Positions 1 to 64,000 are shown, numbered from the stretch's first letter. The stretch is DNA of 64,000 nt from an uncultured Bacteroidales bacterium (GCA_964559985.1 CAZLJX010000003.1:109416-173415); one strand, 5' to 3'. Program-made: numbers and translations. The notes: a model not told the origin generated them from the sequence alone.

Positions 1-1958
1 TCGGGAATAATCACATCATCAAGGTTGAATGATAATCCCCCCTGAAATGCCATTTTGTAACCCAGGTCTTTGATATCATCGAGAAAAGCCGATGTAGCTT
101 GTGTGCCGCAGCGTTTATATATTTTGCTGATAATATCGCGGAGTGATTTTTTAGTTAACAGATCATTGATATAACCCATTTCGGCAGGCACAAACTGGTT
201 AAAAAGTAACTTACCGATGGTAGTTTCAATCATTTTTACAACGGGTTGTCCGTTTTCAATATCATGGGTTTTAACTTTTACCTTTGCATGCAGGTCTACT
301 TTATTTTCGTTATATGCAATAATTGCTTCTTCGGGAGAATAAAATTTTAATCCTTCACCGGTAACACCTTTACGTTCTTTTGTCATGTAGTAAAGTCCAA
401 GCACCATGTCCTGTGAAGGAACAGTGATAGGTGCGCCATTTGCCGGGTTGAGGATGTTATGGCTACCGAGCATCAGCAGCTGGGCTTCAAGAATGGCAGC
501 ATTTCCCAGAGGGAGATGTACGGCCATCTGGTCACCGTCGAAGTCAGCATTAAAAGCAGTACATGATAAGGGGTGTAGTTGAATGGCTTTTCCTTCAATC
601 AGTTTTGGCTGGAAAGCCTGAATACCCAGACGGTGCAATGTCGGAGCACGGTTGAGCAGTACCGGATGGCCTTTAAGTACATTTTCAAGAATATCCCAAA
701 CCGTCGCATCACGCCTATCGACTATTTTTTTAGCTGATTTTACAGTTTTAACAATGCCTCTTTCGATTAATTTACGGATAATGAACGGCTTGTAGAGCTC
801 AGCGGCCATATCTTTTGGTAATCCACACTCGTGCATTTTCAGTTCAGGGCCAACCACAATAACCGAACGGGCTGAGTAATCAACACGTTTACCAAGCAGG
901 TTCTGACGGAACCGGCCTTGTTTTCCTTTCAAACTATCGCTCAACGATTTAAGGGGCCTGTTGGAATCTGTTTTTATAGCATTGGCTTTCCGTGAGTTAT
1001 CGAAAAGCGAGTCAACAGCTTCCTGAAGCATTCGTTTTTCATTGCGAAGAATCACTTCGGGGGCTTTAATTTCGATAAGCCTTTTAAGACGGTTGTTACG
1101 GATTATCACCCTGCGGTAAAGATCGTTAAGATCTGATGTGGCAAAACGTCCGCCATCAAGAGGAACCAAAGGACGCAATTCGGGCGGAATAACAGGTACA
1201 ACTTTAATGACCATCCATTCCGGACGATTGGTGGTTTTTGAAACCCTGAAAGCTTCAACAACCTGTAACCTTTTTAATGCTTCATTTTTACGCTGTTGCG
1301 ATGTTTCTTTACTGGCCTGATCACGCAGATTAAAAGATAAAGTGTCCAGGTCAAGATTCTGGAGGAGTTCATAAATGGCTTCAGCTCCCATTTTGGCAAC
1401 AAACTTATTGGGATCTTTATCATCAAGATATTGATTTTCTTTCGGGAGCGATTCAACAATGTTGAGATACTCTTCCTCAGTCAGAAAATCAAACTGATGT
1501 ACTCCTTCTTCGGCTTTTACCCCCGGATTTACTACAATATATCTTTCGTAATAAATGATAGAATCGAGTTTTTTTGTCGGAATTCCGAGCAAATATCCTA
1601 TTTTGTTGGGTAAAGTCCTGAAATACCAGATATGGGCAACAGGAACGGTAAGGTTGATGTGTCCCATGCGTTCACGGCGGACTTTCTTTTCGGTTACTTC
1701 AACTCCGCATCGATCGCATACAATGCCCTTGTACCTGATACGTTTATACTTTCCGCAATGACATTCATAATCTTTCACCGGTCCGAAAATACGTTCACAG
1801 AACAATCCGTCACGTTCGGGTTTATAGGTACGGTAATTGATCGTTTCAGGCTTTAACACTTCACCACTCGACCTTTCAAGTATTTCTTCGGGCGATGCAA
1901 GGCTGATGGTTATTTTGGAAAATGAGCTTTTGACTTTTGTTTCCCTTCTGAAGGCCAT
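1..1958 (-). CDS. rpoC: DNA-directed RNA polymerase subunit beta-prime, N-terminal ~652 codons (gene continues past the left window edge)
   Basis: Absent from the ORF track because it is open at the window edge. My translation of the minus strand from ATG 1958..1956 gives [89 protein letters not shown] (beta-prime Zn-finger N-terminus). The same frame carries the catalytic [12 protein letters not shown] motif (522..551) and stays open to nt 1. It lies directly downstream of rpoB. Confidence 0.95.
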
Positions 1959-1993
1959 ATTATATATGTTTAAATTTTAAACCTGTAATTAAA

Positions 1994-4900
1994 TTAATCA
2001 AGACTGATGTTGAGTCCAAGTCCTCTGAGTTCATGAAGCAAAACATTGAACGATTCCGGGATTCCGGGTATCGGCATAGCTTCGCCTTTAACGATTGATT
2101 CATACGCCTTTGCCCTGCCTACCACATCATCAGACTTAATGGTCAGGATTTCCTGCAGAATATTGGCAGCACCAAATGCTTCGAGTGCCCATACTTCCAT
2201 TTCACCAAATCGTTGTCCACCAAACTGGGCTTTACCACCAAGTGGTTGCTGGGTGATGAGTGAATATGGTCCAATGGAGCGGGCATGCATTTTATCGTCA
2301 ACCATATGGCCGAGTTTAAGCATATAAATCATGCCCACAGTAGCAGGTTGATGAAAACGTTCGCCGGTACCTCCATCGTATAAATATGTCTTACCGTACT
2401 TGGGCAATCCTGCCTTATCGGTATATTCGGTAATCTGTTCAAGGGTAGCACCGTCAAAAATGGGTGAAGCAAATTTTAACCCAAGGGTCTTTCCTGCCCA
2501 TCCCAGAACAGTTTCGTAAATCTGTCCCAGGTTCATTCGGGATGGTACACCCAGTGGGTTTAAAACGATATCAACCGGTGTTCCGTCCTCAAGGAATGGC
2601 ATGTCTTCAACACGTACAATTCGCGAGACTATCCCTTTATTACCATGGCGACCGGCCATTTTGTCGCCCACCTTGACTTTGCGTTTCTGGGCAATATATA
2701 CTTTGGCAAGCTGAATAATGCCGTTAGGCAATTCATCTCCAATGGTAACGTTGAATTTTTTGCGCTTATAATCACCATCAATTTCTTTGAATTTGATCAT
2801 ATAATTACGCAGCAATTCTTTTATCAGGTTATTTTTATCTTTATCGGTAGTCCACTTATTGGGATTGACATTCAGATAATCTACTTCCTGAAGGATTTTC
2901 TGGGTGAATTTGTTGCCTTTTCCAATAATTTCATTCCCGAAATAATCGCTGACCCCCTGAGAAGTTTTACCATTCACCAGGATAAACAATTTATCGATAA
3001 GTTTTGATTTCAACTCATCGGTTTTGCGTTTAAAATCGTCTTCAATTTTTGTCAGGGCGGGTTTTTCGTTTACTTTTACTTTTTTATCTTTTACGGCACG
3101 TGAAAAGAGCTTTTTATCTATTACCACACCATTGAGCGATGGACCTGCTTTTAAGGAAGCATCTTTAACATCACCTGCTTTATCGCCGAAAATGGCACGT
3201 AGCAGTTTTTCTTCAGGGGAAGGATCGGTTTCACCTTTGGGTGTAATTTTTCCAATCAGGATATCACCTGGTTTTACTTCGGCTCCTATCCGGATAAGGC
3301 CATTTTCGTCGAGGTTTTTGGTAGCTTCTTCACTGACATTGGGAATATCGGATGTAAGTTCTTCCATACCTCTTTTGGTATCTCTTACTTCGAGAATATA
3401 TTCATCAATGTGAATAGAGGTAAAAACATCATCACGAACAACGCGTTCTGAGATTACAATTGCATCCTCAAAATTATAGCCTTTCCAGGGCATGAATGCA
3501 ACTTTCAGGTTTCGTCCAAGTGCCAGTTCGCCTTCAGCTGTACCGTATCCTTCGGTAATAACCTGCCCTTTAACCACTTTTTGACCTTTTCGGACAATAG
3601 GTTTTATATTTACTGTGGTATTCTGGTTGGTTTTTAAAAATTTCAATAGTTGATAATGAACAATATCATCATTAAAACTGACAAATTTTTCTTCGTCGCT
3701 GCGGCTGTACCTGATAACTATTTCATCAGCATCGACATATTCAACAATACCGTCGCCTTCGGCCAGGATAAGATTTCTGGAGTCTACAGCCACACGTCCT
3801 TCAATGCCTGTACCCACAATCGGGGCTTCAGGATTAAGCAGAGGTACTGCCTGGCGCATCATGTTCGAACCCATAAGGGCGCGGTTGGCATCATCATGCT
3901 CGAGAAAAGGAATGAGCGAAGCGGCAATAGAAGCAATCTGGTTAGGAGCCACGTCCATCAGGTGAACTTCTTCGGGTTCAACCACCGGGAAATCACCTTC
4001 GTAACGCGATTTGATACGGTTATCGATAAATTTTCCCGAATCATCGACCAATGCATTGGCCTGGGCAATAATTTTTTCTTCTTCTTCCTCGGCACTCAGG
4101 TAAATCACATCTTCGTTAAGCCTAACATTGCCACTTACAACATTCCGGTAAGGTGTTTCGATAAAACCAAGGTGATTTATTTTTGCATAAACGCATAGCG
4201 AAGATATAAGACCGATATTTGGACCTTCAGGGGTTTCAATAGGGCATAACCGGCCATAATGGGTATAATGAACGTCGCGCACCTCAAATCCGGCTCTTTC
4301 GCGCGAAAGGCCACCAACTCCAAGTGCCGACATACGTCTTTTATGTGTCATTTCGGCAAGCGGATTGGTCTGATCCATAAACTGCGAAAGGGCATTGGTC
4401 CCAAAAAATGAATTGATAACCGATGAAAGGGTTTTTGAATTAATCAGGTCAACGGGTGTAAAAACTTCGTTATCTCTAACATTCATCCTCTCACGAATGG
4501 TACGTGCCATACGGGCAAGACCAATACCAAACTGGTTGTAAAGTTGTTCACCAACTGTTCTTACACGGCGGTTGCTCAGGTGGTCAATATCATCCACATT
4601 CGCCTTACTGTTGATCAATTCAATCAGGTATTTGATAATCTGGATAATATCTTCTTTTGTAAGTACTTTTGTCTCAATAGGAGTATTGAGTTGCAATTTT
4701 TTATTGATCCGGTAACGCCCAACATCCCCAAGGTCGTACCGTTTATCAGAAAAGAACAATTTATCAATTACATCGCGTGCTGTAGCTTCATCGGGGGGTT
4801 CGGAGTTACGTAACTGCCGGTAAATATACAAAACGGCATCTTTTTCCGAATTGCACGGATCTTTTTGTAAAGTATTGTAAATGATTGAATAATCACTATG

Positions 4901-5806
4901 CAGATGCGTTTCTTTATGCAGAATGATGGTTTTTGCCCCTGAGTCGAGAATAGCATCAATATGATCTTCTTCAATGATGGTTTCGCGGTCAAGAATTACT
5001 TCATTTCGTTCGATAGAAACCACTTCTCCGGTATCCTCATCCACAAAATCTTCAATCCACGACCTGAGGACACGTGCAGCGAGTTTGCGTCCAACTACCT
5101 TTTTCAATCCGGTTTTTGATACTTTTATTTCGTCGGCAAGGTCAAAAATCTCAAGAATATCTTTATCACTTTCAAAACCAATAGCACGCAACAATGTGGT
5201 TACGGGCAGTTTTTTCTTACGGTCAATGTAAGCATACATCACGTTGTTGATGTCGGTGGCAAATTCAATCCACGATCCTTTGAAAGGGATAATCCTGGCC
5301 GAGTACAATTTTGTACCATTGGCATGAATACTTTGTCCGAAAAATACTCCCGGTGAACGATGAAGCTGAGAAACAACAACTCTTTCAGCACCATTGATCA
5401 CAAAGGTTCCTTTAGGAGTCATGTATGGAATGGTTCCAAGATAAACTTCCTGAATAACCATATCAAAATCTTCATGTTCGGGGTCGGTACAATAAAGTTT
5501 CAGTTTTGCTTTTACCGGCACACTGTAGGTCAATCCACGTTCAAGGCATTCCTGGATGGCATACCTGGGTGCATCGATGGAATAATCAATAAATTCAAGA
5601 ACAAAATTATTCCTGGTGTCGGAAATGGGAAAATTTTCGCAAAAAACTTTATAAAGGCCCTCTTCTTTTCTTTGTTCGGGAGTAGTATCAATTTGGAAAA
5701 AATCGGCAAATGACTTTAATTGAACTTCAAGGAAATCAGGATAATCCATCAGGTTTTTGGTTCCTGAGAAATTGATCCTCTTATTAATTTTTTGGGTAGA
5801 GGACAT
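1994..5806 (-). CDS. rpoB: DNA-directed RNA polymerase subunit beta
   Basis: Track ORF of 1270 aa with diagnostic beta-subunit blocks ([36 protein letters not shown]). rplL lies upstream and rpoC downstream. Confidence 0.98.
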
Positions 5807-5840
5807 ATCGTAAAAGATAAAGTTAAACTAAAATTAAAAG

Positions 5841-5881
5841 AAAACAACAAAAAGGCTTAAGGCTTATTTGGTTAATAAGCC
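5841..5881 (-). terminator. Hairpin in the rplL-rpoB spacer (possible attenuator/partial terminator)
   Basis: Perfect 8-bp stem GGCTTATT / AATAAGCC (5861..5868 and 5874..5881) with a 5-nt loop. On the transcribed minus strand it is followed by TTAAGCCTTTTTGTTGTTTT. A partial terminator at this position is classical for the rplKAJL-rpoBC cluster in E. coli. Confidence 0.45.
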
Positions 5882-5914
5882 CTAAACCTCATTCATTTTA
5901 TTGGCTGAAGCGTA

Positions 5915-6289
5915 CTATTTAATTTCAACTTCTGCTCCGGCTTCTTCTAATTGTTTTTTCAGTCCTTCAGCTTCTTCTTTTGATACTCCCTGTTTTACTT
6001 CTTTAGGTGAAGAATCAACCAGTTCTTTGGCTTCTTTCAGACCTAAACCGGTAAGTTCCTTCACCAGTTTAACGATTTGTAACTTCTGGGCACCAGGGCT
6101 TTTTAAGATTACATCAAAAGCGGTTTTTTCCTGAGCTTTGGCACCTTCGCCGGCAGTAGAGGCAACAGCAACAGCGGCAGCAGCAGCCGGTTTAATGTTG
6201 TATTCTTTTTCAAGTATTTCTGCTAATTCGTTGACCTCTTTTACAGTAAGGTTCACTAATTCTTCTGCAAACTTTCTTAAATCAGTCAT
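5915..6289 (-). CDS. rplL: 50S ribosomal protein L7/L12
   Basis: 124 aa with an Ala-rich hinge ([15 protein letters not shown]) and the typical C-terminal domain ([17 protein letters not shown]). Sits between rplJ and rpoB. Confidence 0.97.
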
Positions 6290-6324
6290 TTTTCTAGTTT
6301 TTAAAATTATTAATTTTTGTTTAT

Positions 6325-6843
6325 TTATTCACGTTCTGACAGTGTTTTTACAACACCGGCAATGGTATGGCCTCCTGATTGAAGCGATGAAATAACATTT
6401 CTGACCGGCGATTGGAGGAGACCAATAATTTCGCCTATCAGGTCTTCTTTAGATTTAATATTGGCTAAAGCATCAAGTTGATTATCACCAATATAAATAG
6501 ATTCTTCGACATAAGCACCTTTTAAAACCGGTTTGTCAAATTTGTTGCGTAACTCCTTGATTAATTTTCCCGGGACACTGTTTTCCTGGCAAAACATAAT
6601 GGAGGTTGATCCTGCCAGCACACTTTTCAGGCCATCAAAACGGCCGTCAAATTTTTCAAAGGCTTTGCCAAGCAGGGTGTTTTTAACAACAACCAGTTCT
6701 ATTTCCTTTTCAAAACATTTACGGCGGATGTACGAGGTATCCTCGGCATTCAGACCGGAAATATCAGTCAGGTAAAAATGGGCAGCATCGTTGATCTTTT
6801 GCGCTAATTCATCGATAATCCTTAATTTATCTTCTCGATTCAT
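6325..6843 (-). CDS. rplJ: 50S ribosomal protein L10
   Basis: 172 aa at the conserved position between rplA and rplL, with L10-like sequence. Confidence 0.93.
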
Positions 6844-6870
6844 GGTTCGTTTTTTCGTGGATTACAATTT

Positions 6871-7572
6871 TTAGTTTTTTTCTTCAACAGAACGAACATC
6901 AATCTGAATACCCGGGCTCATGGTGCTTGACATATAAATACTCTTTACATAAGTACCTTTTGCCGTTGAGGGTTTCAATTTAATGATCGTAGAGATTAGT
7001 TCACGGGCATTTTCTGTTAACTGCTGTGGAGTAAAAGAAATTTTACCGATCGAACTATGAACAATACCGTATTTATCGACTTTAAAATCGATTTTTCCGA
7101 GCTTAACATCTTTAACAGCGTTACCAATTTCCATGGTAACAGTACCGGTTTTGGGGTTTGGCATCAAACCGCGCGGACCAAGAATGCGTCCAAGGGCACC
7201 AATTTTTCCCATCACCGATGGCATGGTAATAATGACATCGACATCGGTCCAACCACCTTTAATCTTTTCGATATACTCATCCAGGCCAACATAATCGGCT
7301 CCTGCAGCTTTTGCTTCTTCTTCCTTTTCGGGGGTACATAAAACGAGTACTCGTTTTACTTTTCCTGTCCCGTGAGGTAAAGTAACAATGCCACGAACCA
7401 TTTGATTGGCTTTTCGGGGGTCAACACCTAACCGAACATCTAAATCAACAGAAGAATCGAATTTGGTATAGTTGATAGATTTTACCATTTCAGATGCTTC
7501 GGTTAATTTATACAGTTTACCCGGCTCAATTTTCTGTAAAGCAGTTTTCTGATTTTTTGTTAGTTTAGCCAT
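6871..7572 (-). CDS. rplA: 50S ribosomal protein L1
   Basis: 233 aa of L1 family sequence ([20 protein letters not shown]). Sits between rplK and rplJ. Confidence 0.96.
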
Positions 7573-7592
7573 CGTATAACTGATGTTTTAAG

Positions 7593-8036
7593 TTAATTTT
7601 TAAAAGGGGAGACACCTGTAACGGTGATACCCATACTACGTGCGGTACCTGCTACCATACGCATTGCAGCTTCGAGGGTAAAAGCATTTAAATCGGGCAT
7701 CTTCTCTTCGGCAATGGCCTTGATCTGATCCCAGTTTACCGAACCTACCTTATTACGGTTGGGCTCTGGTGAACCTCCTTTTACTTTCGATGCTTCAATA
7801 AGTTGCACAGCAACCGGTGGCCGTTTTACGACAAAATCGTATGATTTGTCGGTGTAAATAGTAATAACAACAGGCAGTAACTTGCCCATGCTATTTTGGG
7901 TTCTGGCATTAAACTGCTTGCAGAACTCCATAATGTTAAGGCCTTTTGAACCAAGTGCAGGACCTACCGGGGGCGAAGGATTAGCCTGCCCGCCTTTGAT
8001 CTGCAACTTAATTACGCCTACTACTTCTTTAGCCAT
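7593..8036 (-). CDS. rplK: 50S ribosomal protein L11
   Basis: 147 aa with the L11 signature [20 protein letters not shown]. Lies downstream of nusG. Confidence 0.97.
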
Positions 8037-8060
8037 AAATCTTTACTAAATTGATTGTAA

Positions 8061-8621
8061 TTACTCCTTTACAACTTGCATAAAACTCAACTCCAGCGGA
8101 GTTTTTCGTCCGAAAATTTTAACAATGACTTTCAGTTTTTTCTTTTCATCATTAACTTCTTCAATCACACCGCTAAAGCCATTAAAAGGCCCGTCAATCA
8201 CCTTCACTGTTTCACCCACAATAAATGGAATACCCAGTTCTTCTTCGCTTTCGGCTAGTTCGTCCACCTTTCCCAGAATCCGGTTTACTTCGGCCGGACG
8301 CATGGGTACTGGTTCGCCACCTTTTGTTCCCAAAAAACCAATCACATTGCTCATGTTTTTGATTAAATGAGGTATTTCGCCTATTAGCGCAGCTTCAATC
8401 AATACATATCCGGGGAAAAAATTTCTTTCCTTGCTCACTTTTTTACCTCCTCTAATCTGGTAAATCCGTTCGCTGGGAATTAATACCTGGGATATATAAT
8501 CCTGAAGATTTCTGTGGACTATTTCGCTTTCTATCAGTTCCTTTACTTTTTTTTCTTTACCGGCAATCGCCCTGACAACATACCATTTCTTTTCCATCTT
8601 AATCGCTGGTATTTTTGTCAA
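8061..8621 (-). CDS. nusG: Transcription termination/antitermination factor NusG
   Basis: 186 aa with an NGN domain ([14 protein letters not shown]) and a KOW motif ([21 protein letters not shown]). In the secE-nusG-rplK order. An alternative start at Met9 (8597) is possible. Confidence 0.93.
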
Positions 8622-8816
8622 TTAATAAAGGATACTGTAAATAAGCTCCATAATATTTCTGAATGAAATGTCCATCAGGAATATGATCATTGCAATAATT
8701 AAGGAAGCAGTCATTACTACAATTGAACTACCCTGAAGTTCAGACCATGAAGGCCACGAAACCTTATATATCATTTCGTTGTAAACATCCTGAAAATATA
8801 ATACTACTTTTTTCAT
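8622..8816 (-). CDS. secE: Preprotein translocase subunit SecE
   Basis: 64 aa with a single C-terminal TM helix (SSIVVMTASLIIAMIIFLMDISF). At the canonical position between tRNA-Trp and nusG. Confidence 0.85.
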   Translation of the reverse strand: MKKVVLYFQDVYNEMIYKVSWPSWSELQGSSIVVMTASLIIAMIIFLMDISFRNIMELIYSILY

Positions 8817-8858
8817 CTTTCGGGGGTTATTGTTTTTATTTTAAACCCAAATTTACTG

Positions 8859-8931
8859 CACGGGTGGAGAGACTCGAACTCCCAGCCAACGGTTTTGGAG
8901 ACCGCTACTCTACCAATTGAGCTACACCCGT
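8859..8931 (-). tRNA. tRNA-Trp (anticodon CCA)
   Basis: Folded by hand from the minus-strand read ACGGGTGTAGCTCAATTGGTAGAGTAGCGGTCTCCAAAACCGTTGGCTGGGAGTTCGAGTCTCTCCACCCGTG. Acceptor stem ACGGGTG/CACCCGT, anticodon loop CTCCAAA, T-loop TTCGAGT. At the conserved tuf-tRNATrp-secE position. Confidence 0.92.
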
Positions 8932-8952
8932 AAAAAAATGCCCTTTCGGGCA
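8932..8952 (-). terminator. Rho-independent terminator after tuf
   Basis: The minus strand reads TGCCC-GAAA-GGGCA followed by TTTTTTT, starting 10 nt after the tuf stop codon. Confidence 0.75.
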
Positions 8953-8962
8953 CTTATGTTGA

Positions 8963-10150
8963 TTAGTCCAGAATTTCTGTTACCTGTCCTGCACCTACTG
9001 TACGGCCACCTTCGCGGATTGCAAAACGCAGACCCTGGTTGATAGCTACCGGATAGATCAATTCTACAGTAATGGTAAGGTTATCACCTGGCATTACCAT
9101 TTCAACTCCATCAGGCAACTGAATTTCACCAGTTACATCAAGGGTTCTCAGATAAAATTGCGGACGATATTTGTTATGGAACGGTGTATGACGCCCGCCT
9201 TCTTCTTTTTTCAGAATATAAACCTCAGCCTTGAACAACTTATGAGGAGTTATACTGCCTGGTTTGGCAATAATCATACCACGTTTGATTTCGTCTTTAT
9301 CAACACCACGCAGAAGTAATCCTACGTTATCACCGGCCTGTCCGTCGTCAAGAATTTTGCGGAACATTTCAACACCGGTAACAACAGTTTTCTTACCATC
9401 GGCTGTAAGGCCAATAATCTGAACTTCTTCGCCGGTATGAACGGTACCTGTTTCAATTCTTCCGGTTGCAACAGTGCCACGTCCGGTAATAGAGAAAACG
9501 TCTTCAACGGGCATAAGGAAAGGTTTATCCACATCACGTACCGGAAGCGGTATATATTCGTCAACAGCTTTCATCAGTTCAACAACTTTATCTTCCCATT
9601 TTGCTTCGCCGTTGAGAGCACCAAGTGCAGATCCACGGATAATAGGAGCATTATCGCCGTCAAATTTGTAAAAACTTAATAATTCGCGTACTTCCATTTC
9701 AACAAGGTCGAGCAATTCTTCATCGTCAACCATATCTACTTTGTTAAGAAATACCAAAACTTTCGGAACATTTACCTGGCGTGCCAGAAGGATATGTTCG
9801 CGGGTTTGTGGCATTGGCCCATCAGTAGCAGCTACCACAAGGATAGCACCGTCCATCTGGGCAGCACCAGTAACCATGTTTTTAACATAGTCAGCGTGAC
9901 CAGGACAGTCAACGTGCGCATAGTGACGATTTTCTGTCTGGTATTCAATATGAGCTGTATTAATGGTAATACCGCGTTCTTTTTCTTCCGGAGCATTGTC
10001 GATAGAGTCAAATGACCTGATTTCTGACAAACCTTTTTTTGCAAGTACCATGGTAATTGCAGCAGTAAGGGTGGTCTTGCCATGATCGACGTGACCAATG
10101 GTTCCGATATTAACGTGAGGTTTTGTCCTCTGGAATTGTTCTTTAGCCAT
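8963..10150 (-). CDS. tuf: Elongation factor Tu
   Basis: 395 aa with GTPase motifs [18 protein letters not shown] and NKVD. Near-universal EF-Tu sequence. Confidence 0.99.
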
Positions 10151-10209
10151 AACCTTTATAAATTGATAGTTAGTGATTCATAAACATATTAAAAAAAAAA
10201 ATCTTTTTG

Positions 10210-10281
10210 AGCCAATGATGGGAATTGAACCCATGACCCCTTCCTTACCAAGGAAGTGCTCTACCCCTGAGCTACATCGGC
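10210..10281 (-). tRNA. tRNA-Thr (anticodon GGT)
   Basis: Minus strand GCCGATGTAGCTCAGGGGTAGAGCACTTCCTTGGTAAGGAAGGGGTCATGGGTTCAATTCCCATCATTGGCT. It forms a cloverleaf with anticodon loop TTGGTAA. Confidence 0.9.
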
Positions 10282-10289
10282 TTGAACAG

Positions 10290-10362
<73 letters not shown>

Positions 10363-10396
10363 TTGTCCGGCAGTTTTCACTGCCTGATATATTTTG

Positions 10397-10479
10397 TGGG
10401 GAGAGGAGGAATCGAACCTCCGAAGGCATCAGCCAACAGATTTACAGTCTGCCCCAGTTGACCGCTTTGGTATCTCCCC
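10397..10479 (-). tRNA. tRNA-Tyr (anticodon GTA), long variable arm
   Basis: Minus strand GGGGAGATACCAAAGCGGTCAACTGGGGCAGACTGTAAATCTGTTGGCTGATGCCTTCGGAGGTTCGATTCCTCCTCTCCCCA. Anticodon loop CTGTAAA and a class II variable arm. Confidence 0.9.
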
Positions 10480-10498
10480 TGAATATCATATTTGTCCG

Positions 10499-10572
10499 AG
10501 CCGATGGAGGGATTCGAACCCCCGACCAGCTGATTACAAATCAGCTGCTCTGGCCAGCTGAGCTACATCGGC
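10499..10572 (-). tRNA. tRNA-Thr (anticodon TGT)
   Basis: Minus strand GCCGATGTAGCTCAGCTGGCCAGAGCAGCTGATTTGTAATCAGCTGGTCGGGGGTTCGAATCCCTCCATCGGCT, with anticodon loop TTTGTAA. Confidence 0.9.
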
Positions 10573-10601
10573 AATTTCAAAGAACTTTTAGTTTTGGGTT
10601 G

Positions 10602-10633
10602 CAAATGTATGAACTTTTTACAATTATCCCAAT
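10602..10633 (-). promoter_or_regulatory. Bacteroidota-type promoter upstream of the tRNA-tuf cluster
   Basis: The minus strand reads ATTG-N20-TACATTTG, matching the TTG / TAnnTTTG (-33/-7) consensus established for Bacteroidetes sigma-A promoters. It lies about 30 nt upstream of the first tRNA. Confidence 0.45.
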
Positions 10634-10655
10634 TTTTTAATAATATTTTTTAAAA

Positions 10656-10958
10656 TTACAAACCGCGTAGTTTCTCCTTATGTTTGAGCAATTGTACCCT
10701 GATGGCCTCAACTGTCTGATCAATTGACTCTTCAAAACTTTTTGTCTGCCGTTTTGCAAAAATATCCTTCACATTAGGAACCTTAAGCATTATTTCGGCA
10801 ATCTTGTTTTCGGTTTTTTCATTTTTATCAAGCCTGAGATAAACCTCGGCACTAATAATATGATCGAAAAACTGAGGTAGTTTCCCAACCTTGGCATTCA
10901 CAAAATCGATCAGTTTTTGATCGGCATCAAATCGTACTGAATGAATTTTTATTTCCAT
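10656..10958 (-). CDS. hpf: Ribosome hibernation promoting factor / RaiA family (short form)
   Basis: 100 aa of the HPF/YfiA (sigma-54 modulation protein) type. At the conserved Bacteroidota position in rpsU-xer-hpf. Confidence 0.85.
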   Translation of the reverse strand: MEIKIHSVRFDADQKLIDFVNAKVGKLPQFFDHIISAEVYLRLDKNEKTENKIAEIMLKVPNVKDIFAKRQTKSFEESIDQTVEAIRVQLLKHKEKLRGL

Positions 10959-10977
10959 ATTATTTCCTCCGGACTTT

Positions 10978-11859
10978 TTATGCTCGCGGATGAGCTTGTT
11001 TATATATTTTTTTTAATTTTTCAAAAGTATTATGTGTATAAACCTGTGTGGCTGCAAGGTTTGCATGGCCAAGCAATTCTTTGATGGCATTAAGATCGGC
11101 TCCGTTATTCAACATGTGGGTGGCAAATGTATGCCTTAGCACATGGGGACTTTGTTTTTCAACAGCCGATATCATACTGATATAGCGTCTGACTATACGA
11201 TAAACCAACTGCGGATACATTTTTTCGCCCTTTTCGGTAATAAACAGGTAAGGTGATATCTGATCACCCAGTGCATCATTTCTGTATTTTATATATTTAT
11301 CAGTCAGCATCATAAGCTCATGACTAACAGGAACAATCCTTTGTTTATTGCGTTTACCGGTAAGTTTCAGGGTCATGTTTGAACGGTCGAAATCATTTAA
11401 CCTTATTCCAAGTAATTCTGCACGCCGCATTCCGGTCTGGTAAAGTAATTCGATAATCAGTTTATCTCTCAAACCGCAAAATGATTCGGGAAAAATATAT
11501 TTTCCCAGATTTTCCATGCCTTTCATCTCGACAAAAGAAGGAATATTTTTTGGTTGTTTCGGCCCGGATAATTTCTTTAAGGGATTAACCCCGATGATGC
11601 CATTTTTAACAAAAAACCTGTACATCGATTTCAAGGCTGATAATTTACGGTTTACAGAACTCGCTTTGTACCCTGCATCCATCAGGCTGACAATCCATGC
11701 ACGAATATCTGTAAGCGCTGCATTTTCAATATTTATTCCGTCCAGTTGATGCTGACAAAAATCCGAAAACTGCGAAATGTCCCGGATATAAGACTGAAGT
11801 GTTAAAACCGAGCATCTTTTCTCGGTTTTGAGATACCTGAAAAACTGATTTTCATACAT
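10978..11859 (-). CDS. Tyrosine recombinase, XerC/XerD family
   Basis: 293 aa with a C-terminal catalytic pattern (HVLRHTFATHML, LLGHANLAATQVYTH). Located between rpsU and hpf, a conserved core-genome arrangement in this phylum. Confidence 0.85.
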   Translation of the reverse strand: MYENQFFRYLKTEKRCSVLTLQSYIRDISQFSDFCQHQLDGINIENAALTDIRAWIVSLMDAGYKASSVNRKLSALKSMYRFFVKNGIIGVNPLKKLSGPKQPKNIPSFVEMKGMENLGKYIFPESFCGLRDKLIIELLYQTGMRRAELLGIRLNDFDRSNMTLKLTGKRNKQRIVPVSHELMMLTDKYIKYRNDALGDQISPYLFITEKGEKMYPQLVYRIVRRYISMISAVEKQSPHVLRHTFATHMLNNGADLNAIKELLGHANLAATQVYTHNTFEKLKKIYKQAHPRA

Positions 11860-11885
11860 ACCTGAAAAAAAGATTCAGGCGAAGC

Positions 11886-12083
11886 TTAAACGGATTGCTC
11901 CTCCTGATGTAATTGTTGAATGTACCGTGCTTTAATAAGTGCATGACGCTGTTTTACCGATGGCTTTTCAAATGCCTGACGTCCACGCAGTTCTTTTATA
12001 ATGCCGGTTTTTTCAAATTTACGTTTGAATTTTTTTAAGGCTCTGTCTATGTTTTCGCCTTCTTTTACAGGTATAATAATCAT
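11886..12083 (-). CDS. rpsU: 30S ribosomal protein S21
   Basis: 65 aa of basic S21 sequence (ALKKFKRKFEKTGIIKELRGRQAFEKPSVKQR). Confidence 0.93.
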   Translation of the reverse strand: MIIIPVKEGENIDRALKKFKRKFEKTGIIKELRGRQAFEKPSVKQRHALIKARYIQQLHQEEQSV

Positions 12084-12117
12084 TTTTAAATTATTTATTG
12101 GTTTTTAAACAGGACTG

Positions 12118-12148
12118 CAAAGATAAACACTCATTAGCAGAAAACAAA
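12118..12148 (-). promoter_or_regulatory. Bacteroidota-type promoter of rpsU
   Basis: The minus strand reads TTTG-N19-TATCTTTG followed by CAGTCC, with the -7 box about 35 nt upstream of the rpsU ATG. Exact match to the TTTG/TAnnTTTG consensus. Confidence 0.55.
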
Positions 12149-12193
12149 ATAAAATTTTAACATACAGTTGTAATATTTTGATTTAAAATAATT

Positions 12194-13255
12194 TTAAAGT
12201 TCAATATAGGGTTTTATTTTTTGATAGTTTTCCTTGCTTATCAGTTTGTTTTTCAGCAAAACATCGGGTGATCCGATTTTTTTCATGAGTTTACGGTACG
12301 AAATAATAGCCTTACATTCATCAAATGTTAAATAAGGATGTCGGTTTAGCTGATCGATGGTGGAAGTATTGATATTTATTTTTTTGATTTTAGAAGTATC
12401 GGCTAATAATGCCGGTTCAAAAACGATAAACTGCTGGTGAGTAATGCCTGGAATTTCAAGCAGTTGCGTTTTATTATAAAATCCACCCAGGAATTCACGG
12501 TATCTTATAATTCTTGCAGCTGTGGCAGGGCCAATGCCTTTCATTTTTTCGAGGGTTGCCGAATCGGCTGAATTCAGATCAACCATCGTTTCAGGTTCCT
12601 CTATTTTTAATGAATCGGCCGGTAATTCAATATAAGGTTGCAGCTTCTGAAACAATCCTGGGCCGATGGCATAAATTTTTTCCAGATCGCTTTTCCTTTG
12701 GAATGACCCCCCTGCTTTCTGGTAATTTCGAATTGCCCGGATCTGACCTTCATTCAGGCCAAGGTTAATGAAGTCATCATCAGTAGCTGAGTTGGGATTA
12801 AATAGAAACATTGAACCGGCAGGTTTCTGATCAGGCAATGACATCGTTGGGTTGTCAATAATAACAAATGGTTCTATTGCAGCAAATTGTTCTTCGGAAA
12901 TTACAAAAATCTTTTTTAATTGCTCTTTGCTTTTCAGAGGTTTTGCTTTTTGCACATAATTAAAAATAATACCTGCCTGTTTATGGCTGAATCCCATTTT
13001 GATCCATGATTGCACGCTGGCAGTATCTGGACAGAAAGGTATAATTTCCTTTTTAGAAATTATTGAAGATTCTGACAGGCTTGTATCAATCAATGATTTA
13101 TAGTGAGAAATAACGCTGTCGGCATATTGATTTGAAACAGGCTGATGCGGCTGGTAAAACCGTAACATAAACAGAAACAACATGATTAGAATAAGAACAA
13201 GTAAACCATTGCGTTGTCCGCGTGTAAAAGTGAAATATGTGGTTTTGATATTCAT
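12194..13255 (-). CDS. ComEA-like helix-hairpin-helix DNA-binding protein (N-terminal membrane anchor)
   Basis: 353 aa with an N-terminal TM helix and repeated HhH units (e.g. LNSADSATLEKMKGIGPATAARIIRYRE). Confidence 0.75.
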   Translation of the reverse strand: MNIKTTYFTFTRGQRNGLLVLILIMLFLFMLRFYQPHQPVSNQYADSVISHYKSLIDTSLSESSIISKKEIIPFCPDTASVQSWIKMGFSHKQAGIIFNYVQKAKPLKSKEQLKKIFVISEEQFAAIEPFVIIDNPTMSLPDQKPAGSMFLFNPNSATDDDFINLGLNEGQIRAIRNYQKAGGSFQRKSDLEKIYAIGPGLFQKLQPYIELPADSLKIEEPETMVDLNSADSATLEKMKGIGPATAARIIRYREFLGGFYNKTQLLEIPGITHQQFIVFEPALLADTSKIKKININTSTIDQLNRHPYLTFDECKAIISYRKLMKKIGSPDVLLKNKLISKENYQKIKPYIEL

Positions 13256-13258
13256 TTT

Positions 13259-14611
13259 TCAGAGCCAGTAAAAAAATCCAAACCCATTGAGAAAAACAAG
13301 GATTATGGCAACTGGTGTAAAATACCTCAGGATAAAATGGTACAAACCAAACCAGCGTATACGAAGGGTATTCTGATTGGATAATTCATCTTTTACCAGC
13401 TGCATGGGATAAAACCAGCCTAAAAACAATACAATGCACAAACCTCCGGCTGGCAGCAGTATGTTTGATGACAGGTATTCACAAAGGCCCATCAATGTAA
13501 GGCCCAGCATTTTATATTGACTTAATATACCGTTTGACAGTGAGCAAAATACTCCCAGCAATGTAATTGCCAGCCCTGATGAAAATGTTGCCCATTTCCG
13601 GCTTATGGCAAATTCTTCGGTCATATAGGCCACTACTACCTCAAGCAGCGAAATGGTAGATGTTATTGCAGCAATGGCAAGTAGAATAAAAAAAAGGGTT
13701 CCGAATAAAGAGCCACCACCCATTTGCTGAAAAACAACCGGTAAGGTTTTAAAAACCAGTCCTGGCCCTTCACCAGGCTGAAGCCCAAAGGCAAAAACAG
13801 CAGGAATAATAGCCAGGCCGGCGCAGATGGCGACTATTGTATCAATAATGGAAACCCCAATGGCTGTCATCCCCAAATTGACATCTTTTTTAACATATGA
13901 TCCATAAGTAATTAAAGCACCCATGCCCAGGCTTAATGAAAAAAATGCCTGTCCGAGTGCGGTAATGATGGTTGTTCCTGTGATTTTCGAAAAATCAGGG
14001 GTAAATAGAAAACGGTAACCTTCGCCAGAACCATCTAAAAATAAAGCCCTTGCATCTAGAATGATTATAATTAAAAGCAATAATGGCATAAATATTTTTG
14101 AAAATTTCTCAATTCCGTTTTTTACTCCTGAATATATTATTAGTGCGGTTAAAATCATTACCAGTACCTGCCATAGTACCGGCCTGAGATTACCGGTAAC
14201 AAACATGTCGAAATAATTGCTGATCTGTTGCGGCGATTGGTTTTGAAAAGCATTCACTGCCAGTTGATAAATATATTCGAATGTCCATCCTGCCACCACC
14301 GAATAAAACGATAGGATGACAAAAGATGCTACAATTCCCATAAAACCTACCAGATACCAATATGATCCCGGAGAAAGGCTGCGAAACGAACCAATGGCAT
14401 TGCGTCCGGCCCTCCGGCCAATGGCAAACTCACTCATCATAAGGGGAATGCCTAATAAAAATACGCATACGAGATAAATAATAATAAAAGCAGCTCCACC
14501 ATTTTGTCCTGCGAGATATGGAAAACGCCAGATATTTCCCAAGCCAACCGCTGAACCGGCAGCAGCAATTAAAATGGCAAACCTGCCCGAAAATGTTTCA
14601 CGTGCCTGCAT
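13259..14611 (-). CDS. Sodium-dependent transporter, SNF/NSS family
   Basis: 450 aa, polytopic, with the N-terminal signature AAGSAVGLGNIWRFPYLAGQNGGAAF. Confidence 0.9.
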   Translation of the reverse strand: MQARETFSGRFAILIAAAGSAVGLGNIWRFPYLAGQNGGAAFIIIYLVCVFLLGIPLMMSEFAIGRRAGRNAIGSFRSLSPGSYWYLVGFMGIVASFVILSFYSVVAGWTFEYIYQLAVNAFQNQSPQQISNYFDMFVTGNLRPVLWQVLVMILTALIIYSGVKNGIEKFSKIFMPLLLLIIIILDARALFLDGSGEGYRFLFTPDFSKITGTTIITALGQAFFSLSLGMGALITYGSYVKKDVNLGMTAIGVSIIDTIVAICAGLAIIPAVFAFGLQPGEGPGLVFKTLPVVFQQMGGGSLFGTLFFILLAIAAITSTISLLEVVVAYMTEEFAISRKWATFSSGLAITLLGVFCSLSNGILSQYKMLGLTLMGLCEYLSSNILLPAGGLCIVLFLGWFYPMQLVKDELSNQNTLRIRWFGLYHFILRYFTPVAIILVFLNGFGFFYWL

Positions 14612-14663
14612 ATACCAGATTTTTATTTTTCAATATAATTGTATAGTTCAATGATAAAACAAA

Positions 14664-16979
14664 TTAAAATGGATAACCGATACCTATATTTAATACATAT
14701 AAATCTTTTGTAACGGGAGTGGTTCCAAGCAGCCATTGTTTTCCATATTTTTCCGACGGGTCAAAAGCCTTCAACCCCAGGTCGAGCCTGATCACAAAAT
14801 AGCTTAAATCCATTCTCAAACCCATGCCGGTGCCCAATGCCATTTGTTTATAAAAACGATCGAAATAAAACCTGGCACCGTCGCGTTTTTCATGTGCGCT
14901 GATAGACCAGATATTTCCGCAATCGATAAAAAAAGCTCCTTTCATCACCCAGAAAATATCGAAACGGTATTCGGCATTCAATTCAATTTTAAAATCGGCG
15001 GTCTGGTTTGGAAAAGTTGAAGTAGTGTCAGTATAAATTCCCGGGCCAATTGATTTAACAATCCATCCCCTGATGCTGTTTGCTCCGCCAACATAAAACT
15101 GTTTGATAAAAGGCATTGCTGTGCTGTTTCCGTATGGAACCCCTGCCCCCATAGCAAAACGGTAAACAAAAGAATTACGCTGGTTTATAATATGATAAAA
15201 CCGGAAATCGAAATCAGAAATGGCAAACTGGGCAAAATCGAACCCGCCTACACGGTTTACCGAATCAAGCACAGTTCGTCCCAAACCATAGTTATAAAGC
15301 CATAATCCGTTTCCACCCGTTGATACATTGATTCTGAAATAAAAAAAATTGCCAGGTTTATTGATTTGCTGATTCCGGAAAATATAGGAATATCCCATTT
15401 CAGAAATGAAATAGTTTTTATAGGAATTTATCAGGAAGGTTGATTTGATTTTATCGTAAAATTCAGGGCTGATAGAAAATATCTTCACTGTATTCAGCCG
15501 GATGGGATAAACCTGATGTTGCGAAAAACGATTGGCATCCCAGTAGTATCCGAAGGAGGAGTTTGCAATGGTTCGGGTGTAATCGGGATTTTGCTGGTGG
15601 TTGTACGAAACAGATATGGCGGTACGTGGATTATATTTTTTATAAAAACTATAGAGACGAAAAGGAAGCAGGAACTGGGGCAGGTTAAGTCCGGTTTCGA
15701 GACCATATTCAAAAGTATTGAAACGGAATTTTTTAACCTGATCGCCTTCACTCACTGTTGGCTGGCCCTGAACGGCCAGATGTACCTTTGCATCAAACAC
15801 TTCGGCTCCGCCAAAAACATTACGGTGGGTATACGCTAAATTACTTTCAAGTCCGATAATGCCTGAAGAGTTGTTGCCTTCAAAATCAACCGAATAGCCT
15901 TGCGAGGTAAAAGGAGTTAGCTGGATATAACAATCGAGCTGATTTTCACCATAAGTTGTATCGGGTTCAGCAAACTGGATGTTGATAATTCTGAAAGTTT
16001 TTAAACCATTCAAGAATTTATAGGTTTGTTCAACATTGAGATAATTGTATTGCTGGTCGGGTGTAAGCTGGTTGGCCATAAGGATGACATTGGGATTGAA
16101 TCTCATTTTGTTGCGATAGATAAAATAAAATCCCTTGAAGAATAAAGTATCATATTTTTCATTTAAACGGCGCGTATATCCAAGACCGGGCTCATAATCG
16201 GGATAGAAAAAAACCTCCCTGATACGGTATTTTTTATGATTTTCTTCAATAATTTTCCCATCTTTGCCCTCATATATCATATTGTCAATAAAAACTGTGA
16301 TATTGACAGTACGTGTAGTGTGAAATGTATCGGCTTCGAAACGCACATGATCCTTGGTAAAATAGTAATATCCTATGGTTTTCAGCAGGCGTGATAAACG
16401 GTCACGTTCCTGGTCGAGTTTATCAATATCAAAAAAATCGCCAGACTTAAATAAGCGGTTCGATGAGTCGGAATAAATGAGAGGAGTAAGGAAAGTATCG
16501 TTGAAATGGTAATCAATACGAGAAATCCGGAAAGCTTTGCCGGCCGATATTTTATAGGTCAGGTTAACTTTTTTGTTAAAATAAAAAACTGAATCATGAA
16601 TACGCGATTCGAAATACCCTTTATTCCTGAGATACAATGACATCTGGGTAAGGCTGCGCTGGTTCAGATTAGGGTCAAAAATAACCGGTTCTTCGCCAAT
16701 CACGGTTGCTGTCCATCTGGTAATTTTACCCTGGGGCAGGCTTCTTGAAACATTATAAACCCCGAGATGAAAAGGCACAAAGATCAAAACTTTACGGTTG
16801 GGTTTCTGTTTTATATAACTTAACAGTTCTTCTTTATTGACCTGACGGTTATCGGTTTTCAGCTCAACTTTATTGAGCAGGTATTGTCCATCGGGAACAT
16901 AATACGTTGACCGGCAAGCTGAAAAAGCTGCTAAGACGGCAAAAATGACAAAAAAATATATTGCTTTTTTATAAACCAC
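14664..16979 (-). CDS. Omp85 (BamA/TamA) family outer-membrane protein
   Basis: 771 aa with a signal peptide and lipobox-like AFSAC, a large beta-barrel region and a C-terminal aromatic end (IGIGYPF). Confidence 0.75.
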   Translation of the reverse strand: MVYKKAIYFFVIFAVLAAFSACRSTYYVPDGQYLLNKVELKTDNRQVNKEELLSYIKQKPNRKVLIFVPFHLGVYNVSRSLPQGKITRWTATVIGEEPVIFDPNLNQRSLTQMSLYLRNKGYFESRIHDSVFYFNKKVNLTYKISAGKAFRISRIDYHFNDTFLTPLIYSDSSNRLFKSGDFFDIDKLDQERDRLSRLLKTIGYYYFTKDHVRFEADTFHTTRTVNITVFIDNMIYEGKDGKIIEENHKKYRIREVFFYPDYEPGLGYTRRLNEKYDTLFFKGFYFIYRNKMRFNPNVILMANQLTPDQQYNYLNVEQTYKFLNGLKTFRIINIQFAEPDTTYGENQLDCYIQLTPFTSQGYSVDFEGNNSSGIIGLESNLAYTHRNVFGGAEVFDAKVHLAVQGQPTVSEGDQVKKFRFNTFEYGLETGLNLPQFLLPFRLYSFYKKYNPRTAISVSYNHQQNPDYTRTIANSSFGYYWDANRFSQHQVYPIRLNTVKIFSISPEFYDKIKSTFLINSYKNYFISEMGYSYIFRNQQINKPGNFFYFRINVSTGGNGLWLYNYGLGRTVLDSVNRVGGFDFAQFAISDFDFRFYHIINQRNSFVYRFAMGAGVPYGNSTAMPFIKQFYVGGANSIRGWIVKSIGPGIYTDTTSTFPNQTADFKIELNAEYRFDIFWVMKGAFFIDCGNIWSISAHEKRDGARFYFDRFYKQMALGTGMGLRMDLSYFVIRLDLGLKAFDPSEKYGKQWLLGTTPVTKDLYVLNIGIGYPF

Positions 16980-17034
16980 TAAAATCAGGATAATACGGCC
17001 AATAAATCAAGCACAAATTAATAAATTATTCCAT

Positions 17035-17763
17035 TTATTCGCAATAACCAAGCATATCACAAATAACCACCGACGATAAAAAACAGCCAAACACAGCCGG
17101 CATATAACTGATGGTCCCGGTAATGGTTTTTTTATTCGGTTGGTCACTTTCAATCCATGATTGATGGTTTACTTTTTCGGTAGAATAAACAACTTTAAAA
17201 CCACTGAAAACACCCATTTTATGAAGTCTTTTACGCACCATACGAGCCAGCGGGCAATGGCGGGTTTCTGAAATATCACCAATTGTAATATCACCCACCG
17301 ATAATTTTCCGCCACTTCCCATGGAGCTTACAACTTTAAGGTTATTTTTTAACGCATAATAAATCAGAAAAACTTTTGGCGAAAGGGTATCGATGGCATC
17401 TATCACATAATCAAAATGGCAGGTTGAAACAAGATCAATCAGTTCCTGGTCGCGCAAAAAGCTGTGGATGGATTTTACCTCGCATTCCGGATTTATATCA
17501 CGAAGCCTTTCTTTCATCACGTCGGTTTTTTTCAGCCCTACAGTAGAATGCATGGCAATAACCTGACGGTTAATATTCGTAACATGAATGGTATCACCAT
17601 CAACAATGGTAAGCTTACCGACTCCTGCCCTGCATAACATTTCGGCCGCATACCCACCCACTCCGCCTAAACCGGCAACAAGCACATGGGCATTCTGAAG
17701 TTTAATTATACCGTCATCGCCTGTTAATAAACGTGTACGGTCCATCCATTCAGGAATTGCCAT
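17035..17763 (-). CDS. tcdA: tRNA threonylcarbamoyladenosine dehydratase (ThiF/MoeB/HesA family)
   Basis: 242 aa with a Rossmann motif VLVAGLGGVGGYAAEMLCRAGVGKLTIVDGD and NINRQ. Confidence 0.8.
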   Translation of the reverse strand: MAIPEWMDRTRLLTGDDGIIKLQNAHVLVAGLGGVGGYAAEMLCRAGVGKLTIVDGDTIHVTNINRQVIAMHSTVGLKKTDVMKERLRDINPECEVKSIHSFLRDQELIDLVSTCHFDYVIDAIDTLSPKVFLIYYALKNNLKVVSSMGSGGKLSVGDITIGDISETRHCPLARMVRKRLHKMGVFSGFKVVYSTEKVNHQSWIESDQPNKKTITGTISYMPAVFGCFLSSVVICDMLGYCE

Positions 17764-18421
17764 AAAAACAGTTTTGAAAATTTTTTTCTATGTCAAAAAT
17801 AAGACTATCTAAATTGGCAGATAATATTTCAGCTGCCGCTTTATAAACATTGCCAATGGCAATATTACTTTCATCGGTTTCAAAAAAGAGATGATCAACC
17901 GGTATAACAGGCAGTGACAAAGCAGCTTTTGATTTTTCAATGAGTAAAGCTTCGCCGAAAGAAAAATAAAAATCAAATTTCAGCAACGCTTTAGCCATGT
18001 GAGGTGACTGATTGAACCCATGGATGATCCATGGGTTGCGATGTCTCAATTGTTTTTTTAAGGCTATCAACTCATTAAAATATCTGACACAATGAATAAT
18101 AAGCGGTTTATCAAGCTTGGCTGCCAGTTCAGCCTGACAGGTAAAAACAGCAGTTTGCTTTTCAAGGTTTGGACCACGGACTTTATCCAGACCGCATTCA
18201 CCAATGGCAATCAGGTCTTTATACCTGCCGGCAAGGCTGGCAAGTTCATGTTCGGGAGAGTTTTTATAATCATCAATATACCAGGGATGAAGGCCCGCAG
18301 AAAAAAGCCTGCCGGCAGGACATTCCTTGTGTCTGCCCAGCAGATAATTGAATACCGAATGGCTTTGGCTGGCATCAGGAACTGCATTATGGGTATGAAT
18401 ATCAATAAAACCTGAAATCAT
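17750..18421 (-). CDS. TatD-family metal-dependent hydrolase
   Basis: The track ORF runs to 18583, but the homologous part begins at Met55 (MISGFIDIHTHN, ATG 18421..18419). The longer form would overlap the divergent trmH-like gene and its promoter region. Confidence 0.8.
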   Translation of the reverse strand: MISGFIDIHTHNAVPDASQSHSVFNYLLGRHKECPAGRLFSAGLHPWYIDDYKNSPEHELASLAGRYKDLIAIGECGLDKVRGPNLEKQTAVFTCQAELAAKLDKPLIIHCVRYFNELIALKKQLRHRNPWIIHGFNQSPHMAKALLKFDFYFSFGEALLIEKSKAALSLPVIPVDHLFFETDESNIAIGNVYKAAAEILSANLDSLIFDIEKNFQNCFYGNS

Positions 18422-18464
18422 AAGACAAAAATAAATAAATTTGCCTGTCAGAAAAGCCTGAAAT

Positions 18465-19241
18465 ATGCTAAGCCATTCAAAAATAAAATTTATAAAATCG
18501 TTGGCCATTAAAAAACACAGGGAAACTACAGGATTATTTGTTGTTGAAGGTGTCAAAATGGTAGATGAATTAATTAAAAGCACGCTACAGATTCATTCGG
18601 TTTATTATACCTCATCGTTTCGTGACCATTTACACAATACATCAAAAACATTTTATTCAGAGATGATTACTGATGATGAATTACAACGTATCAGTCATCA
18701 GAAAACACCCAACAAGGTAATTGCCCTGGCCTATATTCCCAGGAAATTCAGTGCCGGTAACAAAGGATTGATGATGGCGCTCGATAACATTCAGGATCCG
18801 GGAAATCTTGGCACCATTGTGAGAACAGCAGCGTGGTTCGGAATAAAAAAAATATACTGCAGTCCCGGGTCGGCTGATATATACAACCCAAAGGCCTTGC
18901 AGTCAACCATGGGAGCTATATTTAACACCGATATTGAATATGTTGCACTGGATCATATATTGAGCAATTTTCATAAGAACCATTTGCCCGTTTACGGAGC
19001 AAGCCTAGATGGTGATAATTTATATACTGCTGAGCTTCATGAAAATGCTGTAATTCTGCTTGGCAATGAGTCGAAAGGAATATCTTCAGAATTAATGCCA
19101 CTGGTAACGAAAAAAATTGTGATACCATTTTATGGCAGTAGTATCATTCATACTGAATCACTCAATGTTTCAATGGCAGCCTCTATTATCTGTGCCGAAT
19201 TCAGGAGAAGGCAGTATGTTGGTCAACCGTACAACCCATAA
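18465..19241 (+). CDS. TrmH/SpoU-family RNA 2'-O-methyltransferase
   Basis: 258 aa with SpoU motifs NIQDPGNLGTIVRTAAWFG, LLGNESKGIS and SLNVSMAASI. Confidence 0.88.
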   Translation: MLSHSKIKFIKSLAIKKHRETTGLFVVEGVKMVDELIKSTLQIHSVYYTSSFRDHLHNTSKTFYSEMITDDELQRISHQKTPNKVIALAYIPRKFSAGNKGLMMALDNIQDPGNLGTIVRTAAWFGIKKIYCSPGSADIYNPKALQSTMGAIFNTDIEYVALDHILSNFHKNHLPVYGASLDGDNLYTAELHENAVILLGNESKGISSELMPLVTKKIVIPFYGSSIIHTESLNVSMAASIICAEFRRRQYVGQPYNP

Positions 19242-20781
19242 ACCTTGCCACTGCGTCAGCTGCCCTTTCACCATCAATGGCCGATGAAACAATGCCTCCG
19301 GAATAACCCGCACCTTCACCGGCCGGAAAAAGCCCTCTTATACCAATATGCATTAGATTTTCACTATCGCGGGGTATTCTGACCGGGCTGCTGGTACGCG
19401 ATTCCACACCGGCAATAATAGATCCTGATGTTATAAAACCTTTCATTTTCCTGTCAAAAGCCAGGAAAGCATCGGCAAGCCTTTGCCTGATGAAAACCGG
19501 GATCCATTCGTGCATCGGAGAACTCACCAGTGCCGGTCGGTATGATGATTCCGGAAGTGTTGAAGAAGTCTTACCTGCCAGAAAATCTGTAAGCCTCTGC
19601 GCCGGGGCAATATGATGCTCTTTACCATGCTTAGCAGCAAGATGTTCGTAATATTTCTGAAACTCAAGGGTTGTCATGGCTTTAAATTGTGCCATACCAT
19701 TGATGCAATCTTCCGGTTTAATTTCAACAACAATGCCTGCATTGGCAAACAGACCGTTCCGTTTTGAGGCCGACATCCCATTAACCACCCTCTCACCAGA
19801 TCCGGTTGAGGCAGGTACAATAAATCCTCCAGGACACATACAAAACGAATAAACACCTCTTCCGGCCGATTGCATTGCAAGCGCATAAGCAGCTGGAGGA
19901 AGGAATTCCATTTCAGAGGCTCCGTGATATTGAATGCGGTTAATCAGTTGCTGGGGATGTTCAACCCTGACCCCCATGGCAAAACCTTTCGGCTGGACCA
20001 GTATCTGCTTTTTTTCAAGCAACTCATATATATCGCGGGCTGAATGCCCGGAGGCAAGTATCACCGATTGTGCCCTGTAAGTATTTCCATCGGAAGTTTT
20101 AATTCCCTCAATGCAATTATTGTTTATTAAAAAATCAATCACTTTTGCATTGAAAAAAAACCTGCCTTCTGAGTGTTCAATGGTATTACGCATTGAGGTA
20201 ATAATTCCCGGCAGTTTATCAGTACCAATATGAGGATGGGCATCATATAAAACCGATTCATTGGCGCCATGGATATAAAACAAGGAAAGGATACGATCAA
20301 TATTCCCTTTTTTGTGCGAACGGGTATATAGTTTCCCATCAGAAAAAGCACCTGCCCCACCTTCACCAAAAGCGTAATTTGAATCCGGGTCGATGGGTTG
20401 ATTGCGATGAATGGAAGCAATATCACGTTTGCGCCCGGAAACCTTTTTTCCCCTTTCAAAAATCAAAGGTTTCAAACCCAGTTCAATGCAACGTAAGGCT
20501 GCAAAAAGGCCGGCAGGACCTGCCCCAATGATGATTACCTCAGGAGCAACTGCAGTATTTTTAAACCTGAATGAATCAAAAGAAGGAAAAACAGGTGGCT
20601 GGTCAGTAATCTGAACTTTAAGATTAACTTTAATAGTTTTTTTCCTGGCATCAATTGACCTGCTTATTATTCTGAAAAAACCACCCTGTCTGATACCCGA
20701 TTTTGACAGCGCTTTGCTGAAAACCTTTTCATTATCCGAAGCTTCAGCCGGCGACAGGCACAGATCAATGATGATGGACAT
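19201..20781 (-). CDS. FAD-dependent oxidoreductase (COG2509-like)
   Basis: 526 aa with a dinucleotide-binding motif VIIIGAGPAGLFAALRC. Its 3' end overlaps the convergent trmH-like gene by 41 nt. Confidence 0.75.
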   Translation of the reverse strand: MSIIIDLCLSPAEASDNEKVFSKALSKSGIRQGGFFRIISRSIDARKKTIKVNLKVQITDQPPVFPSFDSFRFKNTAVAPEVIIIGAGPAGLFAALRCIELGLKPLIFERGKKVSGRKRDIASIHRNQPIDPDSNYAFGEGGAGAFSDGKLYTRSHKKGNIDRILSLFYIHGANESVLYDAHPHIGTDKLPGIITSMRNTIEHSEGRFFFNAKVIDFLINNNCIEGIKTSDGNTYRAQSVILASGHSARDIYELLEKKQILVQPKGFAMGVRVEHPQQLINRIQYHGASEMEFLPPAAYALAMQSAGRGVYSFCMCPGGFIVPASTGSGERVVNGMSASKRNGLFANAGIVVEIKPEDCINGMAQFKAMTTLEFQKYYEHLAAKHGKEHHIAPAQRLTDFLAGKTSSTLPESSYRPALVSSPMHEWIPVFIRQRLADAFLAFDRKMKGFITSGSIIAGVESRTSSPVRIPRDSENLMHIGIRGLFPAGEGAGYSGGIVSSAIDGERAADAVARFMGCTVDQHTAFS

Positions 20782-20784
20782 AGA

Positions 20785-21528
20785 TTATTCGAAATAAAAA
20801 CCCAATGTCAGAATTTTTGATGTCATTTTATCAATGGCTTTGGTATAGATGGTCTCATCCTCCTTCACCACGTCATTCAAACCAATGCTTAATTTCAGCT
20901 CGGTAGAAAATTTAAAATACACCATATAATAATCAATCCCAAAACCCAATTCGAAATATAAATCCGGACGGACAAGCCTGATTTTGGGCATCTCTTCAGC
21001 TTTTATTTTTTTTTGGGATTCCAGGTCGTAACTTGGATTGAGGCCGGCAATCAGGTATGGGCGGTAATTATTGACCCTGGCCGACCTGTATTTGATCAAA
21101 AAAGGTAACTGCAGGAAAGTAGATTCAATTTTCATGGTATGCCACGATTCTGTTTTTATCCCATTTTGAATGGTATCTCTTTTGTATGCCAGATCGCGCT
21201 GACCGAAAGCAAGGCCGGGAGTAAACCGCAAGTCCCAGTAATCGCCAAGACGCAGGTTGGTTACAATGTTGATATTAAATCCAAGGTTTCGCTGTGGAAT
21301 AATGGCATAAATATGTTCTGGTGCAGCAGGGTCATGATTCAGCAAAATTTCAGAAGGGTGAATGGAAAAATCCATAACATTCAACCCAAGCATGATGCCA
21401 AAATGGAACCAGTAAACATCGTAGCCGGGTTTATTTATAACCTGAATCTTTTTCTGGGCATGGCTTTGTGAAGCATTGACCAGCAAACCTGTTATGATTA
21501 TAAATACAAAAAAATACCGCTGCTTCAT
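20785..21528 (-). CDS. porT: PorT-family outer-membrane beta-barrel protein (T9SS-associated)
   Basis: 247 aa with a signal peptide and a PorT-like N-terminal block (KPGYDVYWFHFGIMLGLN). Lies immediately downstream of ubiE, as is common in Bacteroidota. Confidence 0.7.
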   Translation of the reverse strand: MKQRYFFVFIIITGLLVNASQSHAQKKIQVINKPGYDVYWFHFGIMLGLNVMDFSIHPSEILLNHDPAAPEHIYAIIPQRNLGFNINIVTNLRLGDYWDLRFTPGLAFGQRDLAYKRDTIQNGIKTESWHTMKIESTFLQLPFLIKYRSARVNNYRPYLIAGLNPSYDLESQKKIKAEEMPKIRLVRPDLYFELGFGIDYYMVYFKFSTELKLSIGLNDVVKEDETIYTKAIDKMTSKILTLGFYFE

Positions 21529-21540
21529 GTATTTACCTGG

Positions 21541-22278
21541 TTAAATATTTGGTTTTTCAGCTTTGTAAAGATAAGCAATTCCTCCCGATAATTGAAAAAA
21601 TGCCATCCGGGTAAATCCTGCTGCAGATATTTCATTGACAAAATTTTCGCCATAAGGGAATGCTGTAACCGACCTGTTCAGGTAACGGTATGCCTTTCGG
21701 CTGCCCGAAATAATGCCACCAGCAAAAGGCAGAAAATATTTAAAATAACAGGCATAAAACCATTTGATAAATCCTTTTTCAGGCATGCCAAACTCAAGAA
21801 TAAGCAATACTGCCCCGGGTTTCATCACCCGCATAAACTCGACAAACGATTTTTGCCTGTCCTCAAAATTCCGGATTCCAAAGGCCATTATTACTGCATT
21901 GAATGTGGAAGCAGGAAATGGGATATTTTCCGAATCACCAGGTATTAAATTAATCATGCCTGATAGTCCGGCACGCCTGATTTTTTCGGCTCCGATTTGC
22001 AGCATTTTTTCCGAAATATCAATTGCAGAAACTGGCACGTCTATAGTTTTGGCTGTCAATATGGCAAGGTCAGCAGTACCTGTTGCCACATCAAGAATAT
22101 GGACATTACTGTCAGCTTTTAGAAATTCCAGTTCCTTCACAAGGGCTTTTCGCCAGCGCTTATCAATACCACCGGAAAGCAGGTGATTAAGCAAATCATA
22201 GGTTGGTGCAATGCTGTTGAACATGCTTCTTACACCGGTCTTTTCCGGATATTTTATTTCCTTTTTAATTTCCTCCAT
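21541..22278 (-). CDS. ubiE: Demethylmenaquinone methyltransferase UbiE/MenG
   Basis: 245 aa with MFNSIAPTYDLLNHLLSGGIDKRWRK and the SAM-binding motif ILDVATGTAD. Confidence 0.92.
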   Translation of the reverse strand: MEEIKKEIKYPEKTGVRSMFNSIAPTYDLLNHLLSGGIDKRWRKALVKELEFLKADSNVHILDVATGTADLAILTAKTIDVPVSAIDISEKMLQIGAEKIRRAGLSGMINLIPGDSENIPFPASTFNAVIMAFGIRNFEDRQKSFVEFMRVMKPGAVLLILEFGMPEKGFIKWFYACYFKYFLPFAGGIISGSRKAYRYLNRSVTAFPYGENFVNEISAAGFTRMAFFQLSGGIAYLYKAEKPNI

Positions 22279-22326
22279 GAATTATCAAACGAAAAATACC
22301 CTCTGAAATTATATCGATACGAACTG

Positions 22327-23697
22327 ATGAAATTAAAATCCATGATACTTTTTTATCTTTGTCGCCAAAGAAATTGTACAATGTTGTTTGTTCTGCCTGT
22401 TATCTTTATAGTTGCACTGGCACTAGTAGCTGCAAAGTTGCCGTTTTTCAGGAATACTGGATTGTCTGTAAAAATACTGATTACACTTTTTCTGCTGAAA
22501 GCCGGCATGGCCATTTTGCTTAATGTATTATACACAACATATTATGATCGCGAAACCAGCGACATTTACCGTTATTTCTACGATGGTGAAATTATCTACC
22601 ACGCATTAAAAGAAAATCCGGCCGATTATTTTAAAATGGTGACTGGTATCGGGGGCAATGACCCGGCACTTAACAGGTATTATTACAGCATGGATAACTG
22701 GATAAAGGAATTTGATTTTAACCTGTATAACGAAAACCGCACCATTATTCGTTTTAATGCCATTGCAAGGCTTATTTCGTTTGGCAACATTCATGTTCAT
22801 GCAGTAATTATGGCTTTTTTATCATTCATCGGATGTATTTCCCTTTTTAAAGCATTTAGCAGGTTTATGCCCGAAAAAAAAATTCTGTTGCTTGGCTCTG
22901 TAATGCTTATTCCTTCAGTATTGCTTTGGGGAAGCGGACTGCTGAAAGAAGGAATTATAAGTTTTGCCCTCGGGGTAATGATCTATTGTTTTTTTGAGAT
23001 TTTATACAGAAAAACAAAGGTTTGGTACCTGGTAATTTTTATTTTAAGCATGATGTTGGTTTGGATTACCAAATTCTACGTGTTGCTTTCGGTTCTTCCG
23101 GGTTTACTGAGTTTTGCCGTAATTAAACTCACCCACTCACGCAGAAGTATCCTGATTTTTGCATCCGTTCATGTTCTTTTTTTTCTGATAGGGCTACTGA
23201 TTAAATACATCACACCGTACGATGTTTTCAGCATTATCAGCCTCAAACAGGAAGCATTTATTAAAATGGTGAGTTTCATGCCTGATGTCGGAAGCCCTAT
23301 AAAACTGCCGTTTGTTGATCCCTCGCCTTTCGGAATTTTAAAAATCCTACCCCTGGCACTTTTCAATGCATTTTTTCAGCCGTTACCTGTAAATGCACAT
23401 TCATTACTTATGATGGCCTCATCGGCTGAAAATATTTTCATTTTTGTTTGTCTTATCACGGCATTGATCTTCAGTAAATGGGATCATCAACATCTTTCGC
23501 TGGTGCTGATGGGTTTTTCTTTTACCTTTATCCTGTTCTGGATATGCGGCATGACCACACCGGTGGCCGGAGCCCTTGTGAGGTACAAATCACCCGCATT
23601 GCCATTCCTGCTGATTTCATGCATATTGATTTTTGATGAAAAGAAGATGCTGCGATTTTTAAATTTTATAAAACAAAACATTTTATCCTTGAAATAA
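22327..23697 (+). CDS. Polytopic integral membrane protein, function unknown
   Basis: The track ORF from 22183 overlaps the ubiE N-terminus. A plausible start is ATG 22327 (MKLKSM..) or 22381 (MLFVLPV..). It has about 10 or more hydrophobic segments and no motif I can assign. Confidence 0.6.
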   Translation: MKLKSMILFYLCRQRNCTMLFVLPVIFIVALALVAAKLPFFRNTGLSVKILITLFLLKAGMAILLNVLYTTYYDRETSDIYRYFYDGEIIYHALKENPADYFKMVTGIGGNDPALNRYYYSMDNWIKEFDFNLYNENRTIIRFNAIARLISFGNIHVHAVIMAFLSFIGCISLFKAFSRFMPEKKILLLGSVMLIPSVLLWGSGLLKEGIISFALGVMIYCFFEILYRKTKVWYLVIFILSMMLVWITKFYVLLSVLPGLLSFAVIKLTHSRRSILIFASVHVLFFLIGLLIKYITPYDVFSIISLKQEAFIKMVSFMPDVGSPIKLPFVDPSPFGILKILPLALFNAFFQPLPVNAHSLLMMASSAENIFIFVCLITALIFSKWDHQHLSLVLMGFSFTFILFWICGMTTPVAGALVRYKSPALPFLLISCILIFDEKKMLRFLNFIKQNILSLK

Positions 23698-24456
23698 ATG
23701 AAAAAAACAGTATTAATCACCGGGGCTACTGCTGGTATAGGAGAAGCATGTGCCCGATTATTTGCTTCGGAAAATTATCGTATCATTATCACCGGCCGCA
23801 GAAATGACCGGCTTGAGAAGTTAAAAAAAATCCTGTCAGCAAAAACCGAAATTTTCTCCCTCCATTTTGATATTCAACACTTTGATCAGGTAAAAAAAGC
23901 GCTTTCTTCGCTTCCACAGGAATGGCAACAAACAGATATTCTGATCAATAATGCCGGACTTGCAGCAGGACTTGATGCTTTTGACCAGGCCAATATCGGC
24001 GACTGGGAGCAAATGATTGATACCAATATTAAAGGATTGCTTTATATTTCACGGCTTGTTGCTCCGGGAATGACAGCCCGGAAATCGGGACATATTATTA
24101 ATATAGGTTCAATTGCCGGCAGGGAAGTTTATCCCAATGGAAATGTTTACTGCGCCACCAAATCGGCTGTTGATGCCCTCACAAAAGGTATGCGTCTTGA
24201 CCTGGCAAGGCATGGCATCAGGGTGTCGTCTGTTTGCCCCGGAATGGTTGAAACAGAATTTTCACTGGTCCGATTCAAAGGTGATAAAAAAAGGGCAAAA
24301 TCCGTCTATGATAATTTTGATCCATTGACGCCCGATGATGTGGCACGCACCATTCTTTTTATAGCAAACCAACCTTCCAATGTCAATATTGCCGATGTGC
24401 TTATATTACCAACCATGCAGGCAGGTGCTTCATTTATTTACCGTAACGATAAGTAA
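23698..24456 (+). CDS. Short-chain dehydrogenase/reductase (YdfG-like, NADP-dependent)
   Basis: 252 aa with TGATAGIGEA, NNAG and a YCATK catalytic motif. Confidence 0.88.
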   Translation: MKKTVLITGATAGIGEACARLFASENYRIIITGRRNDRLEKLKKILSAKTEIFSLHFDIQHFDQVKKALSSLPQEWQQTDILINNAGLAAGLDAFDQANIGDWEQMIDTNIKGLLYISRLVAPGMTARKSGHIINIGSIAGREVYPNGNVYCATKSAVDALTKGMRLDLARHGIRVSSVCPGMVETEFSLVRFKGDKKRAKSVYDNFDPLTPDDVARTILFIANQPSNVNIADVLILPTMQAGASFIYRNDK

Positions 24457-24678
24457 AAAAATAATGACCGTCTTGCTGGTTCTTAATACTTTTACCGCTG
24501 GTTTATATTCAACTGGCTTTCGATTTTTCATAAAAATACCACGAAAGTAGTATTTCAACGAGGGAAAAGGATTCCGATATTTGCCATAATAATAACAATA
24601 AAAAAACAGTGAAAAAATTTTATTCTACAAATCAGAATTTTTTTACATCTTTGACCCTAAGTTTAACTTAAATTTTTA

Positions 24679-25086
24679 ATGACTATGAAAAAAATCATTC
24701 TTGCAGCAATTAGTTGTATTGCACTTACTTCGTGTTTAACCATCAACTCTAACATGAGAGAAGGTGTTAAAATGCCGGGTCTTACGGTAAACCGTACAGA
24801 CTATATTCTTACTGATGACCTTACCGCTGAAGCCGAAGTGAAATATATTCTCGGTGGCCTTATCGTTCGCGGCGATGATCCGAAGAATGTAAAAGCTGGC
24901 AGCCTTGGTGGTATGACAGCCTCACGTGACGAACAGCTTGCTATTTACAATTTGCTCGAAAAAAATCCGCAAATTGACTATGTAACCAATGTCCGTTACC
25001 AGAAATCTTATGTGAAAAAAATCTTCTCGAAAACTTTTAAAACCAAAGTTATTGCCAAAGGTATTATTCTGAAGACTGATAAATAA
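24679..25086 (+). CDS. Small lipoprotein, unknown family (paralogue 1)
   Basis: 135 aa with a signal peptide and lipobox (ALTSC). Its C-terminal blocks are shared with the next gene. Confidence 0.65.
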   Translation: MTMKKIILAAISCIALTSCLTINSNMREGVKMPGLTVNRTDYILTDDLTAEAEVKYILGGLIVRGDDPKNVKAGSLGGMTASRDEQLAIYNLLEKNPQIDYVTNVRYQKSYVKKIFSKTFKTKVIAKGIILKTDK

Positions 25087-25135
25087 TAAGGTAATTTAGT
25101 GTAAATCAATGTTTAATCTTAAAAAATTTTCGATT

Positions 25136-25660
25136 ATGAAAATAAAAACCATCATTTTAATTGCACTGGTTACCTTGGCTGGCTCAACATTTCAATCATG
25201 TACTGTAAACATGACCCAGAAAGAAATAAGGGTTATGCCAATACATTTTAACCAGCTTGCCAGAACAGACTATACCATTGTAGGTAACCTCAAAGCTGAA
25301 GCCACAGTTACAAAAGACAAAAAAGGCAACCTGAAAGGCGATGCTGCCAAAAATTATAAAATGGGCGATTTTAACGACCTGATAAGCAAAGAAATATTTA
25401 TCCCTGCCACACAGGAAGCACCAAAATCACCGCTGGCTAAGTTTTTTGAAGCCCTTAAGCTCATTGCAAAACCTATGGCTGGCATCAAACGCGATGCTGC
25501 TGCCGACTTTGCCATGTACGCATTGTTCGAAAAATATCCTGATATTGACTATTTTACTAATGTTCGTTTCGAACGCCGTAAAGTAATTTCAGGTGCCGGT
25601 ATTGTTGAAACCATTTATGTTACTGCCACCGGTATTGAACTCAAAACCGACAAACAGTAA
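25136..25660 (+). CDS. Small lipoprotein, unknown family (paralogue 2)
   Basis: The track ORF starts at 25109, but the likely start is Met10 (MKIKTIILIALVTLAGSTFQSC, ATG 25136). It shares RTDY..L.AEA.V, P.IDY.TNVR and GI.LKTDK blocks with the previous gene. Confidence 0.65.
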   Translation: MKIKTIILIALVTLAGSTFQSCTVNMTQKEIRVMPIHFNQLARTDYTIVGNLKAEATVTKDKKGNLKGDAAKNYKMGDFNDLISKEIFIPATQEAPKSPLAKFFEALKLIAKPMAGIKRDAAADFAMYALFEKYPDIDYFTNVRFERRKVISGAGIVETIYVTATGIELKTDKQ

Positions 25661-25677
25661 TTTCAGACCAAATGATT

Positions 25678-25707
25678 AAAAGCCGCTCCGCAAGGTGCGG
25701 CTTTTTT
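25678..25707. terminator. Bidirectional terminator hairpin between the lipoprotein pair and ddl
   Basis: AAAAGCCGC-tccgcaaggt-GCGGCTTTTTT. A-run on the left and T-run on the right. Its right end overlaps the ddl stop codon (25706..25708). Confidence 0.7.
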
Positions 25708-26692
25708 ATTTTCTCCCTGTTGCATCATTAATCAGCAATTCAATAAATTGCCCCATAGATACCCCTGAAGTCCTGACCTGTTTGGGGACAATACTCGCTG
25801 CGCTCATTCCGGGAACAGTATTTACCTCAATAAAATTAAATATCCCGTTACGTAAAATATAATCGATACGTACAACACCATTACAGCCCAAAAGGTCATA
25901 AATTTTCAGGCTAAGATGCTGACATTGTTCAATTTGTTCCTGAGAAAGCCTTGCAGGTGTTATCTCTTCTGATTTGCCATCGGTATATTTGGCTTCGTAG
26001 TCGAAAAATTCGTTTTTTGGAATAACCTCGGTCGGGGGTAAAAAATATGGTTTACCATTTAACCTGCTTATGCCACAGGTAATTTCATTACCATCAACAA
26101 ATTCTTCGGCAATGGCCTCATTGTCATGCTTAAAAGCTTTGTTCAGTGCTTCAAACACATCATTTGATTGTTTCACTTTCGATGCACCAAAACTTGACCC
26201 TCCGTTATTTGGCTTGATAAATAATGGCAAACCCAAATGACCTGAAAGGTCTGATGGATCGATAATGTCATTTTTCCTGATCAGCAAGGCTTTGGGTGTA
26301 TGTATTTCAAATGCTTTCAGGTAAGCTTTGCAGGCAAATTTATTAAAGGTCAATGCTGAAACAAACATATTACAGGTAGTTACAGGGATTCCGAGCAAAG
26401 TGAAATATGCCTGCAAAAAACCATCCTCGCCCGGATTGCCGTGAATGGCCATCAGGACACAATCGAAAAGTATTTTACGGCCATCAATATGGAGGCTGAA
26501 ATCGTTTTTATCAATGTGAAAAACCCTTCCATCGTGCAGCGTACAGCTCCATTCAAGACCATTGACTTTTATGAGCCAAAGCTCAAATTTATGCGGATCA
26601 ATTTCTTTTATCAGCGATTCGGCACTCTTGACCGAAATAACAGATTCGGATGAGTTACCACCAGCCAGCAACGCGATTGATTTACGGCTCAT
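25706..26692 (-). CDS. ddl: D-alanine--D-alanine ligase
   Basis: 328 aa of ATP-grasp Ddl sequence (LLAGGNSSESVISVKSA, HGNPGEDGFLQ, VNTVPGMS). Confidence 0.93.
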   Translation of the reverse strand: MSRKSIALLAGGNSSESVISVKSAESLIKEIDPHKFELWLIKVNGLEWSCTLHDGRVFHIDKNDFSLHIDGRKILFDCVLMAIHGNPGEDGFLQAYFTLLGIPVTTCNMFVSALTFNKFACKAYLKAFEIHTPKALLIRKNDIIDPSDLSGHLGLPLFIKPNNGGSSFGASKVKQSNDVFEALNKAFKHDNEAIAEEFVDGNEITCGISRLNGKPYFLPPTEVIPKNEFFDYEAKYTDGKSEEITPARLSQEQIEQCQHLSLKIYDLLGCNGVVRIDYILRNGIFNFIEVNTVPGMSAASIVPKQVRTSGVSMGQFIELLINDATGRK

Positions 26693-26760
26693 TTTAAAAC
26701 ACTTTTATTAATTTAACTTCCTGAATTTTCATTACGAAAAAAAGTAAAATAAATCACTAT

Positions 26761-27831
26761 TTATCTTGTCAAGGCATAATTTTCCCATTTATTGATCAGA
26801 TTCTGCATGTCAGAAGGTAAATCAGCCTCAAACTTCATAAATCTACCCCCGGAAGGATGATAAAAACCAATTTCCCTGGCATGTAAGGCCTGCCGCGGGC
26901 AAATTTCAAAACAATTGGCAATATATTGTTTATAAGCTTGTGTATTAAGCCCTTTCAATATTTTATCCCCTCCGTACTCCCAGTCATTAAAAAGCGGATG
27001 ACCGATATATTTCATATGAACCCTTATCTGATGGGTTCTGCCGGTTTCGAGACTGCATTCAACCAGTGAAACATAATGAAAATCTTTCACCACTTTAAAG
27101 TGGGTAATGGCATGACGGCCAAAAGATCCATCGGGATATACGTCCATCACTTTTCGGTCGCGCAGGCTTCGCCCGATATGGCCGCTTATTGTTCCTTCAG
27201 GTTCTTTAAAAATTCCCCATACCAAAGCATGATAACGACGATGGGTGGTATGGTCAAAAAATTGCTTTGCAAGTTTATATTTGGCCAGTTCATTCTTAGC
27301 CACAACCAGCAACCCTGAAGTATTTTTATCGATTCGATGTACCAGTCCCGGACGAAGGTTATCGGTGCCAAACATCGGTAAATCTTTATAGTGCCATGCC
27401 AGTGCATTGACCAGTGTTCCGGTATGGTTTCCCACACCGGGATGCACCACCATTCCGGCTTCTTTATTGATAACTACCAGGTCATCATCCTCATATACGA
27501 TATTTATCGGGATATTTTCAGGAATAAGTTCTATTTCGCGTGGCGGATATGCCAGAACAATACTTATTACATCATGCGGCTTGATTTTATAATTTGATTT
27601 CGACGGTTTACCATTAACAATAATATTACCTGCATCGGCAGCAGCCTGAATTTTAGTTCGTGAAATAAAAGGAATTTTATGGGTCAGGAATTTATCAAGC
27701 CGCATCAGCCCTTGTCCTTTATCAACAATAAAGCGATGATGTTCAAATAAATCAGCTTCTTCATCCGGTTGATCATTCGCTTCTGGCTGTTCATCAGCCT
27801 GGTAAGCGGATAAGAAAAGCTCCTCGCTCAT
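26761..27831 (-). CDS. rluD: RluA/RluD-family 23S rRNA pseudouridine synthase
   Basis: 356 aa with an S4 domain and the catalytic HRIDKNTSGLLV motif. Confidence 0.9.
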   Translation of the reverse strand: MSEELFLSAYQADEQPEANDQPDEEADLFEHHRFIVDKGQGLMRLDKFLTHKIPFISRTKIQAAADAGNIIVNGKPSKSNYKIKPHDVISIVLAYPPREIELIPENIPINIVYEDDDLVVINKEAGMVVHPGVGNHTGTLVNALAWHYKDLPMFGTDNLRPGLVHRIDKNTSGLLVVAKNELAKYKLAKQFFDHTTHRRYHALVWGIFKEPEGTISGHIGRSLRDRKVMDVYPDGSFGRHAITHFKVVKDFHYVSLVECSLETGRTHQIRVHMKYIGHPLFNDWEYGGDKILKGLNTQAYKQYIANCFEICPRQALHAREIGFYHPSGGRFMKFEADLPSDMQNLINKWENYALTR

Positions 27832-27837
27832 ATCGGG

Positions 27838-29661
27838 TCAGTGTGCAATGGTTATTTTTACTATTTTTTTATAACCACCAGGCATTTCAATGTGTAAAAA
27901 ATATAAACCCGAAGGCAGGTTACCAACAATAATATGATTCCCGGAACAGGTATTTTTTTCAACCATTTTGCCCTGAATATTGAAAATGCTGTAACTCATC
28001 CATCCATTGATTCCTGAAATCCAGAATTCATTGTTTCCAGGATTGGGATATACAACAATATTTTTATCATTACTTTCTTTAATAACAGATGATATTTTTT
28101 TCCCTATTCTTGGTCTGATCAACAGGCTACCTGACGAAGCATATGCCGATGGTTGCCAGCTTCCGCCAAGATTGACAAAGATACGGTTCGTCGCTTTAAA
28201 ATTCCGGTCAAACCCTACGTTTAATTTATCGGCGGTGGTCTGTTCCCATCCTACAAAAAATAATCCACTTACAAAAACCGGTGTGTCAAGAACATAAGTT
28301 ACAAACTGATTAAACCCATCGCCGTAGGATGGCCTGACATTCCGTTTCTGGTAAATAACCTGGTCGGGCATGTTATCTGCTGCACTCCATACGGTGAGAT
28401 GAAAAAACTGTTGGCTGGCATTGTTTTTTGTACGGTTAAAAAAGAAGTCAACGGCACGCAACGTATCGTCAATATAACTGTTGAAGCGATAAGCAAGCTT
28501 AGCTGTCTCAGAATCAATGCCATAACCGTTCTCTGCCGATCCGTCATCATAGGCATAATAATCTTTGAAATCCTGGATAAGAAAAGCCCGGTTATTGGGT
28601 TTATAATCATATTCATCGGTAATGATGCGGGTTTCAACCTGAAAACGGGCCGAATCATCAAGATTCAGCGGGAAAGGCACATCATCGAAAGGATAGCTAA
28701 AATAAGAAAAACTATATGGAGCATAATTATCGGCAACCAGGTATGCAGAATCAATCAAAGTTGAATGCAACATATCTTTTATAAAATACTGGGTAGTGAC
28801 ATTGCGGACAATACTGTCATTATTCAGGAAACTGAAACTGACCGATCCCAGTTCGGCACTGTGGGCAACAAAATAATGTTTCCAGGGCATGGATGAGTAA
28901 GTATTGAGCAAAGGTTCGGAAGCACTTGTAAAGGCAACGTCATGAAGGGTGGTATCGGAAATAAAACGCGATTTTGCCAGTTTTATGTAATCGAGATTCC
29001 ACTGGTCGCAATTACCTCCCGAGGCAGGGTCGAATGAACCGGCAATGCTGGCTTTATTTTTAAAACGGAACCTGAATCCTTTCACCAGGTATTCAGGCTC
29101 GGTAATGGGTATCATTGTCTGTTTAAAAGGTTGAAGCGTTTTCCCGGCAGCCGACCATTTTTTATTCCACAGTCCGGTTGCGGGTGAAAAAAACTCGAGT
29201 ATAAGGCTGTCAGCAGTTTCGGGTGCATTACCGTTTCCCTGAGGCTGGTAAAAAAAACTAAGGTATATACTGTCTTTTGCCTGGTAGGCAAGATTAACCG
29301 GCAATGAAGTAAGCCTGTCGGCTTCAAAAGGATTGGTTTCGGCAAAACTGTACAATAAACCCTGGGCGTCTATAATATCAAATGTAGCAACGCCCGTTGA
29401 ACGTGGGTTAACAGCAAATGAATTATTTACAAAAACATACCGGTCGGCCCATTTTGTTGAATCGGGATATGGCCCCGGATAACTGAAATCGTCGAAAAAA
29501 GGAATTTCAATGGTATCAGATGTAAACGATTTTTTCGAAAAATCAGGTTGTTGCGATAGTATCCTGTTCTCGGCCAGACCCGTCAGCACTTCCTGGCCAT
29601 AAAGACGGCAAAAAGATGAGATTGCTGTAAAAACCAGGAATAATAAAAATTGATTATTCAT
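27838..29661 (-). CDS. T9SS-secreted protein of unknown function (C-terminal Por sorting domain)
   Basis: The C-terminus VVYPNPGNNEFWISG...LPSGLYFLHIEMPGGYKKIVKITIAH matches the T9SS CTD pattern. The likely start is Met14 (MNNQFLLFLVF, 29661), not the TTG at 29700, and it has a signal peptide. Confidence 0.75.
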   Translation of the reverse strand: MNNQFLLFLVFTAISSFCRLYGQEVLTGLAENRILSQQPDFSKKSFTSDTIEIPFFDDFSYPGPYPDSTKWADRYVFVNNSFAVNPRSTGVATFDIIDAQGLLYSFAETNPFEADRLTSLPVNLAYQAKDSIYLSFFYQPQGNGNAPETADSLILEFFSPATGLWNKKWSAAGKTLQPFKQTMIPITEPEYLVKGFRFRFKNKASIAGSFDPASGGNCDQWNLDYIKLAKSRFISDTTLHDVAFTSASEPLLNTYSSMPWKHYFVAHSAELGSVSFSFLNNDSIVRNVTTQYFIKDMLHSTLIDSAYLVADNYAPYSFSYFSYPFDDVPFPLNLDDSARFQVETRIITDEYDYKPNNRAFLIQDFKDYYAYDDGSAENGYGIDSETAKLAYRFNSYIDDTLRAVDFFFNRTKNNASQQFFHLTVWSAADNMPDQVIYQKRNVRPSYGDGFNQFVTYVLDTPVFVSGLFFVGWEQTTADKLNVGFDRNFKATNRIFVNLGGSWQPSAYASSGSLLIRPRIGKKISSVIKESNDKNIVVYPNPGNNEFWISGINGWMSYSIFNIQGKMVEKNTCSGNHIIVGNLPSGLYFLHIEMPGGYKKIVKITIAH

Positions 29662-30472
29662 GAGCCCGGATGTTATATAGCAATGAATCGGCCTGTGCAA
29701 GTTTCACAGAATCAATGGTAAGCCACAAATCGACAAATGAGCCGAGGTTGAGTTTTGAACCGGGTTCCGGAAGTTGTTTCCAGATAAGGGCATTAAGCGA
29801 ATCGGAACTATTTTTAACTGAATTATCATAAATAGCAGCACCGACATTAAGATATAGTTCAAAAATTTTATCCGAAGCCTGAATAAATGATCTTCCTATT
29901 AAAGGTGGTACTTTTGTAAGCTGGTCGGAATAACCACGTCCCACCACCACATCAATGGCCGATCCTTTATCTACCAGCTGACCTTCTTCAATGGTACGTC
30001 CCTGGTATCGCTGTTCAAGGATATTATTCTGGGCAAAATCAGGTACATAGATCAGCTTTCCGATCCGAAGCCCGTTGCTCTCCAGAATAGCCTGACCCTG
30101 ACGCAATGAAACGCCAACAATTCTGACCATCCTGACTTTTGGAACCGAAAAAGCATTGATGATTAAAAAAACGGTCCTGTTTTGTTTGACCTTAAACCCG
30201 GGATCGGGATTCTGATCTACGACAGAACCCCTGGGAGCATCATTCTGAAAAATGGAATCGGTAACCACCACCCGTAATCTGTGGTGTGCTGCAAGTTTAG
30301 CAGCATCTTCAATGGTCATTCCTTTAAAACTGGGGACAGGATAAGCCTGACCATGAAGGGTATAAATACGTAGCCAGATGATAATTATAATTATCAAAAC
30401 AAAAAAACCAATCAGGATATAGCCTACATGCTTTAAAAACAATTTGCTGGTCAAAAATTTTAACAGTTCCAT
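29654..30472 (-). CDS. PASTA domain-containing membrane protein
   Basis: 272 aa with an N-terminal TM helix followed by repeated PASTA-like units (VPSFKGMTIEDAAKL, VPKVRMVRIVGVSLRQG, VPPLIGRSF). Confidence 0.75.
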   Translation of the reverse strand: MELLKFLTSKLFLKHVGYILIGFFVLIIIIIIWLRIYTLHGQAYPVPSFKGMTIEDAAKLAAHHRLRVVVTDSIFQNDAPRGSVVDQNPDPGFKVKQNRTVFLIINAFSVPKVRMVRIVGVSLRQGQAILESNGLRIGKLIYVPDFAQNNILEQRYQGRTIEEGQLVDKGSAIDVVVGRGYSDQLTKVPPLIGRSFIQASDKIFELYLNVGAAIYDNSVKNSSDSLNALIWKQLPEPGSKLNLGSFVDLWLTIDSVKLAQADSLLYNIRAHE

Positions 30473-30529
30473 TGTAGTGAGCGATAATTTTGAGCAAATA
30501 TAATTTTTTTAAGCACTAATCGGTAAACG

Positions 30530-31627
30530 TTACCCTTGCTTATTTATTATATGGTATAATGAATCGCGTTCAACCGGTATAAAACCGTTGCGGCTGATCA
30601 TTCCACTGATTTCGTCGGTTGTCATCACCGGGTTTTGTTCGGCTGCACCTGCCATAGCATAAATTCTGGTGCTGTCGTCAATGGTTCCATCCAGATCGTC
30701 TACACCAAACCAAAGGCTCATGGTGGCTGTTTCTTTGCCGGTCATAGGCCAGTATGCTTTTAAATGAGGTATATTATCGAGGAAAATACGCGAAATGGCA
30801 TAATTTTTAAGTTCTTCAGATGGCGACACTTCTTTAATATTATCCATCTGGTTGTTTTTTGAAGTGAATTTTAAAGGTACAAAACAGTTAAATCCTCCGG
30901 TTTCGTCCTGCAAACGCCTTAATTGTTCAAGGTGATGCAGGCGGTGTGAAATATTTTCAATATGACCAAACAACATGGTAGCATTGGAAGGTATCCCCAG
31001 CATATGAGCTTTACGGTGAATTCCGAGCCATCGATCCCCGCTGATTTTATCGGGGCAAATCAATTTTCTGATTTCAGGATCAAAAATTTCAGCACCACCT
31101 CCCGGAAGGGTTTTTAAACCCGCCTGTTTCAGCATTTTTAAACCTGTTTCATCGCTCACACCCGATTTTTCGAACATATAAGCAAGCTCAACCGCTGTAA
31201 AAGCCTTGATATTGAGGGCCGGAAACTGATCATGAATAGTTTGCAGCAGGGCAACATAGTAATCAAGCCCCCGGTCGGGATGCACCCCGCCAACAATATG
31301 AACTTCGGTAATTTCATTGGTTACCGAACGAGAAATGAGTGCTGTAATTTCTTCAAGACTCATCACCCAGCAACCTTCATCTCCGGGTTTACGGCTGTAT
31401 GAACAAAAACGACAATGATTGATACAGATATTGGTTGGTTCGATATGAATGTTACGGTTGTAAAATACATAATCGCCGCTTAATCGTCTTTTCACATCAA
31501 GGGCAAACATCCCCAGATCTCCCGGGGAAGCATAATTATAAAGGGTTTCAGCCTCTTCGACCGATATTCTTTTACCCTGGCGTATTTTTTTAAAAACTGC
31601 CTGACAACTTTTTGCCTGGTTTGACAT
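30530..31627 (-). CDS. Radical SAM enzyme, CofH/MqnE/MqnC family (futalosine-route menaquinone biosynthesis)
   Basis: 365 aa with a CxxxCxxC cluster (NICINHCRFCSY). Overall MqnE/MqnC-like sequence. I cannot tell MqnE from MqnC by eye. Confidence 0.75.
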   Translation of the reverse strand: MSNQAKSCQAVFKKIRQGKRISVEEAETLYNYASPGDLGMFALDVKRRLSGDYVFYNRNIHIEPTNICINHCRFCSYSRKPGDEGCWVMSLEEITALISRSVTNEITEVHIVGGVHPDRGLDYYVALLQTIHDQFPALNIKAFTAVELAYMFEKSGVSDETGLKMLKQAGLKTLPGGGAEIFDPEIRKLICPDKISGDRWLGIHRKAHMLGIPSNATMLFGHIENISHRLHHLEQLRRLQDETGGFNCFVPLKFTSKNNQMDNIKEVSPSEELKNYAISRIFLDNIPHLKAYWPMTGKETATMSLWFGVDDLDGTIDDSTRIYAMAGAAEQNPVMTTDEISGMISRNGFIPVERDSLYHIINKQG

Positions 31628-31667
31628 GATATCGTTTTAAACCATTAAGATTATTATTCCGGTACTT

Positions 31668-31709
31668 AAATAAACAGCAAAGAGCAAAAAGTGTTTCTCC
31701 TTTTGCTCT
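31668..31709 (-). terminator. Terminator after rpmH
   Basis: 9-bp stem AGAGCAAAA/TTTTGCTCT (31681..31689 and 31701..31709). On the minus strand it is followed by TTGCTGTTTATTT. It starts 26 nt after the rpmH stop. Confidence 0.55.
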
Positions 31710-31734
31710 TTGCCATTCATGTAGGGGAACAAAT

Positions 31735-31893
31735 TTATTTCCGGCCTTTCTGTTCGTCAGAAACCGTGAGTTTTTTTCTTCCTTTTGCCCTGCGGGCTGC
31801 CAACACTTTACGGCCAGAAAGGGTTGACATTCTTTCTCTGAAACCGTGTTTGTTCTTACGCTTCCGGTTCGAAGGCTGAAATGTTCTTTTCAT
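31735..31893 (-). CDS. rpmH: 50S ribosomal protein L34
   Basis: Missing from the track (52 aa, under its 60-aa floor). My translation from ATG 31893 gives [52 protein letters not shown], stop TAA at 31737..31735. This is the canonical L34 sequence. Confidence 0.93.
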
Positions 31894-31988
31894 TATCCGT
31901 TATTTTTTACTTTGTTAATATATCCTGCAAAATTTAAAATCCATCAGAAAGAGTCTGTTGTAACAAACCGGAATTTCCGATCGGACTG

Positions 31989-32019
31989 CAAAAGTAAATC
32001 TTTTTAATTAATTAACAAA
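31989..32019 (-). promoter_or_regulatory. Bacteroidota-type promoter upstream of rpmH
   Basis: The minus strand reads TTTG-N19-TACTTTTG followed by CAGTCC, the same extended motif as the rpsU promoter. It implies a leader of about 90 nt. Confidence 0.4.
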
Positions 32020-32036
32020 TTTTTGTTGAATGAACT

Positions 32037-32690
32037 TCACCCTGAATATTTTACTATTGCTTTAACCATTGCATCTGCCCCGTGGAAAATATCAGCCACC
32101 GTGGCATTGAGCATATAACAGGGCGTGGTAACAATTTTATTTTCCATATCAACCACAATTTCTCCGTTTTGCGTTTCTTTATGCCTGGCACCCAGTTTTT
32201 GTAATACTTTCACAGCATCGTTAGGCTGGCCTAAGGTGAGCTCAACATTGCCCAACACTTTAGCGATGAGAACCGGTGAAATACAGAGTGCACCAATAAA
32301 TTTCTTCTGCTTGTAAGCTTCGCGGATTACTTGTTCAACTTCGGGTAAAACCTTCATTTTGTCACCATCAAAGGCATAGGTCGATAAATTTTTGGCGGCT
32401 CCAAAACCTCCGGGAAAAACAATAGCATCAAATGCCTGAACTGTAAGGTTGCTTATTTCTTTAATTTTACCACGGGCTATCCTGGCCGATTCAACCAGTA
32501 CATTACGGTTGATGGCTTCGGGCTTGCCTGTCAGGTGATTAATGGTGTGATACTGATCAATATCGGGTGCAAAAATTTCATATTCAGCTCCATTTATATC
32601 AATGGCAAGCAGGGTCATTACCGCTTCGTGTATTTCTGAGCCGTCATATACTCCACACCCTGAAAGAATAACCGCAAATTTCTTTTTCAT
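32037..32690 (-). CDS. elbB: Isoprenoid biosynthesis glyoxalase ElbB (DJ-1/PfpI superfamily)
   Basis: The homologous part starts at Met29 (MKKKFAVILSGCGVYDGSEIHEA, ATG 32690). The track start at 32774 would overlap the divergent mpl gene. Confidence 0.82.
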   Translation of the reverse strand: MKKKFAVILSGCGVYDGSEIHEAVMTLLAIDINGAEYEIFAPDIDQYHTINHLTGKPEAINRNVLVESARIARGKIKEISNLTVQAFDAIVFPGGFGAAKNLSTYAFDGDKMKVLPEVEQVIREAYKQKKFIGALCISPVLIAKVLGNVELTLGQPNDAVKVLQKLGARHKETQNGEIVVDMENKIVTTPCYMLNATVADIFHGADAMVKAIVKYSG

Positions 32691-32788
32691 AATCGGTTGA
32701 ATTAATTTATTATTGTATCCGAAATTCTGTATAAAAATAATGATATTTCCGGTACACTTAAATGCTGTCGGCAAAAAATTATAAAATA

Positions 32789-34159
32789 ATGGGTCATATA
32801 CATTTCATAGCTATTGGAGGCAGTGCCATGCACAACCTTGCCATTGCCCTGCATAAAAAAGGTTACCATGTAACAGGGTCTGACGACGAAATTTTTGAAC
32901 CCAGCCGTTCAAGGCTTACTGCCTGCGGCCTTCTGCCCGAAAATCAGGGTTGGTTTCCCGATAAACTGACTGAAAATACTGAAGCTGTAATACTGGGAAT
33001 GCACGCCATGGCCGATAACCCTGAACTTGCCAGGGCAAAGCTGCTTAACCTGAAAATATTTTCTTACCCCGAATACCTTTACGAGCAAACCAAAGATAAA
33101 CTGAGAATTGTGGTAGGCGGAAGCCACGGAAAAACAACCATCACTTCTATGATCATGCATGTCATGAAATTTAACAATGTGTGTTTCGATTATATGGTAG
33201 GCGCACAGGTTGAGGGTTTCGACACCATGGTCAACCTGGAGAAAAACAGCCGTATTGCCGTTTTTGAAGGCGATGAATACCTTTCATCGACCCTTGACCC
33301 ACGGCCTAAATTTCACCTGTACCACCCCAATATTGCCATTATCAGCGGAATAGCATGGGACCATATCAATGTTTTCCCCACTTTTGAAAATTACTGCCAA
33401 CAGTTCGAGAAATTTGCCACAATGATAAGCCCGGGCGGTGCATTGATTTATTTTGAAAACGACGAAAATATCAGGCAAATTGCTTTAAATCTTAATGCAG
33501 GAATCAGAAAATTTCCCTACCCTACTCATCCTTACAGAACCGACGGAACGAAAACTTTCCTGGTTACTCGGTACGGCGATATTGAACTTCAGGTTTTTGG
33601 TGAGCATAACCTGCAGAATATCAATGCAGCAAGATTGGCCTGCCACGAAGCCGGTATTGACGATGAAAAATTTTATGCTGCCATTTCCTGTTTTAAAGGA
33701 GCTGCCAAAAGGCTGCAAATATTGCAGCAAACCGACAAAACAGCTATTTTTCTCGATTTTGCCCATTCGCCATCAAAACTTGAAGCAACCATTAAAGCCG
33801 TTAAAATGCAGTATCCCGAACGCAAACTTATTGCCTGTATGGAACTGCATACTTTCAGCAGCCTGAACGCAACATTTCTGCCGCATTACAAAGGCACCAT
33901 GAATACAGCAGATATGGCCATGGTTTATTACAACCCCGAAACCATCCGGCATAAACGGCTCGAAATGATAAATACCGACCAGGTTAAAAATGCCTTTGAC
34001 CACCCCAACTGCCGTGTCTATAACGATGCTGACAAAATAAGGTCAGACCTCAGTAAACTCAATCTCGAAAATGCCAACCTGCTGCTGATGACCTCGGGAA
34101 ATTTCTCAGGCATTGATTTTAAAAACTTTAGTAAAGAACTGATTGATAAACAAATCTGA
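32789..34159 (+). CDS. mpl: UDP-N-acetylmuramate:L-alanyl-gamma-D-glutamyl-meso-DAP ligase (Mur ligase family)
   Basis: Likely start Met10 (MGHIHFIAIGGSAMHNLA, ATG 32789). Mur-ligase P-loop VGGSHGKTTITSM. Confidence 0.85.
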   Translation: MGHIHFIAIGGSAMHNLAIALHKKGYHVTGSDDEIFEPSRSRLTACGLLPENQGWFPDKLTENTEAVILGMHAMADNPELARAKLLNLKIFSYPEYLYEQTKDKLRIVVGGSHGKTTITSMIMHVMKFNNVCFDYMVGAQVEGFDTMVNLEKNSRIAVFEGDEYLSSTLDPRPKFHLYHPNIAIISGIAWDHINVFPTFENYCQQFEKFATMISPGGALIYFENDENIRQIALNLNAGIRKFPYPTHPYRTDGTKTFLVTRYGDIELQVFGEHNLQNINAARLACHEAGIDDEKFYAAISCFKGAAKRLQILQQTDKTAIFLDFAHSPSKLEATIKAVKMQYPERKLIACMELHTFSSLNATFLPHYKGTMNTADMAMVYYNPETIRHKRLEMINTDQVKNAFDHPNCRVYNDADKIRSDLSKLNLENANLLLMTSGNFSGIDFKNFSKELIDKQI

Positions 34160-34182
34160 AGAGGTTAGGCAGGCGGTCTGTT

Positions 34183-36474
34183 TCATTCTGTTTTAATAAA
34201 CTTCAGGCTTGTTTTATTTCCTGCAACATCGGTAACTGCGACAAAATATACCCCGTTTTTCAAACCAATGATATTCATTGAAAATGTAAGGGTATTAGCA
34301 TCAGTATCATATACCCTTTGGCCGGTAAAATCGTAAAAGGTTACATGTTTTATCAGCGTTTTACCCGATATGGTAAGTTGGTTTTTCACAGGATTGGGAA
34401 AAATATTCTGTTTTTCAGGCTTGATATCATCAATATCACCAAATGTCCACATTAAATTAAACACACAAGTATCTGATTGCGGATAAAAAGTAAAATCAAT
34501 AGGATAAACATAAATATAAGGTGAGGTAATGTGGAACCAAGCAGTATAACAAATATCCTTTTCAAAAATTCTTGTAATGCTGTAAATTGTATCTGATATT
34601 TTTATCAAGGTGTCGGGCGGATGGCCAAACTGATTAAATTCACCTGTGATAAAAATATAATTGATTTCAGGGTTGTAAAACAAATTTATTATATGTTTTA
34701 TATTCAGATTGATAGTGACTACCGATAAATTTGAGTATGCCAGATTCAGATCGATCATGCAATTTGTATTTAGTTGAATCCATCCGGCCTCACTAAAGTA
34801 AATCATATTTGTCATACAGGAAGGAAACTTCACAGTGCGATCTTGAACAATATAAAATTCATTATTATCATAATCATCACCTGTATAAAATTCCAGTGCA
34901 GCATAATAGGAAGAAGAAGAAGGGATTTCAAGATTTCCTTCATCTGCAAAATCAAGGGTAAGGAAGTTCCCCCTGTCAGCTTCAGTCAGGGTATAGCGAT
35001 TGGTGCTGGCTAAAGGGGTATTAACAATCTGGCCTTCTTCATCCAGACCAAACAAACGGCCAACGATTTCGAACTGGCCTGCTGCTATCATCGCCGAATC
35101 ATTCCGCAAGGGTATAAAGGTGGTAAGCGATTTAATTTTAATATTTTGTCTTGTTTCGGGAAAATCATATAAAACCGCTAAGCGTGAACCTTCTGTGCTT
35201 AAGCTATTCACAAAAACACCGCATGAGAATGTTGTATAATTTTCAATATTATGAGAAACTCGTGAATAGGTATAGTTGGAAACTTCAAACCGGAGCGTGT
35301 CTGAATTATTTAAAGGCAGCACATCAGGCTGATTTGATGAAACATGGAATATGATATTATACGCTCCAATTCTGTCAGGCGTAAAAGGTGTTGTAATTTT
35401 GCATGTATCCTCTAAGGTAGCAGGCAAAGAATTGATTGGTGTACTTTGCTGGCTATAAACCATAAGCCCGTTACGTTCAATACGGGTATTCAGAATTACA
35501 TTATTTTGGATCTGAGATCCATTATTTTTAACCGCAGCCCTGAACTGTACAAAATTGCCAACTATATTACGTGGTATTTGGGTATAACCTCCAAACCAGT
35601 CATTATCCGGATCTACACCAATGCCTGCAGGAGGCATAAAAAGATAATCAGCCCACGTATTTTGAATAACAAGGTCATATTGAGGAGGTTGCTCAAGGTA
35701 AACATCATCTATTATCCAATAATAATGACTGGCACCGGTCATACGCCACATGAGCCTGACATTGCCCTGCCCTGCAGCCGATTCAGTGATATTGATGGTA
35801 ATAATAAACGGATTTACTGTCGGACCATCCAAAGGGAAACCACCCTTTGCGGAATATTCTGTCCAATGGGCTCCCGATGGGTTATTGGCGTCGTAATCGT
35901 TTGAAACATAGACAGATATTTTATTCTGTCCACTGCAACACCAACGGAACTTTTCTGAAAATCTGAGTAGTACGAAAGAAGTTTCGCTGAGATCAATAGC
36001 TGGTGTCATGATATAGGAATCTAACTGAATATAATTTGGATTCATCATCCCATTAGGAAGAGTATTGAAATAATCCAGTTCTAGCATCATAACACCATTG
36101 TTGCAGGTTTCACTGGCAAGGTTATGAAGTGGGTTGGTTGTAGGAACCAGCGAGGTCATCAGGTCAGGAGATATATATGATGTATATCTTCCTCTTGGTC
36201 CAAGCACCGACCAGTGCCAGTGAAAATTATTTCCAGTTGCATCGTAAACCGACCATCCTTCGGGCATAAGCGAAGAATCGGCAAGCAGATTGCCCGAATA
36301 CATTGCCGGATTGTATGGGGAAACCGAAGCTTTCCAGTCAACCGAATCGAAATGCTCCTCCCAAAAAATTTTACCCGGCAAATGATTATTCCCTTTTAAT
36401 GCAGGTGTTTGCGCATGCAATCCCGCAAAAATTATCATCAATCCTGAGTAAATAATACCTGGGGCTGTTTTCAT
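34183..36474 (-). CDS. T9SS-secreted protein of unknown function (C-terminal Por sorting domain)
   Basis: 763 aa with a signal peptide. The C-terminus NIFPNPVKNQLTISG...GVYFVAVTDVAGNKTSLKFIKTE is a typical T9SS CTD. Confidence 0.75.
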   Translation of the reverse strand: MKTAPGIIYSGLMIIFAGLHAQTPALKGNNHLPGKIFWEEHFDSVDWKASVSPYNPAMYSGNLLADSSLMPEGWSVYDATGNNFHWHWSVLGPRGRYTSYISPDLMTSLVPTTNPLHNLASETCNNGVMMLELDYFNTLPNGMMNPNYIQLDSYIMTPAIDLSETSFVLLRFSEKFRWCCSGQNKISVYVSNDYDANNPSGAHWTEYSAKGGFPLDGPTVNPFIITINITESAAGQGNVRLMWRMTGASHYYWIIDDVYLEQPPQYDLVIQNTWADYLFMPPAGIGVDPDNDWFGGYTQIPRNIVGNFVQFRAAVKNNGSQIQNNVILNTRIERNGLMVYSQQSTPINSLPATLEDTCKITTPFTPDRIGAYNIIFHVSSNQPDVLPLNNSDTLRFEVSNYTYSRVSHNIENYTTFSCGVFVNSLSTEGSRLAVLYDFPETRQNIKIKSLTTFIPLRNDSAMIAAGQFEIVGRLFGLDEEGQIVNTPLASTNRYTLTEADRGNFLTLDFADEGNLEIPSSSSYYAALEFYTGDDYDNNEFYIVQDRTVKFPSCMTNMIYFSEAGWIQLNTNCMIDLNLAYSNLSVVTINLNIKHIINLFYNPEINYIFITGEFNQFGHPPDTLIKISDTIYSITRIFEKDICYTAWFHITSPYIYVYPIDFTFYPQSDTCVFNLMWTFGDIDDIKPEKQNIFPNPVKNQLTISGKTLIKHVTFYDFTGQRVYDTDANTLTFSMNIIGLKNGVYFVAVTDVAGNKTSLKFIKTE

Positions 36475-36640
36475 TTTATGCTGTGATTTTGGTTGTTACA
36501 AGTTATGAAGTTTCTTCTGCTTTTCCAAAAATTATTTACTGAATTGCTAAAACGGCACAAAAATGAAATGTTGCAGATCAATTGTTAAATTCACCATTAT
36601 CTGATAAAAATAATTTATGTAGAAATTAATAATGCCACGC

Positions 36641-36683
36641 AATAACAAAACAAAAACCCGGCCGTTGTTCACCAACCGGGTTT
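36641..36683 (-). terminator. Rho-independent terminator after hppA
   Basis: The minus strand reads AAACCCGG-ttggtgaacaacgg-CCGGGTTT followed by TTGTTTTGTTATT, about 18 nt after the stop codon. Confidence 0.7.
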
Positions 36684-36701
36684 CAATATCATGGAATGAA
36701 A

Positions 36702-39161
36702 TCAGACTTCAGCGATTTTTGAGATTCTCATTTTATAAAAACTACGGTACACAAAAATCAGGGCAACTGCAAGGAATAACAAGCCTGCAAAAGGTGCAGC
36801 ATCGCGGAAGTTTTCACTGATTGCAATTTCCATGGCCAACAAACCAAAAAGCGTTGTAAACTTAATAATCGGGTTAAGGGCCACGGAAGATGTATCTTTA
36901 AACGGATCGCCCACGGTATCGCCAACTACGGTAGCTGCATGCAGGTCGGTACCTTTTTGTTTCAGGTCAACTTCGACTACTTTTTTAGCATTATCCCAAC
37001 ACCCCCCGGCATTGGCCATAAATACGGCCTGGAACAACCCAAAAACAGCAATGGCAATTAGGTAACTCACAAAAAGCGCTACAGCATTGTTTCCACCAAT
37101 TCCCGAGGGTGACGACAGGCAGGCAAAAGCCAGCGCAAAGAAAAAGATACCGATAAAAATATTAAACATCCCTTTCTGGGCATATTGAGTACAAATGGTA
37201 ACCACCTCGGTAGATGCTTTGGCATCGGCTTTTTTAGGGGCATTCGGATCAAGGTTGATATGTCGTTTTATATATTCAACAGCCCTGTAAGCACCGGTAG
37301 TAACTGCCTGGGTTGATGCTCCGGTAAACCAGTAAATGACTGCACCTCCTAAAATGTATCCAAGAATTGAATAAGGGTTGAGTATATTCAGAATCATTTC
37401 AGGCTGAACGCCCAATGTTTTCTGAATCATTAAAATAAGTGAAAAAATCATGGTCGTAGCTCCCACTACAGCTGTACCAATAAGCACCGGTTTGGCAGTG
37501 GCTTTAAATGTATTCCCCGCGCCATCATTGGCTTCGAGATAATATTTTGATTTTTCCCAGTCAGGTTTAAAACCAAAATCTTTTTCAATTTCTTTATCCA
37601 CATCCGGAACTTCTTCAATGAGCGATAATTCATACACCGATTGGGCATTATCGGTTACCGGCCCGTAACTGTCAACAGCAATGGTTACCGGCCCCATACC
37701 CAGCAGCCCGAAGGCTACCAGCCCAAAGGCAAAAATTGAAGGATAAACCATTATCTCACTGAGTCCGAAGGTGCTGATAAAATATGCCGCGAACATCAAC
37801 ACGAAAAAAACGATACCCTGCCAGAAAGCACTGAAATTACCGGCAACAAAACCCGAAAGAATGACCAGTGAGGAACCACCTTCCCTGCCGGCGCTTACAA
37901 CTTCGCGTACATGGCCCGATTTGGGAGAGGTAAATATTTTGGTAAATTCAGGAATCAATGCTCCGCCAATGGTTCCGCAACTGATGATGGTCGAAAGGAT
38001 CCACCACATATCGGTATTGCCGTTTAAATCGGGAATCATGATATAGCTTGCAACAAAAGTAACGATAATGGAAAGCATCGAAGTTATCCAGACAAGGTGG
38101 GTAAGGGGTGCTTCGAAGTCAATTTCGTCCTTACCGCCATATTTTGATTCGTTAAAAAAACCATTGATATAAAATGCAGAAATTGATGTAAGGATCATCA
38201 GAATGCGCATCACAAAAATCCAGGACAATAATTTAATTTGTAATGAAGCGGTAAGCATTTCGTCCATGCCGAGCACCGAACCGCCCACAGCCAGCAGAAT
38301 AAATGAGATGAGTGCAACACCCGTTACCCCATAGGTTTCAAAACCATCGGCAGTAGGGCCAACGCTATCGCCGGCATTGTCGCCTGCACAGTCGGCAATA
38401 ACACCCGGGTTTCGAGGGTCGTCTTCGCCAATTTTAAAAACAACTTTCATCAGATCGGAGCCTATATCGGCAATTTTGGTAAAAATACCACCGGCAATCC
38501 TCAGGGCTGATGCGCCTAACGATTCACCAATGGCAAAACCAATAAAACAAGCCCCGGCCAGATGACCAGGCATAAACAACAAGATAATCAACATCATAAT
38601 CAGTTCAACACAAATCAACACCACACCAATGCTCATTCCGGCATTTAAAGGTATTTTCAGCAATTTAAGCGGGTTGCGTTGCAGCGATGCAAAAGCCATC
38701 CGTGCATTAGCCAGGGTATTCATCCTGATTCCGAACGCTGCGACACTGTATGAACCCATAATCCCGATCACTGTCCACAAAAGGATAAGCAATACCCCAC
38801 CAACGCCAAACAGTGAATTCCCGGCATGGTCTTTTGCCAGAAAACCAAAATAACCTGCTACAGCAGCGCCGATAAAAAGAAACAGAATGGCAATAAATTT
38901 ACCCTGCTGTTTCAGGTAGGCATTGCAGGTTTTATAAATAACATCTGCAATATCAAGCATTGATTTATGAGCTGGAAGTTTTTTAACCTTCATAAACTGG
39001 TAAAGCCCGAACAAAAGGCCCAGGGTGGTAATTAAAAACCCCCAGTAAAGGATTGATTCATGCTTTATCTGGGAGGGAATAACAAGCTCGGCTTCACTTG
39101 CATAAAGGAACCCTGGTGACAACATCGCCAGGAATGTTCCGGTGAGGATGGATTTTTTCAT
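36702..39161 (-). CDS. hppA: Membrane-bound ion-translocating pyrophosphatase
   Basis: 819 aa, polytopic, with the PPase motifs GDNAGDSVGP, DNVGD-type and GDTVGDPFKDT. The GNTFKATAKP segment has Lys where K+-independent enzymes do (tentative). Confidence 0.93.
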   Translation of the reverse strand: MKKSILTGTFLAMLSPGFLYASEAELVIPSQIKHESILYWGFLITTLGLLFGLYQFMKVKKLPAHKSMLDIADVIYKTCNAYLKQQGKFIAILFLFIGAAVAGYFGFLAKDHAGNSLFGVGGVLLILLWTVIGIMGSYSVAAFGIRMNTLANARMAFASLQRNPLKLLKIPLNAGMSIGVVLICVELIMMLIILLFMPGHLAGACFIGFAIGESLGASALRIAGGIFTKIADIGSDLMKVVFKIGEDDPRNPGVIADCAGDNAGDSVGPTADGFETYGVTGVALISFILLAVGGSVLGMDEMLTASLQIKLLSWIFVMRILMILTSISAFYINGFFNESKYGGKDEIDFEAPLTHLVWITSMLSIIVTFVASYIMIPDLNGNTDMWWILSTIISCGTIGGALIPEFTKIFTSPKSGHVREVVSAGREGGSSLVILSGFVAGNFSAFWQGIVFFVLMFAAYFISTFGLSEIMVYPSIFAFGLVAFGLLGMGPVTIAVDSYGPVTDNAQSVYELSLIEEVPDVDKEIEKDFGFKPDWEKSKYYLEANDGAGNTFKATAKPVLIGTAVVGATTMIFSLILMIQKTLGVQPEMILNILNPYSILGYILGGAVIYWFTGASTQAVTTGAYRAVEYIKRHINLDPNAPKKADAKASTEVVTICTQYAQKGMFNIFIGIFFFALAFACLSSPSGIGGNNAVALFVSYLIAIAVFGLFQAVFMANAGGCWDNAKKVVEVDLKQKGTDLHAATVVGDTVGDPFKDTSSVALNPIIKFTTLFGLLAMEIAISENFRDAAPFAGLLFLAVALIFVYRSFYKMRISKIAEV

Positions 39162-39301
39162 ATTTGTTTCTCCTAGTTTTTCATTTTAGCGTAAAATTAT
39201 AAGAAAAGCCGAATTATTTCAAAATACCGCAAAAAAAAACTGAATAATCCTTAAAAAATCTTATCAGTTTCATATTTTTGTATGGAATCATAATTGCTGA
39301 A

Positions 39302-39973
39302 ATGGGTAAAAAAGCGATCGTTTTTGGAGCTACCGGTTTAGTTGGAAGTCACCTGGTTGATCTTCTGGCCAGCGATGACCGTTATTCCGAAATCCTTGTT
39401 TTTGTTAGAAGACGTTACGTTCATCCCTCACCCAAAATAAAAACGATTCTGGCTGATTTTTCCATACCACATTCATTTGCCGGTGATGTAAAAGGTGATG
39501 AGGTTTTTTGCTGCCTTGGCACAACCATGCGCCAGTCGCAGCAAAGCCATACTGCTTTCCGTTCGGTCGATATCGATCTGGCTGTTAAAATTGCTGAAAC
39601 AGCTCATCATAACGGAATACCTTCTTTTATTGTTATTTCTTCAATAGGTGCATCGGCCCGAAGCCGCAATTTCTATCTCCGGACAAAAGGGAAAATGGAA
39701 CTTAAAGTGAAAAAGTTTGCTTTTAAAACCCTGGTCATTGTAAGGCCTTCATTACTTCTCGGAAAACGTACTGAAAAGCGTATGGCAGAAAAAGCCGGCC
39801 AGATTCTTAATCATATGCTGGGATTTGCTTTGTTCGGAAAATGGAAAAAATATAAAGCCATCCATGCCAGCACCCTTGCCTGTGCTATGATTGAACTTGC
39901 CAATACCAGCCAGGGTAATGTAATTGCCGAAAACGATTTGTTGCTGACCTACCGGAACAAAAAAAATCAATAG
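39302..39973 (+). CDS. NAD(P)H-binding protein (atypical SDR / NmrA-like)
   Basis: Likely start Met9 (MGKKAIVFGATGLVGSHLV, ATG 39302) with a Rossmann GxxGxxG motif. Confidence 0.7.
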   Translation: MGKKAIVFGATGLVGSHLVDLLASDDRYSEILVFVRRRYVHPSPKIKTILADFSIPHSFAGDVKGDEVFCCLGTTMRQSQQSHTAFRSVDIDLAVKIAETAHHNGIPSFIVISSIGASARSRNFYLRTKGKMELKVKKFAFKTLVIVRPSLLLGKRTEKRMAEKAGQILNHMLGFALFGKWKKYKAIHASTLACAMIELANTSQGNVIAENDLLLTYRNKKNQ

Positions 39974-39976
39974 TTT

Positions 39977-40783
39977 TCAGGGAACAAGCAGTTTCTGTAA
40001 CTCCTCTGATGAACCGTTGAAAACATTAAAATCAACATCACCGCGAATTCCAGGCACTTTCCCTTTATCGCTGTGTTGCCAGAACGTCCACAAATTGCTG
40101 CTCAGGTATAATTTAGGTTTATAATAATGGGCAATCCAGAACGGATAATCTGAAAAACCTTCATTTTGCATATGTTTCAGGTAAAACCCCAGGCTGGTAT
40201 AAATTACCGGCTTAACATGGTAGTGCTCTTCTATGATCCGCAGCCAGTTTTTTATTCCAAGCCTTGTATTGTCGACAGAATACCTGCCCGTAATTTCGAT
40301 ATCAAGAACCGGCGGCAGGTCGCCTTTTTCAAGTTTAACGGTCTGAATAAAATTCTTTGCCTGCAGCTTGGAATTTACATTGGGATTATAAAAATGATAT
40401 GCACCTCTTATTAAACCGTATCGTTTTGCCTGCCGCCAGTTATAGTTAAAATGCCGGTCATAATTATCGGCACCTTCGGTGGCTTTGATAAAGATAAAAG
40501 AAATCTTAACGCCATTATCTTCAGCTTTTCCAAGCTTATTCCATTCAATCTTTGACTGGTAACGTGAAATATCAATCCCATGAATCTCAAATCTTTTTGG
40601 TAAACCTATCCCAAAAGCAGCAATGCGTTCTTTTCCAACAGCATCTGAATTATCGAACAGGGTGTAATAAATCATATTGGCAACATACCCCAGCTCAACC
40701 CGGAAATAATAACCCGGAAATGTCAGCATTATCAAAACTGCACCTGACATGATCCACCATTTATATTTTTTCAATAAATCCAT
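39977..40783 (-). CDS. Glycoside hydrolase family 25 lysozyme (membrane-anchored)
   Basis: 268 aa with an N-terminal TM helix and GH25 blocks GIDISRYQ, FIFIKATEG and RGAYHF. Confidence 0.85.
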   Translation of the reverse strand: MDLLKKYKWWIMSGAVLIMLTFPGYYFRVELGYVANMIYYTLFDNSDAVGKERIAAFGIGLPKRFEIHGIDISRYQSKIEWNKLGKAEDNGVKISFIFIKATEGADNYDRHFNYNWRQAKRYGLIRGAYHFYNPNVNSKLQAKNFIQTVKLEKGDLPPVLDIEITGRYSVDNTRLGIKNWLRIIEEHYHVKPVIYTSLGFYLKHMQNEGFSDYPFWIAHYYKPKLYLSSNLWTFWQHSDKGKVPGIRGDVDFNVFNGSSEELQKLLVP

Positions 40784-40794
40784 TTCCGGCTTTT

Positions 40795-41502
40795 CTAAAT
40801 ATGCGAGATTTTAACCAACGCTTTATGATTTAGTATTTTAATCTTTCTTCTCTCCAGGCTGATGAATTTGTCGTTTTTAAATTCAGACAATTGCCTGATG
40901 ATAGTTTCTGTTGCCGTTCCCACCAGATTAGCCAGATCTTCGCGTGTCAGAGCAATCTGAATGTTTTGCTGATCATCGAGGCCAAAGGTCTCTTTCAAAT
41001 CAATTAATACCGCAGCAAGCCTTTCACGTACAGATTTTTGAGCCAGGTCGGTTATGTGTTCTCCATACCGGTTCAGTTCCCTGCAAAGGTATTGAATCAG
41101 GTGTAACGAAAAAGATGGGTTGGTATGGATAAAACCAAGAATGATTTCTGCCGGGATGACACAAATATGGGCATCTTCTATCACCCTGGCGGTATGACCT
41201 GAAATGTCACCTGAAAATGCCGACCGGTAACCAACAGTTTCGCCCTTTTTGACAAATGCAATAATCTGCTCTTTCCCCGATATTCCGGTGCGGTATAATT
41301 TAAGCTTTCCCTCGTTGATACAATATAAATGATTAATCCTCAGCCCTTCATTATAAACAATACTGCCACTGCGATACAAGCCGCATGTTTTTCTTTGATT
41401 GATAATTTCCAATTCAGCTTTTGACAGAAAAGAAAATAATCCCCTGGTACCGGTTATACATCCCGGGCATTCATTCAATCGCCTGGTTATTCTATGTTTC
41501 AT
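40795..41502 (-). CDS. Crp/Fnr-family transcriptional regulator
   Basis: 235 aa with a cNMP-binding beta-roll and a C-terminal HTH (LTREDLANLVGTATETIIRQLSEF). Confidence 0.85.
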   Translation of the reverse strand: MKHRITRRLNECPGCITGTRGLFSFLSKAELEIINQRKTCGLYRSGSIVYNEGLRINHLYCINEGKLKLYRTGISGKEQIIAFVKKGETVGYRSAFSGDISGHTARVIEDAHICVIPAEIILGFIHTNPSFSLHLIQYLCRELNRYGEHITDLAQKSVRERLAAVLIDLKETFGLDDQQNIQIALTREDLANLVGTATETIIRQLSEFKNDKFISLERRKIKILNHKALVKISHI

Positions 41503-41712
41503 CCCAGTTTTTCAATAGTACTTATAGTCATCGTATTCCATTTTTTACATTAAGAATCGGACAACCTTTTTACAAATAAACAAATTTTTTTATTATAAGT
41601 TTCATTGGGCTAAACATTGATAACTCAAAAATATCATTTTGTTTTCTGTAGATTTTCATTTTGGTAAATGAAAAATCATTATTTTTGGAATCTAATCTTA
41701 AAAAATTTTGAT

Positions 41713-42090
41713 ATGAATATTCCTGCTCAGTTAAAGTACACACACGACCATGAATGGATCAGGGTTGAAGGTAATTACGGGTATATTGGGGTTACTGATT
41801 ATGCCCAAAGCCAACTTGGCGACGTGGTTTTTGTCGAAATAGAATCGTTGGGTAAAAAATTGGCAAAGGGACAGGCTTTCGGAACCATCGAAGCTGTAAA
41901 AACCGTATCGGAAATGTATATGCCTGTTGCGGGCGAAGTGGTTGAAGTGAATACGGCCATCAACAACTCACCTGAAGTAGTAAACAAGGATCCTTATGGC
42001 GAAGGCTGGATGATAAAAATACTGATTACCAATCCTGCTGAACTCAATGATTTGTTCGATGCAGCAAAATACCAGGCCACATTAGGCTAA
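41713..42090 (+). CDS. gcvH: Glycine cleavage system protein H
   Basis: Likely start Met16 (MNIPAQLKYTHDHEWI, ATG 41713), with the lipoyl-lysine motif EAVKTVSE. Confidence 0.92.
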   Translation: MNIPAQLKYTHDHEWIRVEGNYGYIGVTDYAQSQLGDVVFVEIESLGKKLAKGQAFGTIEAVKTVSEMYMPVAGEVVEVNTAINNSPEVVNKDPYGEGWMIKILITNPAELNDLFDAAKYQATLG

Positions 42091-42109
42091 TGTTTTTCTT
42101 TTTATGTTA

Positions 42110-42170
42110 ATACCTGTAAAAACCTGTTTCCTGGTTTTATATAATAAGGGAAACAGGATTTTACAGGTAT
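42110..42170 (+). terminator. Long near-perfect hairpin after gcvH (terminator or structured element)
   Basis: Arms ATACCTGTAAAAACCTGTTTCC (42110..42131) and GGAAACAGGATTTTACAGGTAT (42149..42170) pair at 21 of 22 positions around a 17-nt loop. Followed by TTTAATTTTC. Confidence 0.6.
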
Positions 42171-42187
42171 TTTAATTTTCTATCAAC

Positions 42188-42874
42188 ATGTCAGGGAAAA
42201 ATGTCATTATTGTTGCCGGCGGAAAAGGCACCCGCATGAAAAGCGATATTCCCAAGCAATTTATGATGCTTGGCAATAAACCTGTTTTAATGCATACGAT
42301 AGAAAATTTTTATATCTCTGATCCACAAATCAATATACTGGTGGTTATCCCGTCAGCCTATCATCAATACTGGGAAGAATTATGCAGCGCCCTGAAATTT
42401 GAAATTCCTCATCAGCTTATTGCCGGTGGTGAAGAACGTTTTTATTCGGTAAAAAACGGGTTGGACCAGGTTCCCGAAAATGGATTAGTCGCCATACACG
42501 ATGGTGTGAGGCCGCTGGCAAGCCCTGCATTGATAAACCGTTGCTTTGAAACTGCAGCTAAACATGGCAGTGCCATACCTGTTACAGGGGTTTCAGAATC
42601 ACTCAGGCAAATCACTTCAATGCATTCAATTCCGGTCGACCGCAGCCAATACCGGTTGGTACAGACCCCCCAGGTTTTTGATACCAGGCTGATAAAAAAA
42701 GGCTATACGCTGCCATATCATCCATCTTTTACCGACGATGCCACCGTCTTTGAAGCTGCCATTGGCCCGGTAACCCTTACCGAGGGTGAAAAATCAAATA
42801 TAAAAATCACCTGCCCTGAAGATCTGGTTATAGCGGAGGCATTGATTAAAAATCAAAAAAAAAACCGGCATTAA
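42188..42874 (+). CDS. ispD: 2-C-methyl-D-erythritol 4-phosphate cytidylyltransferase
   Basis: 228 aa with IIVAGGKGTRM and VAIHDGVRP motifs. Confidence 0.92.
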   Translation: MSGKNVIIVAGGKGTRMKSDIPKQFMMLGNKPVLMHTIENFYISDPQINILVVIPSAYHQYWEELCSALKFEIPHQLIAGGEERFYSVKNGLDQVPENGLVAIHDGVRPLASPALINRCFETAAKHGSAIPVTGVSESLRQITSMHSIPVDRSQYRLVQTPQVFDTRLIKKGYTLPYHPSFTDDATVFEAAIGPVTLTEGEKSNIKITCPEDLVIAEALIKNQKKNRH

Positions 42875-42889
42875 AGTCGGTTTTTTTTT
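42855..42889. terminator. A-run/T-run hairpin at the ispD stop (possible bidirectional terminator)
   Basis: AAAAAAAAAACCG-gcattaaagt-CGGTTTTTTTTT. Only 3 G:C pairs plus A:T pairs. The ispD stop codon lies in the loop. Confidence 0.45.
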
Positions 42890-42909
42890 GATATAATTAC
42901 GTCATTTTA

Positions 42910-43647
42910 TCAATTTACAGCATTCAATTTAGATTTTATTTCATTCAGATTTCTGTAAAATAAAATCCTGTATCTTCTTTTAATCCAATATGTTCTATTC
43001 TCATGAATGAGTGAATCAATAACAGTGTTATTCTTTTTTATCACTTCAAGCATTCTATTTAATTTGACGATACTATCCGTGAGTATATGCATTGAATTAC
43101 TGTCTGTAATGTAGAATTTTAGTGTATCTGAGTAGTAAAGAGTATCATGCCGAACTATTATCCTGTTTTGCTGTTTTCCGGTTTTATAAAAAACAGATGA
43201 AGTTTTATAGTACTTATTGTTTTCCAATAGATTGTTTATAGTTAGTTTTGCTTCAGATACGTAATCACCTCCATTTATTTTTTTGACCCGGTTGCCCATC
43301 TGATTGAATATTAATATTGTAGGTGTATAAGTTATACCATCAAGATATCCAAGCATCAACGACACAGGCCTTTTATCATAATCTCTGTCATAACGGTTTT
43401 TTGTCAAGTTAATCTGATGAAGTATAACATATTGATTTTCTTTAAAGTATTTTATTAATTCTTTGTTAATCAGTTTACATGGGCCACATGTATGTGTAGA
43501 ATAAATGAATATATTCACTTTCCCAGGATGACATAAGCTGCTGAGGTTGTAAGCAACCTCACTTCCGTCGTATTCAAAAACAGTGATTTGCGCATTTATA
43601 AATGAGCTAATAAAGGCAAAAATTATTAATATTGTTATTCTTTTCAT
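42910..43647 (-). CDS. Exported thioredoxin-fold protein with C-terminal helical extension
   Basis: 245 aa with a signal peptide MKRITILIIFAFISSFINAQ, a CxxC active-site-like motif THTCGPCK and a cis-Pro-like TPTILIF block. The C-terminal ~100 aa is unassigned. Confidence 0.65.
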   Translation of the reverse strand: MKRITILIIFAFISSFINAQITVFEYDGSEVAYNLSSLCHPGKVNIFIYSTHTCGPCKLINKELIKYFKENQYVILHQINLTKNRYDRDYDKRPVSLMLGYLDGITYTPTILIFNQMGNRVKKINGGDYVSEAKLTINNLLENNKYYKTSSVFYKTGKQQNRIIVRHDTLYYSDTLKFYITDSNSMHILTDSIVKLNRMLEVIKKNNTVIDSLIHENRTYWIKRRYRILFYRNLNEIKSKLNAVN

Positions 43648-43650
43648 TTT

Positions 43651-44265
43651 TTAATTATTATCGTTAAAATCAATACCTGGCATACAACCACATTCACTTA
43701 TAGGTTTGAGAATGAGATTATCATGAGGGCTCCCATCAGGGCAACGCCCATGATAAACGTAGGTTGAATCGTATACTACATTATCTAATTGATAACTAAA
43801 CTCCTGCGTATAATAATACTGGTGGCATTTTGAACACCTATGTATTCTGCTCGGCGCTTTCACAGAGCCTTTACACCAAAATTTTGGGTCCCGGATTAAG
43901 TTTAAAAAATCAGGATGAACGAGCACTAAATCTTTATTCAAAGAATAAGTAAGTATATAAGATTCCCCTTTCCAATCAACAAACTGAAATTCGATGTTTC
44001 GTGCTCGTACCTTTATAACCAAGCCTTTAGCCTTTGCTGATGATGTTTGTATTTTCCCAGCAACATCATAAAATAAGAAAGTCGGATAAATACACTCGTT
44101 TGACAGACTATAATTAGCTGCAGAACTTATGGTTAATAATTCATCATTCGATTTTTGTATAAAGTCATCAACCGACAATGTACAAACTTCCTCATCGCAT
44201 AAAATCTGGCTATAGGTAATTTGGCTGTACATTACAACAATCAGAAAAATTATTTTTGATTTCAT
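43651..44265 (-). CDS. Exported Cys-rich protein, unknown function
   Basis: 204 aa with a signal peptide MKSKIIFLIVVMYSQITYSQ and nine Cys (LCDEEVC, HRCSKCH, GRCPDG, ECGCMPG). Its start overlaps the upstream stop (ATGA at 44262..44265). Confidence 0.6.
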   Translation of the reverse strand: MKSKIIFLIVVMYSQITYSQILCDEEVCTLSVDDFIQKSNDELLTISSAANYSLSNECIYPTFLFYDVAGKIQTSSAKAKGLVIKVRARNIEFQFVDWKGESYILTYSLNKDLVLVHPDFLNLIRDPKFWCKGSVKAPSRIHRCSKCHQYYYTQEFSYQLDNVVYDSTYVYHGRCPDGSPHDNLILKPISECGCMPGIDFNDNN

Positions 44266-45161
44266 GGTATTATTTTATTGAGGTTACTTTTTAATTCAAG
44301 TATTTTCATTAGTTTATCCTTCCGGTCATATTTTAAATAAATGGCTTCCAGGCCATCGTAATAGTGTATCAAACTGTACTTTACAATTTCATCTTGTGGA
44401 TTTTGAAGGAAATACTTTATTAATCTTTGATGAAGCTGACCAGTTTTATTAATATATTTAGTTAAATCTACTCCACGATTTGCCTTTGAATCCAGGTACA
44501 AAATTGAATCGGTAAGGCGATATAAAAGGGCCGATTGATTATGAATTTCTACCCTATTTTCAAGACTTTGAAGCTTACCCATCAGCAAATTATTCGCCAA
44601 ATTCAAGCTATCAATGGTTTTTGAATTTGTTTTTTTAATTCTTTTATTTTTAGCAAATTCTTCATTCATTTTTTCTATAACATGCTGCTTCAGGAGCATT
44701 TCTTCGTGCAAATACTTAAGCGTTCGGCTTCGGCGGGTCTTCTCAGTACCACAATTACAAAACAAGGGATATACAGGTTCAGCATTAATATCTTTCTGCG
44801 CTCCAACCAGCAAATAAACCTGCCCAAAAAAATTTTGCGGAAGAACGGGATATTGACACAAAACTTTATATTGAATAGCGTTTGAGAATTGAACCTGCAT
44901 ATTATTTATTTCTCTTCTTACCCCAACATAATTTATTTTTCTTCCTGTCAATTGGCCAATTTTAAATTCTACATCATCCATAGCATCCAGGTAGGCACTT
45001 TTCATATTAATGCCTGATCCCGAAGCGACAAAAACCTCTATTGTGCTATTACTTGGCGGCTTTTTAAATATCCACCCAGGAAGCTTTTGTGAAAAACCCT
45101 GGGCACAAAAAACACAAAGCATGAAAAAAATGGCAGCTATCAAAACCAGCTGCCATTTCAT
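44262..45161 (-). CDS. Exported protein, LPP20-like N-terminal region plus coiled coil, unknown function
   Basis: Likely start Met13 (MKWQLVLIAAIFFMLCVFCAQG, ATG 45161) rather than 45197. The segment VFVASGSGINMKSAYLDAMDDVEFKIGQL loosely resembles LPP20-type lipoproteins. Confidence 0.5.
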   Translation of the reverse strand: MKWQLVLIAAIFFMLCVFCAQGFSQKLPGWIFKKPPSNSTIEVFVASGSGINMKSAYLDAMDDVEFKIGQLTGRKINYVGVRREINNMQVQFSNAIQYKVLCQYPVLPQNFFGQVYLLVGAQKDINAEPVYPLFCNCGTEKTRRSRTLKYLHEEMLLKQHVIEKMNEEFAKNKRIKKTNSKTIDSLNLANNLLMGKLQSLENRVEIHNQSALLYRLTDSILYLDSKANRGVDLTKYINKTGQLHQRLIKYFLQNPQDEIVKYSLIHYYDGLEAIYLKYDRKDKLMKILELKSNLNKIIP

Positions 45162-45168
45162 TTTCGCT

Positions 45169-45921
45169 TTATTGAATAACCAACGAATCAGCCACATGTT
45201 GTTGCGTTTTATTCAGCTCATTATCAATCTCTTGCCACAGCCTCTCTTCATTAAAATCAACCTCCATTGATTTACGTTGATCGGCTATCGCTTTTTTTAT
45301 CGTTGATTTTCCGACACTAACAGTTATGTAACATTTATAGCTGCCATTTTTTAGCTGAGACATTTCCTGACAGGTAACTTTAAGATACTTGTTAATGGCA
45401 TTCCGGCTCGATTCAAATACTCCCGATTGAATTCTAGATATGTCTTTGGTCGCTCCACCGGCAACGTGAGTGTCAGATAGATACCTCTTTACGCCTTGTT
45501 TATAGGCTCCTGCCCATAATTGCATTAAGTTGGCTTTAGCCTGGCTATAAGCGGTATTATAAGCATCATTTTCCTGAAGTGATACTGATGAAATACCAGT
45601 TGCCCATATAACATCCATTGATGTATCTACCTGAAAACAAGGCACGTAAACAGACCTCTCGTTTACCGGAAGTTGTTTTTTTGCCAAAAAATTGCGTAAT
45701 GCAATCAACTCTGCATTGCGTTTCTCATCCGCAATTTTTGCTTCGAAAAACTGTTGCTTTGATTGTTCAGCCAGCCGTTGCTTTTCCAAAACCTGGCGGG
45801 TTCTTACTATCTCCAGACTATCCTGGATAATTCCACGCCGATACTGGGCGTTTTTTACTACGTTACACCCTATTATAAAAAGGAGGGCGATAACTAAAAT
45901 AATCATTTGTTTCATAGGCAA
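45169..45921 (-). CDS. Lipoprotein, LPP20-like, unknown function
   Basis: 250 aa with a lipobox LLFIIGC. The segment VIWATGISSVSLQENDAYNTAYSQAKANLMQL resembles the LPP20 family pattern. First gene of a four-gene operon. Confidence 0.5.
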   Translation of the reverse strand: MPMKQMIILVIALLFIIGCNVVKNAQYRRGIIQDSLEIVRTRQVLEKQRLAEQSKQQFFEAKIADEKRNAELIALRNFLAKKQLPVNERSVYVPCFQVDTSMDVIWATGISSVSLQENDAYNTAYSQAKANLMQLWAGAYKQGVKRYLSDTHVAGGATKDISRIQSGVFESSRNAINKYLKVTCQEMSQLKNGSYKCYITVSVGKSTIKKAIADQRKSMEVDFNEERLWQEIDNELNKTQQHVADSLVIQ

Positions 45922-45993
45922 TTAATTTTTAATATTTGAGTAATTCCTGTGTCCCGGATTTTGTCTTTGCAGAAGGCTCCGTTTTCCCCCTGT

Positions 45994-46019
45994 TATTTCA
46001 ACTTCCTGGAAATGAAATA
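45994..46019 (-). terminator. Hairpin between the HD-led operon and the exported-protein operon
   Basis: TATTTCA-ac-TTCC-t-GGAA-a-TGAAATA, 12 nt after the stop at 46031. There is no U-tract, so its function is uncertain. Confidence 0.3.
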
Positions 46020-46030
46020 CATCTGATTCT

Positions 46031-46561
46031 TCATATGTTTGATTTGTTAATATTTGATAAAATCGTTTCGACAGTTATTCCAAGTGTGTAAGCAAGAATG
46101 TAACGGTATTCCTTTAGTCTATCGATTTCAAACTTGAGTTGCTTATTCTTTATTCTGTAGGCCAAATTAATTTTTTGGCTTATGTGGTATCGCAAATCAT
46201 TAGTAGATATGCTAATATCACAGTTATTCATACCGTAACAATGCAATTCTTCCTTAAAAAAATACCGGTAACATTCATTAGCAATTCTCAGCAGCGCACC
46301 TTTATCATTATTGAAAGATAAAACGGGCTGGCCTCCTAACTTTATGAGCCTTTTTACTAAAATCGCATACAAAAAGGCAGCCGAAATATCTTTAACCAAC
46401 TGTTTATCAGTAATTAAACTAGACAAAATGGTCACCGGGTGTTCGTAAGCCGGGTTGCTGGCAACTACCCTGATAAATTCAATTATCGCTTCAGAAAGCA
46501 TTTCAAAATCGTCCGCGGTATAAATATGAAGAAAACAATATTTTAAATCTTCCTTTTCCAT
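46031..46561 (-). CDS. Hypothetical cytoplasmic protein (176 aa), third gene of the HD-led operon
   Basis: Track ORF with no signal peptide, TM helix or motif I recognise. Its ATG lies 1 nt after the upstream stop (TAA-T-ATG). Confidence 0.55.
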   Translation of the reverse strand: MEKEDLKYCFLHIYTADDFEMLSEAIIEFIRVVASNPAYEHPVTILSSLITDKQLVKDISAAFLYAILVKRLIKLGGQPVLSFNNDKGALLRIANECYRYFFKEELHCYGMNNCDISISTNDLRYHISQKINLAYRIKNKQLKFEIDRLKEYRYILAYTLGITVETILSNINKSNI

Positions 46562-46562
46562 A

Positions 46563-46931
46563 TTAATTGAGGCTTATCGGTATTAAATTTTCGTAGGCTT
46601 CAGCTATACGCTGAGATAGCTTATATTTTTTTATTTTGTTATTTTTCAACATATTTATGAAAAATGAATCGTTTGCTCTAAAAAGCATCACCTTGCAGGT
46701 AAGATACTTCAGCTCTTCTTCACACAAAAAGAAATTGGGTTTCAGCAATCTCACGATATACAATTGCTCGGTAACCCGACATAGCCATTGATATTCAATT
46801 ACTTGCTTCTTGCTCCAAATAATATTTCCCTGCAGTTTTTCTTCTTCGTATATTAATAATATGAGCAGAAGCTTGTCAATGAGCCATGAAGTAAAGGCAG
46901 CATTTTCTATGTTTTGAACTATCTCTCTCAT
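46563..46931 (-). CDS. Hypothetical cytoplasmic protein (~122 aa), second gene of the HD-led operon
   Basis: The track starts at TTG 46937. ATG 46931 (MREIVQNIE..) is the likelier start. Either lies within 7 nt of the upstream TGA. No recognisable motif. Confidence 0.55.
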   Translation of the reverse strand: MREIVQNIENAAFTSWLIDKLLLILLIYEEEKLQGNIIWSKKQVIEYQWLCRVTEQLYIVRLLKPNFFLCEEELKYLTCKVMLFRANDSFFINMLKNNKIKKYKLSQRIAEAYENLIPISLN

Positions 46932-46938
46932 AATCAAA

Positions 46939-47448
46939 TCAATTTATTAATTTCTCTAATTCCTTGTATAGTAATGGATTATATTTTCCCAGGCGTTCAG
47001 CAAGAAACCGACTTTCGTTTTTGTAATAATTTATTTTGTCCTCACTCCATGATAATCTTGGATTGGTGAGGTTTGCAAGACGGTCAGCCAATTTTACTAC
47101 TGCTGTTTCACGGCAACGTGTTTCAATGATTCTTTCGATACTATCTTCAATCTGATCCGTTTTTTTCAGACTTTTATCTTTGGACAGTCCTAAAACGGCA
47201 GGAAGAATCTCAATAAAGCCATAACGTGTTAAATCGTCGGAGGTGCAAGGGGTGTCTTCAATGATATCGTGCAGATAACCAATGTTAATGGCAAGCTCCA
47301 GATTAAAATCCTGCTTTTTAACATATGTCAATCGCAGAATTTTTTCTATCTTGCAAAGGTGACCATCGTAATAAGATATCCCCTCGGGCAGATAAAACTG
47401 ATTTCGGTGGTACCATTTCGCTAAAAGTTTTGCATTCATATTTGACAT
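46939..47448 (-). CDS. HD-domain protein of the RelA/SpoT hydrolase type (small alarmone hydrolase-like)
   Basis: 169 aa. AKWYHRNQF..YYDGHL, then IGYLHDIIEDTPCT and VKLADRLANL, match the H...HD(x)2ED...D and KLADRL blocks of the (p)ppGpp hydrolase domain. There is no synthetase domain. Confidence 0.65.
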   Translation of the reverse strand: MSNMNAKLLAKWYHRNQFYLPEGISYYDGHLCKIEKILRLTYVKKQDFNLELAINIGYLHDIIEDTPCTSDDLTRYGFIEILPAVLGLSKDKSLKKTDQIEDSIERIIETRCRETAVVKLADRLANLTNPRLSWSEDKINYYKNESRFLAERLGKYNPLLYKELEKLIN

Positions 47449-47453
47449 TTTTG

Positions 47454-47526
47454 ATTCAAATATATTGAATTTTTTTATCCGATATAACTGATAATCAATA
47501 CTTTAACTAGACGTCTATAAGACGTC
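47454..47526. promoter_or_regulatory. Divergent control region with palindromic elements
   Basis: The intergenic region is 87 bp. It holds an inverted repeat ATTCAA-atata-TTGAAT (47454..47470), which contains a minus-strand TATATTTG -7-like box. It also holds two copies of the palindrome GACGTC (47510..47515 and 47521..47526) spaced 11 bp centre to centre, ending 9 nt before the ATG of the large NTPase gene. Confidence 0.35.
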
Positions 47527-47535
47527 CAAACGTAT

Positions 47536-50500
47536 ATGCCACCAAAATCAAATAAACCGATAACATCAACACAAGCAAAGATTTTAATTTTAGAACTCCT
47601 AAAAAATCAGGATCGGGAAATAGCTGATTTATTATATGAATTTCTATCATCACAAAAAGATAAAAACCAAATAAGTAAGCATGCTGCTTTTACAAAAGCA
47701 TATTCAAAACCACAGATTTTTATTGATGATCTACCAAAATTCTCGACTAAAAAAGATCGTAATGAATGGCCAGCATGGCAGAAAATTTTTCATGATTTAA
47801 AACCTGATACCTTCAAATTTGTAGAAAGAAAACCTCCTAATGAGATACGCAAAAAGATAAAGCAATACCTCATAAATCAACAAACAATTAATATCGCTGA
47901 TACGGATTTTTGGTCTCCTTCATTATCTCCCGAACTAAATGTTTTAACCCCAAGGGAGGAAGAAGTTGATAAATTATGCAGCTTTTTATTTAAAAAAAAT
48001 AAAATAACCATCTATTATGGAAACCCCCGTATCGGAAAATCTGAGATAATTAACCAATTGATTAGAAAATTAAAAAAAACTGAAAATAATTTCAGATACC
48101 GGATCCTGGATTGCAAGACGATAGATATAAGTGAAGAAAAACCATTTAGCAAAACCGATGATTTTTTTATGCGCCTGATTGATAATACCAGGTACTTGCT
48201 TATCTTAGAAAATGCTGAAGTACTTAATTTTAATAATTCAAAAATTGGTAGTTTTTTAAGTCGGTTGGCAGACCAAAGCAACAATAAGCAATTGAATTTA
48301 TTGATCATAAGCAGAATTAGAAATGATATTTTAAGTGTTGATAATGAGCATCTTAATATAATTGAATCGGAGCAATTCATCAACCCTGAAATTTTAAATA
48401 ATATTAAACAAATAATAAATAATGATGGTATTTTTATTACATTGATTGAACTTTATGACCATCACCGGCTGCACGTTGGCTTGTTGCAGAAAATAAAGCA
48501 ATCAGAAAATGAGGTTGGCCAATTATTAGAAATGGCTGAGAATAAAGATGTACTTAACCTGCTTAAAGATGATTATGCCGAACAATTCAATACTTTAAAT
48601 GATCCCGAGAAAAAATTCTTCATTACCAGCATTATAACCGGTAAAGTAGTTTTGAAAACAAACAATGATAAAGTCATCGCAAATAGCATTTGTTCAAAGG
48701 GCCTTTTTGACCGGACTTATAATAATGGCTATATCATTCATCCATACATTGCTGAAATAGCTTTTGAATTTTATAAAGAAAAAAAAGAGCTACATAAGAT
48801 TGCTGAACTAATTGTAACAGAATTAAACTTTAACGGGTCTTACTTTGAAAGCTTTATTATCTGTGCTAAATGTGATTTGACTAGTATTGATAACGAAGTA
48901 AAAGATTATATCACGCATTGTACCTTAAAGGAAATCAAGCACTTGAGCTCAGACCCTAACTATAATGTCGTTATTCTAAAAGCTATTATTAAATATAACA
49001 CAGATAAAGCCTTGCTGTTACTACTGGCTGAAAATTATAGATTGGCCGGGAAACTTTCTGAAGCAACTACCTACTTAGATAAAGTCAAAGATGATAAAAC
49101 AATGGCTTTTGGTTACAATACCGAATTGGGTTTTTATTTTAACGCAAAGGCTAATGAATCAAGATCAAACAATGATAAAGAGAAATATATAACATTCGCA
49201 AAAGGAGCTTTCGAAAAAGCAATTTCACTTCCATTAACTGAAAAACTTGCAGGCGAGAATGCCATCAACCGTTATCTTCAGCCTGTAATTGGTTTATATA
49301 ATTTAAATCCAGCCCCGGAAAAACAATTTGAAATCCTTTTTAACGCCTTTTGCGACCTGCATGCATATGACCAGAATTTGCCATTATATTATTTTGAGAA
49401 ATTAACTGCTTTTTTAAATACCCAACATACTCTTAATCAAAACTTTACAAAGTTCACGGAGTGTATCATATTTTATAAAAACAGGAAATTTAAAAAAGCC
49501 TATGCGATAATTCAAGAACTCGATAAAATCTCATTATTCAGTCAACAATTAATTTTTATCAATATTAAAGCCGCAGGCCTTAGAACATCGAACCCAGAAG
49601 AATCAGAAAAACTGCTTAAATCAAGTATTGAAAAAGAGAATAATGCAGAATACAACAGAATGGCATACAGGGAATTATTATTGACTTACTTTGTTAATGG
49701 TATGCTCAATAAGATTGAGTCAGATTCAGCTTTAAAATCAAATCAAGATATAATCGTTGAGGTTGCCCTGGAAGCACCTATTTGGTGGTTTGCAAAAATT
49801 ACTGACAACAATAAAAAAATAAAAGTACTTACATTCTTTAATAATAATTATAAGGAGGAGTTTAAAAATAACGGTTTATCAGACTGGTTATATGCCCAGA
49901 TAATCAAATCTTTTTTAGATGCAGGCATTAATGAAATTGATAAATACCTGCACGAACCTTGTATTCCTGATCCAAAGTCTTTTTCTGACCAAGAAGTTAA
50001 AAAAATAATTCCCATTTTACAATCTAAAATTATCGATAACCCAGATTTAATCTACCCACTGGCTCTTTTTTCATCCACCAATCAACATTATGAACAATTA
50101 CTCAGTTATTGTAATGAAATCTCAACTTTTAATGCAGAAAATTATCATTTTTTAAAATTGCTATGCAAATTAGCTGTAGACTTAAAAGACGAAAAATATA
50201 TTCCCCAACTTTCAAAAATTGATTCTTCAATTGCCAAAAATTTTTCTTATGAATTTTACCATGCAGCATTAATACTTGAAAAAACAGGCAAATATAGCTT
50301 GGCTGATGATTTTTTTAACAAAGCCATACTTCATGCATCTGAACCCGATTTTAATATGTTCTTTCATTATGCCTTCTATCTTTTAAGAAATTCAGATGTA
50401 AGTAACTTTAAAGTTCAAATTAGTGAGGCAAAAAAAAGCTGGATGTCTTCAAGATTACCAACCGACCGCCAGAGTAAACATCATGAAAAATGGTTCAATT

Positions 50501-51951
50501 TGCTCATCAAAAGCTATTTTATTAATTATGGCTTTTTCATTCATAGACCCGATAGAAATTTATTAACTAAATATAAGTCAGAGATCGATAATATTAAAAA
50601 TGAATATGATATTGATGTTAACGTGCTATACTACAGGTGGTTTGCTGACAATGGCAGTGAAAAAGAAAAAAAAGCAAATATTATAAAATTGAACAATTGG
50701 TGTAAGGATAACAAGCAATACTGGCCAACCCAAGGATTGACAGTTCAAAACTCAACAGAAATTATAAACAGTGAATCAGAAAAAGAAAAGTCTACTCATG
50801 AAAATACCTATAATCAAGCAAATAAACATTTCAACGATGGTTCTTATTCAAACGCTTTTGATTTATATTTAAAACTGGCTTTTGAAGGTTATTCACCTGA
50901 CAACAATAGGAAACAGGTGTTTTTTAATAATTTAATTTTTAGCAGTATAAGATCAGGAAAAGAAATTAATATTGCCGATATCCATGAAGAATTGTTGTTA
51001 GATGTGGGAAAAACCTATAAAAGTCTAAAGATAATGGATAAAAACATTGAATGTTTAGAAAAAATACCATCAAACCATAAAGATTATTATTCCTCATCTG
51101 TCATTCTTGCCAGAATATATCTCGAAGAAAACAATCTTATTGAAGCTGGCAAATATTTAAAAATCAATAAACTAAATAAAAAAGATCCGGAAAGTTTAAT
51201 AACCTATGCAGCACTGCTGGATGCTAAAAATAATTTTAAAGAAGCACTTACTTGCATAGACATGGCATTCAACAGCACACACGATTATGGCACATTAAAA
51301 TACAGGAGAAATCTGATTAAACGACATCCTGATGCTTTTCAATCTGATGAAAAGAAAATTACAGAGCTATTATACAAAATTGTACCGTTTATTAAGAATA
51401 AAAATTATAATTTATCCGATACGCAAATCATTGATTTAATAAGCTTAACAAAAAAACATCCTGATCATTTTGTGCTGGCCAGAAAAGCACTTCATATTAT
51501 TAATCATACAAGTAATGGATCAGGGCTAAAAAATTATGACGAAGAATTTGCAGAAATATTAGTCAACCATTACTTCTTTGGGATTTCTGAATTTTATAAA
51601 TTTTCTGTTTATATGAATGCCCCTGATGATGAATATTTTCATTTTTACAGAATGTTGGGTAACTTCTGCAAAGGGTGTAAATACTATCATATAGCCGAGT
51701 ACTTTTACCAGCATGCCTTATCAGTCATTAAAAATGATAAAAATAAAAAAGGTGTGATCAATTTAAACCTTGCCCTTCTGTACTATGAAAAAATTAAAAA
51801 TCACCAATCAGAAGATGAATTGAGGAAATTAAATTTGTTTAAATCAGAGGCAGAAAAATACTTTACAGAAACACGCAATAATGAAAAGCTTGTTCATTGC
51901 AACAATTTAACACTTGATTTAAATAAATTGAATCATGTGAATGATAATTAA
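47536..51951 (+). CDS. Giant STAND/AAA_16-type P-loop NTPase with long TPR-like C-terminal region
   Basis: 1471 aa. LTPREEEVDKLCSFL precedes the Walker A motif GNPRIGKS (48019..48042), and a Walker B-like YLLILENAE lies at 48196..48210. About 1100 aa of helical repeat sequence with TPR-like units follows (e.g. AENYRLAGKLSEATTYLDKV, ILARIYLEENNLIEAGKYLKI, NLALLYYEKIKN). The N-terminal ~140 aa is unassigned. Confidence 0.7.
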   Translation: MPPKSNKPITSTQAKILILELLKNQDREIADLLYEFLSSQKDKNQISKHAAFTKAYSKPQIFIDDLPKFSTKKDRNEWPAWQKIFHDLKPDTFKFVERKPPNEIRKKIKQYLINQQTINIADTDFWSPSLSPELNVLTPREEEVDKLCSFLFKKNKITIYYGNPRIGKSEIINQLIRKLKKTENNFRYRILDCKTIDISEEKPFSKTDDFFMRLIDNTRYLLILENAEVLNFNNSKIGSFLSRLADQSNNKQLNLLIISRIRNDILSVDNEHLNIIESEQFINPEILNNIKQIINNDGIFITLIELYDHHRLHVGLLQKIKQSENEVGQLLEMAENKDVLNLLKDDYAEQFNTLNDPEKKFFITSIITGKVVLKTNNDKVIANSICSKGLFDRTYNNGYIIHPYIAEIAFEFYKEKKELHKIAELIVTELNFNGSYFESFIICAKCDLTSIDNEVKDYITHCTLKEIKHLSSDPNYNVVILKAIIKYNTDKALLLLLAENYRLAGKLSEATTYLDKVKDDKTMAFGYNTELGFYFNAKANESRSNNDKEKYITFAKGAFEKAISLPLTEKLAGENAINRYLQPVIGLYNLNPAPEKQFEILFNAFCDLHAYDQNLPLYYFEKLTAFLNTQHTLNQNFTKFTECIIFYKNRKFKKAYAIIQELDKISLFSQQLIFINIKAAGLRTSNPEESEKLLKSSIEKENNAEYNRMAYRELLLTYFVNGMLNKIESDSALKSNQDIIVEVALEAPIWWFAKITDNNKKIKVLTFFNNNYKEEFKNNGLSDWLYAQIIKSFLDAGINEIDKYLHEPCIPDPKSFSDQEVKKIIPILQSKIIDNPDLIYPLALFSSTNQHYEQLLSYCNEISTFNAENYHFLKLLCKLAVDLKDEKYIPQLSKIDSSIAKNFSYEFYHAALILEKTGKYSLADDFFNKAILHASEPDFNMFFHYAFYLLRNSDVSNFKVQISEAKKSWMSSRLPTDRQSKHHEKWFNLLIKSYFINYGFFIHRPDRNLLTKYKSEIDNIKNEYDIDVNVLYYRWFADNGSEKEKKANIIKLNNWCKDNKQYWPTQGLTVQNSTEIINSESEKEKSTHENTYNQANKHFNDGSYSNAFDLYLKLAFEGYSPDNNRKQVFFNNLIFSSIRSGKEINIADIHEELLLDVGKTYKSLKIMDKNIECLEKIPSNHKDYYSSSVILARIYLEENNLIEAGKYLKINKLNKKDPESLITYAALLDAKNNFKEALTCIDMAFNSTHDYGTLKYRRNLIKRHPDAFQSDEKKITELLYKIVPFIKNKNYNLSDTQIIDLISLTKKHPDHFVLARKALHIINHTSNGSGLKNYDEEFAEILVNHYFFGISEFYKFSVYMNAPDDEYFHFYRMLGNFCKGCKYYHIAEYFYQHALSVIKNDKNKKGVINLNLALLYYEKIKNHQSEDELRKLNLFKSEAEKYFTETRNNEKLVHCNNLTLDLNKLNHVNDN

Positions 51952-51974
51952 TAGGTACTGGATTGCAAAACCAA

Positions 51975-52589
51975 CTACAAATTTGCAAACTGTATTCTCA
52001 ACTGTTTCTCAGTGAGTTTAAACGACCGGCGGTGATAGGGTGATATCCCAAATTTCTCAATCATCTGCCTGTGCATCTTTGTTGGATAACCTTTATTCCT
52101 GTTCCACTGGTAACAAGGATATTCCAGATGAATTTTCTGCATGTATTCATCCCTGAAAGTTTTAGCCAGCACTGAAGCTGCAGCAATTGACATATAAAGC
52201 GCATCGCCTTTTACAATGCATTTATGCTGCACTGAATCATAAGGTTTAAAACGGTTTCCGTCAACAATGATATAGCCCGGGTTGATGTTTAACGCATCGA
52301 GTGCCTTGTGCATGGTCAGAATAGAAGCATTTAAAATATTGACTTTATCGATGCAGGCTGCATCTGACTGTGCCACTGCCCATGCCATTGCATGCTTTAT
52401 AATCTCATCCCTTAGTTTTAACCGTATTTTTGGGCTAAGCTGTTTTGAATCATTTAACTCCGGGTGAAAAAAGTCTGCCGGCAAGATCACTGCGGCAGCA
52501 AATACAGGGCCAGCAAGGCATCCACGGCCAGCCTCGTCGCAACCTGCTTCATTTATCTTACCTGAAAACGACGTTTTGAGCATATACAA
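51975..52589 (-). CDS. rnhB: Ribonuclease HII
   Basis: 204 aa with GCDEAGRGCLAGPV and the DSKQLS motif. Confidence 0.93.
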   Translation of the reverse strand: MYMLKTSFSGKINEAGCDEAGRGCLAGPVFAAAVILPADFFHPELNDSKQLSPKIRLKLRDEIIKHAMAWAVAQSDAACIDKVNILNASILTMHKALDALNINPGYIIVDGNRFKPYDSVQHKCIVKGDALYMSIAAASVLAKTFRDEYMQKIHLEYPCYQWNRNKGYPTKMHRQMIEKFGISPYHRRSFKLTEKQLRIQFANL

Positions 52590-52736
52590 ATATAGGCGTT
52601 TTTTCTCCTGCTTATAAAGTCAGAAATATAAATTACATCAGGCAAATCAACGAAAAGCAACCATCCCGTCAATTATACCAATGATTATCGGTTTGAGTAT
52701 AAAAATTTATACATTTATAGCGTCATTTTAATTACT

Positions 52737-53483
52737 ATGTACCGTTGTCTTTTTTTTACTATTCTTTTGTTCTTATATGGTACTCTTTTTTGCCAGGTAA
52801 AAGATACTTCGGCGGTAATACCCATGATATCGTTTAATACTGGTTATGATATTCCGGCCGCTGACATGGCAAAGCGTTTTGGCCCTAATCTTAAAGCTGG
52901 TTTATCTTTTACCATCAAATGGCCACACTTTTTTCTACTGGGCGCTGATTTCAATTACCTTTTCAGCGAAAAACTCAATGAAACCGGAATTTTCGATAAC
53001 CTGAAAACCTCATCAGGAGTTATCATTAACCGTTTTGGCGAAATAGCACGCATAAAACTGAGCGAAAGAGGATTTTACGCCGGGATTAAAGCAGGTAAAT
53101 TGTTCCCGCGTTACGGTCCAAATCCACACTGCGGTATTATTGCCACTTTTTCGGCTGGTATGCTGCAACATAAAATCAATATTGAAAACGACGGAAATAA
53201 TGTACCACAATTGCTTGGCGATTACACCAAAGGTTACGACCGGCTTACCAACGGCCTTGCTTTGCAACAATTTGTTGGTTATATGTTTATGAACAATAAA
53301 GGAACCTATAATTTTTATGCCGGGTTAGAATTTACGCAGGGTTTCACACAAAGCCGCAGGTCGTGGGATTTTGACAGGCAGTGCCGCGATACCCAAAAAC
53401 GAATTGATCTTTTGTTTGGTATCCGTGCCGGATGGATTATTCCGCTTTACCGTCGAATGTCAACCGAATATTATTATTACTGA
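52737..53483 (+). CDS. Exported protein, probable outer-membrane beta-barrel, unknown function
   Basis: 248 aa with a signal peptide, alternating amphipathic strands and an aromatic C-terminus (EYYYY). Its stop overlaps the waaA start (TGATG at 53481..53485). Confidence 0.5.
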   Translation: MYRCLFFTILLFLYGTLFCQVKDTSAVIPMISFNTGYDIPAADMAKRFGPNLKAGLSFTIKWPHFFLLGADFNYLFSEKLNETGIFDNLKTSSGVIINRFGEIARIKLSERGFYAGIKAGKLFPRYGPNPHCGIIATFSAGMLQHKINIENDGNNVPQLLGDYTKGYDRLTNGLALQQFVGYMFMNNKGTYNFYAGLEFTQGFTQSRRSWDFDRQCRDTQKRIDLLFGIRAGWIIPLYRRMSTEYYYY

Positions 53484-54706
53484 TGCAGATTGTATATTCC
53501 ATATCGGTTTTATTTTACGGCTTCATCATCAGGCTTGCCTCTTTGTTTTCGGTCAAAGCAAGGCTTTGGGTCAAAGGACGAAAAAACTTTTTTTCACAAT
53601 TCAGTTTTACAAATCCGGAAAAAAGTAAAATCATTTGGTTTCATGCCAGTTCGCTGGGAGAGTTTGAACAGGGAAGACCGGTTATTGAAGCTTATCGCAG
53701 CCTAAACCCGCAACATAAGATTGTGCTCACCTTTTTCAGTCCATCGGGTTACGAAATCCGTAAAAATTATGCAAATGCAGATTATATCTGTTACCTTCCG
53801 CTCGATACTCCACGAAATGCCTGTCGGTTTATTGACAGGATACAACCTTCTGCTGTATTTTTTATTAAATATGATTTCTGGTATCATTATATCAACACCA
53901 TATCAAAAAGAAAAATACCTCTTTACTTAATCTCAGCTGTTTTCAGGGAAAACCAGATATTTTTCAAACCCTGGGGAAGGTGGTACGCATCGTTGCTGCG
54001 TAAATTTGACCATATTTTTGTCCAAAACGAAAATTCAGCCCTTCTGCTTAAAACCCTGCACCTTAACAATGTAACCGTTACAGGAGATACACGCTTTGAC
54101 AGGGTTCATGCCATTGCTATGCAACAAACTGAAAACGAATTGATAAAAAAATTTGCCGGGAATCATTTTGTTATTGTAGGCGGTAGTACCTGGCCTGCTG
54201 ATGAAGCGTTGCTTTTTCAATTTTTGCAAACCACACAGCACCCTGTTAGGCTGATGATTGCCCCTCATGAAATAGACGAAAACCATATTGCTGCCATTGA
54301 AAAGCTTGCCGGAAACAATTGCCGCCGTTACACACAAGGAAACATCGATGACGATACACGCGTTCTGATCATCGACACCATGGGTATGCTGGCTTCACTT
54401 TACAGATATGGCAAAATTGCCTATATTGGAGGAGGTTTCGGAAAAGGGATCCACAATATACTGGAAGCTGCAACTTATGGCCTGCCAGTGGTTTTTGGCC
54501 CGAATTACCATAAATTCAACGAAGCCACCGGACTTATTTCGCTGGGAGGGGCTTTCAGCATAAAAACCCAACATGAACTTATTTCCATTTTGAACAAAAT
54601 GATTGAGCAACCCGCCTTTTTAAAGCATACATCAGATCTTTGTTCTCAATTTGTTAAAAATAACCTGGGAGCTACCCAGCGCATTTTTTCAGTGTTAAAA
54701 GCTTAA
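53483..54706 (+). CDS. waaA: 3-deoxy-D-manno-octulosonic acid (Kdo) transferase
   Basis: Likely start Met18 (MQIVYSISVLFYG, ATG 53483), with the KdtA signature IWFHASSLGEFEQGRPV. Confidence 0.88.
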   Translation: MQIVYSISVLFYGFIIRLASLFSVKARLWVKGRKNFFSQFSFTNPEKSKIIWFHASSLGEFEQGRPVIEAYRSLNPQHKIVLTFFSPSGYEIRKNYANADYICYLPLDTPRNACRFIDRIQPSAVFFIKYDFWYHYINTISKRKIPLYLISAVFRENQIFFKPWGRWYASLLRKFDHIFVQNENSALLLKTLHLNNVTVTGDTRFDRVHAIAMQQTENELIKKFAGNHFVIVGGSTWPADEALLFQFLQTTQHPVRLMIAPHEIDENHIAAIEKLAGNNCRRYTQGNIDDDTRVLIIDTMGMLASLYRYGKIAYIGGGFGKGIHNILEAATYGLPVVFGPNYHKFNEATGLISLGGAFSIKTQHELISILNKMIEQPAFLKHTSDLCSQFVKNNLGATQRIFSVLKA

Positions 54707-54707
54707 T

Positions 54708-54730
54708 AGCTGATTTACAACAGCTTTTTT
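54708..54730 (+). terminator. Small terminator hairpin after waaA
   Basis: AGCTG-atttacaa-CAGCT followed by TTTTT, directly after the stop codon. The stem is only 5 bp. Confidence 0.45.
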
Positions 54731-54957
54731 ATTGATGTCAGAACATATTAACAAATTAAAACTCTCTATTCCAATATATTGCAGAGGTATGTAAACTTTA
54801 TGTTAATAATTGAATTAGTATTTGTTTTAATCTTCGTATTAAATTCGCAATACATCTTTTCTTAAATCAACTTTTTAATATTCATTTGATTAGTAGACTA
54901 ATCAGTAAAAATAAATGGACAATGGTAACGGATCAAATGATCGCTAAGAACGAAAAA

Positions 54958-57480
54958 ATGGCAACCACATTCAATTTTGACGAAGTACTGAGCCAATCGC
55001 TGAAATATTTTAATGGCGACGAACTGGCTGCCACAGTTTGGGCAAACAAATATGCATTAAAAGATTCTTTTGGCAATATCTACGAACGCACTCCCGACGA
55101 TATGCATCATCGCATAGCCCACGAAATAAACCGCATTGAAAAGCTTTATCCCAATCCGATGAGTGAAGCGGAAGTTTTTGAGCTGTTGCGCAATTTTAAA
55201 TACATTGTTCCGCAGGGAAGCCCTATGGCCGGAATTGGTAATAATTTCCAGGTCGCTTCGTTGTCAAACTGCTTTGTAATAGGGCATAAAAACCCTGCCG
55301 ATTCGTATGGCGGCATTATGAAGATTGACCAGGAACAGGTTCAGCTTATGAAACGCCGCGGAGGTGTTGGTCACGACCTTTCACACATCAGGCCTACCGG
55401 TAGCCCTGTAAAAAACAGTGCCCTGACATCTACCGGTATTGTACCGTTTATGGAACGGTACTCCAATTCAACCCGCGAAGTAGCACAGGATGGCCGGCGT
55501 GGCGCTTTAATGCTCAGCCTTTCCATTAAACATCCCGATGCCGAACGCTTTATCGATGCAAAAACCGAACAGGGAAAAGTTACAGGAGCCAATGTTTCGG
55601 TAAAAATTGACGATGAATTTATGCGCTGTGTTGTTGAAAACAGGCCTTATACGCAAAAATATCCTATTAATTCTGATAATCCGCTGGTCGAAACCGTTAT
55701 TGATGCCCGTAAACTTTGGAAAAAAATAGTGCACAACGCATGGCAGAGTGCTGAGCCTGGGATCCTTTTCTGGGACACCATTATCAGGGAATCTGTACCG
55801 GATTGTTATGCCGACCTGGGCTATCGTACAGTTTCAACCAATCCGTGTGGTGAAATTCCATTATGCCCTTACGACAGTTGCAGGCTGCTGGCCATTAATC
55901 TATACAGCTATGTTGAAAATCCGTTTACTGCACAGGCACATTTCAATTTTGAACTTTTTAAAAACCATGTAGCAAAAGCTGTCAGAATGATGGACGACAT
56001 CATTGACCTTGAACTTGAAAAAGTAGATGCCATCCTTGAAAAAATACGTCAGGATCCGGAAGATAGTGAAATTAAACGCATTGAACAAAAACTCTGGGAA
56101 AATATCCGCCTTAAAGCTGAAGAAGGAAGGCGCACAGGCATTGGTATCACAGCCGAAGGGGATATGCTTGCTGCCCTGGGGCTTCGTTACGGATCGGAAG
56201 ATGCCATTGATTTTTCGGTTGAAGTACATAAAACCCTTGCTATCAGTGCATACAAAGCATCGGCTATGCTGGCACGCGAACGCGGCCCGTTTGCCATTTA
56301 CGATTTTGACCGTGAAAAAACCAACCCGTTTGTTAACCGCCTCATTGAAGAAGATCCTGAGCTGAAAGAAATATTACAGCGCAACGGTCGCCGTAACATT
56401 GCATTACTTACCATTGCCCCAACCGGAACAACCAGTTTGATGACCCAGACCACCTCGGGGATTGAGCCTGTTTTTATGCCGGTTTATAAACGCCGCCGCA
56501 AAGTTAACCCCAATGATAAAAATGTAAAAGTTACATTTGTCGACGATATTGGCGATTCGTGGGAAGAGTTTAATGTTTTTCATCCAAAATTCCTCACCTG
56601 GCTTGAGGTAAATAACTTCAATATCGAAGAAGTGAAAAACTATAACGATGATGAGTTATCAAAAATGCTTGAAAAATCGCCTTATTATAAATCATCCTCC
56701 AACGATATTGATTGGGTAAGCAAAGTACATATGCAGGGACGGATTCAGAAATGGGTTGACCATTCCATCAGTGTTACTGTGAACCTGCCCACAGAAGTAA
56801 CCGAAGACCTGGTAGGCGACATTTATATTGAAGCATGGAAGAGCGGATGCAAAGGCGTAACCGTTTATCGTGAAGGATCACGCTCAGGGGTTTTATTGTC
56901 GAATAAAAAAGAACAAAAAACACCAGCCCGTGATGAACAGCTTAAACGCCCCAAAGAGCTTGAAGCCGATGTGGTAAGATTTATGAACAATAATGAAAAA
57001 TGGGTCGCCTTTGTCGGTTTGCTCAACAATACACCTTATGAAATTTTCACAGGGATGGAAGATGATGAAGTATTACCAATTCCAAAAGCTGTTCATAAAG
57101 GAAAAATTATAAAGAGCAAGGATGAAGAAGGCAACACCCGTTACGACTTTCAGTTTATCAATAAATTCGGATATAAAACAACCATTGAAGGACTTTCACA
57201 TAAATTCAACAAGGAATTCTGGAACTATGCCAAACTAATTTCCGGGGTTCTACGCTACGGAATGCCCATTGACCGGGTATTGAATTTAGTTGCTTCACTG
57301 CAGCTCGACAGCGAATCGATCAATACATGGAAAAACGGCGTTGGAAGGGCTTTACGGAAATATATTCCCGACGGTACCCAGGCCGACGGACAGGAATGCC
57401 CTTCATGCGGATCGACCAAACTTGTGTATCAGGAAGGTTGTCTCATTTGTAAAAGTTGTGGAACTTCAAAATGCGGATAG
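54958..57480 (+). CDS. nrdJ: Class II (adenosylcobalamin-dependent) ribonucleotide reductase
   Basis: The track ORF begins at TTG 54886. The likely start is ATG 54958 (MATTFNFDEVLSQSLKYFNGDELAATVWANKYALKD), with 54922 and 54937 as alternatives. Catalytic blocks SNPCGEIPL and TIAPTGTTS, plus a C-terminal Zn ribbon CPSCGS..CLICKSCG. Confidence 0.9.
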   Translation: MATTFNFDEVLSQSLKYFNGDELAATVWANKYALKDSFGNIYERTPDDMHHRIAHEINRIEKLYPNPMSEAEVFELLRNFKYIVPQGSPMAGIGNNFQVASLSNCFVIGHKNPADSYGGIMKIDQEQVQLMKRRGGVGHDLSHIRPTGSPVKNSALTSTGIVPFMERYSNSTREVAQDGRRGALMLSLSIKHPDAERFIDAKTEQGKVTGANVSVKIDDEFMRCVVENRPYTQKYPINSDNPLVETVIDARKLWKKIVHNAWQSAEPGILFWDTIIRESVPDCYADLGYRTVSTNPCGEIPLCPYDSCRLLAINLYSYVENPFTAQAHFNFELFKNHVAKAVRMMDDIIDLELEKVDAILEKIRQDPEDSEIKRIEQKLWENIRLKAEEGRRTGIGITAEGDMLAALGLRYGSEDAIDFSVEVHKTLAISAYKASAMLARERGPFAIYDFDREKTNPFVNRLIEEDPELKEILQRNGRRNIALLTIAPTGTTSLMTQTTSGIEPVFMPVYKRRRKVNPNDKNVKVTFVDDIGDSWEEFNVFHPKFLTWLEVNNFNIEEVKNYNDDELSKMLEKSPYYKSSSNDIDWVSKVHMQGRIQKWVDHSISVTVNLPTEVTEDLVGDIYIEAWKSGCKGVTVYREGSRSGVLLSNKKEQKTPARDEQLKRPKELEADVVRFMNNNEKWVAFVGLLNNTPYEIFTGMEDDEVLPIPKAVHKGKIIKSKDEEGNTRYDFQFINKFGYKTTIEGLSHKFNKEFWNYAKLISGVLRYGMPIDRVLNLVASLQLDSESINTWKNGVGRALRKYIPDGTQADGQECPSCGSTKLVYQEGCLICKSCGTSKCG

Positions 57481-57493
57481 TATCATTATTGAA

Positions 57494-57527
57494 GAAAAAG
57501 CCGGATTCAAATATCCGGCTTTTTTTA
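57494..57527. terminator. Bidirectional rho-independent terminator between nrdJ and the sensor array
   Basis: AAAAAGCCGGAT-tcaaat-ATCCGGCTTTTTTT, with a 9-bp stem flanked by an A-run and a T-run. Confidence 0.85.
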
Positions 57528-57530
57528 TTG

Positions 57531-59927
57531 TTAAATTTTCTTTTGTGTTTCAAGGACTTTGATTTCTTCCTCAAGCGCCCTGATTTGCTTTTCGAGCAAT
57601 TTATCTTCGGTAATGTCAATGACAATTAAAATAATCCGTTTTAAATCATCATATTCCATCACCGGGTTATAATGTTCTTCGAGCCATAATTCACGGGTAT
57701 GAAACTGCATATGCCTTAAACATTTCTGTTGCATGCCTTCATGCAGCGAATCGAAAATGCTTTTAAGCTGGTTTTGTTCCTCTTCTGTTTTGACAATAAC
57801 CTCATCGATCAGTTTACCAATCATCATTTCAGGAGTGCTGCCGTATGACTGAGCAAGTTTTTCGTTAATTTTTATCACAGTACCGTCAATATCGAGCTCA
57901 GCAACAAGGGTTATGACATTAATTGCAGCAAGAATACTACGCAATTCTGCTTCGCGTTTGGCAGTTTCTTCCTGCGTTGCCTGCATCTCTTCAAGGTTCT
58001 GGCGCATTTCCTCTTCCTGCTGGGCAAGTTCATCTTCAAGTTTGCGCGATTGACTTAACAACCTCTCAGTCCGTTGATTCACTTTTATACTTGCTATGGT
58101 TGATGCAATACTTTCGCCCAGTTTTTCAATAAATTCAATCTGGTAAGGTTCAAAAGGAGTAAACGAGACGATTTCAAGTACACCGTAGATATAATCGTTG
58201 AGATTGAGCGGGACTATCAGCACCGATCGTGGATTCTCAGCAATACTGAGACCCTGAACAATATACACATAATCAGGTGGAGCCTGCGGAATATAGATGG
58301 TGATTTTTTCATCAGCAGCTCTTCCAATCAATCCTTCACCGGTATAAACCCGTGCATCGAAAAGTTTGCGTCGTCCATAAGCTACTACCGATGCCAGGTC
58401 GAAAAAGACTTCCTCCGGATTATCATCATTAACAATGAATATTCCACACTGAGCGGTTTTTGCATAATCGGCCAGGTTTTCAGCTACGCTGTGTGCCAGT
58501 GCTTCAAGATTATCGCTGTGTTCGCGCAATATTTCACCAAATTTGGCAAGGCCCTGGGTGACCCAGTTACGTTTATCATCTTCAATTTTTTTCTCCTGTT
58601 CAAGCATCTGAGCGTTGATAAGATTGTTACGCATTTCAATCAACGATTGGCCTAAAATATCTTCATCGCCAAGTGAAACAAATTCTGCTTTCAGGTCACC
58701 CTCTCCTATTTTGTTGGCAAATTCAATGGTTTTATTCAGATTGATGATTAATTCATTAATGGCAAGATTCAATGATCCTATCTCATCGCTTGTCTGTATT
58801 TTATTAATTTTTGAAACATCAATTTCTCCCTGTGACATTTCCTGCAACAGGCGGGTAGTCCGAACAACGGGAGTTACAATACTTTTTGATATAAAGGTAA
58901 TAATGAGTGTCAAGATGATTAAACCAGCCATTCCTACAAATATGTTGTAATAAAAATTGCGGTTTGAAGTTTCAATCAGGGTTCTTTGTGGCACTATCAC
59001 GGCAAACGACCAGGGTGTTGGCGCATTTCCAACAAATACCGGTGCAAACGACATATAGCAATTTTGTTTCAGGAAGGAATCATATGCGTAGAGGGAAAAC
59101 TTTTTACCGTTTTTAATATTTTCAGATATCTTATTTTTATCTATATCGCCCGTAAGAAATTCTGTAATGTTTTTTTCAATCAGTTTAGTATCGGCATGTG
59201 CCACAAAAACCCCGTTGTTGGCAACAAGATAAGCATAACCGGTGCCAAAAGGTTTTATGCCATCAATCATGTTTTTGAAGGTCTGCAAGGGGACATCAAC
59301 ACCAATTACACCCTTAAAGTTGCCATTTTTTATAATGGGTTCTATAATGTTTGTTTGCAATACTTTATCGTTGGTATCGTTGGTGTAGGAATAATAAAAC
59401 GGATTGAGTAAAGTCTCGGACCGGGTATTTTTAGGTATGGTATAGTATTCACCCTGGAAAAGCACTGTGGAAGTGTTTTCCTGCAATAACACCTGGTTTC
59501 CCTTTTTATAATAGGTTGGAGAGAAATTACCTTTGAATGTGTTTCCCGGGGTATTGATCAGCATTGCGTCAAAGTTGTCGATAGTGTTAGGTTCCCATAT
59601 TGTCCAGATAGATATAAAATCATTATTCTGCATTAATACCTTGATGATGGTTTCGCTGAAAAGAACTCTCCGTTTTTTTTCAGGGACAAGGTCATAATTT
59701 TCAAAAATCTGTTTCAGATTACGTGCAGTTACCAGGTATTGCTCAAGATTGGTTTTTACCTGTCTGGCATTTTGCATAGCGTTATTATCGGCCATGGTGA
59801 TGGTATTACGCAGTGTTTGTCTTTTCAGGCTGAGGCTGATATATCCGATTGATATTCCGTATATCACCAGCGAGGTGGCCAGGATAAAAAGCATCATGCG
59901 TGTATTGAGTTTGAGTCGTAGCTTCAT
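57531..59927 (-). CDS. Membrane sensor protein: Cache-like periplasmic domain, TM, HAMP (x2), GAF, coiled coil, PAS; no output domain
   Basis: 798 aa with two TM helices flanking a ~290-aa extracytoplasmic region. HAMP (VVRTTRLLQEMSQGEIDV..SDEIGSLNLAINELI), GAF (GLIGRAADEKITIYIP..VLIVPLNLNDYIYGVLEIVSF), an acidic coiled coil (QQEEEMRQNLEEMQATQEE) and PAS. The protein ends right after the PAS domain. Confidence 0.75.
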   Translation of the reverse strand: MKLRLKLNTRMMLFILATSLVIYGISIGYISLSLKRQTLRNTITMADNNAMQNARQVKTNLEQYLVTARNLKQIFENYDLVPEKKRRVLFSETIIKVLMQNNDFISIWTIWEPNTIDNFDAMLINTPGNTFKGNFSPTYYKKGNQVLLQENTSTVLFQGEYYTIPKNTRSETLLNPFYYSYTNDTNDKVLQTNIIEPIIKNGNFKGVIGVDVPLQTFKNMIDGIKPFGTGYAYLVANNGVFVAHADTKLIEKNITEFLTGDIDKNKISENIKNGKKFSLYAYDSFLKQNCYMSFAPVFVGNAPTPWSFAVIVPQRTLIETSNRNFYYNIFVGMAGLIILTLIITFISKSIVTPVVRTTRLLQEMSQGEIDVSKINKIQTSDEIGSLNLAINELIINLNKTIEFANKIGEGDLKAEFVSLGDEDILGQSLIEMRNNLINAQMLEQEKKIEDDKRNWVTQGLAKFGEILREHSDNLEALAHSVAENLADYAKTAQCGIFIVNDDNPEEVFFDLASVVAYGRRKLFDARVYTGEGLIGRAADEKITIYIPQAPPDYVYIVQGLSIAENPRSVLIVPLNLNDYIYGVLEIVSFTPFEPYQIEFIEKLGESIASTIASIKVNQRTERLLSQSRKLEDELAQQEEEMRQNLEEMQATQEETAKREAELRSILAAINVITLVAELDIDGTVIKINEKLAQSYGSTPEMMIGKLIDEVIVKTEEEQNQLKSIFDSLHEGMQQKCLRHMQFHTRELWLEEHYNPVMEYDDLKRIILIVIDITEDKLLEKQIRALEEEIKVLETQKKI

Positions 59928-59937
59928 GGCATTTGGT

Positions 59938-62676
59938 TTATAACAATTCGCTGATGTTTTTAATCAGTTGACGTAATTCTTTTTCCACTTCTTTCCATAA
60001 TTCCTGGATTTCGGTCATTAATTCGGGAATTTCGGTCAGATTGGTTTTTTCAGTAGCATATTTTTCAATGTTTTTCGAATTATTAAGCATGGTTTTCAGA
60101 CCAAGATAGGTCATTTTTGTTTTCAGGGTGCTGGCTTTTGTACGCAACATTTCCCAGTTTTTATCCTTGTAGTACTTATCTATTTCTTCAATTTCTTCGG
60201 GAATAATGGTAATATAAAAGTTAAGGATATTATGAATTTTCTGGGCATCGCCTTTGTATACTTTTACCAGGTAATTCAGATCAATAAACTGAAGATTAAA
60301 CTCCTCGGCTACAAGACGTTCTGCAACTTTGCGTGTTTCAACTCCTTCGGTGTCGGTCAGGCGTTTCGACAGGATATCCCGTTTTTCGATCAGGCTTTTG
60401 ATTTTTTGCCTTTTATTCCGCGATTCGGTAATGTCAAAAGCAAGGCACAATACTTTTACCGGGTTACCGGTAGTGTCAAAAATGGGTGAATATGTTTCAT
60501 CGAGCCATATTTCACGGGTGGCGGTCCTGAAATACTGAATGTTGTTTTTTGTGCGTCCCTGTTTAAGTTCCATCCAGAATTCCTTCAGTTTTTCCTGTTT
60601 TTTCTCATCGGCAATGCGAAAACCAAAAGATTTGCCAATCATCTGGTCTTTATTCACTTTATATATTTTCAGCATGGCATCGTTAACATCAAGTATTTTG
60701 CCATCAATGTCATATTCAATTACCAGTAATGTATTCCTGAGTGCTTCAATGACTCCCCTCATTTCGTTTTCCCGGTTATTGGCTTCTTCCTGGGTGGCCT
60801 GCAGCTCTTCCATATTCTGGCGTATTTCCTCTTCCCGCTGAGCCAGTTCATCGGCCTGAATTTTCGATTGCTCCAGTAATGACGAAGTTTTTACATTGAA
60901 TTTTACCCGCGAAAGGGTAGCGGCAATGCTTACAGCTACTTTTTCAACAAATTTAACCTGGTAGTCTTCAAGCACCTTTATCGATTCAATTTCGAGAATA
61001 CCAACCATGACTTCGTTTAAGATCAACGGAACGATTAAAATGCATAAAGGCTTTGATTTTCCAAGTCCTGAACGGATATCAATATAATGTTCCGGAACCT
61101 CGGTAATGAAAATAGTATCTTTTTCAAGGTAACAGGTTCCCACCAGTGATTCGCCAGGTGCATAAGTCCGTTGTTCATATTTTTCTTTCCCAAAACCGAT
61201 ATACGCTTTCAATTCAATAAAAATATCTTCCGGGTCAACCTCATTAACCATGTAAATACCACCTTCAGAAGCATCGAGATAATGAATTAAAAAGCGGATG
61301 ATATCATAGGTTAGTTTGTTCAGATTATCGTTATTCTGCCTTAAAATTTTCCCGAATTCGGCAAGGCCTACCGAAGTCCAGGTAAGCTGTTCTTCAAGTT
61401 TTTTTCTTGCATCGGCTTCTTCTTTTGACCTTTTAAGGCTGTCGCGCATTTTTATAATAGCCCTGCCAAGGCTATCTTTTTCGCTCAGCTGATGATAATG
61501 TGCATCAAAATTCCCTTTTCCGAATTCACTGGCAAATGCTGCGGTAGTTTGAATGCTTTTTATCAGTGTATCAAGTGAATGCAACATGTCAGCGATTTCG
61601 TCTTTCGATTTCATTGCAACGATTTCAACATCTCTGAAATTCCCTGATGAGAGTTTCCTGATGATTTGAATGGTTCTTTTCAGCGGAATAGTAATGGTAA
61701 GCGTAATAATATATACTACAATGAATAATAGCAACAAACCAAAATATCCTATAATCCAGGCTTTTTCAAGATGGCTGGAAGTCTGGCCGGCAACAGAAGC
61801 AATATTGATTACCACAGCACAACTCCATGAGCAATCGTTTACGATTTCAACAGGGGCAAGGGAAATATAAAGACTGTCATTTCCGTTTTTATTATTCAGA
61901 TTAAAAGAAAATTTCTGCCCCGATTTTATCTTTTCTGTAACAGGTACTGCATTTTTTGAGAACAAATCGAGGCTTTGAAGGCTATTGCCAGTTTTCTCAT
62001 GCTGCGGATGGGTAACAATATCGCCCTGGGCAGATAATAAAATAACATACCCTTTTCCAAAAGGATGTAACGAATCAGTCATCCTTTGAAAACATTCAAG
62101 ATCAATACCGGCTCCAATATATCCGGCAATTTCATTATGCTTTTTCAAAGGGACAATGACATAGGAAACAAAATTCTCATCAATTTTTTTTGACGTATAG
62201 GTTTTAAAAACAGGCCTGGTAATCCATGCATCTTTTCCGGACGGAAATTTCAGATCTTCGTCAAACTGAAAAATAGTGCTTTTAGGTCTTACAAATTGCT
62301 GTACTGGCAGCAAAACTGAATCTGAACCATTAACCGATGGGTTCCAGCCAAGGCATGTGGCAACGAAGTCTTTGTTGTTCAGCAACATATTATTAAGTAA
62401 CCCACGATTAAAATCTGTATTTATCTGGTTTTCTATTGTGTTATCCTGTATTATAACATAGGAATGGGTATACAGTGAGTTAAAATACTGATTAAAAACA
62501 GACCGGAAATCTTTGGCATATTGTTGGGCATAGGCATCGGCCACAAACCTGGAGTTGGTTACAGCCGAATTTTTAAAATGGTTTATAATCAGGTTTATAG
62601 CAAGGAAATAAATCAAAGCTGAAACTCCCAGGATATACATTAGCATTTTAAAAAGTAAGCTGAATCTGATCTTCAT
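59938..62676 (-). CDS. Paralogous membrane sensor (Cache-HAMP-GAF-coiled coil-PAS) with extra C-terminal HPt-like domain
   Basis: 912 aa with the same architecture as its neighbours. It has an added C-terminus, IDLNYLVKVYKGDAQKIHNILNFY..WEMLRTKASTLKTKMTYLGLKTM, that resembles an HPt four-helix bundle. Confidence 0.75.
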   Translation of the reverse strand: MKIRFSLLFKMLMYILGVSALIYFLAINLIINHFKNSAVTNSRFVADAYAQQYAKDFRSVFNQYFNSLYTHSYVIIQDNTIENQINTDFNRGLLNNMLLNNKDFVATCLGWNPSVNGSDSVLLPVQQFVRPKSTIFQFDEDLKFPSGKDAWITRPVFKTYTSKKIDENFVSYVIVPLKKHNEIAGYIGAGIDLECFQRMTDSLHPFGKGYVILLSAQGDIVTHPQHEKTGNSLQSLDLFSKNAVPVTEKIKSGQKFSFNLNNKNGNDSLYISLAPVEIVNDCSWSCAVVINIASVAGQTSSHLEKAWIIGYFGLLLLFIVVYIITLTITIPLKRTIQIIRKLSSGNFRDVEIVAMKSKDEIADMLHSLDTLIKSIQTTAAFASEFGKGNFDAHYHQLSEKDSLGRAIIKMRDSLKRSKEEADARKKLEEQLTWTSVGLAEFGKILRQNNDNLNKLTYDIIRFLIHYLDASEGGIYMVNEVDPEDIFIELKAYIGFGKEKYEQRTYAPGESLVGTCYLEKDTIFITEVPEHYIDIRSGLGKSKPLCILIVPLILNEVMVGILEIESIKVLEDYQVKFVEKVAVSIAATLSRVKFNVKTSSLLEQSKIQADELAQREEEIRQNMEELQATQEEANNRENEMRGVIEALRNTLLVIEYDIDGKILDVNDAMLKIYKVNKDQMIGKSFGFRIADEKKQEKLKEFWMELKQGRTKNNIQYFRTATREIWLDETYSPIFDTTGNPVKVLCLAFDITESRNKRQKIKSLIEKRDILSKRLTDTEGVETRKVAERLVAEEFNLQFIDLNYLVKVYKGDAQKIHNILNFYITIIPEEIEEIDKYYKDKNWEMLRTKASTLKTKMTYLGLKTMLNNSKNIEKYATEKTNLTEIPELMTEIQELWKEVEKELRQLIKNISELL

Positions 62677-62685
62677 TTTCCTGTA

Positions 62686-64000
62686 TTATTTACCGGTTTT
62701 TTTATGTAGCATATTTTCAGTTATATCAACAGCAATATTGATTACTTTATAGGGATTTCCGTTAGCATCGGGAATAGGAGCATAAATTTCTGACAACCAT
62801 TTTTCTTCGCCTTTCAGGGTCAGTATTTTTTGAATTTTCTTTTGGGTATTGTTATTCCTGAGTTCGTTCCAGAACATTTCTTTTTCATGTTTATCTTCCA
62901 TATTATCAGAAAATGACCCCTGGTAACGTCCTACCATTTGTTCACGTGTGCAACCCAATAGGTCTAAGAAATTGCTGTTTATTTCAATAATTTTTCCGTT
63001 CAGGTCAAATTCGGCAACAAGCGAAATATCATAAATAGAATCAATAATGGCTTTCATTTCCGATTCACGTTTGGCTGTTTCTTCCTGTGTGGCATGCATT
63101 TCTTCCATGGTTTGCCTCATTTCTTCTTCCTGCTGGGCAAGCATATCGGCCTGCTCGCGTGATTGTTGCAGAAGTGCAGCTGTTTTTTCATTCATTTTGA
63201 CACTTGAAATGGTAGAGGCAATAATTTCACCGATACGTTCACAAAATTCAATTTTATATTTGTCGAGTTGATGAAACGAAGCCAGCTCCATCACGCCCAG
63301 CACTTCATCATTCAGTTTCAGGGGTACAAGTAATAAGCAGGTAGGATTAGCCGTTCCGAGTCCTGAAGTTATTTTAACATAATTTTTCGGAACATCAATC
63401 ATATAAATGGTTTCTTTTTCAAAAGCACACCTTCCTATCATCCCTTCGCCCTGGATAACTTGCTTTTTATCGGTACGGATACGGCCGTATGCTATGGCTG
63501 CTGTCATTTCAAAGTAAATGTTTTCAGGATCGTTGTCGTTCAGAATGTACACCGAACCGATAGGGATATCGATATAGGAAATCAGGTTTTTGACAATTTC
63601 GAACGATAACTGTTTTATATCATTGGTATACGAACGCAATATCTCACCCATCCGGGTTATTCCGGTGGTTATCCACTTTTGTTTCTCTTCTTCTGATTTG
63701 CGTTTTTCTTCTTCTTCGCGGGCATTGATGAGGCTTTTTTGCATCTCGATAAGCGATTTGCCGATACTATCCTCTTCGCTTAGTAATTCAAAATGGGCAT
63801 TCAGATTTCCTTTTCCGATTTGTGTGGCAAATTGTGCAGTACGGCCCAGGCTGTCCATTAAAGTATTGACCGATGTTGCCATCTGTCCAAGTTCATCCTG
63901 CGATTGAATGCCTATATGCGAAGTCGTATCAATTTTTCCCAATGCAAGATTTTTTAGTACTTCTATGGTATGAATAAGCGGGTTGGTGATATTACGGGCA
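62686..64000 (-). CDS. Third paralogous sensor (HAMP-GAF-coiled coil-PAS), N-terminus beyond the right window edge
   Basis: The track starts it at TTG 63942, but the frame stays open to nt 64000 (..ARNITNPLIHTIEVLKNLALGKIDTTSHIGIQSQDELGQMATSVNTL is a HAMP domain). The gene is therefore truncated by the window. Confidence 0.8.
   Translation of the reverse strand, partial: ARNITNPLIHTIEVLKNLALGKIDTTSHIGIQSQDELGQMATSVNTLMDSLGRTAQFATQIGKGNLNAHFELLSEEDSIGKSLIEMQKSLINAREEEEKRKSEEEKQKWITTGITRMGEILRSYTNDIKQLSFEIVKNLISYIDIPIGSVYILNDNDPENIYFEMTAAIAYGRIRTDKKQVIQGEGMIGRCAFEKETIYMIDVPKNYVKITSGLGTANPTCLLLVPLKLNDEVLGVMELASFHQLDKYKIEFCERIGEIIASTISSVKMNEKTAALLQQSREQADMLAQQEEEMRQTMEEMHATQEETAKRESEMKAIIDSIYDISLVAEFDLNGKIIEINSNFLDLLGCTREQMVGRYQGSFSDNMEDKHEKEMFWNELRNNNTQKKIQKILTLKGEEKWLSEIYAPIPDANGNPYKVINIAVDITENMLHKKTGK

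What the first reader, a model, noticed from the sequence alone, without database searches (positions are those of the whole stretch)
57531..64000. Tandem triplication of Cache-HAMP-GAF-PAS membrane sensors with no enzymatic output domain
Seen: three co-directional paralogues are separated by only 10 and 9 nt. The two complete copies have an extracytoplasmic Cache-like region between two TM helices, which the edge-truncated third copy cannot show. All three have HAMP, GAF, a conserved acidic coiled coil (QQEEEMRQNLEEMQATQEE, QREEEIRQNMEELQATQEE and QQEEEMRQTMEEMHATQEE) and one PAS domain. Copies 1 and 3 terminate right after the PAS domain. By eye I find no HisKA/HATPase, GGDEF/EAL, MCP-signalling, STAS or phosphatase motif. 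Established: these input modules normally feed a kinase, cyclase or methyl-accepting output. Inference: these are output-less sensors that must signal through protein-protein contacts, possibly as hetero-oligomers or with a partner encoded beyond the window edge.
Basis: partly seen in the sequence, partly recalled or inferred. Interest (0 to 1): 0.55.

Follow-up and report, generated by a model that had tools for sequence, protein, structure and literature searches.

The report
Sensor gene array with histidine-less HPt
A conserved operon of four (not three) related membrane sensor proteins in a Bacteroidales-type bacterium encodes no signalling enzyme, but one member ends in a phosphotransfer (HPt) domain that has lost its phosphorylatable histidine, which suggests the set acts on a phosphorelay by docking rather than by catalysis.

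Summary
Three minus-strand genes (57531-59927, 59938-62676, 62686 to the window edge) lie 10 and 9 nt apart. Each encodes TM-dCache-TM-HAMP-GAF-acidic coiled coil-PAS, and none has a kinase, cyclase, MCP, STAS or phosphatase domain.

Three corrections:
- **Four genes, not three.** A contig 98% identical to the window continues past the edge. It shows a fourth paralogue, then a 230-nt intergenic region and unrelated genes, with no kinase or regulator.
- **Old paralogues, not a recent triplication.** The copies are 30-39% identical and have positional orthologues in arrays of 3 to at least 6 genes in other Bacteroidales genomes. They are under purifying selection (dN/dS 0-0.07).
- **Copy 2 has an overlooked C-terminal domain.** It has an HPt fold, and its closest histidine-bearing relatives are the HPt domains of hybrid kinase-receiver-HPt proteins. 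The phospho-accepting histidine is Ser849 here and N/G/T/F/I/K in orthologues, which form one exclusive clade.

Best reading: a co-expressed, non-catalytic, multi-input receptor set. Its one recognisable signalling handle is a pseudo-HPt that probably docks a receiver domain encoded elsewhere, as the plant protein AHP6 is proposed to do. The partner and the mechanism are inferred, not shown. This is a new variant built from known domains and is moderately interesting.

The parts
57531..59927 (-). Copy 1 (group C, last gene of the array), 798 aa: TM, dCache, TM, HAMP, GAF, acidic coiled coil, PAS. It ends 17 aa after the PAS domain.
   Evidence: ORF. Pfam. Identical protein P0001. dN/dS 0.074 against L053.
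59046..59651 (-). Copy 1 periplasmic dCache_1 / MCP-like PDC region (residues 93-294)
   Evidence: dCache_1 E=1e-14 (55.1 bits, above the 45-bit cut-off) and MCP-like_PDC_1 E=3e-6. Flanked by hydrophobic segments at residues 12-30 and 329-347.
58734..58895 (-). Copy 1 HAMP (residues 345-398)
   Evidence: HAMP E=9e-6, 26.4 bits
58095..58511 (-). Copy 1 GAF (residues 473-611)
   Evidence: GAF_2 E=5e-11
57966..58022 (-). Copy 1 acidic coiled-coil motif QQEEEMRQNLEEMQATQEE (residues 636-654)
   Evidence: This is the most conserved segment among paralogues (56-65% identity).
57585..57947 (-). Copy 1 C-terminal PAS (residues 661-781)
   Evidence: PAS_9 E=8e-8. TIGR00229 E=5e-11.
59938..62676 (-). 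Copy 2 (group B), 912 aa: the same architecture plus a C-terminal histidine-less HPt-fold domain
   Evidence: dN/dS 0.054.
60784..60840 (-). Copy 2 acidic coiled-coil motif QREEEIRQNMEELQATQEE (residues 613-631)
60403..60765 (-). Copy 2 PAS (residues 638-758)
   Evidence: PAS_9 E=6.5e-13
59941..60354 (-). Copy 2 C-terminal extension (residues 775-912): a helical linker followed by a pseudo-HPt helical bundle
   Evidence: AF2 model pLDDT 90.4, pTM 0.82. The top 27 Foldseek PDB hits are all HPt domains or proteins (3myf_B TM 0.85, HptB 7c1i TM 0.88). Profile against PDB sequences: 3myf E=0.013. Profile against 1.84 billion proteins: 3045 hits, and 129 of the 151 domains in the top 150 hits carry His.
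60130..60132 (-). Codon AGC for Ser849 of copy 2, the position that aligns with the phospho-accepting His of HPt domains
   Evidence: Alignment to 3myf 'IHKLHGAS'. Column analysis of 151 domains. Coordinates.
62686..64000 (-). Copy 3 (group A), the C-terminal 437 residues: HAMP, GAF, acidic coiled coil (QQEEEMRQTMEEMHATQEE, 63079-63135), PAS. The full protein is 777 aa with dCache and two TM segments in the near-identical contig L053 (7658-9991).
   Evidence: There are 19 synonymous and 0 non-synonymous differences against L053.
54886..57480 (+). Convergent ribonucleotide-reductase large-subunit gene that bounds the 3' end of the array. It is not part of the system.
   Evidence: Ribonuc_red_lgC

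Best explanation
The window holds the last three genes of a four-gene operon. Each gene encodes a paralogous, non-catalytic transmembrane receptor.

**Shown**
- Each protein has its own divergent periplasmic dCache sensor and its own divergent cytoplasmic PAS domain.
- All share a conserved HAMP-GAF-acidic coiled-coil core.
- One protein (copy 2, group B) ends in a domain derived from the HPt of hybrid histidine kinases that has lost the phospho-accepting histidine.

**Inferred**
- The proteins are made together and act as one multi-input receptor set. This resembles mixed chemoreceptor arrays, or RsbR paralogues in a stressosome.
- The output is binding, not catalysis. The pseudo-HPt keeps the only activity an HPt has besides carrying phosphate, which is docking a receiver (REC) domain.
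- Through that docking it sequesters, competes for or scaffolds a receiver of a His-Asp phosphorelay encoded elsewhere in the genome, in a ligand-dependent way.
- The other paralogues feed in through hetero-oligomers or parallel contacts. The candidate surface is an invariant stripe of glutamates at the outward-facing b/c heptad positions of the coiled coil.
For: **Architecture and lack of output**
- Domain calls for all copies, including the fourth.
- The top 50 relatives (E<=4e-74) carry no output domain.

**Operon**
- The gaps are 12, 9 and 10 nt.
- A 230-nt region lies upstream of the first gene, and a convergent RNR gene lies downstream.

**The genes are functional**
- dN/dS is 0.074, 0.054 and 0 for the three copies.

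**An old, ordered set**
- Paralogues are 30-39% identical.
- The NJ tree groups the proteins by array position across four genomes.
- The pair 'group B with extension, then group C' ends the arrays in the window/L053, L049, L050, L047 and L056.

**Different inputs, common core**
- dCache: 27% identity among the window's paralogues.
- PAS: 24-33%.
- Acidic coiled coil: 56-65%.

**Pseudo-HPt**
- Fold.
- Sequence homology to true HPt domains: 129 of the 151 domains in the top 150 hits carry His.
- 10 of 10 tested long His-bearing hits are sensor-PAS-HisKA-HATPase-REC-Hpt proteins.
- 9 of 10 tested long His-less hits are dCache-HAMP-GAF-PAS proteins.
- The 19 His-less domains form one exclusive clade.
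- The flanking LK..Y.G motif is retained while the His position drifts among S/N/G/T/I/K/F.

**Precedent**
- AHP6, a plant HPt without the histidine, is proposed to interfere with a phosphorelay by competition (PMC4076795).
Against: - No partner has been identified. No receiver, kinase or regulator lies next to any of the arrays examined, and the rest of the genome could not be read.
- Docking of a receiver by the pseudo-HPt is inferred from what HPt domains do. It was not tested.
- Arrays or single genes without a group-B member exist (L006 with two copies, L028 and L055 with one). The family can therefore work without the pseudo-HPt.
- The acidic coiled coil is not specific to arrays. It also occurs in relatives that have SpoIIE or kinase outputs, so its conservation may reflect an intramolecular role downstream of GAF rather than a shared partner or hetero-oligomerisation.
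- The heptad assignment was done by hand.
Confidence: 0.4

Rival explanations
1. The four proteins are independent sensors. Each signals on its own through its C-terminal PAS domain, by PAS-PAS or PAS-kinase contacts with a different cytoplasmic partner. Clustering reflects only co-regulation, and the pseudo-HPt is a structural cap or a relic without a docking role.
For: PAS domains are as divergent between paralogues (24-33%) as the periplasmic sensors are, as expected if each has its own ligand or partner. Single-copy members exist (L028, L055). Other family members carry a hemerythrin or extra PAS domains at the same C-terminal position, so that end of the protein tolerates accessory sensor domains.
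Against: The gene order A-B-C is conserved in four of the genomes and the B-C pair in a fifth, despite 30-39% paralogue identity. The pseudo-HPt has stayed recognisably conserved within one clade after losing His, with 31-42% identity across orthologues and a confident fold. Copy 2 as a whole has dN/dS 0.054. A relic would have decayed.
Confidence: 0.2
2. They are chemoreceptor-like receptors in which a GAF-acidic coiled coil-PAS module replaces the MCP signalling domain. The invariant glutamate-rich coiled coil is the contact or adaptation (methylation/deamidation) site for a Che-like or gliding-motility control system.
For: The N-terminal half (dCache plus HAMP) is 25-33% identical to true MCPs carrying PF00015 (P0055, P0057, P0062 and others), and JGI names some members 'methyl-accepting chemotaxis protein'. 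Several paralogues with divergent sensors and one highly conserved cytoplasmic helix mirror MCP families. 'LEEMQAT' fits the half-consensus EExxA[ST] known from MCP methylation sites (my own knowledge). A true MCP lies next to a two-copy array in L006.
Against: There is no MCPsignal match even at E<=1. The full methylation consensus [ASTG][ASTG]xx[EQ][EQ]xx[ASTG][ASTG] is not met when the motif is read directly. No cheA, cheW, cheR or cheB gene lies in any neighbourhood seen. The same coiled coil occurs in kinase- and SpoIIE-linked proteins.
Confidence: 0.12
3. The function is centred on GAF. The proteins are membrane-anchored receptors or sinks for a small molecule or nucleotide bound by the GAF domain, and the minimal functional unit is sensor-GAF-acidic coiled coil. 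PAS and pseudo-HPt are accessory.
For: Complete proteins end right after the acidic coiled coil (P0104 530 aa, P0100 570 aa, P0080 1134 aa; L008 7382-10783, a Reg_prop/Y_Y_Y-GAF protein). GAF plus coiled coil is the part shared by all architectures in the family.
Against: No ligand can be inferred. GAF is only about 40% identical between paralogues. This reading does not explain why a receiver-docking fold was recruited and kept.
Confidence: 0.1
4. This is a conventional multi-kinase operon whose cognate transmitter or regulator lies just beyond the window edge, or the genes are decaying remnants of kinases.
For: This is only the general expectation that Cache-HAMP-GAF-PAS inputs feed an enzyme. 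More distant relatives do have SpoIIE or HisKA/HATPase outputs (P0051, P0053, P0060, P0064).
Against: L053 is 98.1% identical over 10,102 nt and shows only a fourth paralogue and unrelated genes upstream. The fully bounded six-gene array in L050 has no kinase or regulator on either side, and none lies on the flanks visible for L049, L047 and L056. dN/dS is 0-0.07 and the ORFs are intact across deep divergence.
Confidence: 0.03

Closest known systems
C-terminal HPt domains of unorthodox hybrid histidine kinases (ArcB/BarA-type architecture; here sensor-PAS-HisKA-HATPase-REC-Hpt proteins)
   Same: The extension of copy 2 has the HPt fold: 3myf TM 0.85, HptB 7c1i TM 0.88, and matches to ArcB and BarA HPt. 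It is the sequence sister of these domains: the profile hits His-bearing HPt domains at E from 1e-30 to 1e-12, and 10 of 10 tested sit in kinase-REC-Hpt proteins. It shares the W...A-x-x-LK...Y-x-G motif.
   Different: The phospho-accepting His is absent (Ser849 here; N/G/T/I/K/F in orthologues). There is no HisKA, HATPase or REC in the same protein or operon. The domain follows a PAS domain instead of a receiver.
AHP6, the pseudo-HPt of Arabidopsis cytokinin signalling
   Same: It is an HPt-family protein without the conserved histidine. AHP6 is proposed to interfere with a phosphorelay by competing with true HPt proteins (PMC4076795). This is the mechanistic model adopted here.
   Different: It is eukaryotic, soluble and a stand-alone protein, and its loss of His was independent. 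The domain here is fused to a ligand-sensing transmembrane receptor. In the paper library searched, 'pseudo-HPt' occurs almost only in plant two-component-system papers, and no bacterial example was among the 20 listed.
Methyl-accepting chemotaxis proteins with dCache sensors
   Same: The membrane topology matches, and the dCache plus HAMP N-terminal half is 25-33% identical to true MCPs. Both show several paralogues with divergent sensors and a conserved cytoplasmic helical element.
   Different: There is no MCP signalling domain, and no che genes lie nearby. GAF, coiled coil and PAS take its place.
Cache/GAF/PAS sensors with SpoIIE (PP2C) or kinase outputs (for example P0064, P0065, P0077)
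   Same: They share the same GAF-acidic coiled-coil module, with a nearly identical EELRQNAEEMRATQEE motif and about 30-35% identity over roughly half the protein.
   Different: Those proteins continue into a phosphatase or a kinase. The proteins here stop after PAS or after PAS plus pseudo-HPt.
Signalling helix (S-helix) of Anantharaman, Balaji and Aravind 2006
   Same: It is a parallel coiled-coil segment of about 40 residues between two signalling domains, with acidic residues at the b/c positions (PMC1592074; heptad assignment here done by hand).
   Different: The defining 'ERT' signature at positions c-d-e of the central heptad is absent. Here those positions read E-M-R or E-M-Q.
RsbR paralogues of the Bacillus stressosome (comparison of logic only, from my own knowledge)
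   Same: Several co-expressed paralogues have variable sensor domains and a conserved core. They have no enzymatic output and signal by holding or releasing a partner.
   Different: The domains are unrelated (globin-like N-terminal domain plus STAS), the complex is soluble and the partner is known. No STAS domain is present here.

Membership tests
HPt domain (Pfam PF01627, histidine phosphotransfer) | Four-helix-bundle HPt fold | tested here: met
   AF2 model pLDDT 90.4. The top 27 Foldseek PDB hits are all HPt domains or proteins, with TM up to 0.88 and rmsd 1.8 A.
HPt domain (Pfam PF01627, histidine phosphotransfer) | Sequence homology to established HPt domains | tested here: met
   Pfam Hpt is weak for the window protein alone (E=0.082) and better for an orthologue (0.0012). 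The 7-sequence profile hits PDB 3myf at E=0.013. Against 1.84 billion proteins it gives 3045 hits, and the His-bearing ones tested all carry Pfam Hpt.
HPt domain (Pfam PF01627, histidine phosphotransfer) | Conserved phospho-accepting histidine in the helix motif H-x-x-K-G | tested here: not met
   The aligned residue is Ser849 in the window, and N, G, F, S, T, I or K in the 19-member clade. The only His in the extension (in KIHNIL) is not conserved.
Pseudo-HPt (AHP6 type) | HPt homologue that lacks the histidine | tested here: met
Pseudo-HPt (AHP6 type) | Binds phosphorelay partners and inhibits phosphotransfer by competition | not testable with these tools
   This needs binding and phosphotransfer assays. 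The only support is retention of the motif around the lost His.
Sensor histidine kinase | HisKA/DHp with a phospho-His, plus an HATPase_c catalytic domain | tested here: not met
   No HisKA or HATPase_c family at E<=1 in any copy or in the fourth copy. There is no conserved His in the coiled coil.
Methyl-accepting chemotaxis protein | MCP signalling domain (PF00015) with a conserved hairpin tip | tested here: not met
   No MCPsignal match at E<=1. Only the dCache plus HAMP half resembles MCPs.
Methyl-accepting chemotaxis protein | Methylation-site consensus [ASTG][ASTG]xx[EQ][EQ]xx[ASTG][ASTG] | tested here: not met
   Read directly from the motif: only the half-site EExxAT is present, and the upstream small residues are R-Q.
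dCache_1 extracellular sensor | Match to PF02743 above the gathering score, located between two TM segments | tested here: met
   Copy 1 scores 55.1 bits (cut-off 45). The fourth copy scores 53.3 bits. Copy 2 (38.8) and full-length copy 3 (44.3) fall below the cut-off but reach E<=1e-9.
S-helix | 'ERT' signature in the central heptad | tested here: not met
   The motif reads EEEMRQN[LM]EEM. The definition comes from PMC1592074.
PP2C/SpoIIE partner-switching sensors | SpoIIE phosphatase domain (PF07228) | tested here: not met
   Absent from all four copies. Present only in distant relatives.
Di-HAMP (poly-HAMP) array | A second HAMP unit after the first | tested here: inconclusive
   By eye the 401-465 linker looks HAMP-like (GxGDL...D.LG). 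Pfam gives no HAMP hit on the isolated segments, only HAMP_N3 at E=0.06 for copy 2.

The most novel reading that the evidence does not exclude
This is a bacterial, ligand-gated pseudo-HPt. A membrane complex of three to six different Cache receptors integrates several extracellular and cytoplasmic inputs. It controls a His-Asp phosphorelay purely by reversible docking or sequestration of a receiver domain on a histidine-less HPt. That would be a prokaryotic counterpart of AHP6 fused directly to receptors, and a third way, besides kinase and phosphatase control, of feeding signals into two-component pathways.
Probability: 0.25. Interest if true: 0.75.

Novelty: new variant of a known kind. Interest (0 to 1): 0.55.

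Why it matters
Sensor proteins built from Cache, HAMP, GAF and PAS domains are normally read as inputs to an enzyme. Here a whole conserved operon of them has none, so the usual rules for annotating signal transduction say nothing about what they do.

The histidine-less HPt in one conserved member gives a concrete, testable handle: look for the receiver domain it binds. If confirmed, it would show that bacteria, like plants with AHP6, regulate phosphorelays with dead phosphotransfer domains. It would also show that such a domain can be placed under direct control of a transmembrane receptor.

There is a practical point too. These genes are currently named only 'PAS domain S-box protein', 'GAF domain-containing protein' or, wrongly, 'methyl-accepting chemotaxis protein'.

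Tried and rejected
- **The window's own longer record.** The NCBI contig of 201,328 nt could not be retrieved. Exact look-ups returned only Logan contigs, two of which break inside copy 3. The upstream region came instead from a 98%-identical contig found through P0084.
- **Collection scans with copy 3.** The genome and metagenome scans found no identical contig, only relatives at 54% identity or less.
- **The 160-aa extension as a plain query.** Searching the word-indexed protein database returned nothing, not even the protein itself, and wasted one search. The full HMMER scan later found 3045 relatives.
- **Second HAMP unit.** Not supported by Pfam.
- **Riboswitch or other known RNA upstream of the operon.** No Rfam match at E<=1.
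- **Terminator or promoter signal at the 3' end.** The scan found nothing above the shuffled expectation.
- **Acidic coiled coil as an MCP methylation site or an S-helix.** Neither defining consensus is met.
- **Literature on the motif.** Searches for the motif strings found no paper. Searches for 'no output domain' phrases found nothing on proteins of this kind.
- **Decaying pseudogenes.** Rejected on dN/dS and conservation.
- **A signalling partner elsewhere in the window.** The 20 of 48 long ORFs scanned are housekeeping genes (rpoB, rplJ, rplA, nusG, tuf, BamA-like, RNase HII, IspD and others) or lack any Pfam hit. The ORFs between about 18 and 42 kb were not scanned.

Full report
**What is in the window**

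Three long ORFs lie head to tail on the minus strand:
- 57531-59927 (798 aa, copy 1)
- 59938-62676 (912 aa, copy 2)
- 62686 to the window end (437 codons visible, copy 3, N-terminus cut off)

The gaps are 10 and 9 nt. Transcription runs right to left, so the window edge is the upstream side. A convergent ribonucleotide-reductase gene (54886-57480) closes the downstream side.

Pfam finds dCache_1/MCP-like PDC, HAMP, GAF and one PAS domain in each complete copy, and HAMP, GAF and PAS in the truncated one. No kinase, ATPase, GGDEF, EAL, MCP-signalling, STAS, SpoIIE or cyclase family appears even at E<=1. NCBIfam adds only the generic PAS S-box model and partial matches to sensor parts of larger proteins.

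**What lies beyond the edge**

The window's own 201-kb record could not be fetched. A Logan contig, L053, is 98.1% identical to window 53899-64000 over 10,102 nt without gaps and continues upstream. It shows the following:
- Copy 3 is a full 777-aa protein with dCache and two TM segments.
- A fourth paralogue of 780 aa with the same architecture sits 12 nt upstream.
- A 230-nt intergenic region comes next, with no Rfam match.
- Beyond it lie a 4HBT thioesterase, an unknown 218-aa protein, a DUF1573 protein, an MscS channel and a helicase.

The array is therefore a four-gene operon. The 'partner beyond the edge' does not exist in this lineage.

**Age and conservation**

The four paralogues are only 30-39% identical to each other. 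Between the window and L053, dN/dS is 0.074 for copy 1 and 0.054 for copy 2. Copy 3 has 19 synonymous and 0 non-synonymous changes. The genes are under purifying selection and are not remnants.

Related arrays occur in other Bacteroidales metagenome-assembled genomes:

| Locus | Copies | Flanking genes |
|---|---|---|
| L050 (same array as L003) | 6 | a class-I tRNA synthetase gene upstream; SelU and AIM24 downstream |
| L047 (1.39-Mb contig) | at least 6 | SelU and AIM24 downstream |
| L056 (Salinivirga-like) | at least 5 | GcvH downstream |
| L049 | 3 | the same synthetase gene upstream |
| L006 | 2 | HydF divergent upstream; DUF6016 and an MCP downstream |
| L028, L055 | 1 each | unrelated genes |

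A neighbour-joining tree groups the proteins by array position, not by genome. It gives group A (copy 3), group B (copy 2, always 910-936 aa) and group C (copy 1), in that order, in the four genomes included in the tree. Groups D and E lie further upstream where present. L056 was not in the tree, but its last two genes show the same pattern (a 927-aa protein with the extension, then a 794-aa protein). No kinase, receiver or transcription factor flanks any array. This is an old, ordered gene set, not a recent triplication.

**The family**

The 50 best database relatives of copy 1 (E<=4e-74) have the same domains and no output. Their only names are 'PAS domain S-box protein', 'GAF domain-containing protein', 'cache domain-containing protein' or, from JGI, 'methyl-accepting chemotaxis protein'. 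Variants add a C-terminal hemerythrin or extra PAS domains. Only more distant relatives carry SpoIIE or HisKA/HATPase. True MCPs match only the dCache plus HAMP half.

Among paralogues of one genome, the periplasmic sensor (27% identity in the window's set) and the PAS domain (24-33%) are the most divergent parts. The acidic coiled coil is the most conserved (56-65%), with EEEMRQ and TQE nearly invariant.

With a heptad assignment made by hand (L/M at positions a and d), the six invariant glutamates fall on the outward-facing b and c positions. These are not needed for dimerisation, so their conservation suggests a binding surface. This is inference.

The same motif is also present in relatives with SpoIIE or kinase outputs. 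Some complete proteins end right after it. It is therefore a hallmark of a wider 'GAF plus acidic coiled coil' module and not evidence for hetero-oligomers as such. It lacks the ERT signature that defines the S-helix and does not meet the full MCP methylation consensus.

**The overlooked domain**

Copy 2 continues for about 150 residues after PAS, and all group-B orthologues do the same. The evidence on this extension is as follows.

- **Weak single-sequence signal.** Pfam Hpt scores E=0.082 for the window protein and 0.0012 for the best orthologue.
- **Profile against solved structures.** A 7-sequence profile ranks the Shewanella HPt domain 3myf first among PDB sequences (E=0.013).
- **Fold.** The AlphaFold model is confident (pLDDT 90.4, pTM 0.82). 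Its 27 best structural matches in the PDB are all HPt domains or proteins: 3myf, HptB, ArcB, BarA, plant AHPs and Ypd1, with TM up to 0.88.
- **Full protein scan.** The profile finds 3045 relatives among 1.84 billion representative proteins. Among the 151 aligned domains in the top 150 hits, 129 have His at the phospho-site column and 22 do not.
- **His-bearing relatives.** All 10 long ones tested are sensor-PAS-HisKA-HATPase-REC-Hpt hybrid kinases.
- **His-less relatives.** 9 of 10 long ones tested are dCache-HAMP-GAF-PAS proteins.
- **One clade.** The 19 His-less domains of this kind form one exclusive clade (NJ without bootstrap).

In the window the position is Ser849 (codon 60130-60132). 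In orthologues it is N, G, F, T, I or K, so it is not a conserved alternative phospho-acceptor. The flanking motif (W...LK..Y.G) is kept. The domain is a pseudo-HPt that arose once from the HPt of hybrid kinases and has been maintained without its histidine.

**How it most likely works**

Shown:
- There are four co-directional genes with 9-12-nt spacers.
- The products are non-catalytic receptors with distinct sensors.
- One of them has a histidine-less HPt.

Inferred:
- The set is co-expressed.
- It signals by binding.
- The pseudo-HPt keeps the only other known activity of HPt domains, which is docking receiver domains. By sequestering, competing for or scaffolding a receiver, it would couple the receptor set to a phosphorelay encoded elsewhere.

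The closest functional precedent is plant AHP6 (PMC4076795). In bacteria, ChpA is reported to have Ser and Thr variants of Hpt domains (PMC10896506), but in the library searched the term pseudo-HPt occurs almost only in plant two-component-system papers. I put this mechanism at about 0.4.

Rival readings:
- Independent PAS-mediated sensors (0.2)
- A chemoreceptor-like system using the acidic helix (0.12)
- A GAF-centred receptor (0.1)
- A conventional kinase operon or decaying genes (0.03, contradicted by the data)

**Verdict**

There are no enzymatic outputs and signalling must be by contacts. But there are four genes rather than three, the array is old rather than a recent triplication, no partner lies at the edge, and a cryptic dead phosphotransfer domain is present.
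- All the parts are known domains. The combination has not been described: a conserved operon of output-less Cache receptors, one of which ends in a pseudo-HPt. It is a new variant of a known kind, and it offers a clear experiment, which is to find the receiver that the pseudo-HPt binds.

Noticed in passing
window 43651-51951: G+C drops to 0.29-0.36 here, against about 0.40 elsewhere. All six long ORFs in this stretch have no Pfam hit at E<=1e-4, including a 1471-aa ORF at 47536-51951 (+). The 1471-aa protein is a singleton cluster among about 15 billion proteins. This may be an acquired island of unknown function.
   Followed up: partly
window 10978-11859 (-): A tyrosine recombinase (Phage_integrase plus an N-terminal SAM-like domain) lies directly beside the tuf-nusG-rplA-rplJ-rpoB block. 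It could be XerC/D-like or the integrase of an element.
   Followed up: no
L054 2959-9001: Two adjacent hybrid kinase-REC-HPt genes (923 and 1077 aa) carry the closest histidine-bearing relatives of the pseudo-HPt. Kinases of this type are candidates for the pathway the pseudo-HPt acts on.
   Followed up: partly
L008 7382-10783; proteins P0080, P0100, P0104: These complete proteins end right after the GAF-acidic coiled-coil module. One is a Reg_prop/Y_Y_Y-GAF protein and others are HAMP-GAF proteins. The acidic coiled coil can therefore be the C-terminal element of a sensor.
   Followed up: partly
L006 10034-12051: In one Bacteroidales MAG, a two-copy array lies next to a DUF6016 gene and a true MCP (sCache_2-HAMP-MCPsignal). 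The first copy of that array has a Cache_3-Cache_2 sensor instead of dCache_1.
   Followed up: no
L001/L002 position 1 (about window 63140): Two independent Logan assemblies break inside copy 3, 465 nt upstream of copy 2. The paralogous repeats may be fragmenting short-read assemblies, so arrays of this kind may be under-counted in metagenomes.
   Followed up: no
protein P0129 (140 aa); protein P0231 (740 aa): Two other histidine-less HPt homologues lie outside the main clade. P0129 is a stand-alone 140-aa protein with Phe at the His position. P0231 is a PAS-HisKA-HATPase-REC-HPt kinase with Gly there.
   Followed up: no
proteins P0018, P0020, P0022, P0046, P0102: These family members carry a C-terminal hemerythrin domain at the position where group B has the pseudo-HPt. 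The C-terminus of the family is a site where accessory domains are swapped.
   Followed up: no
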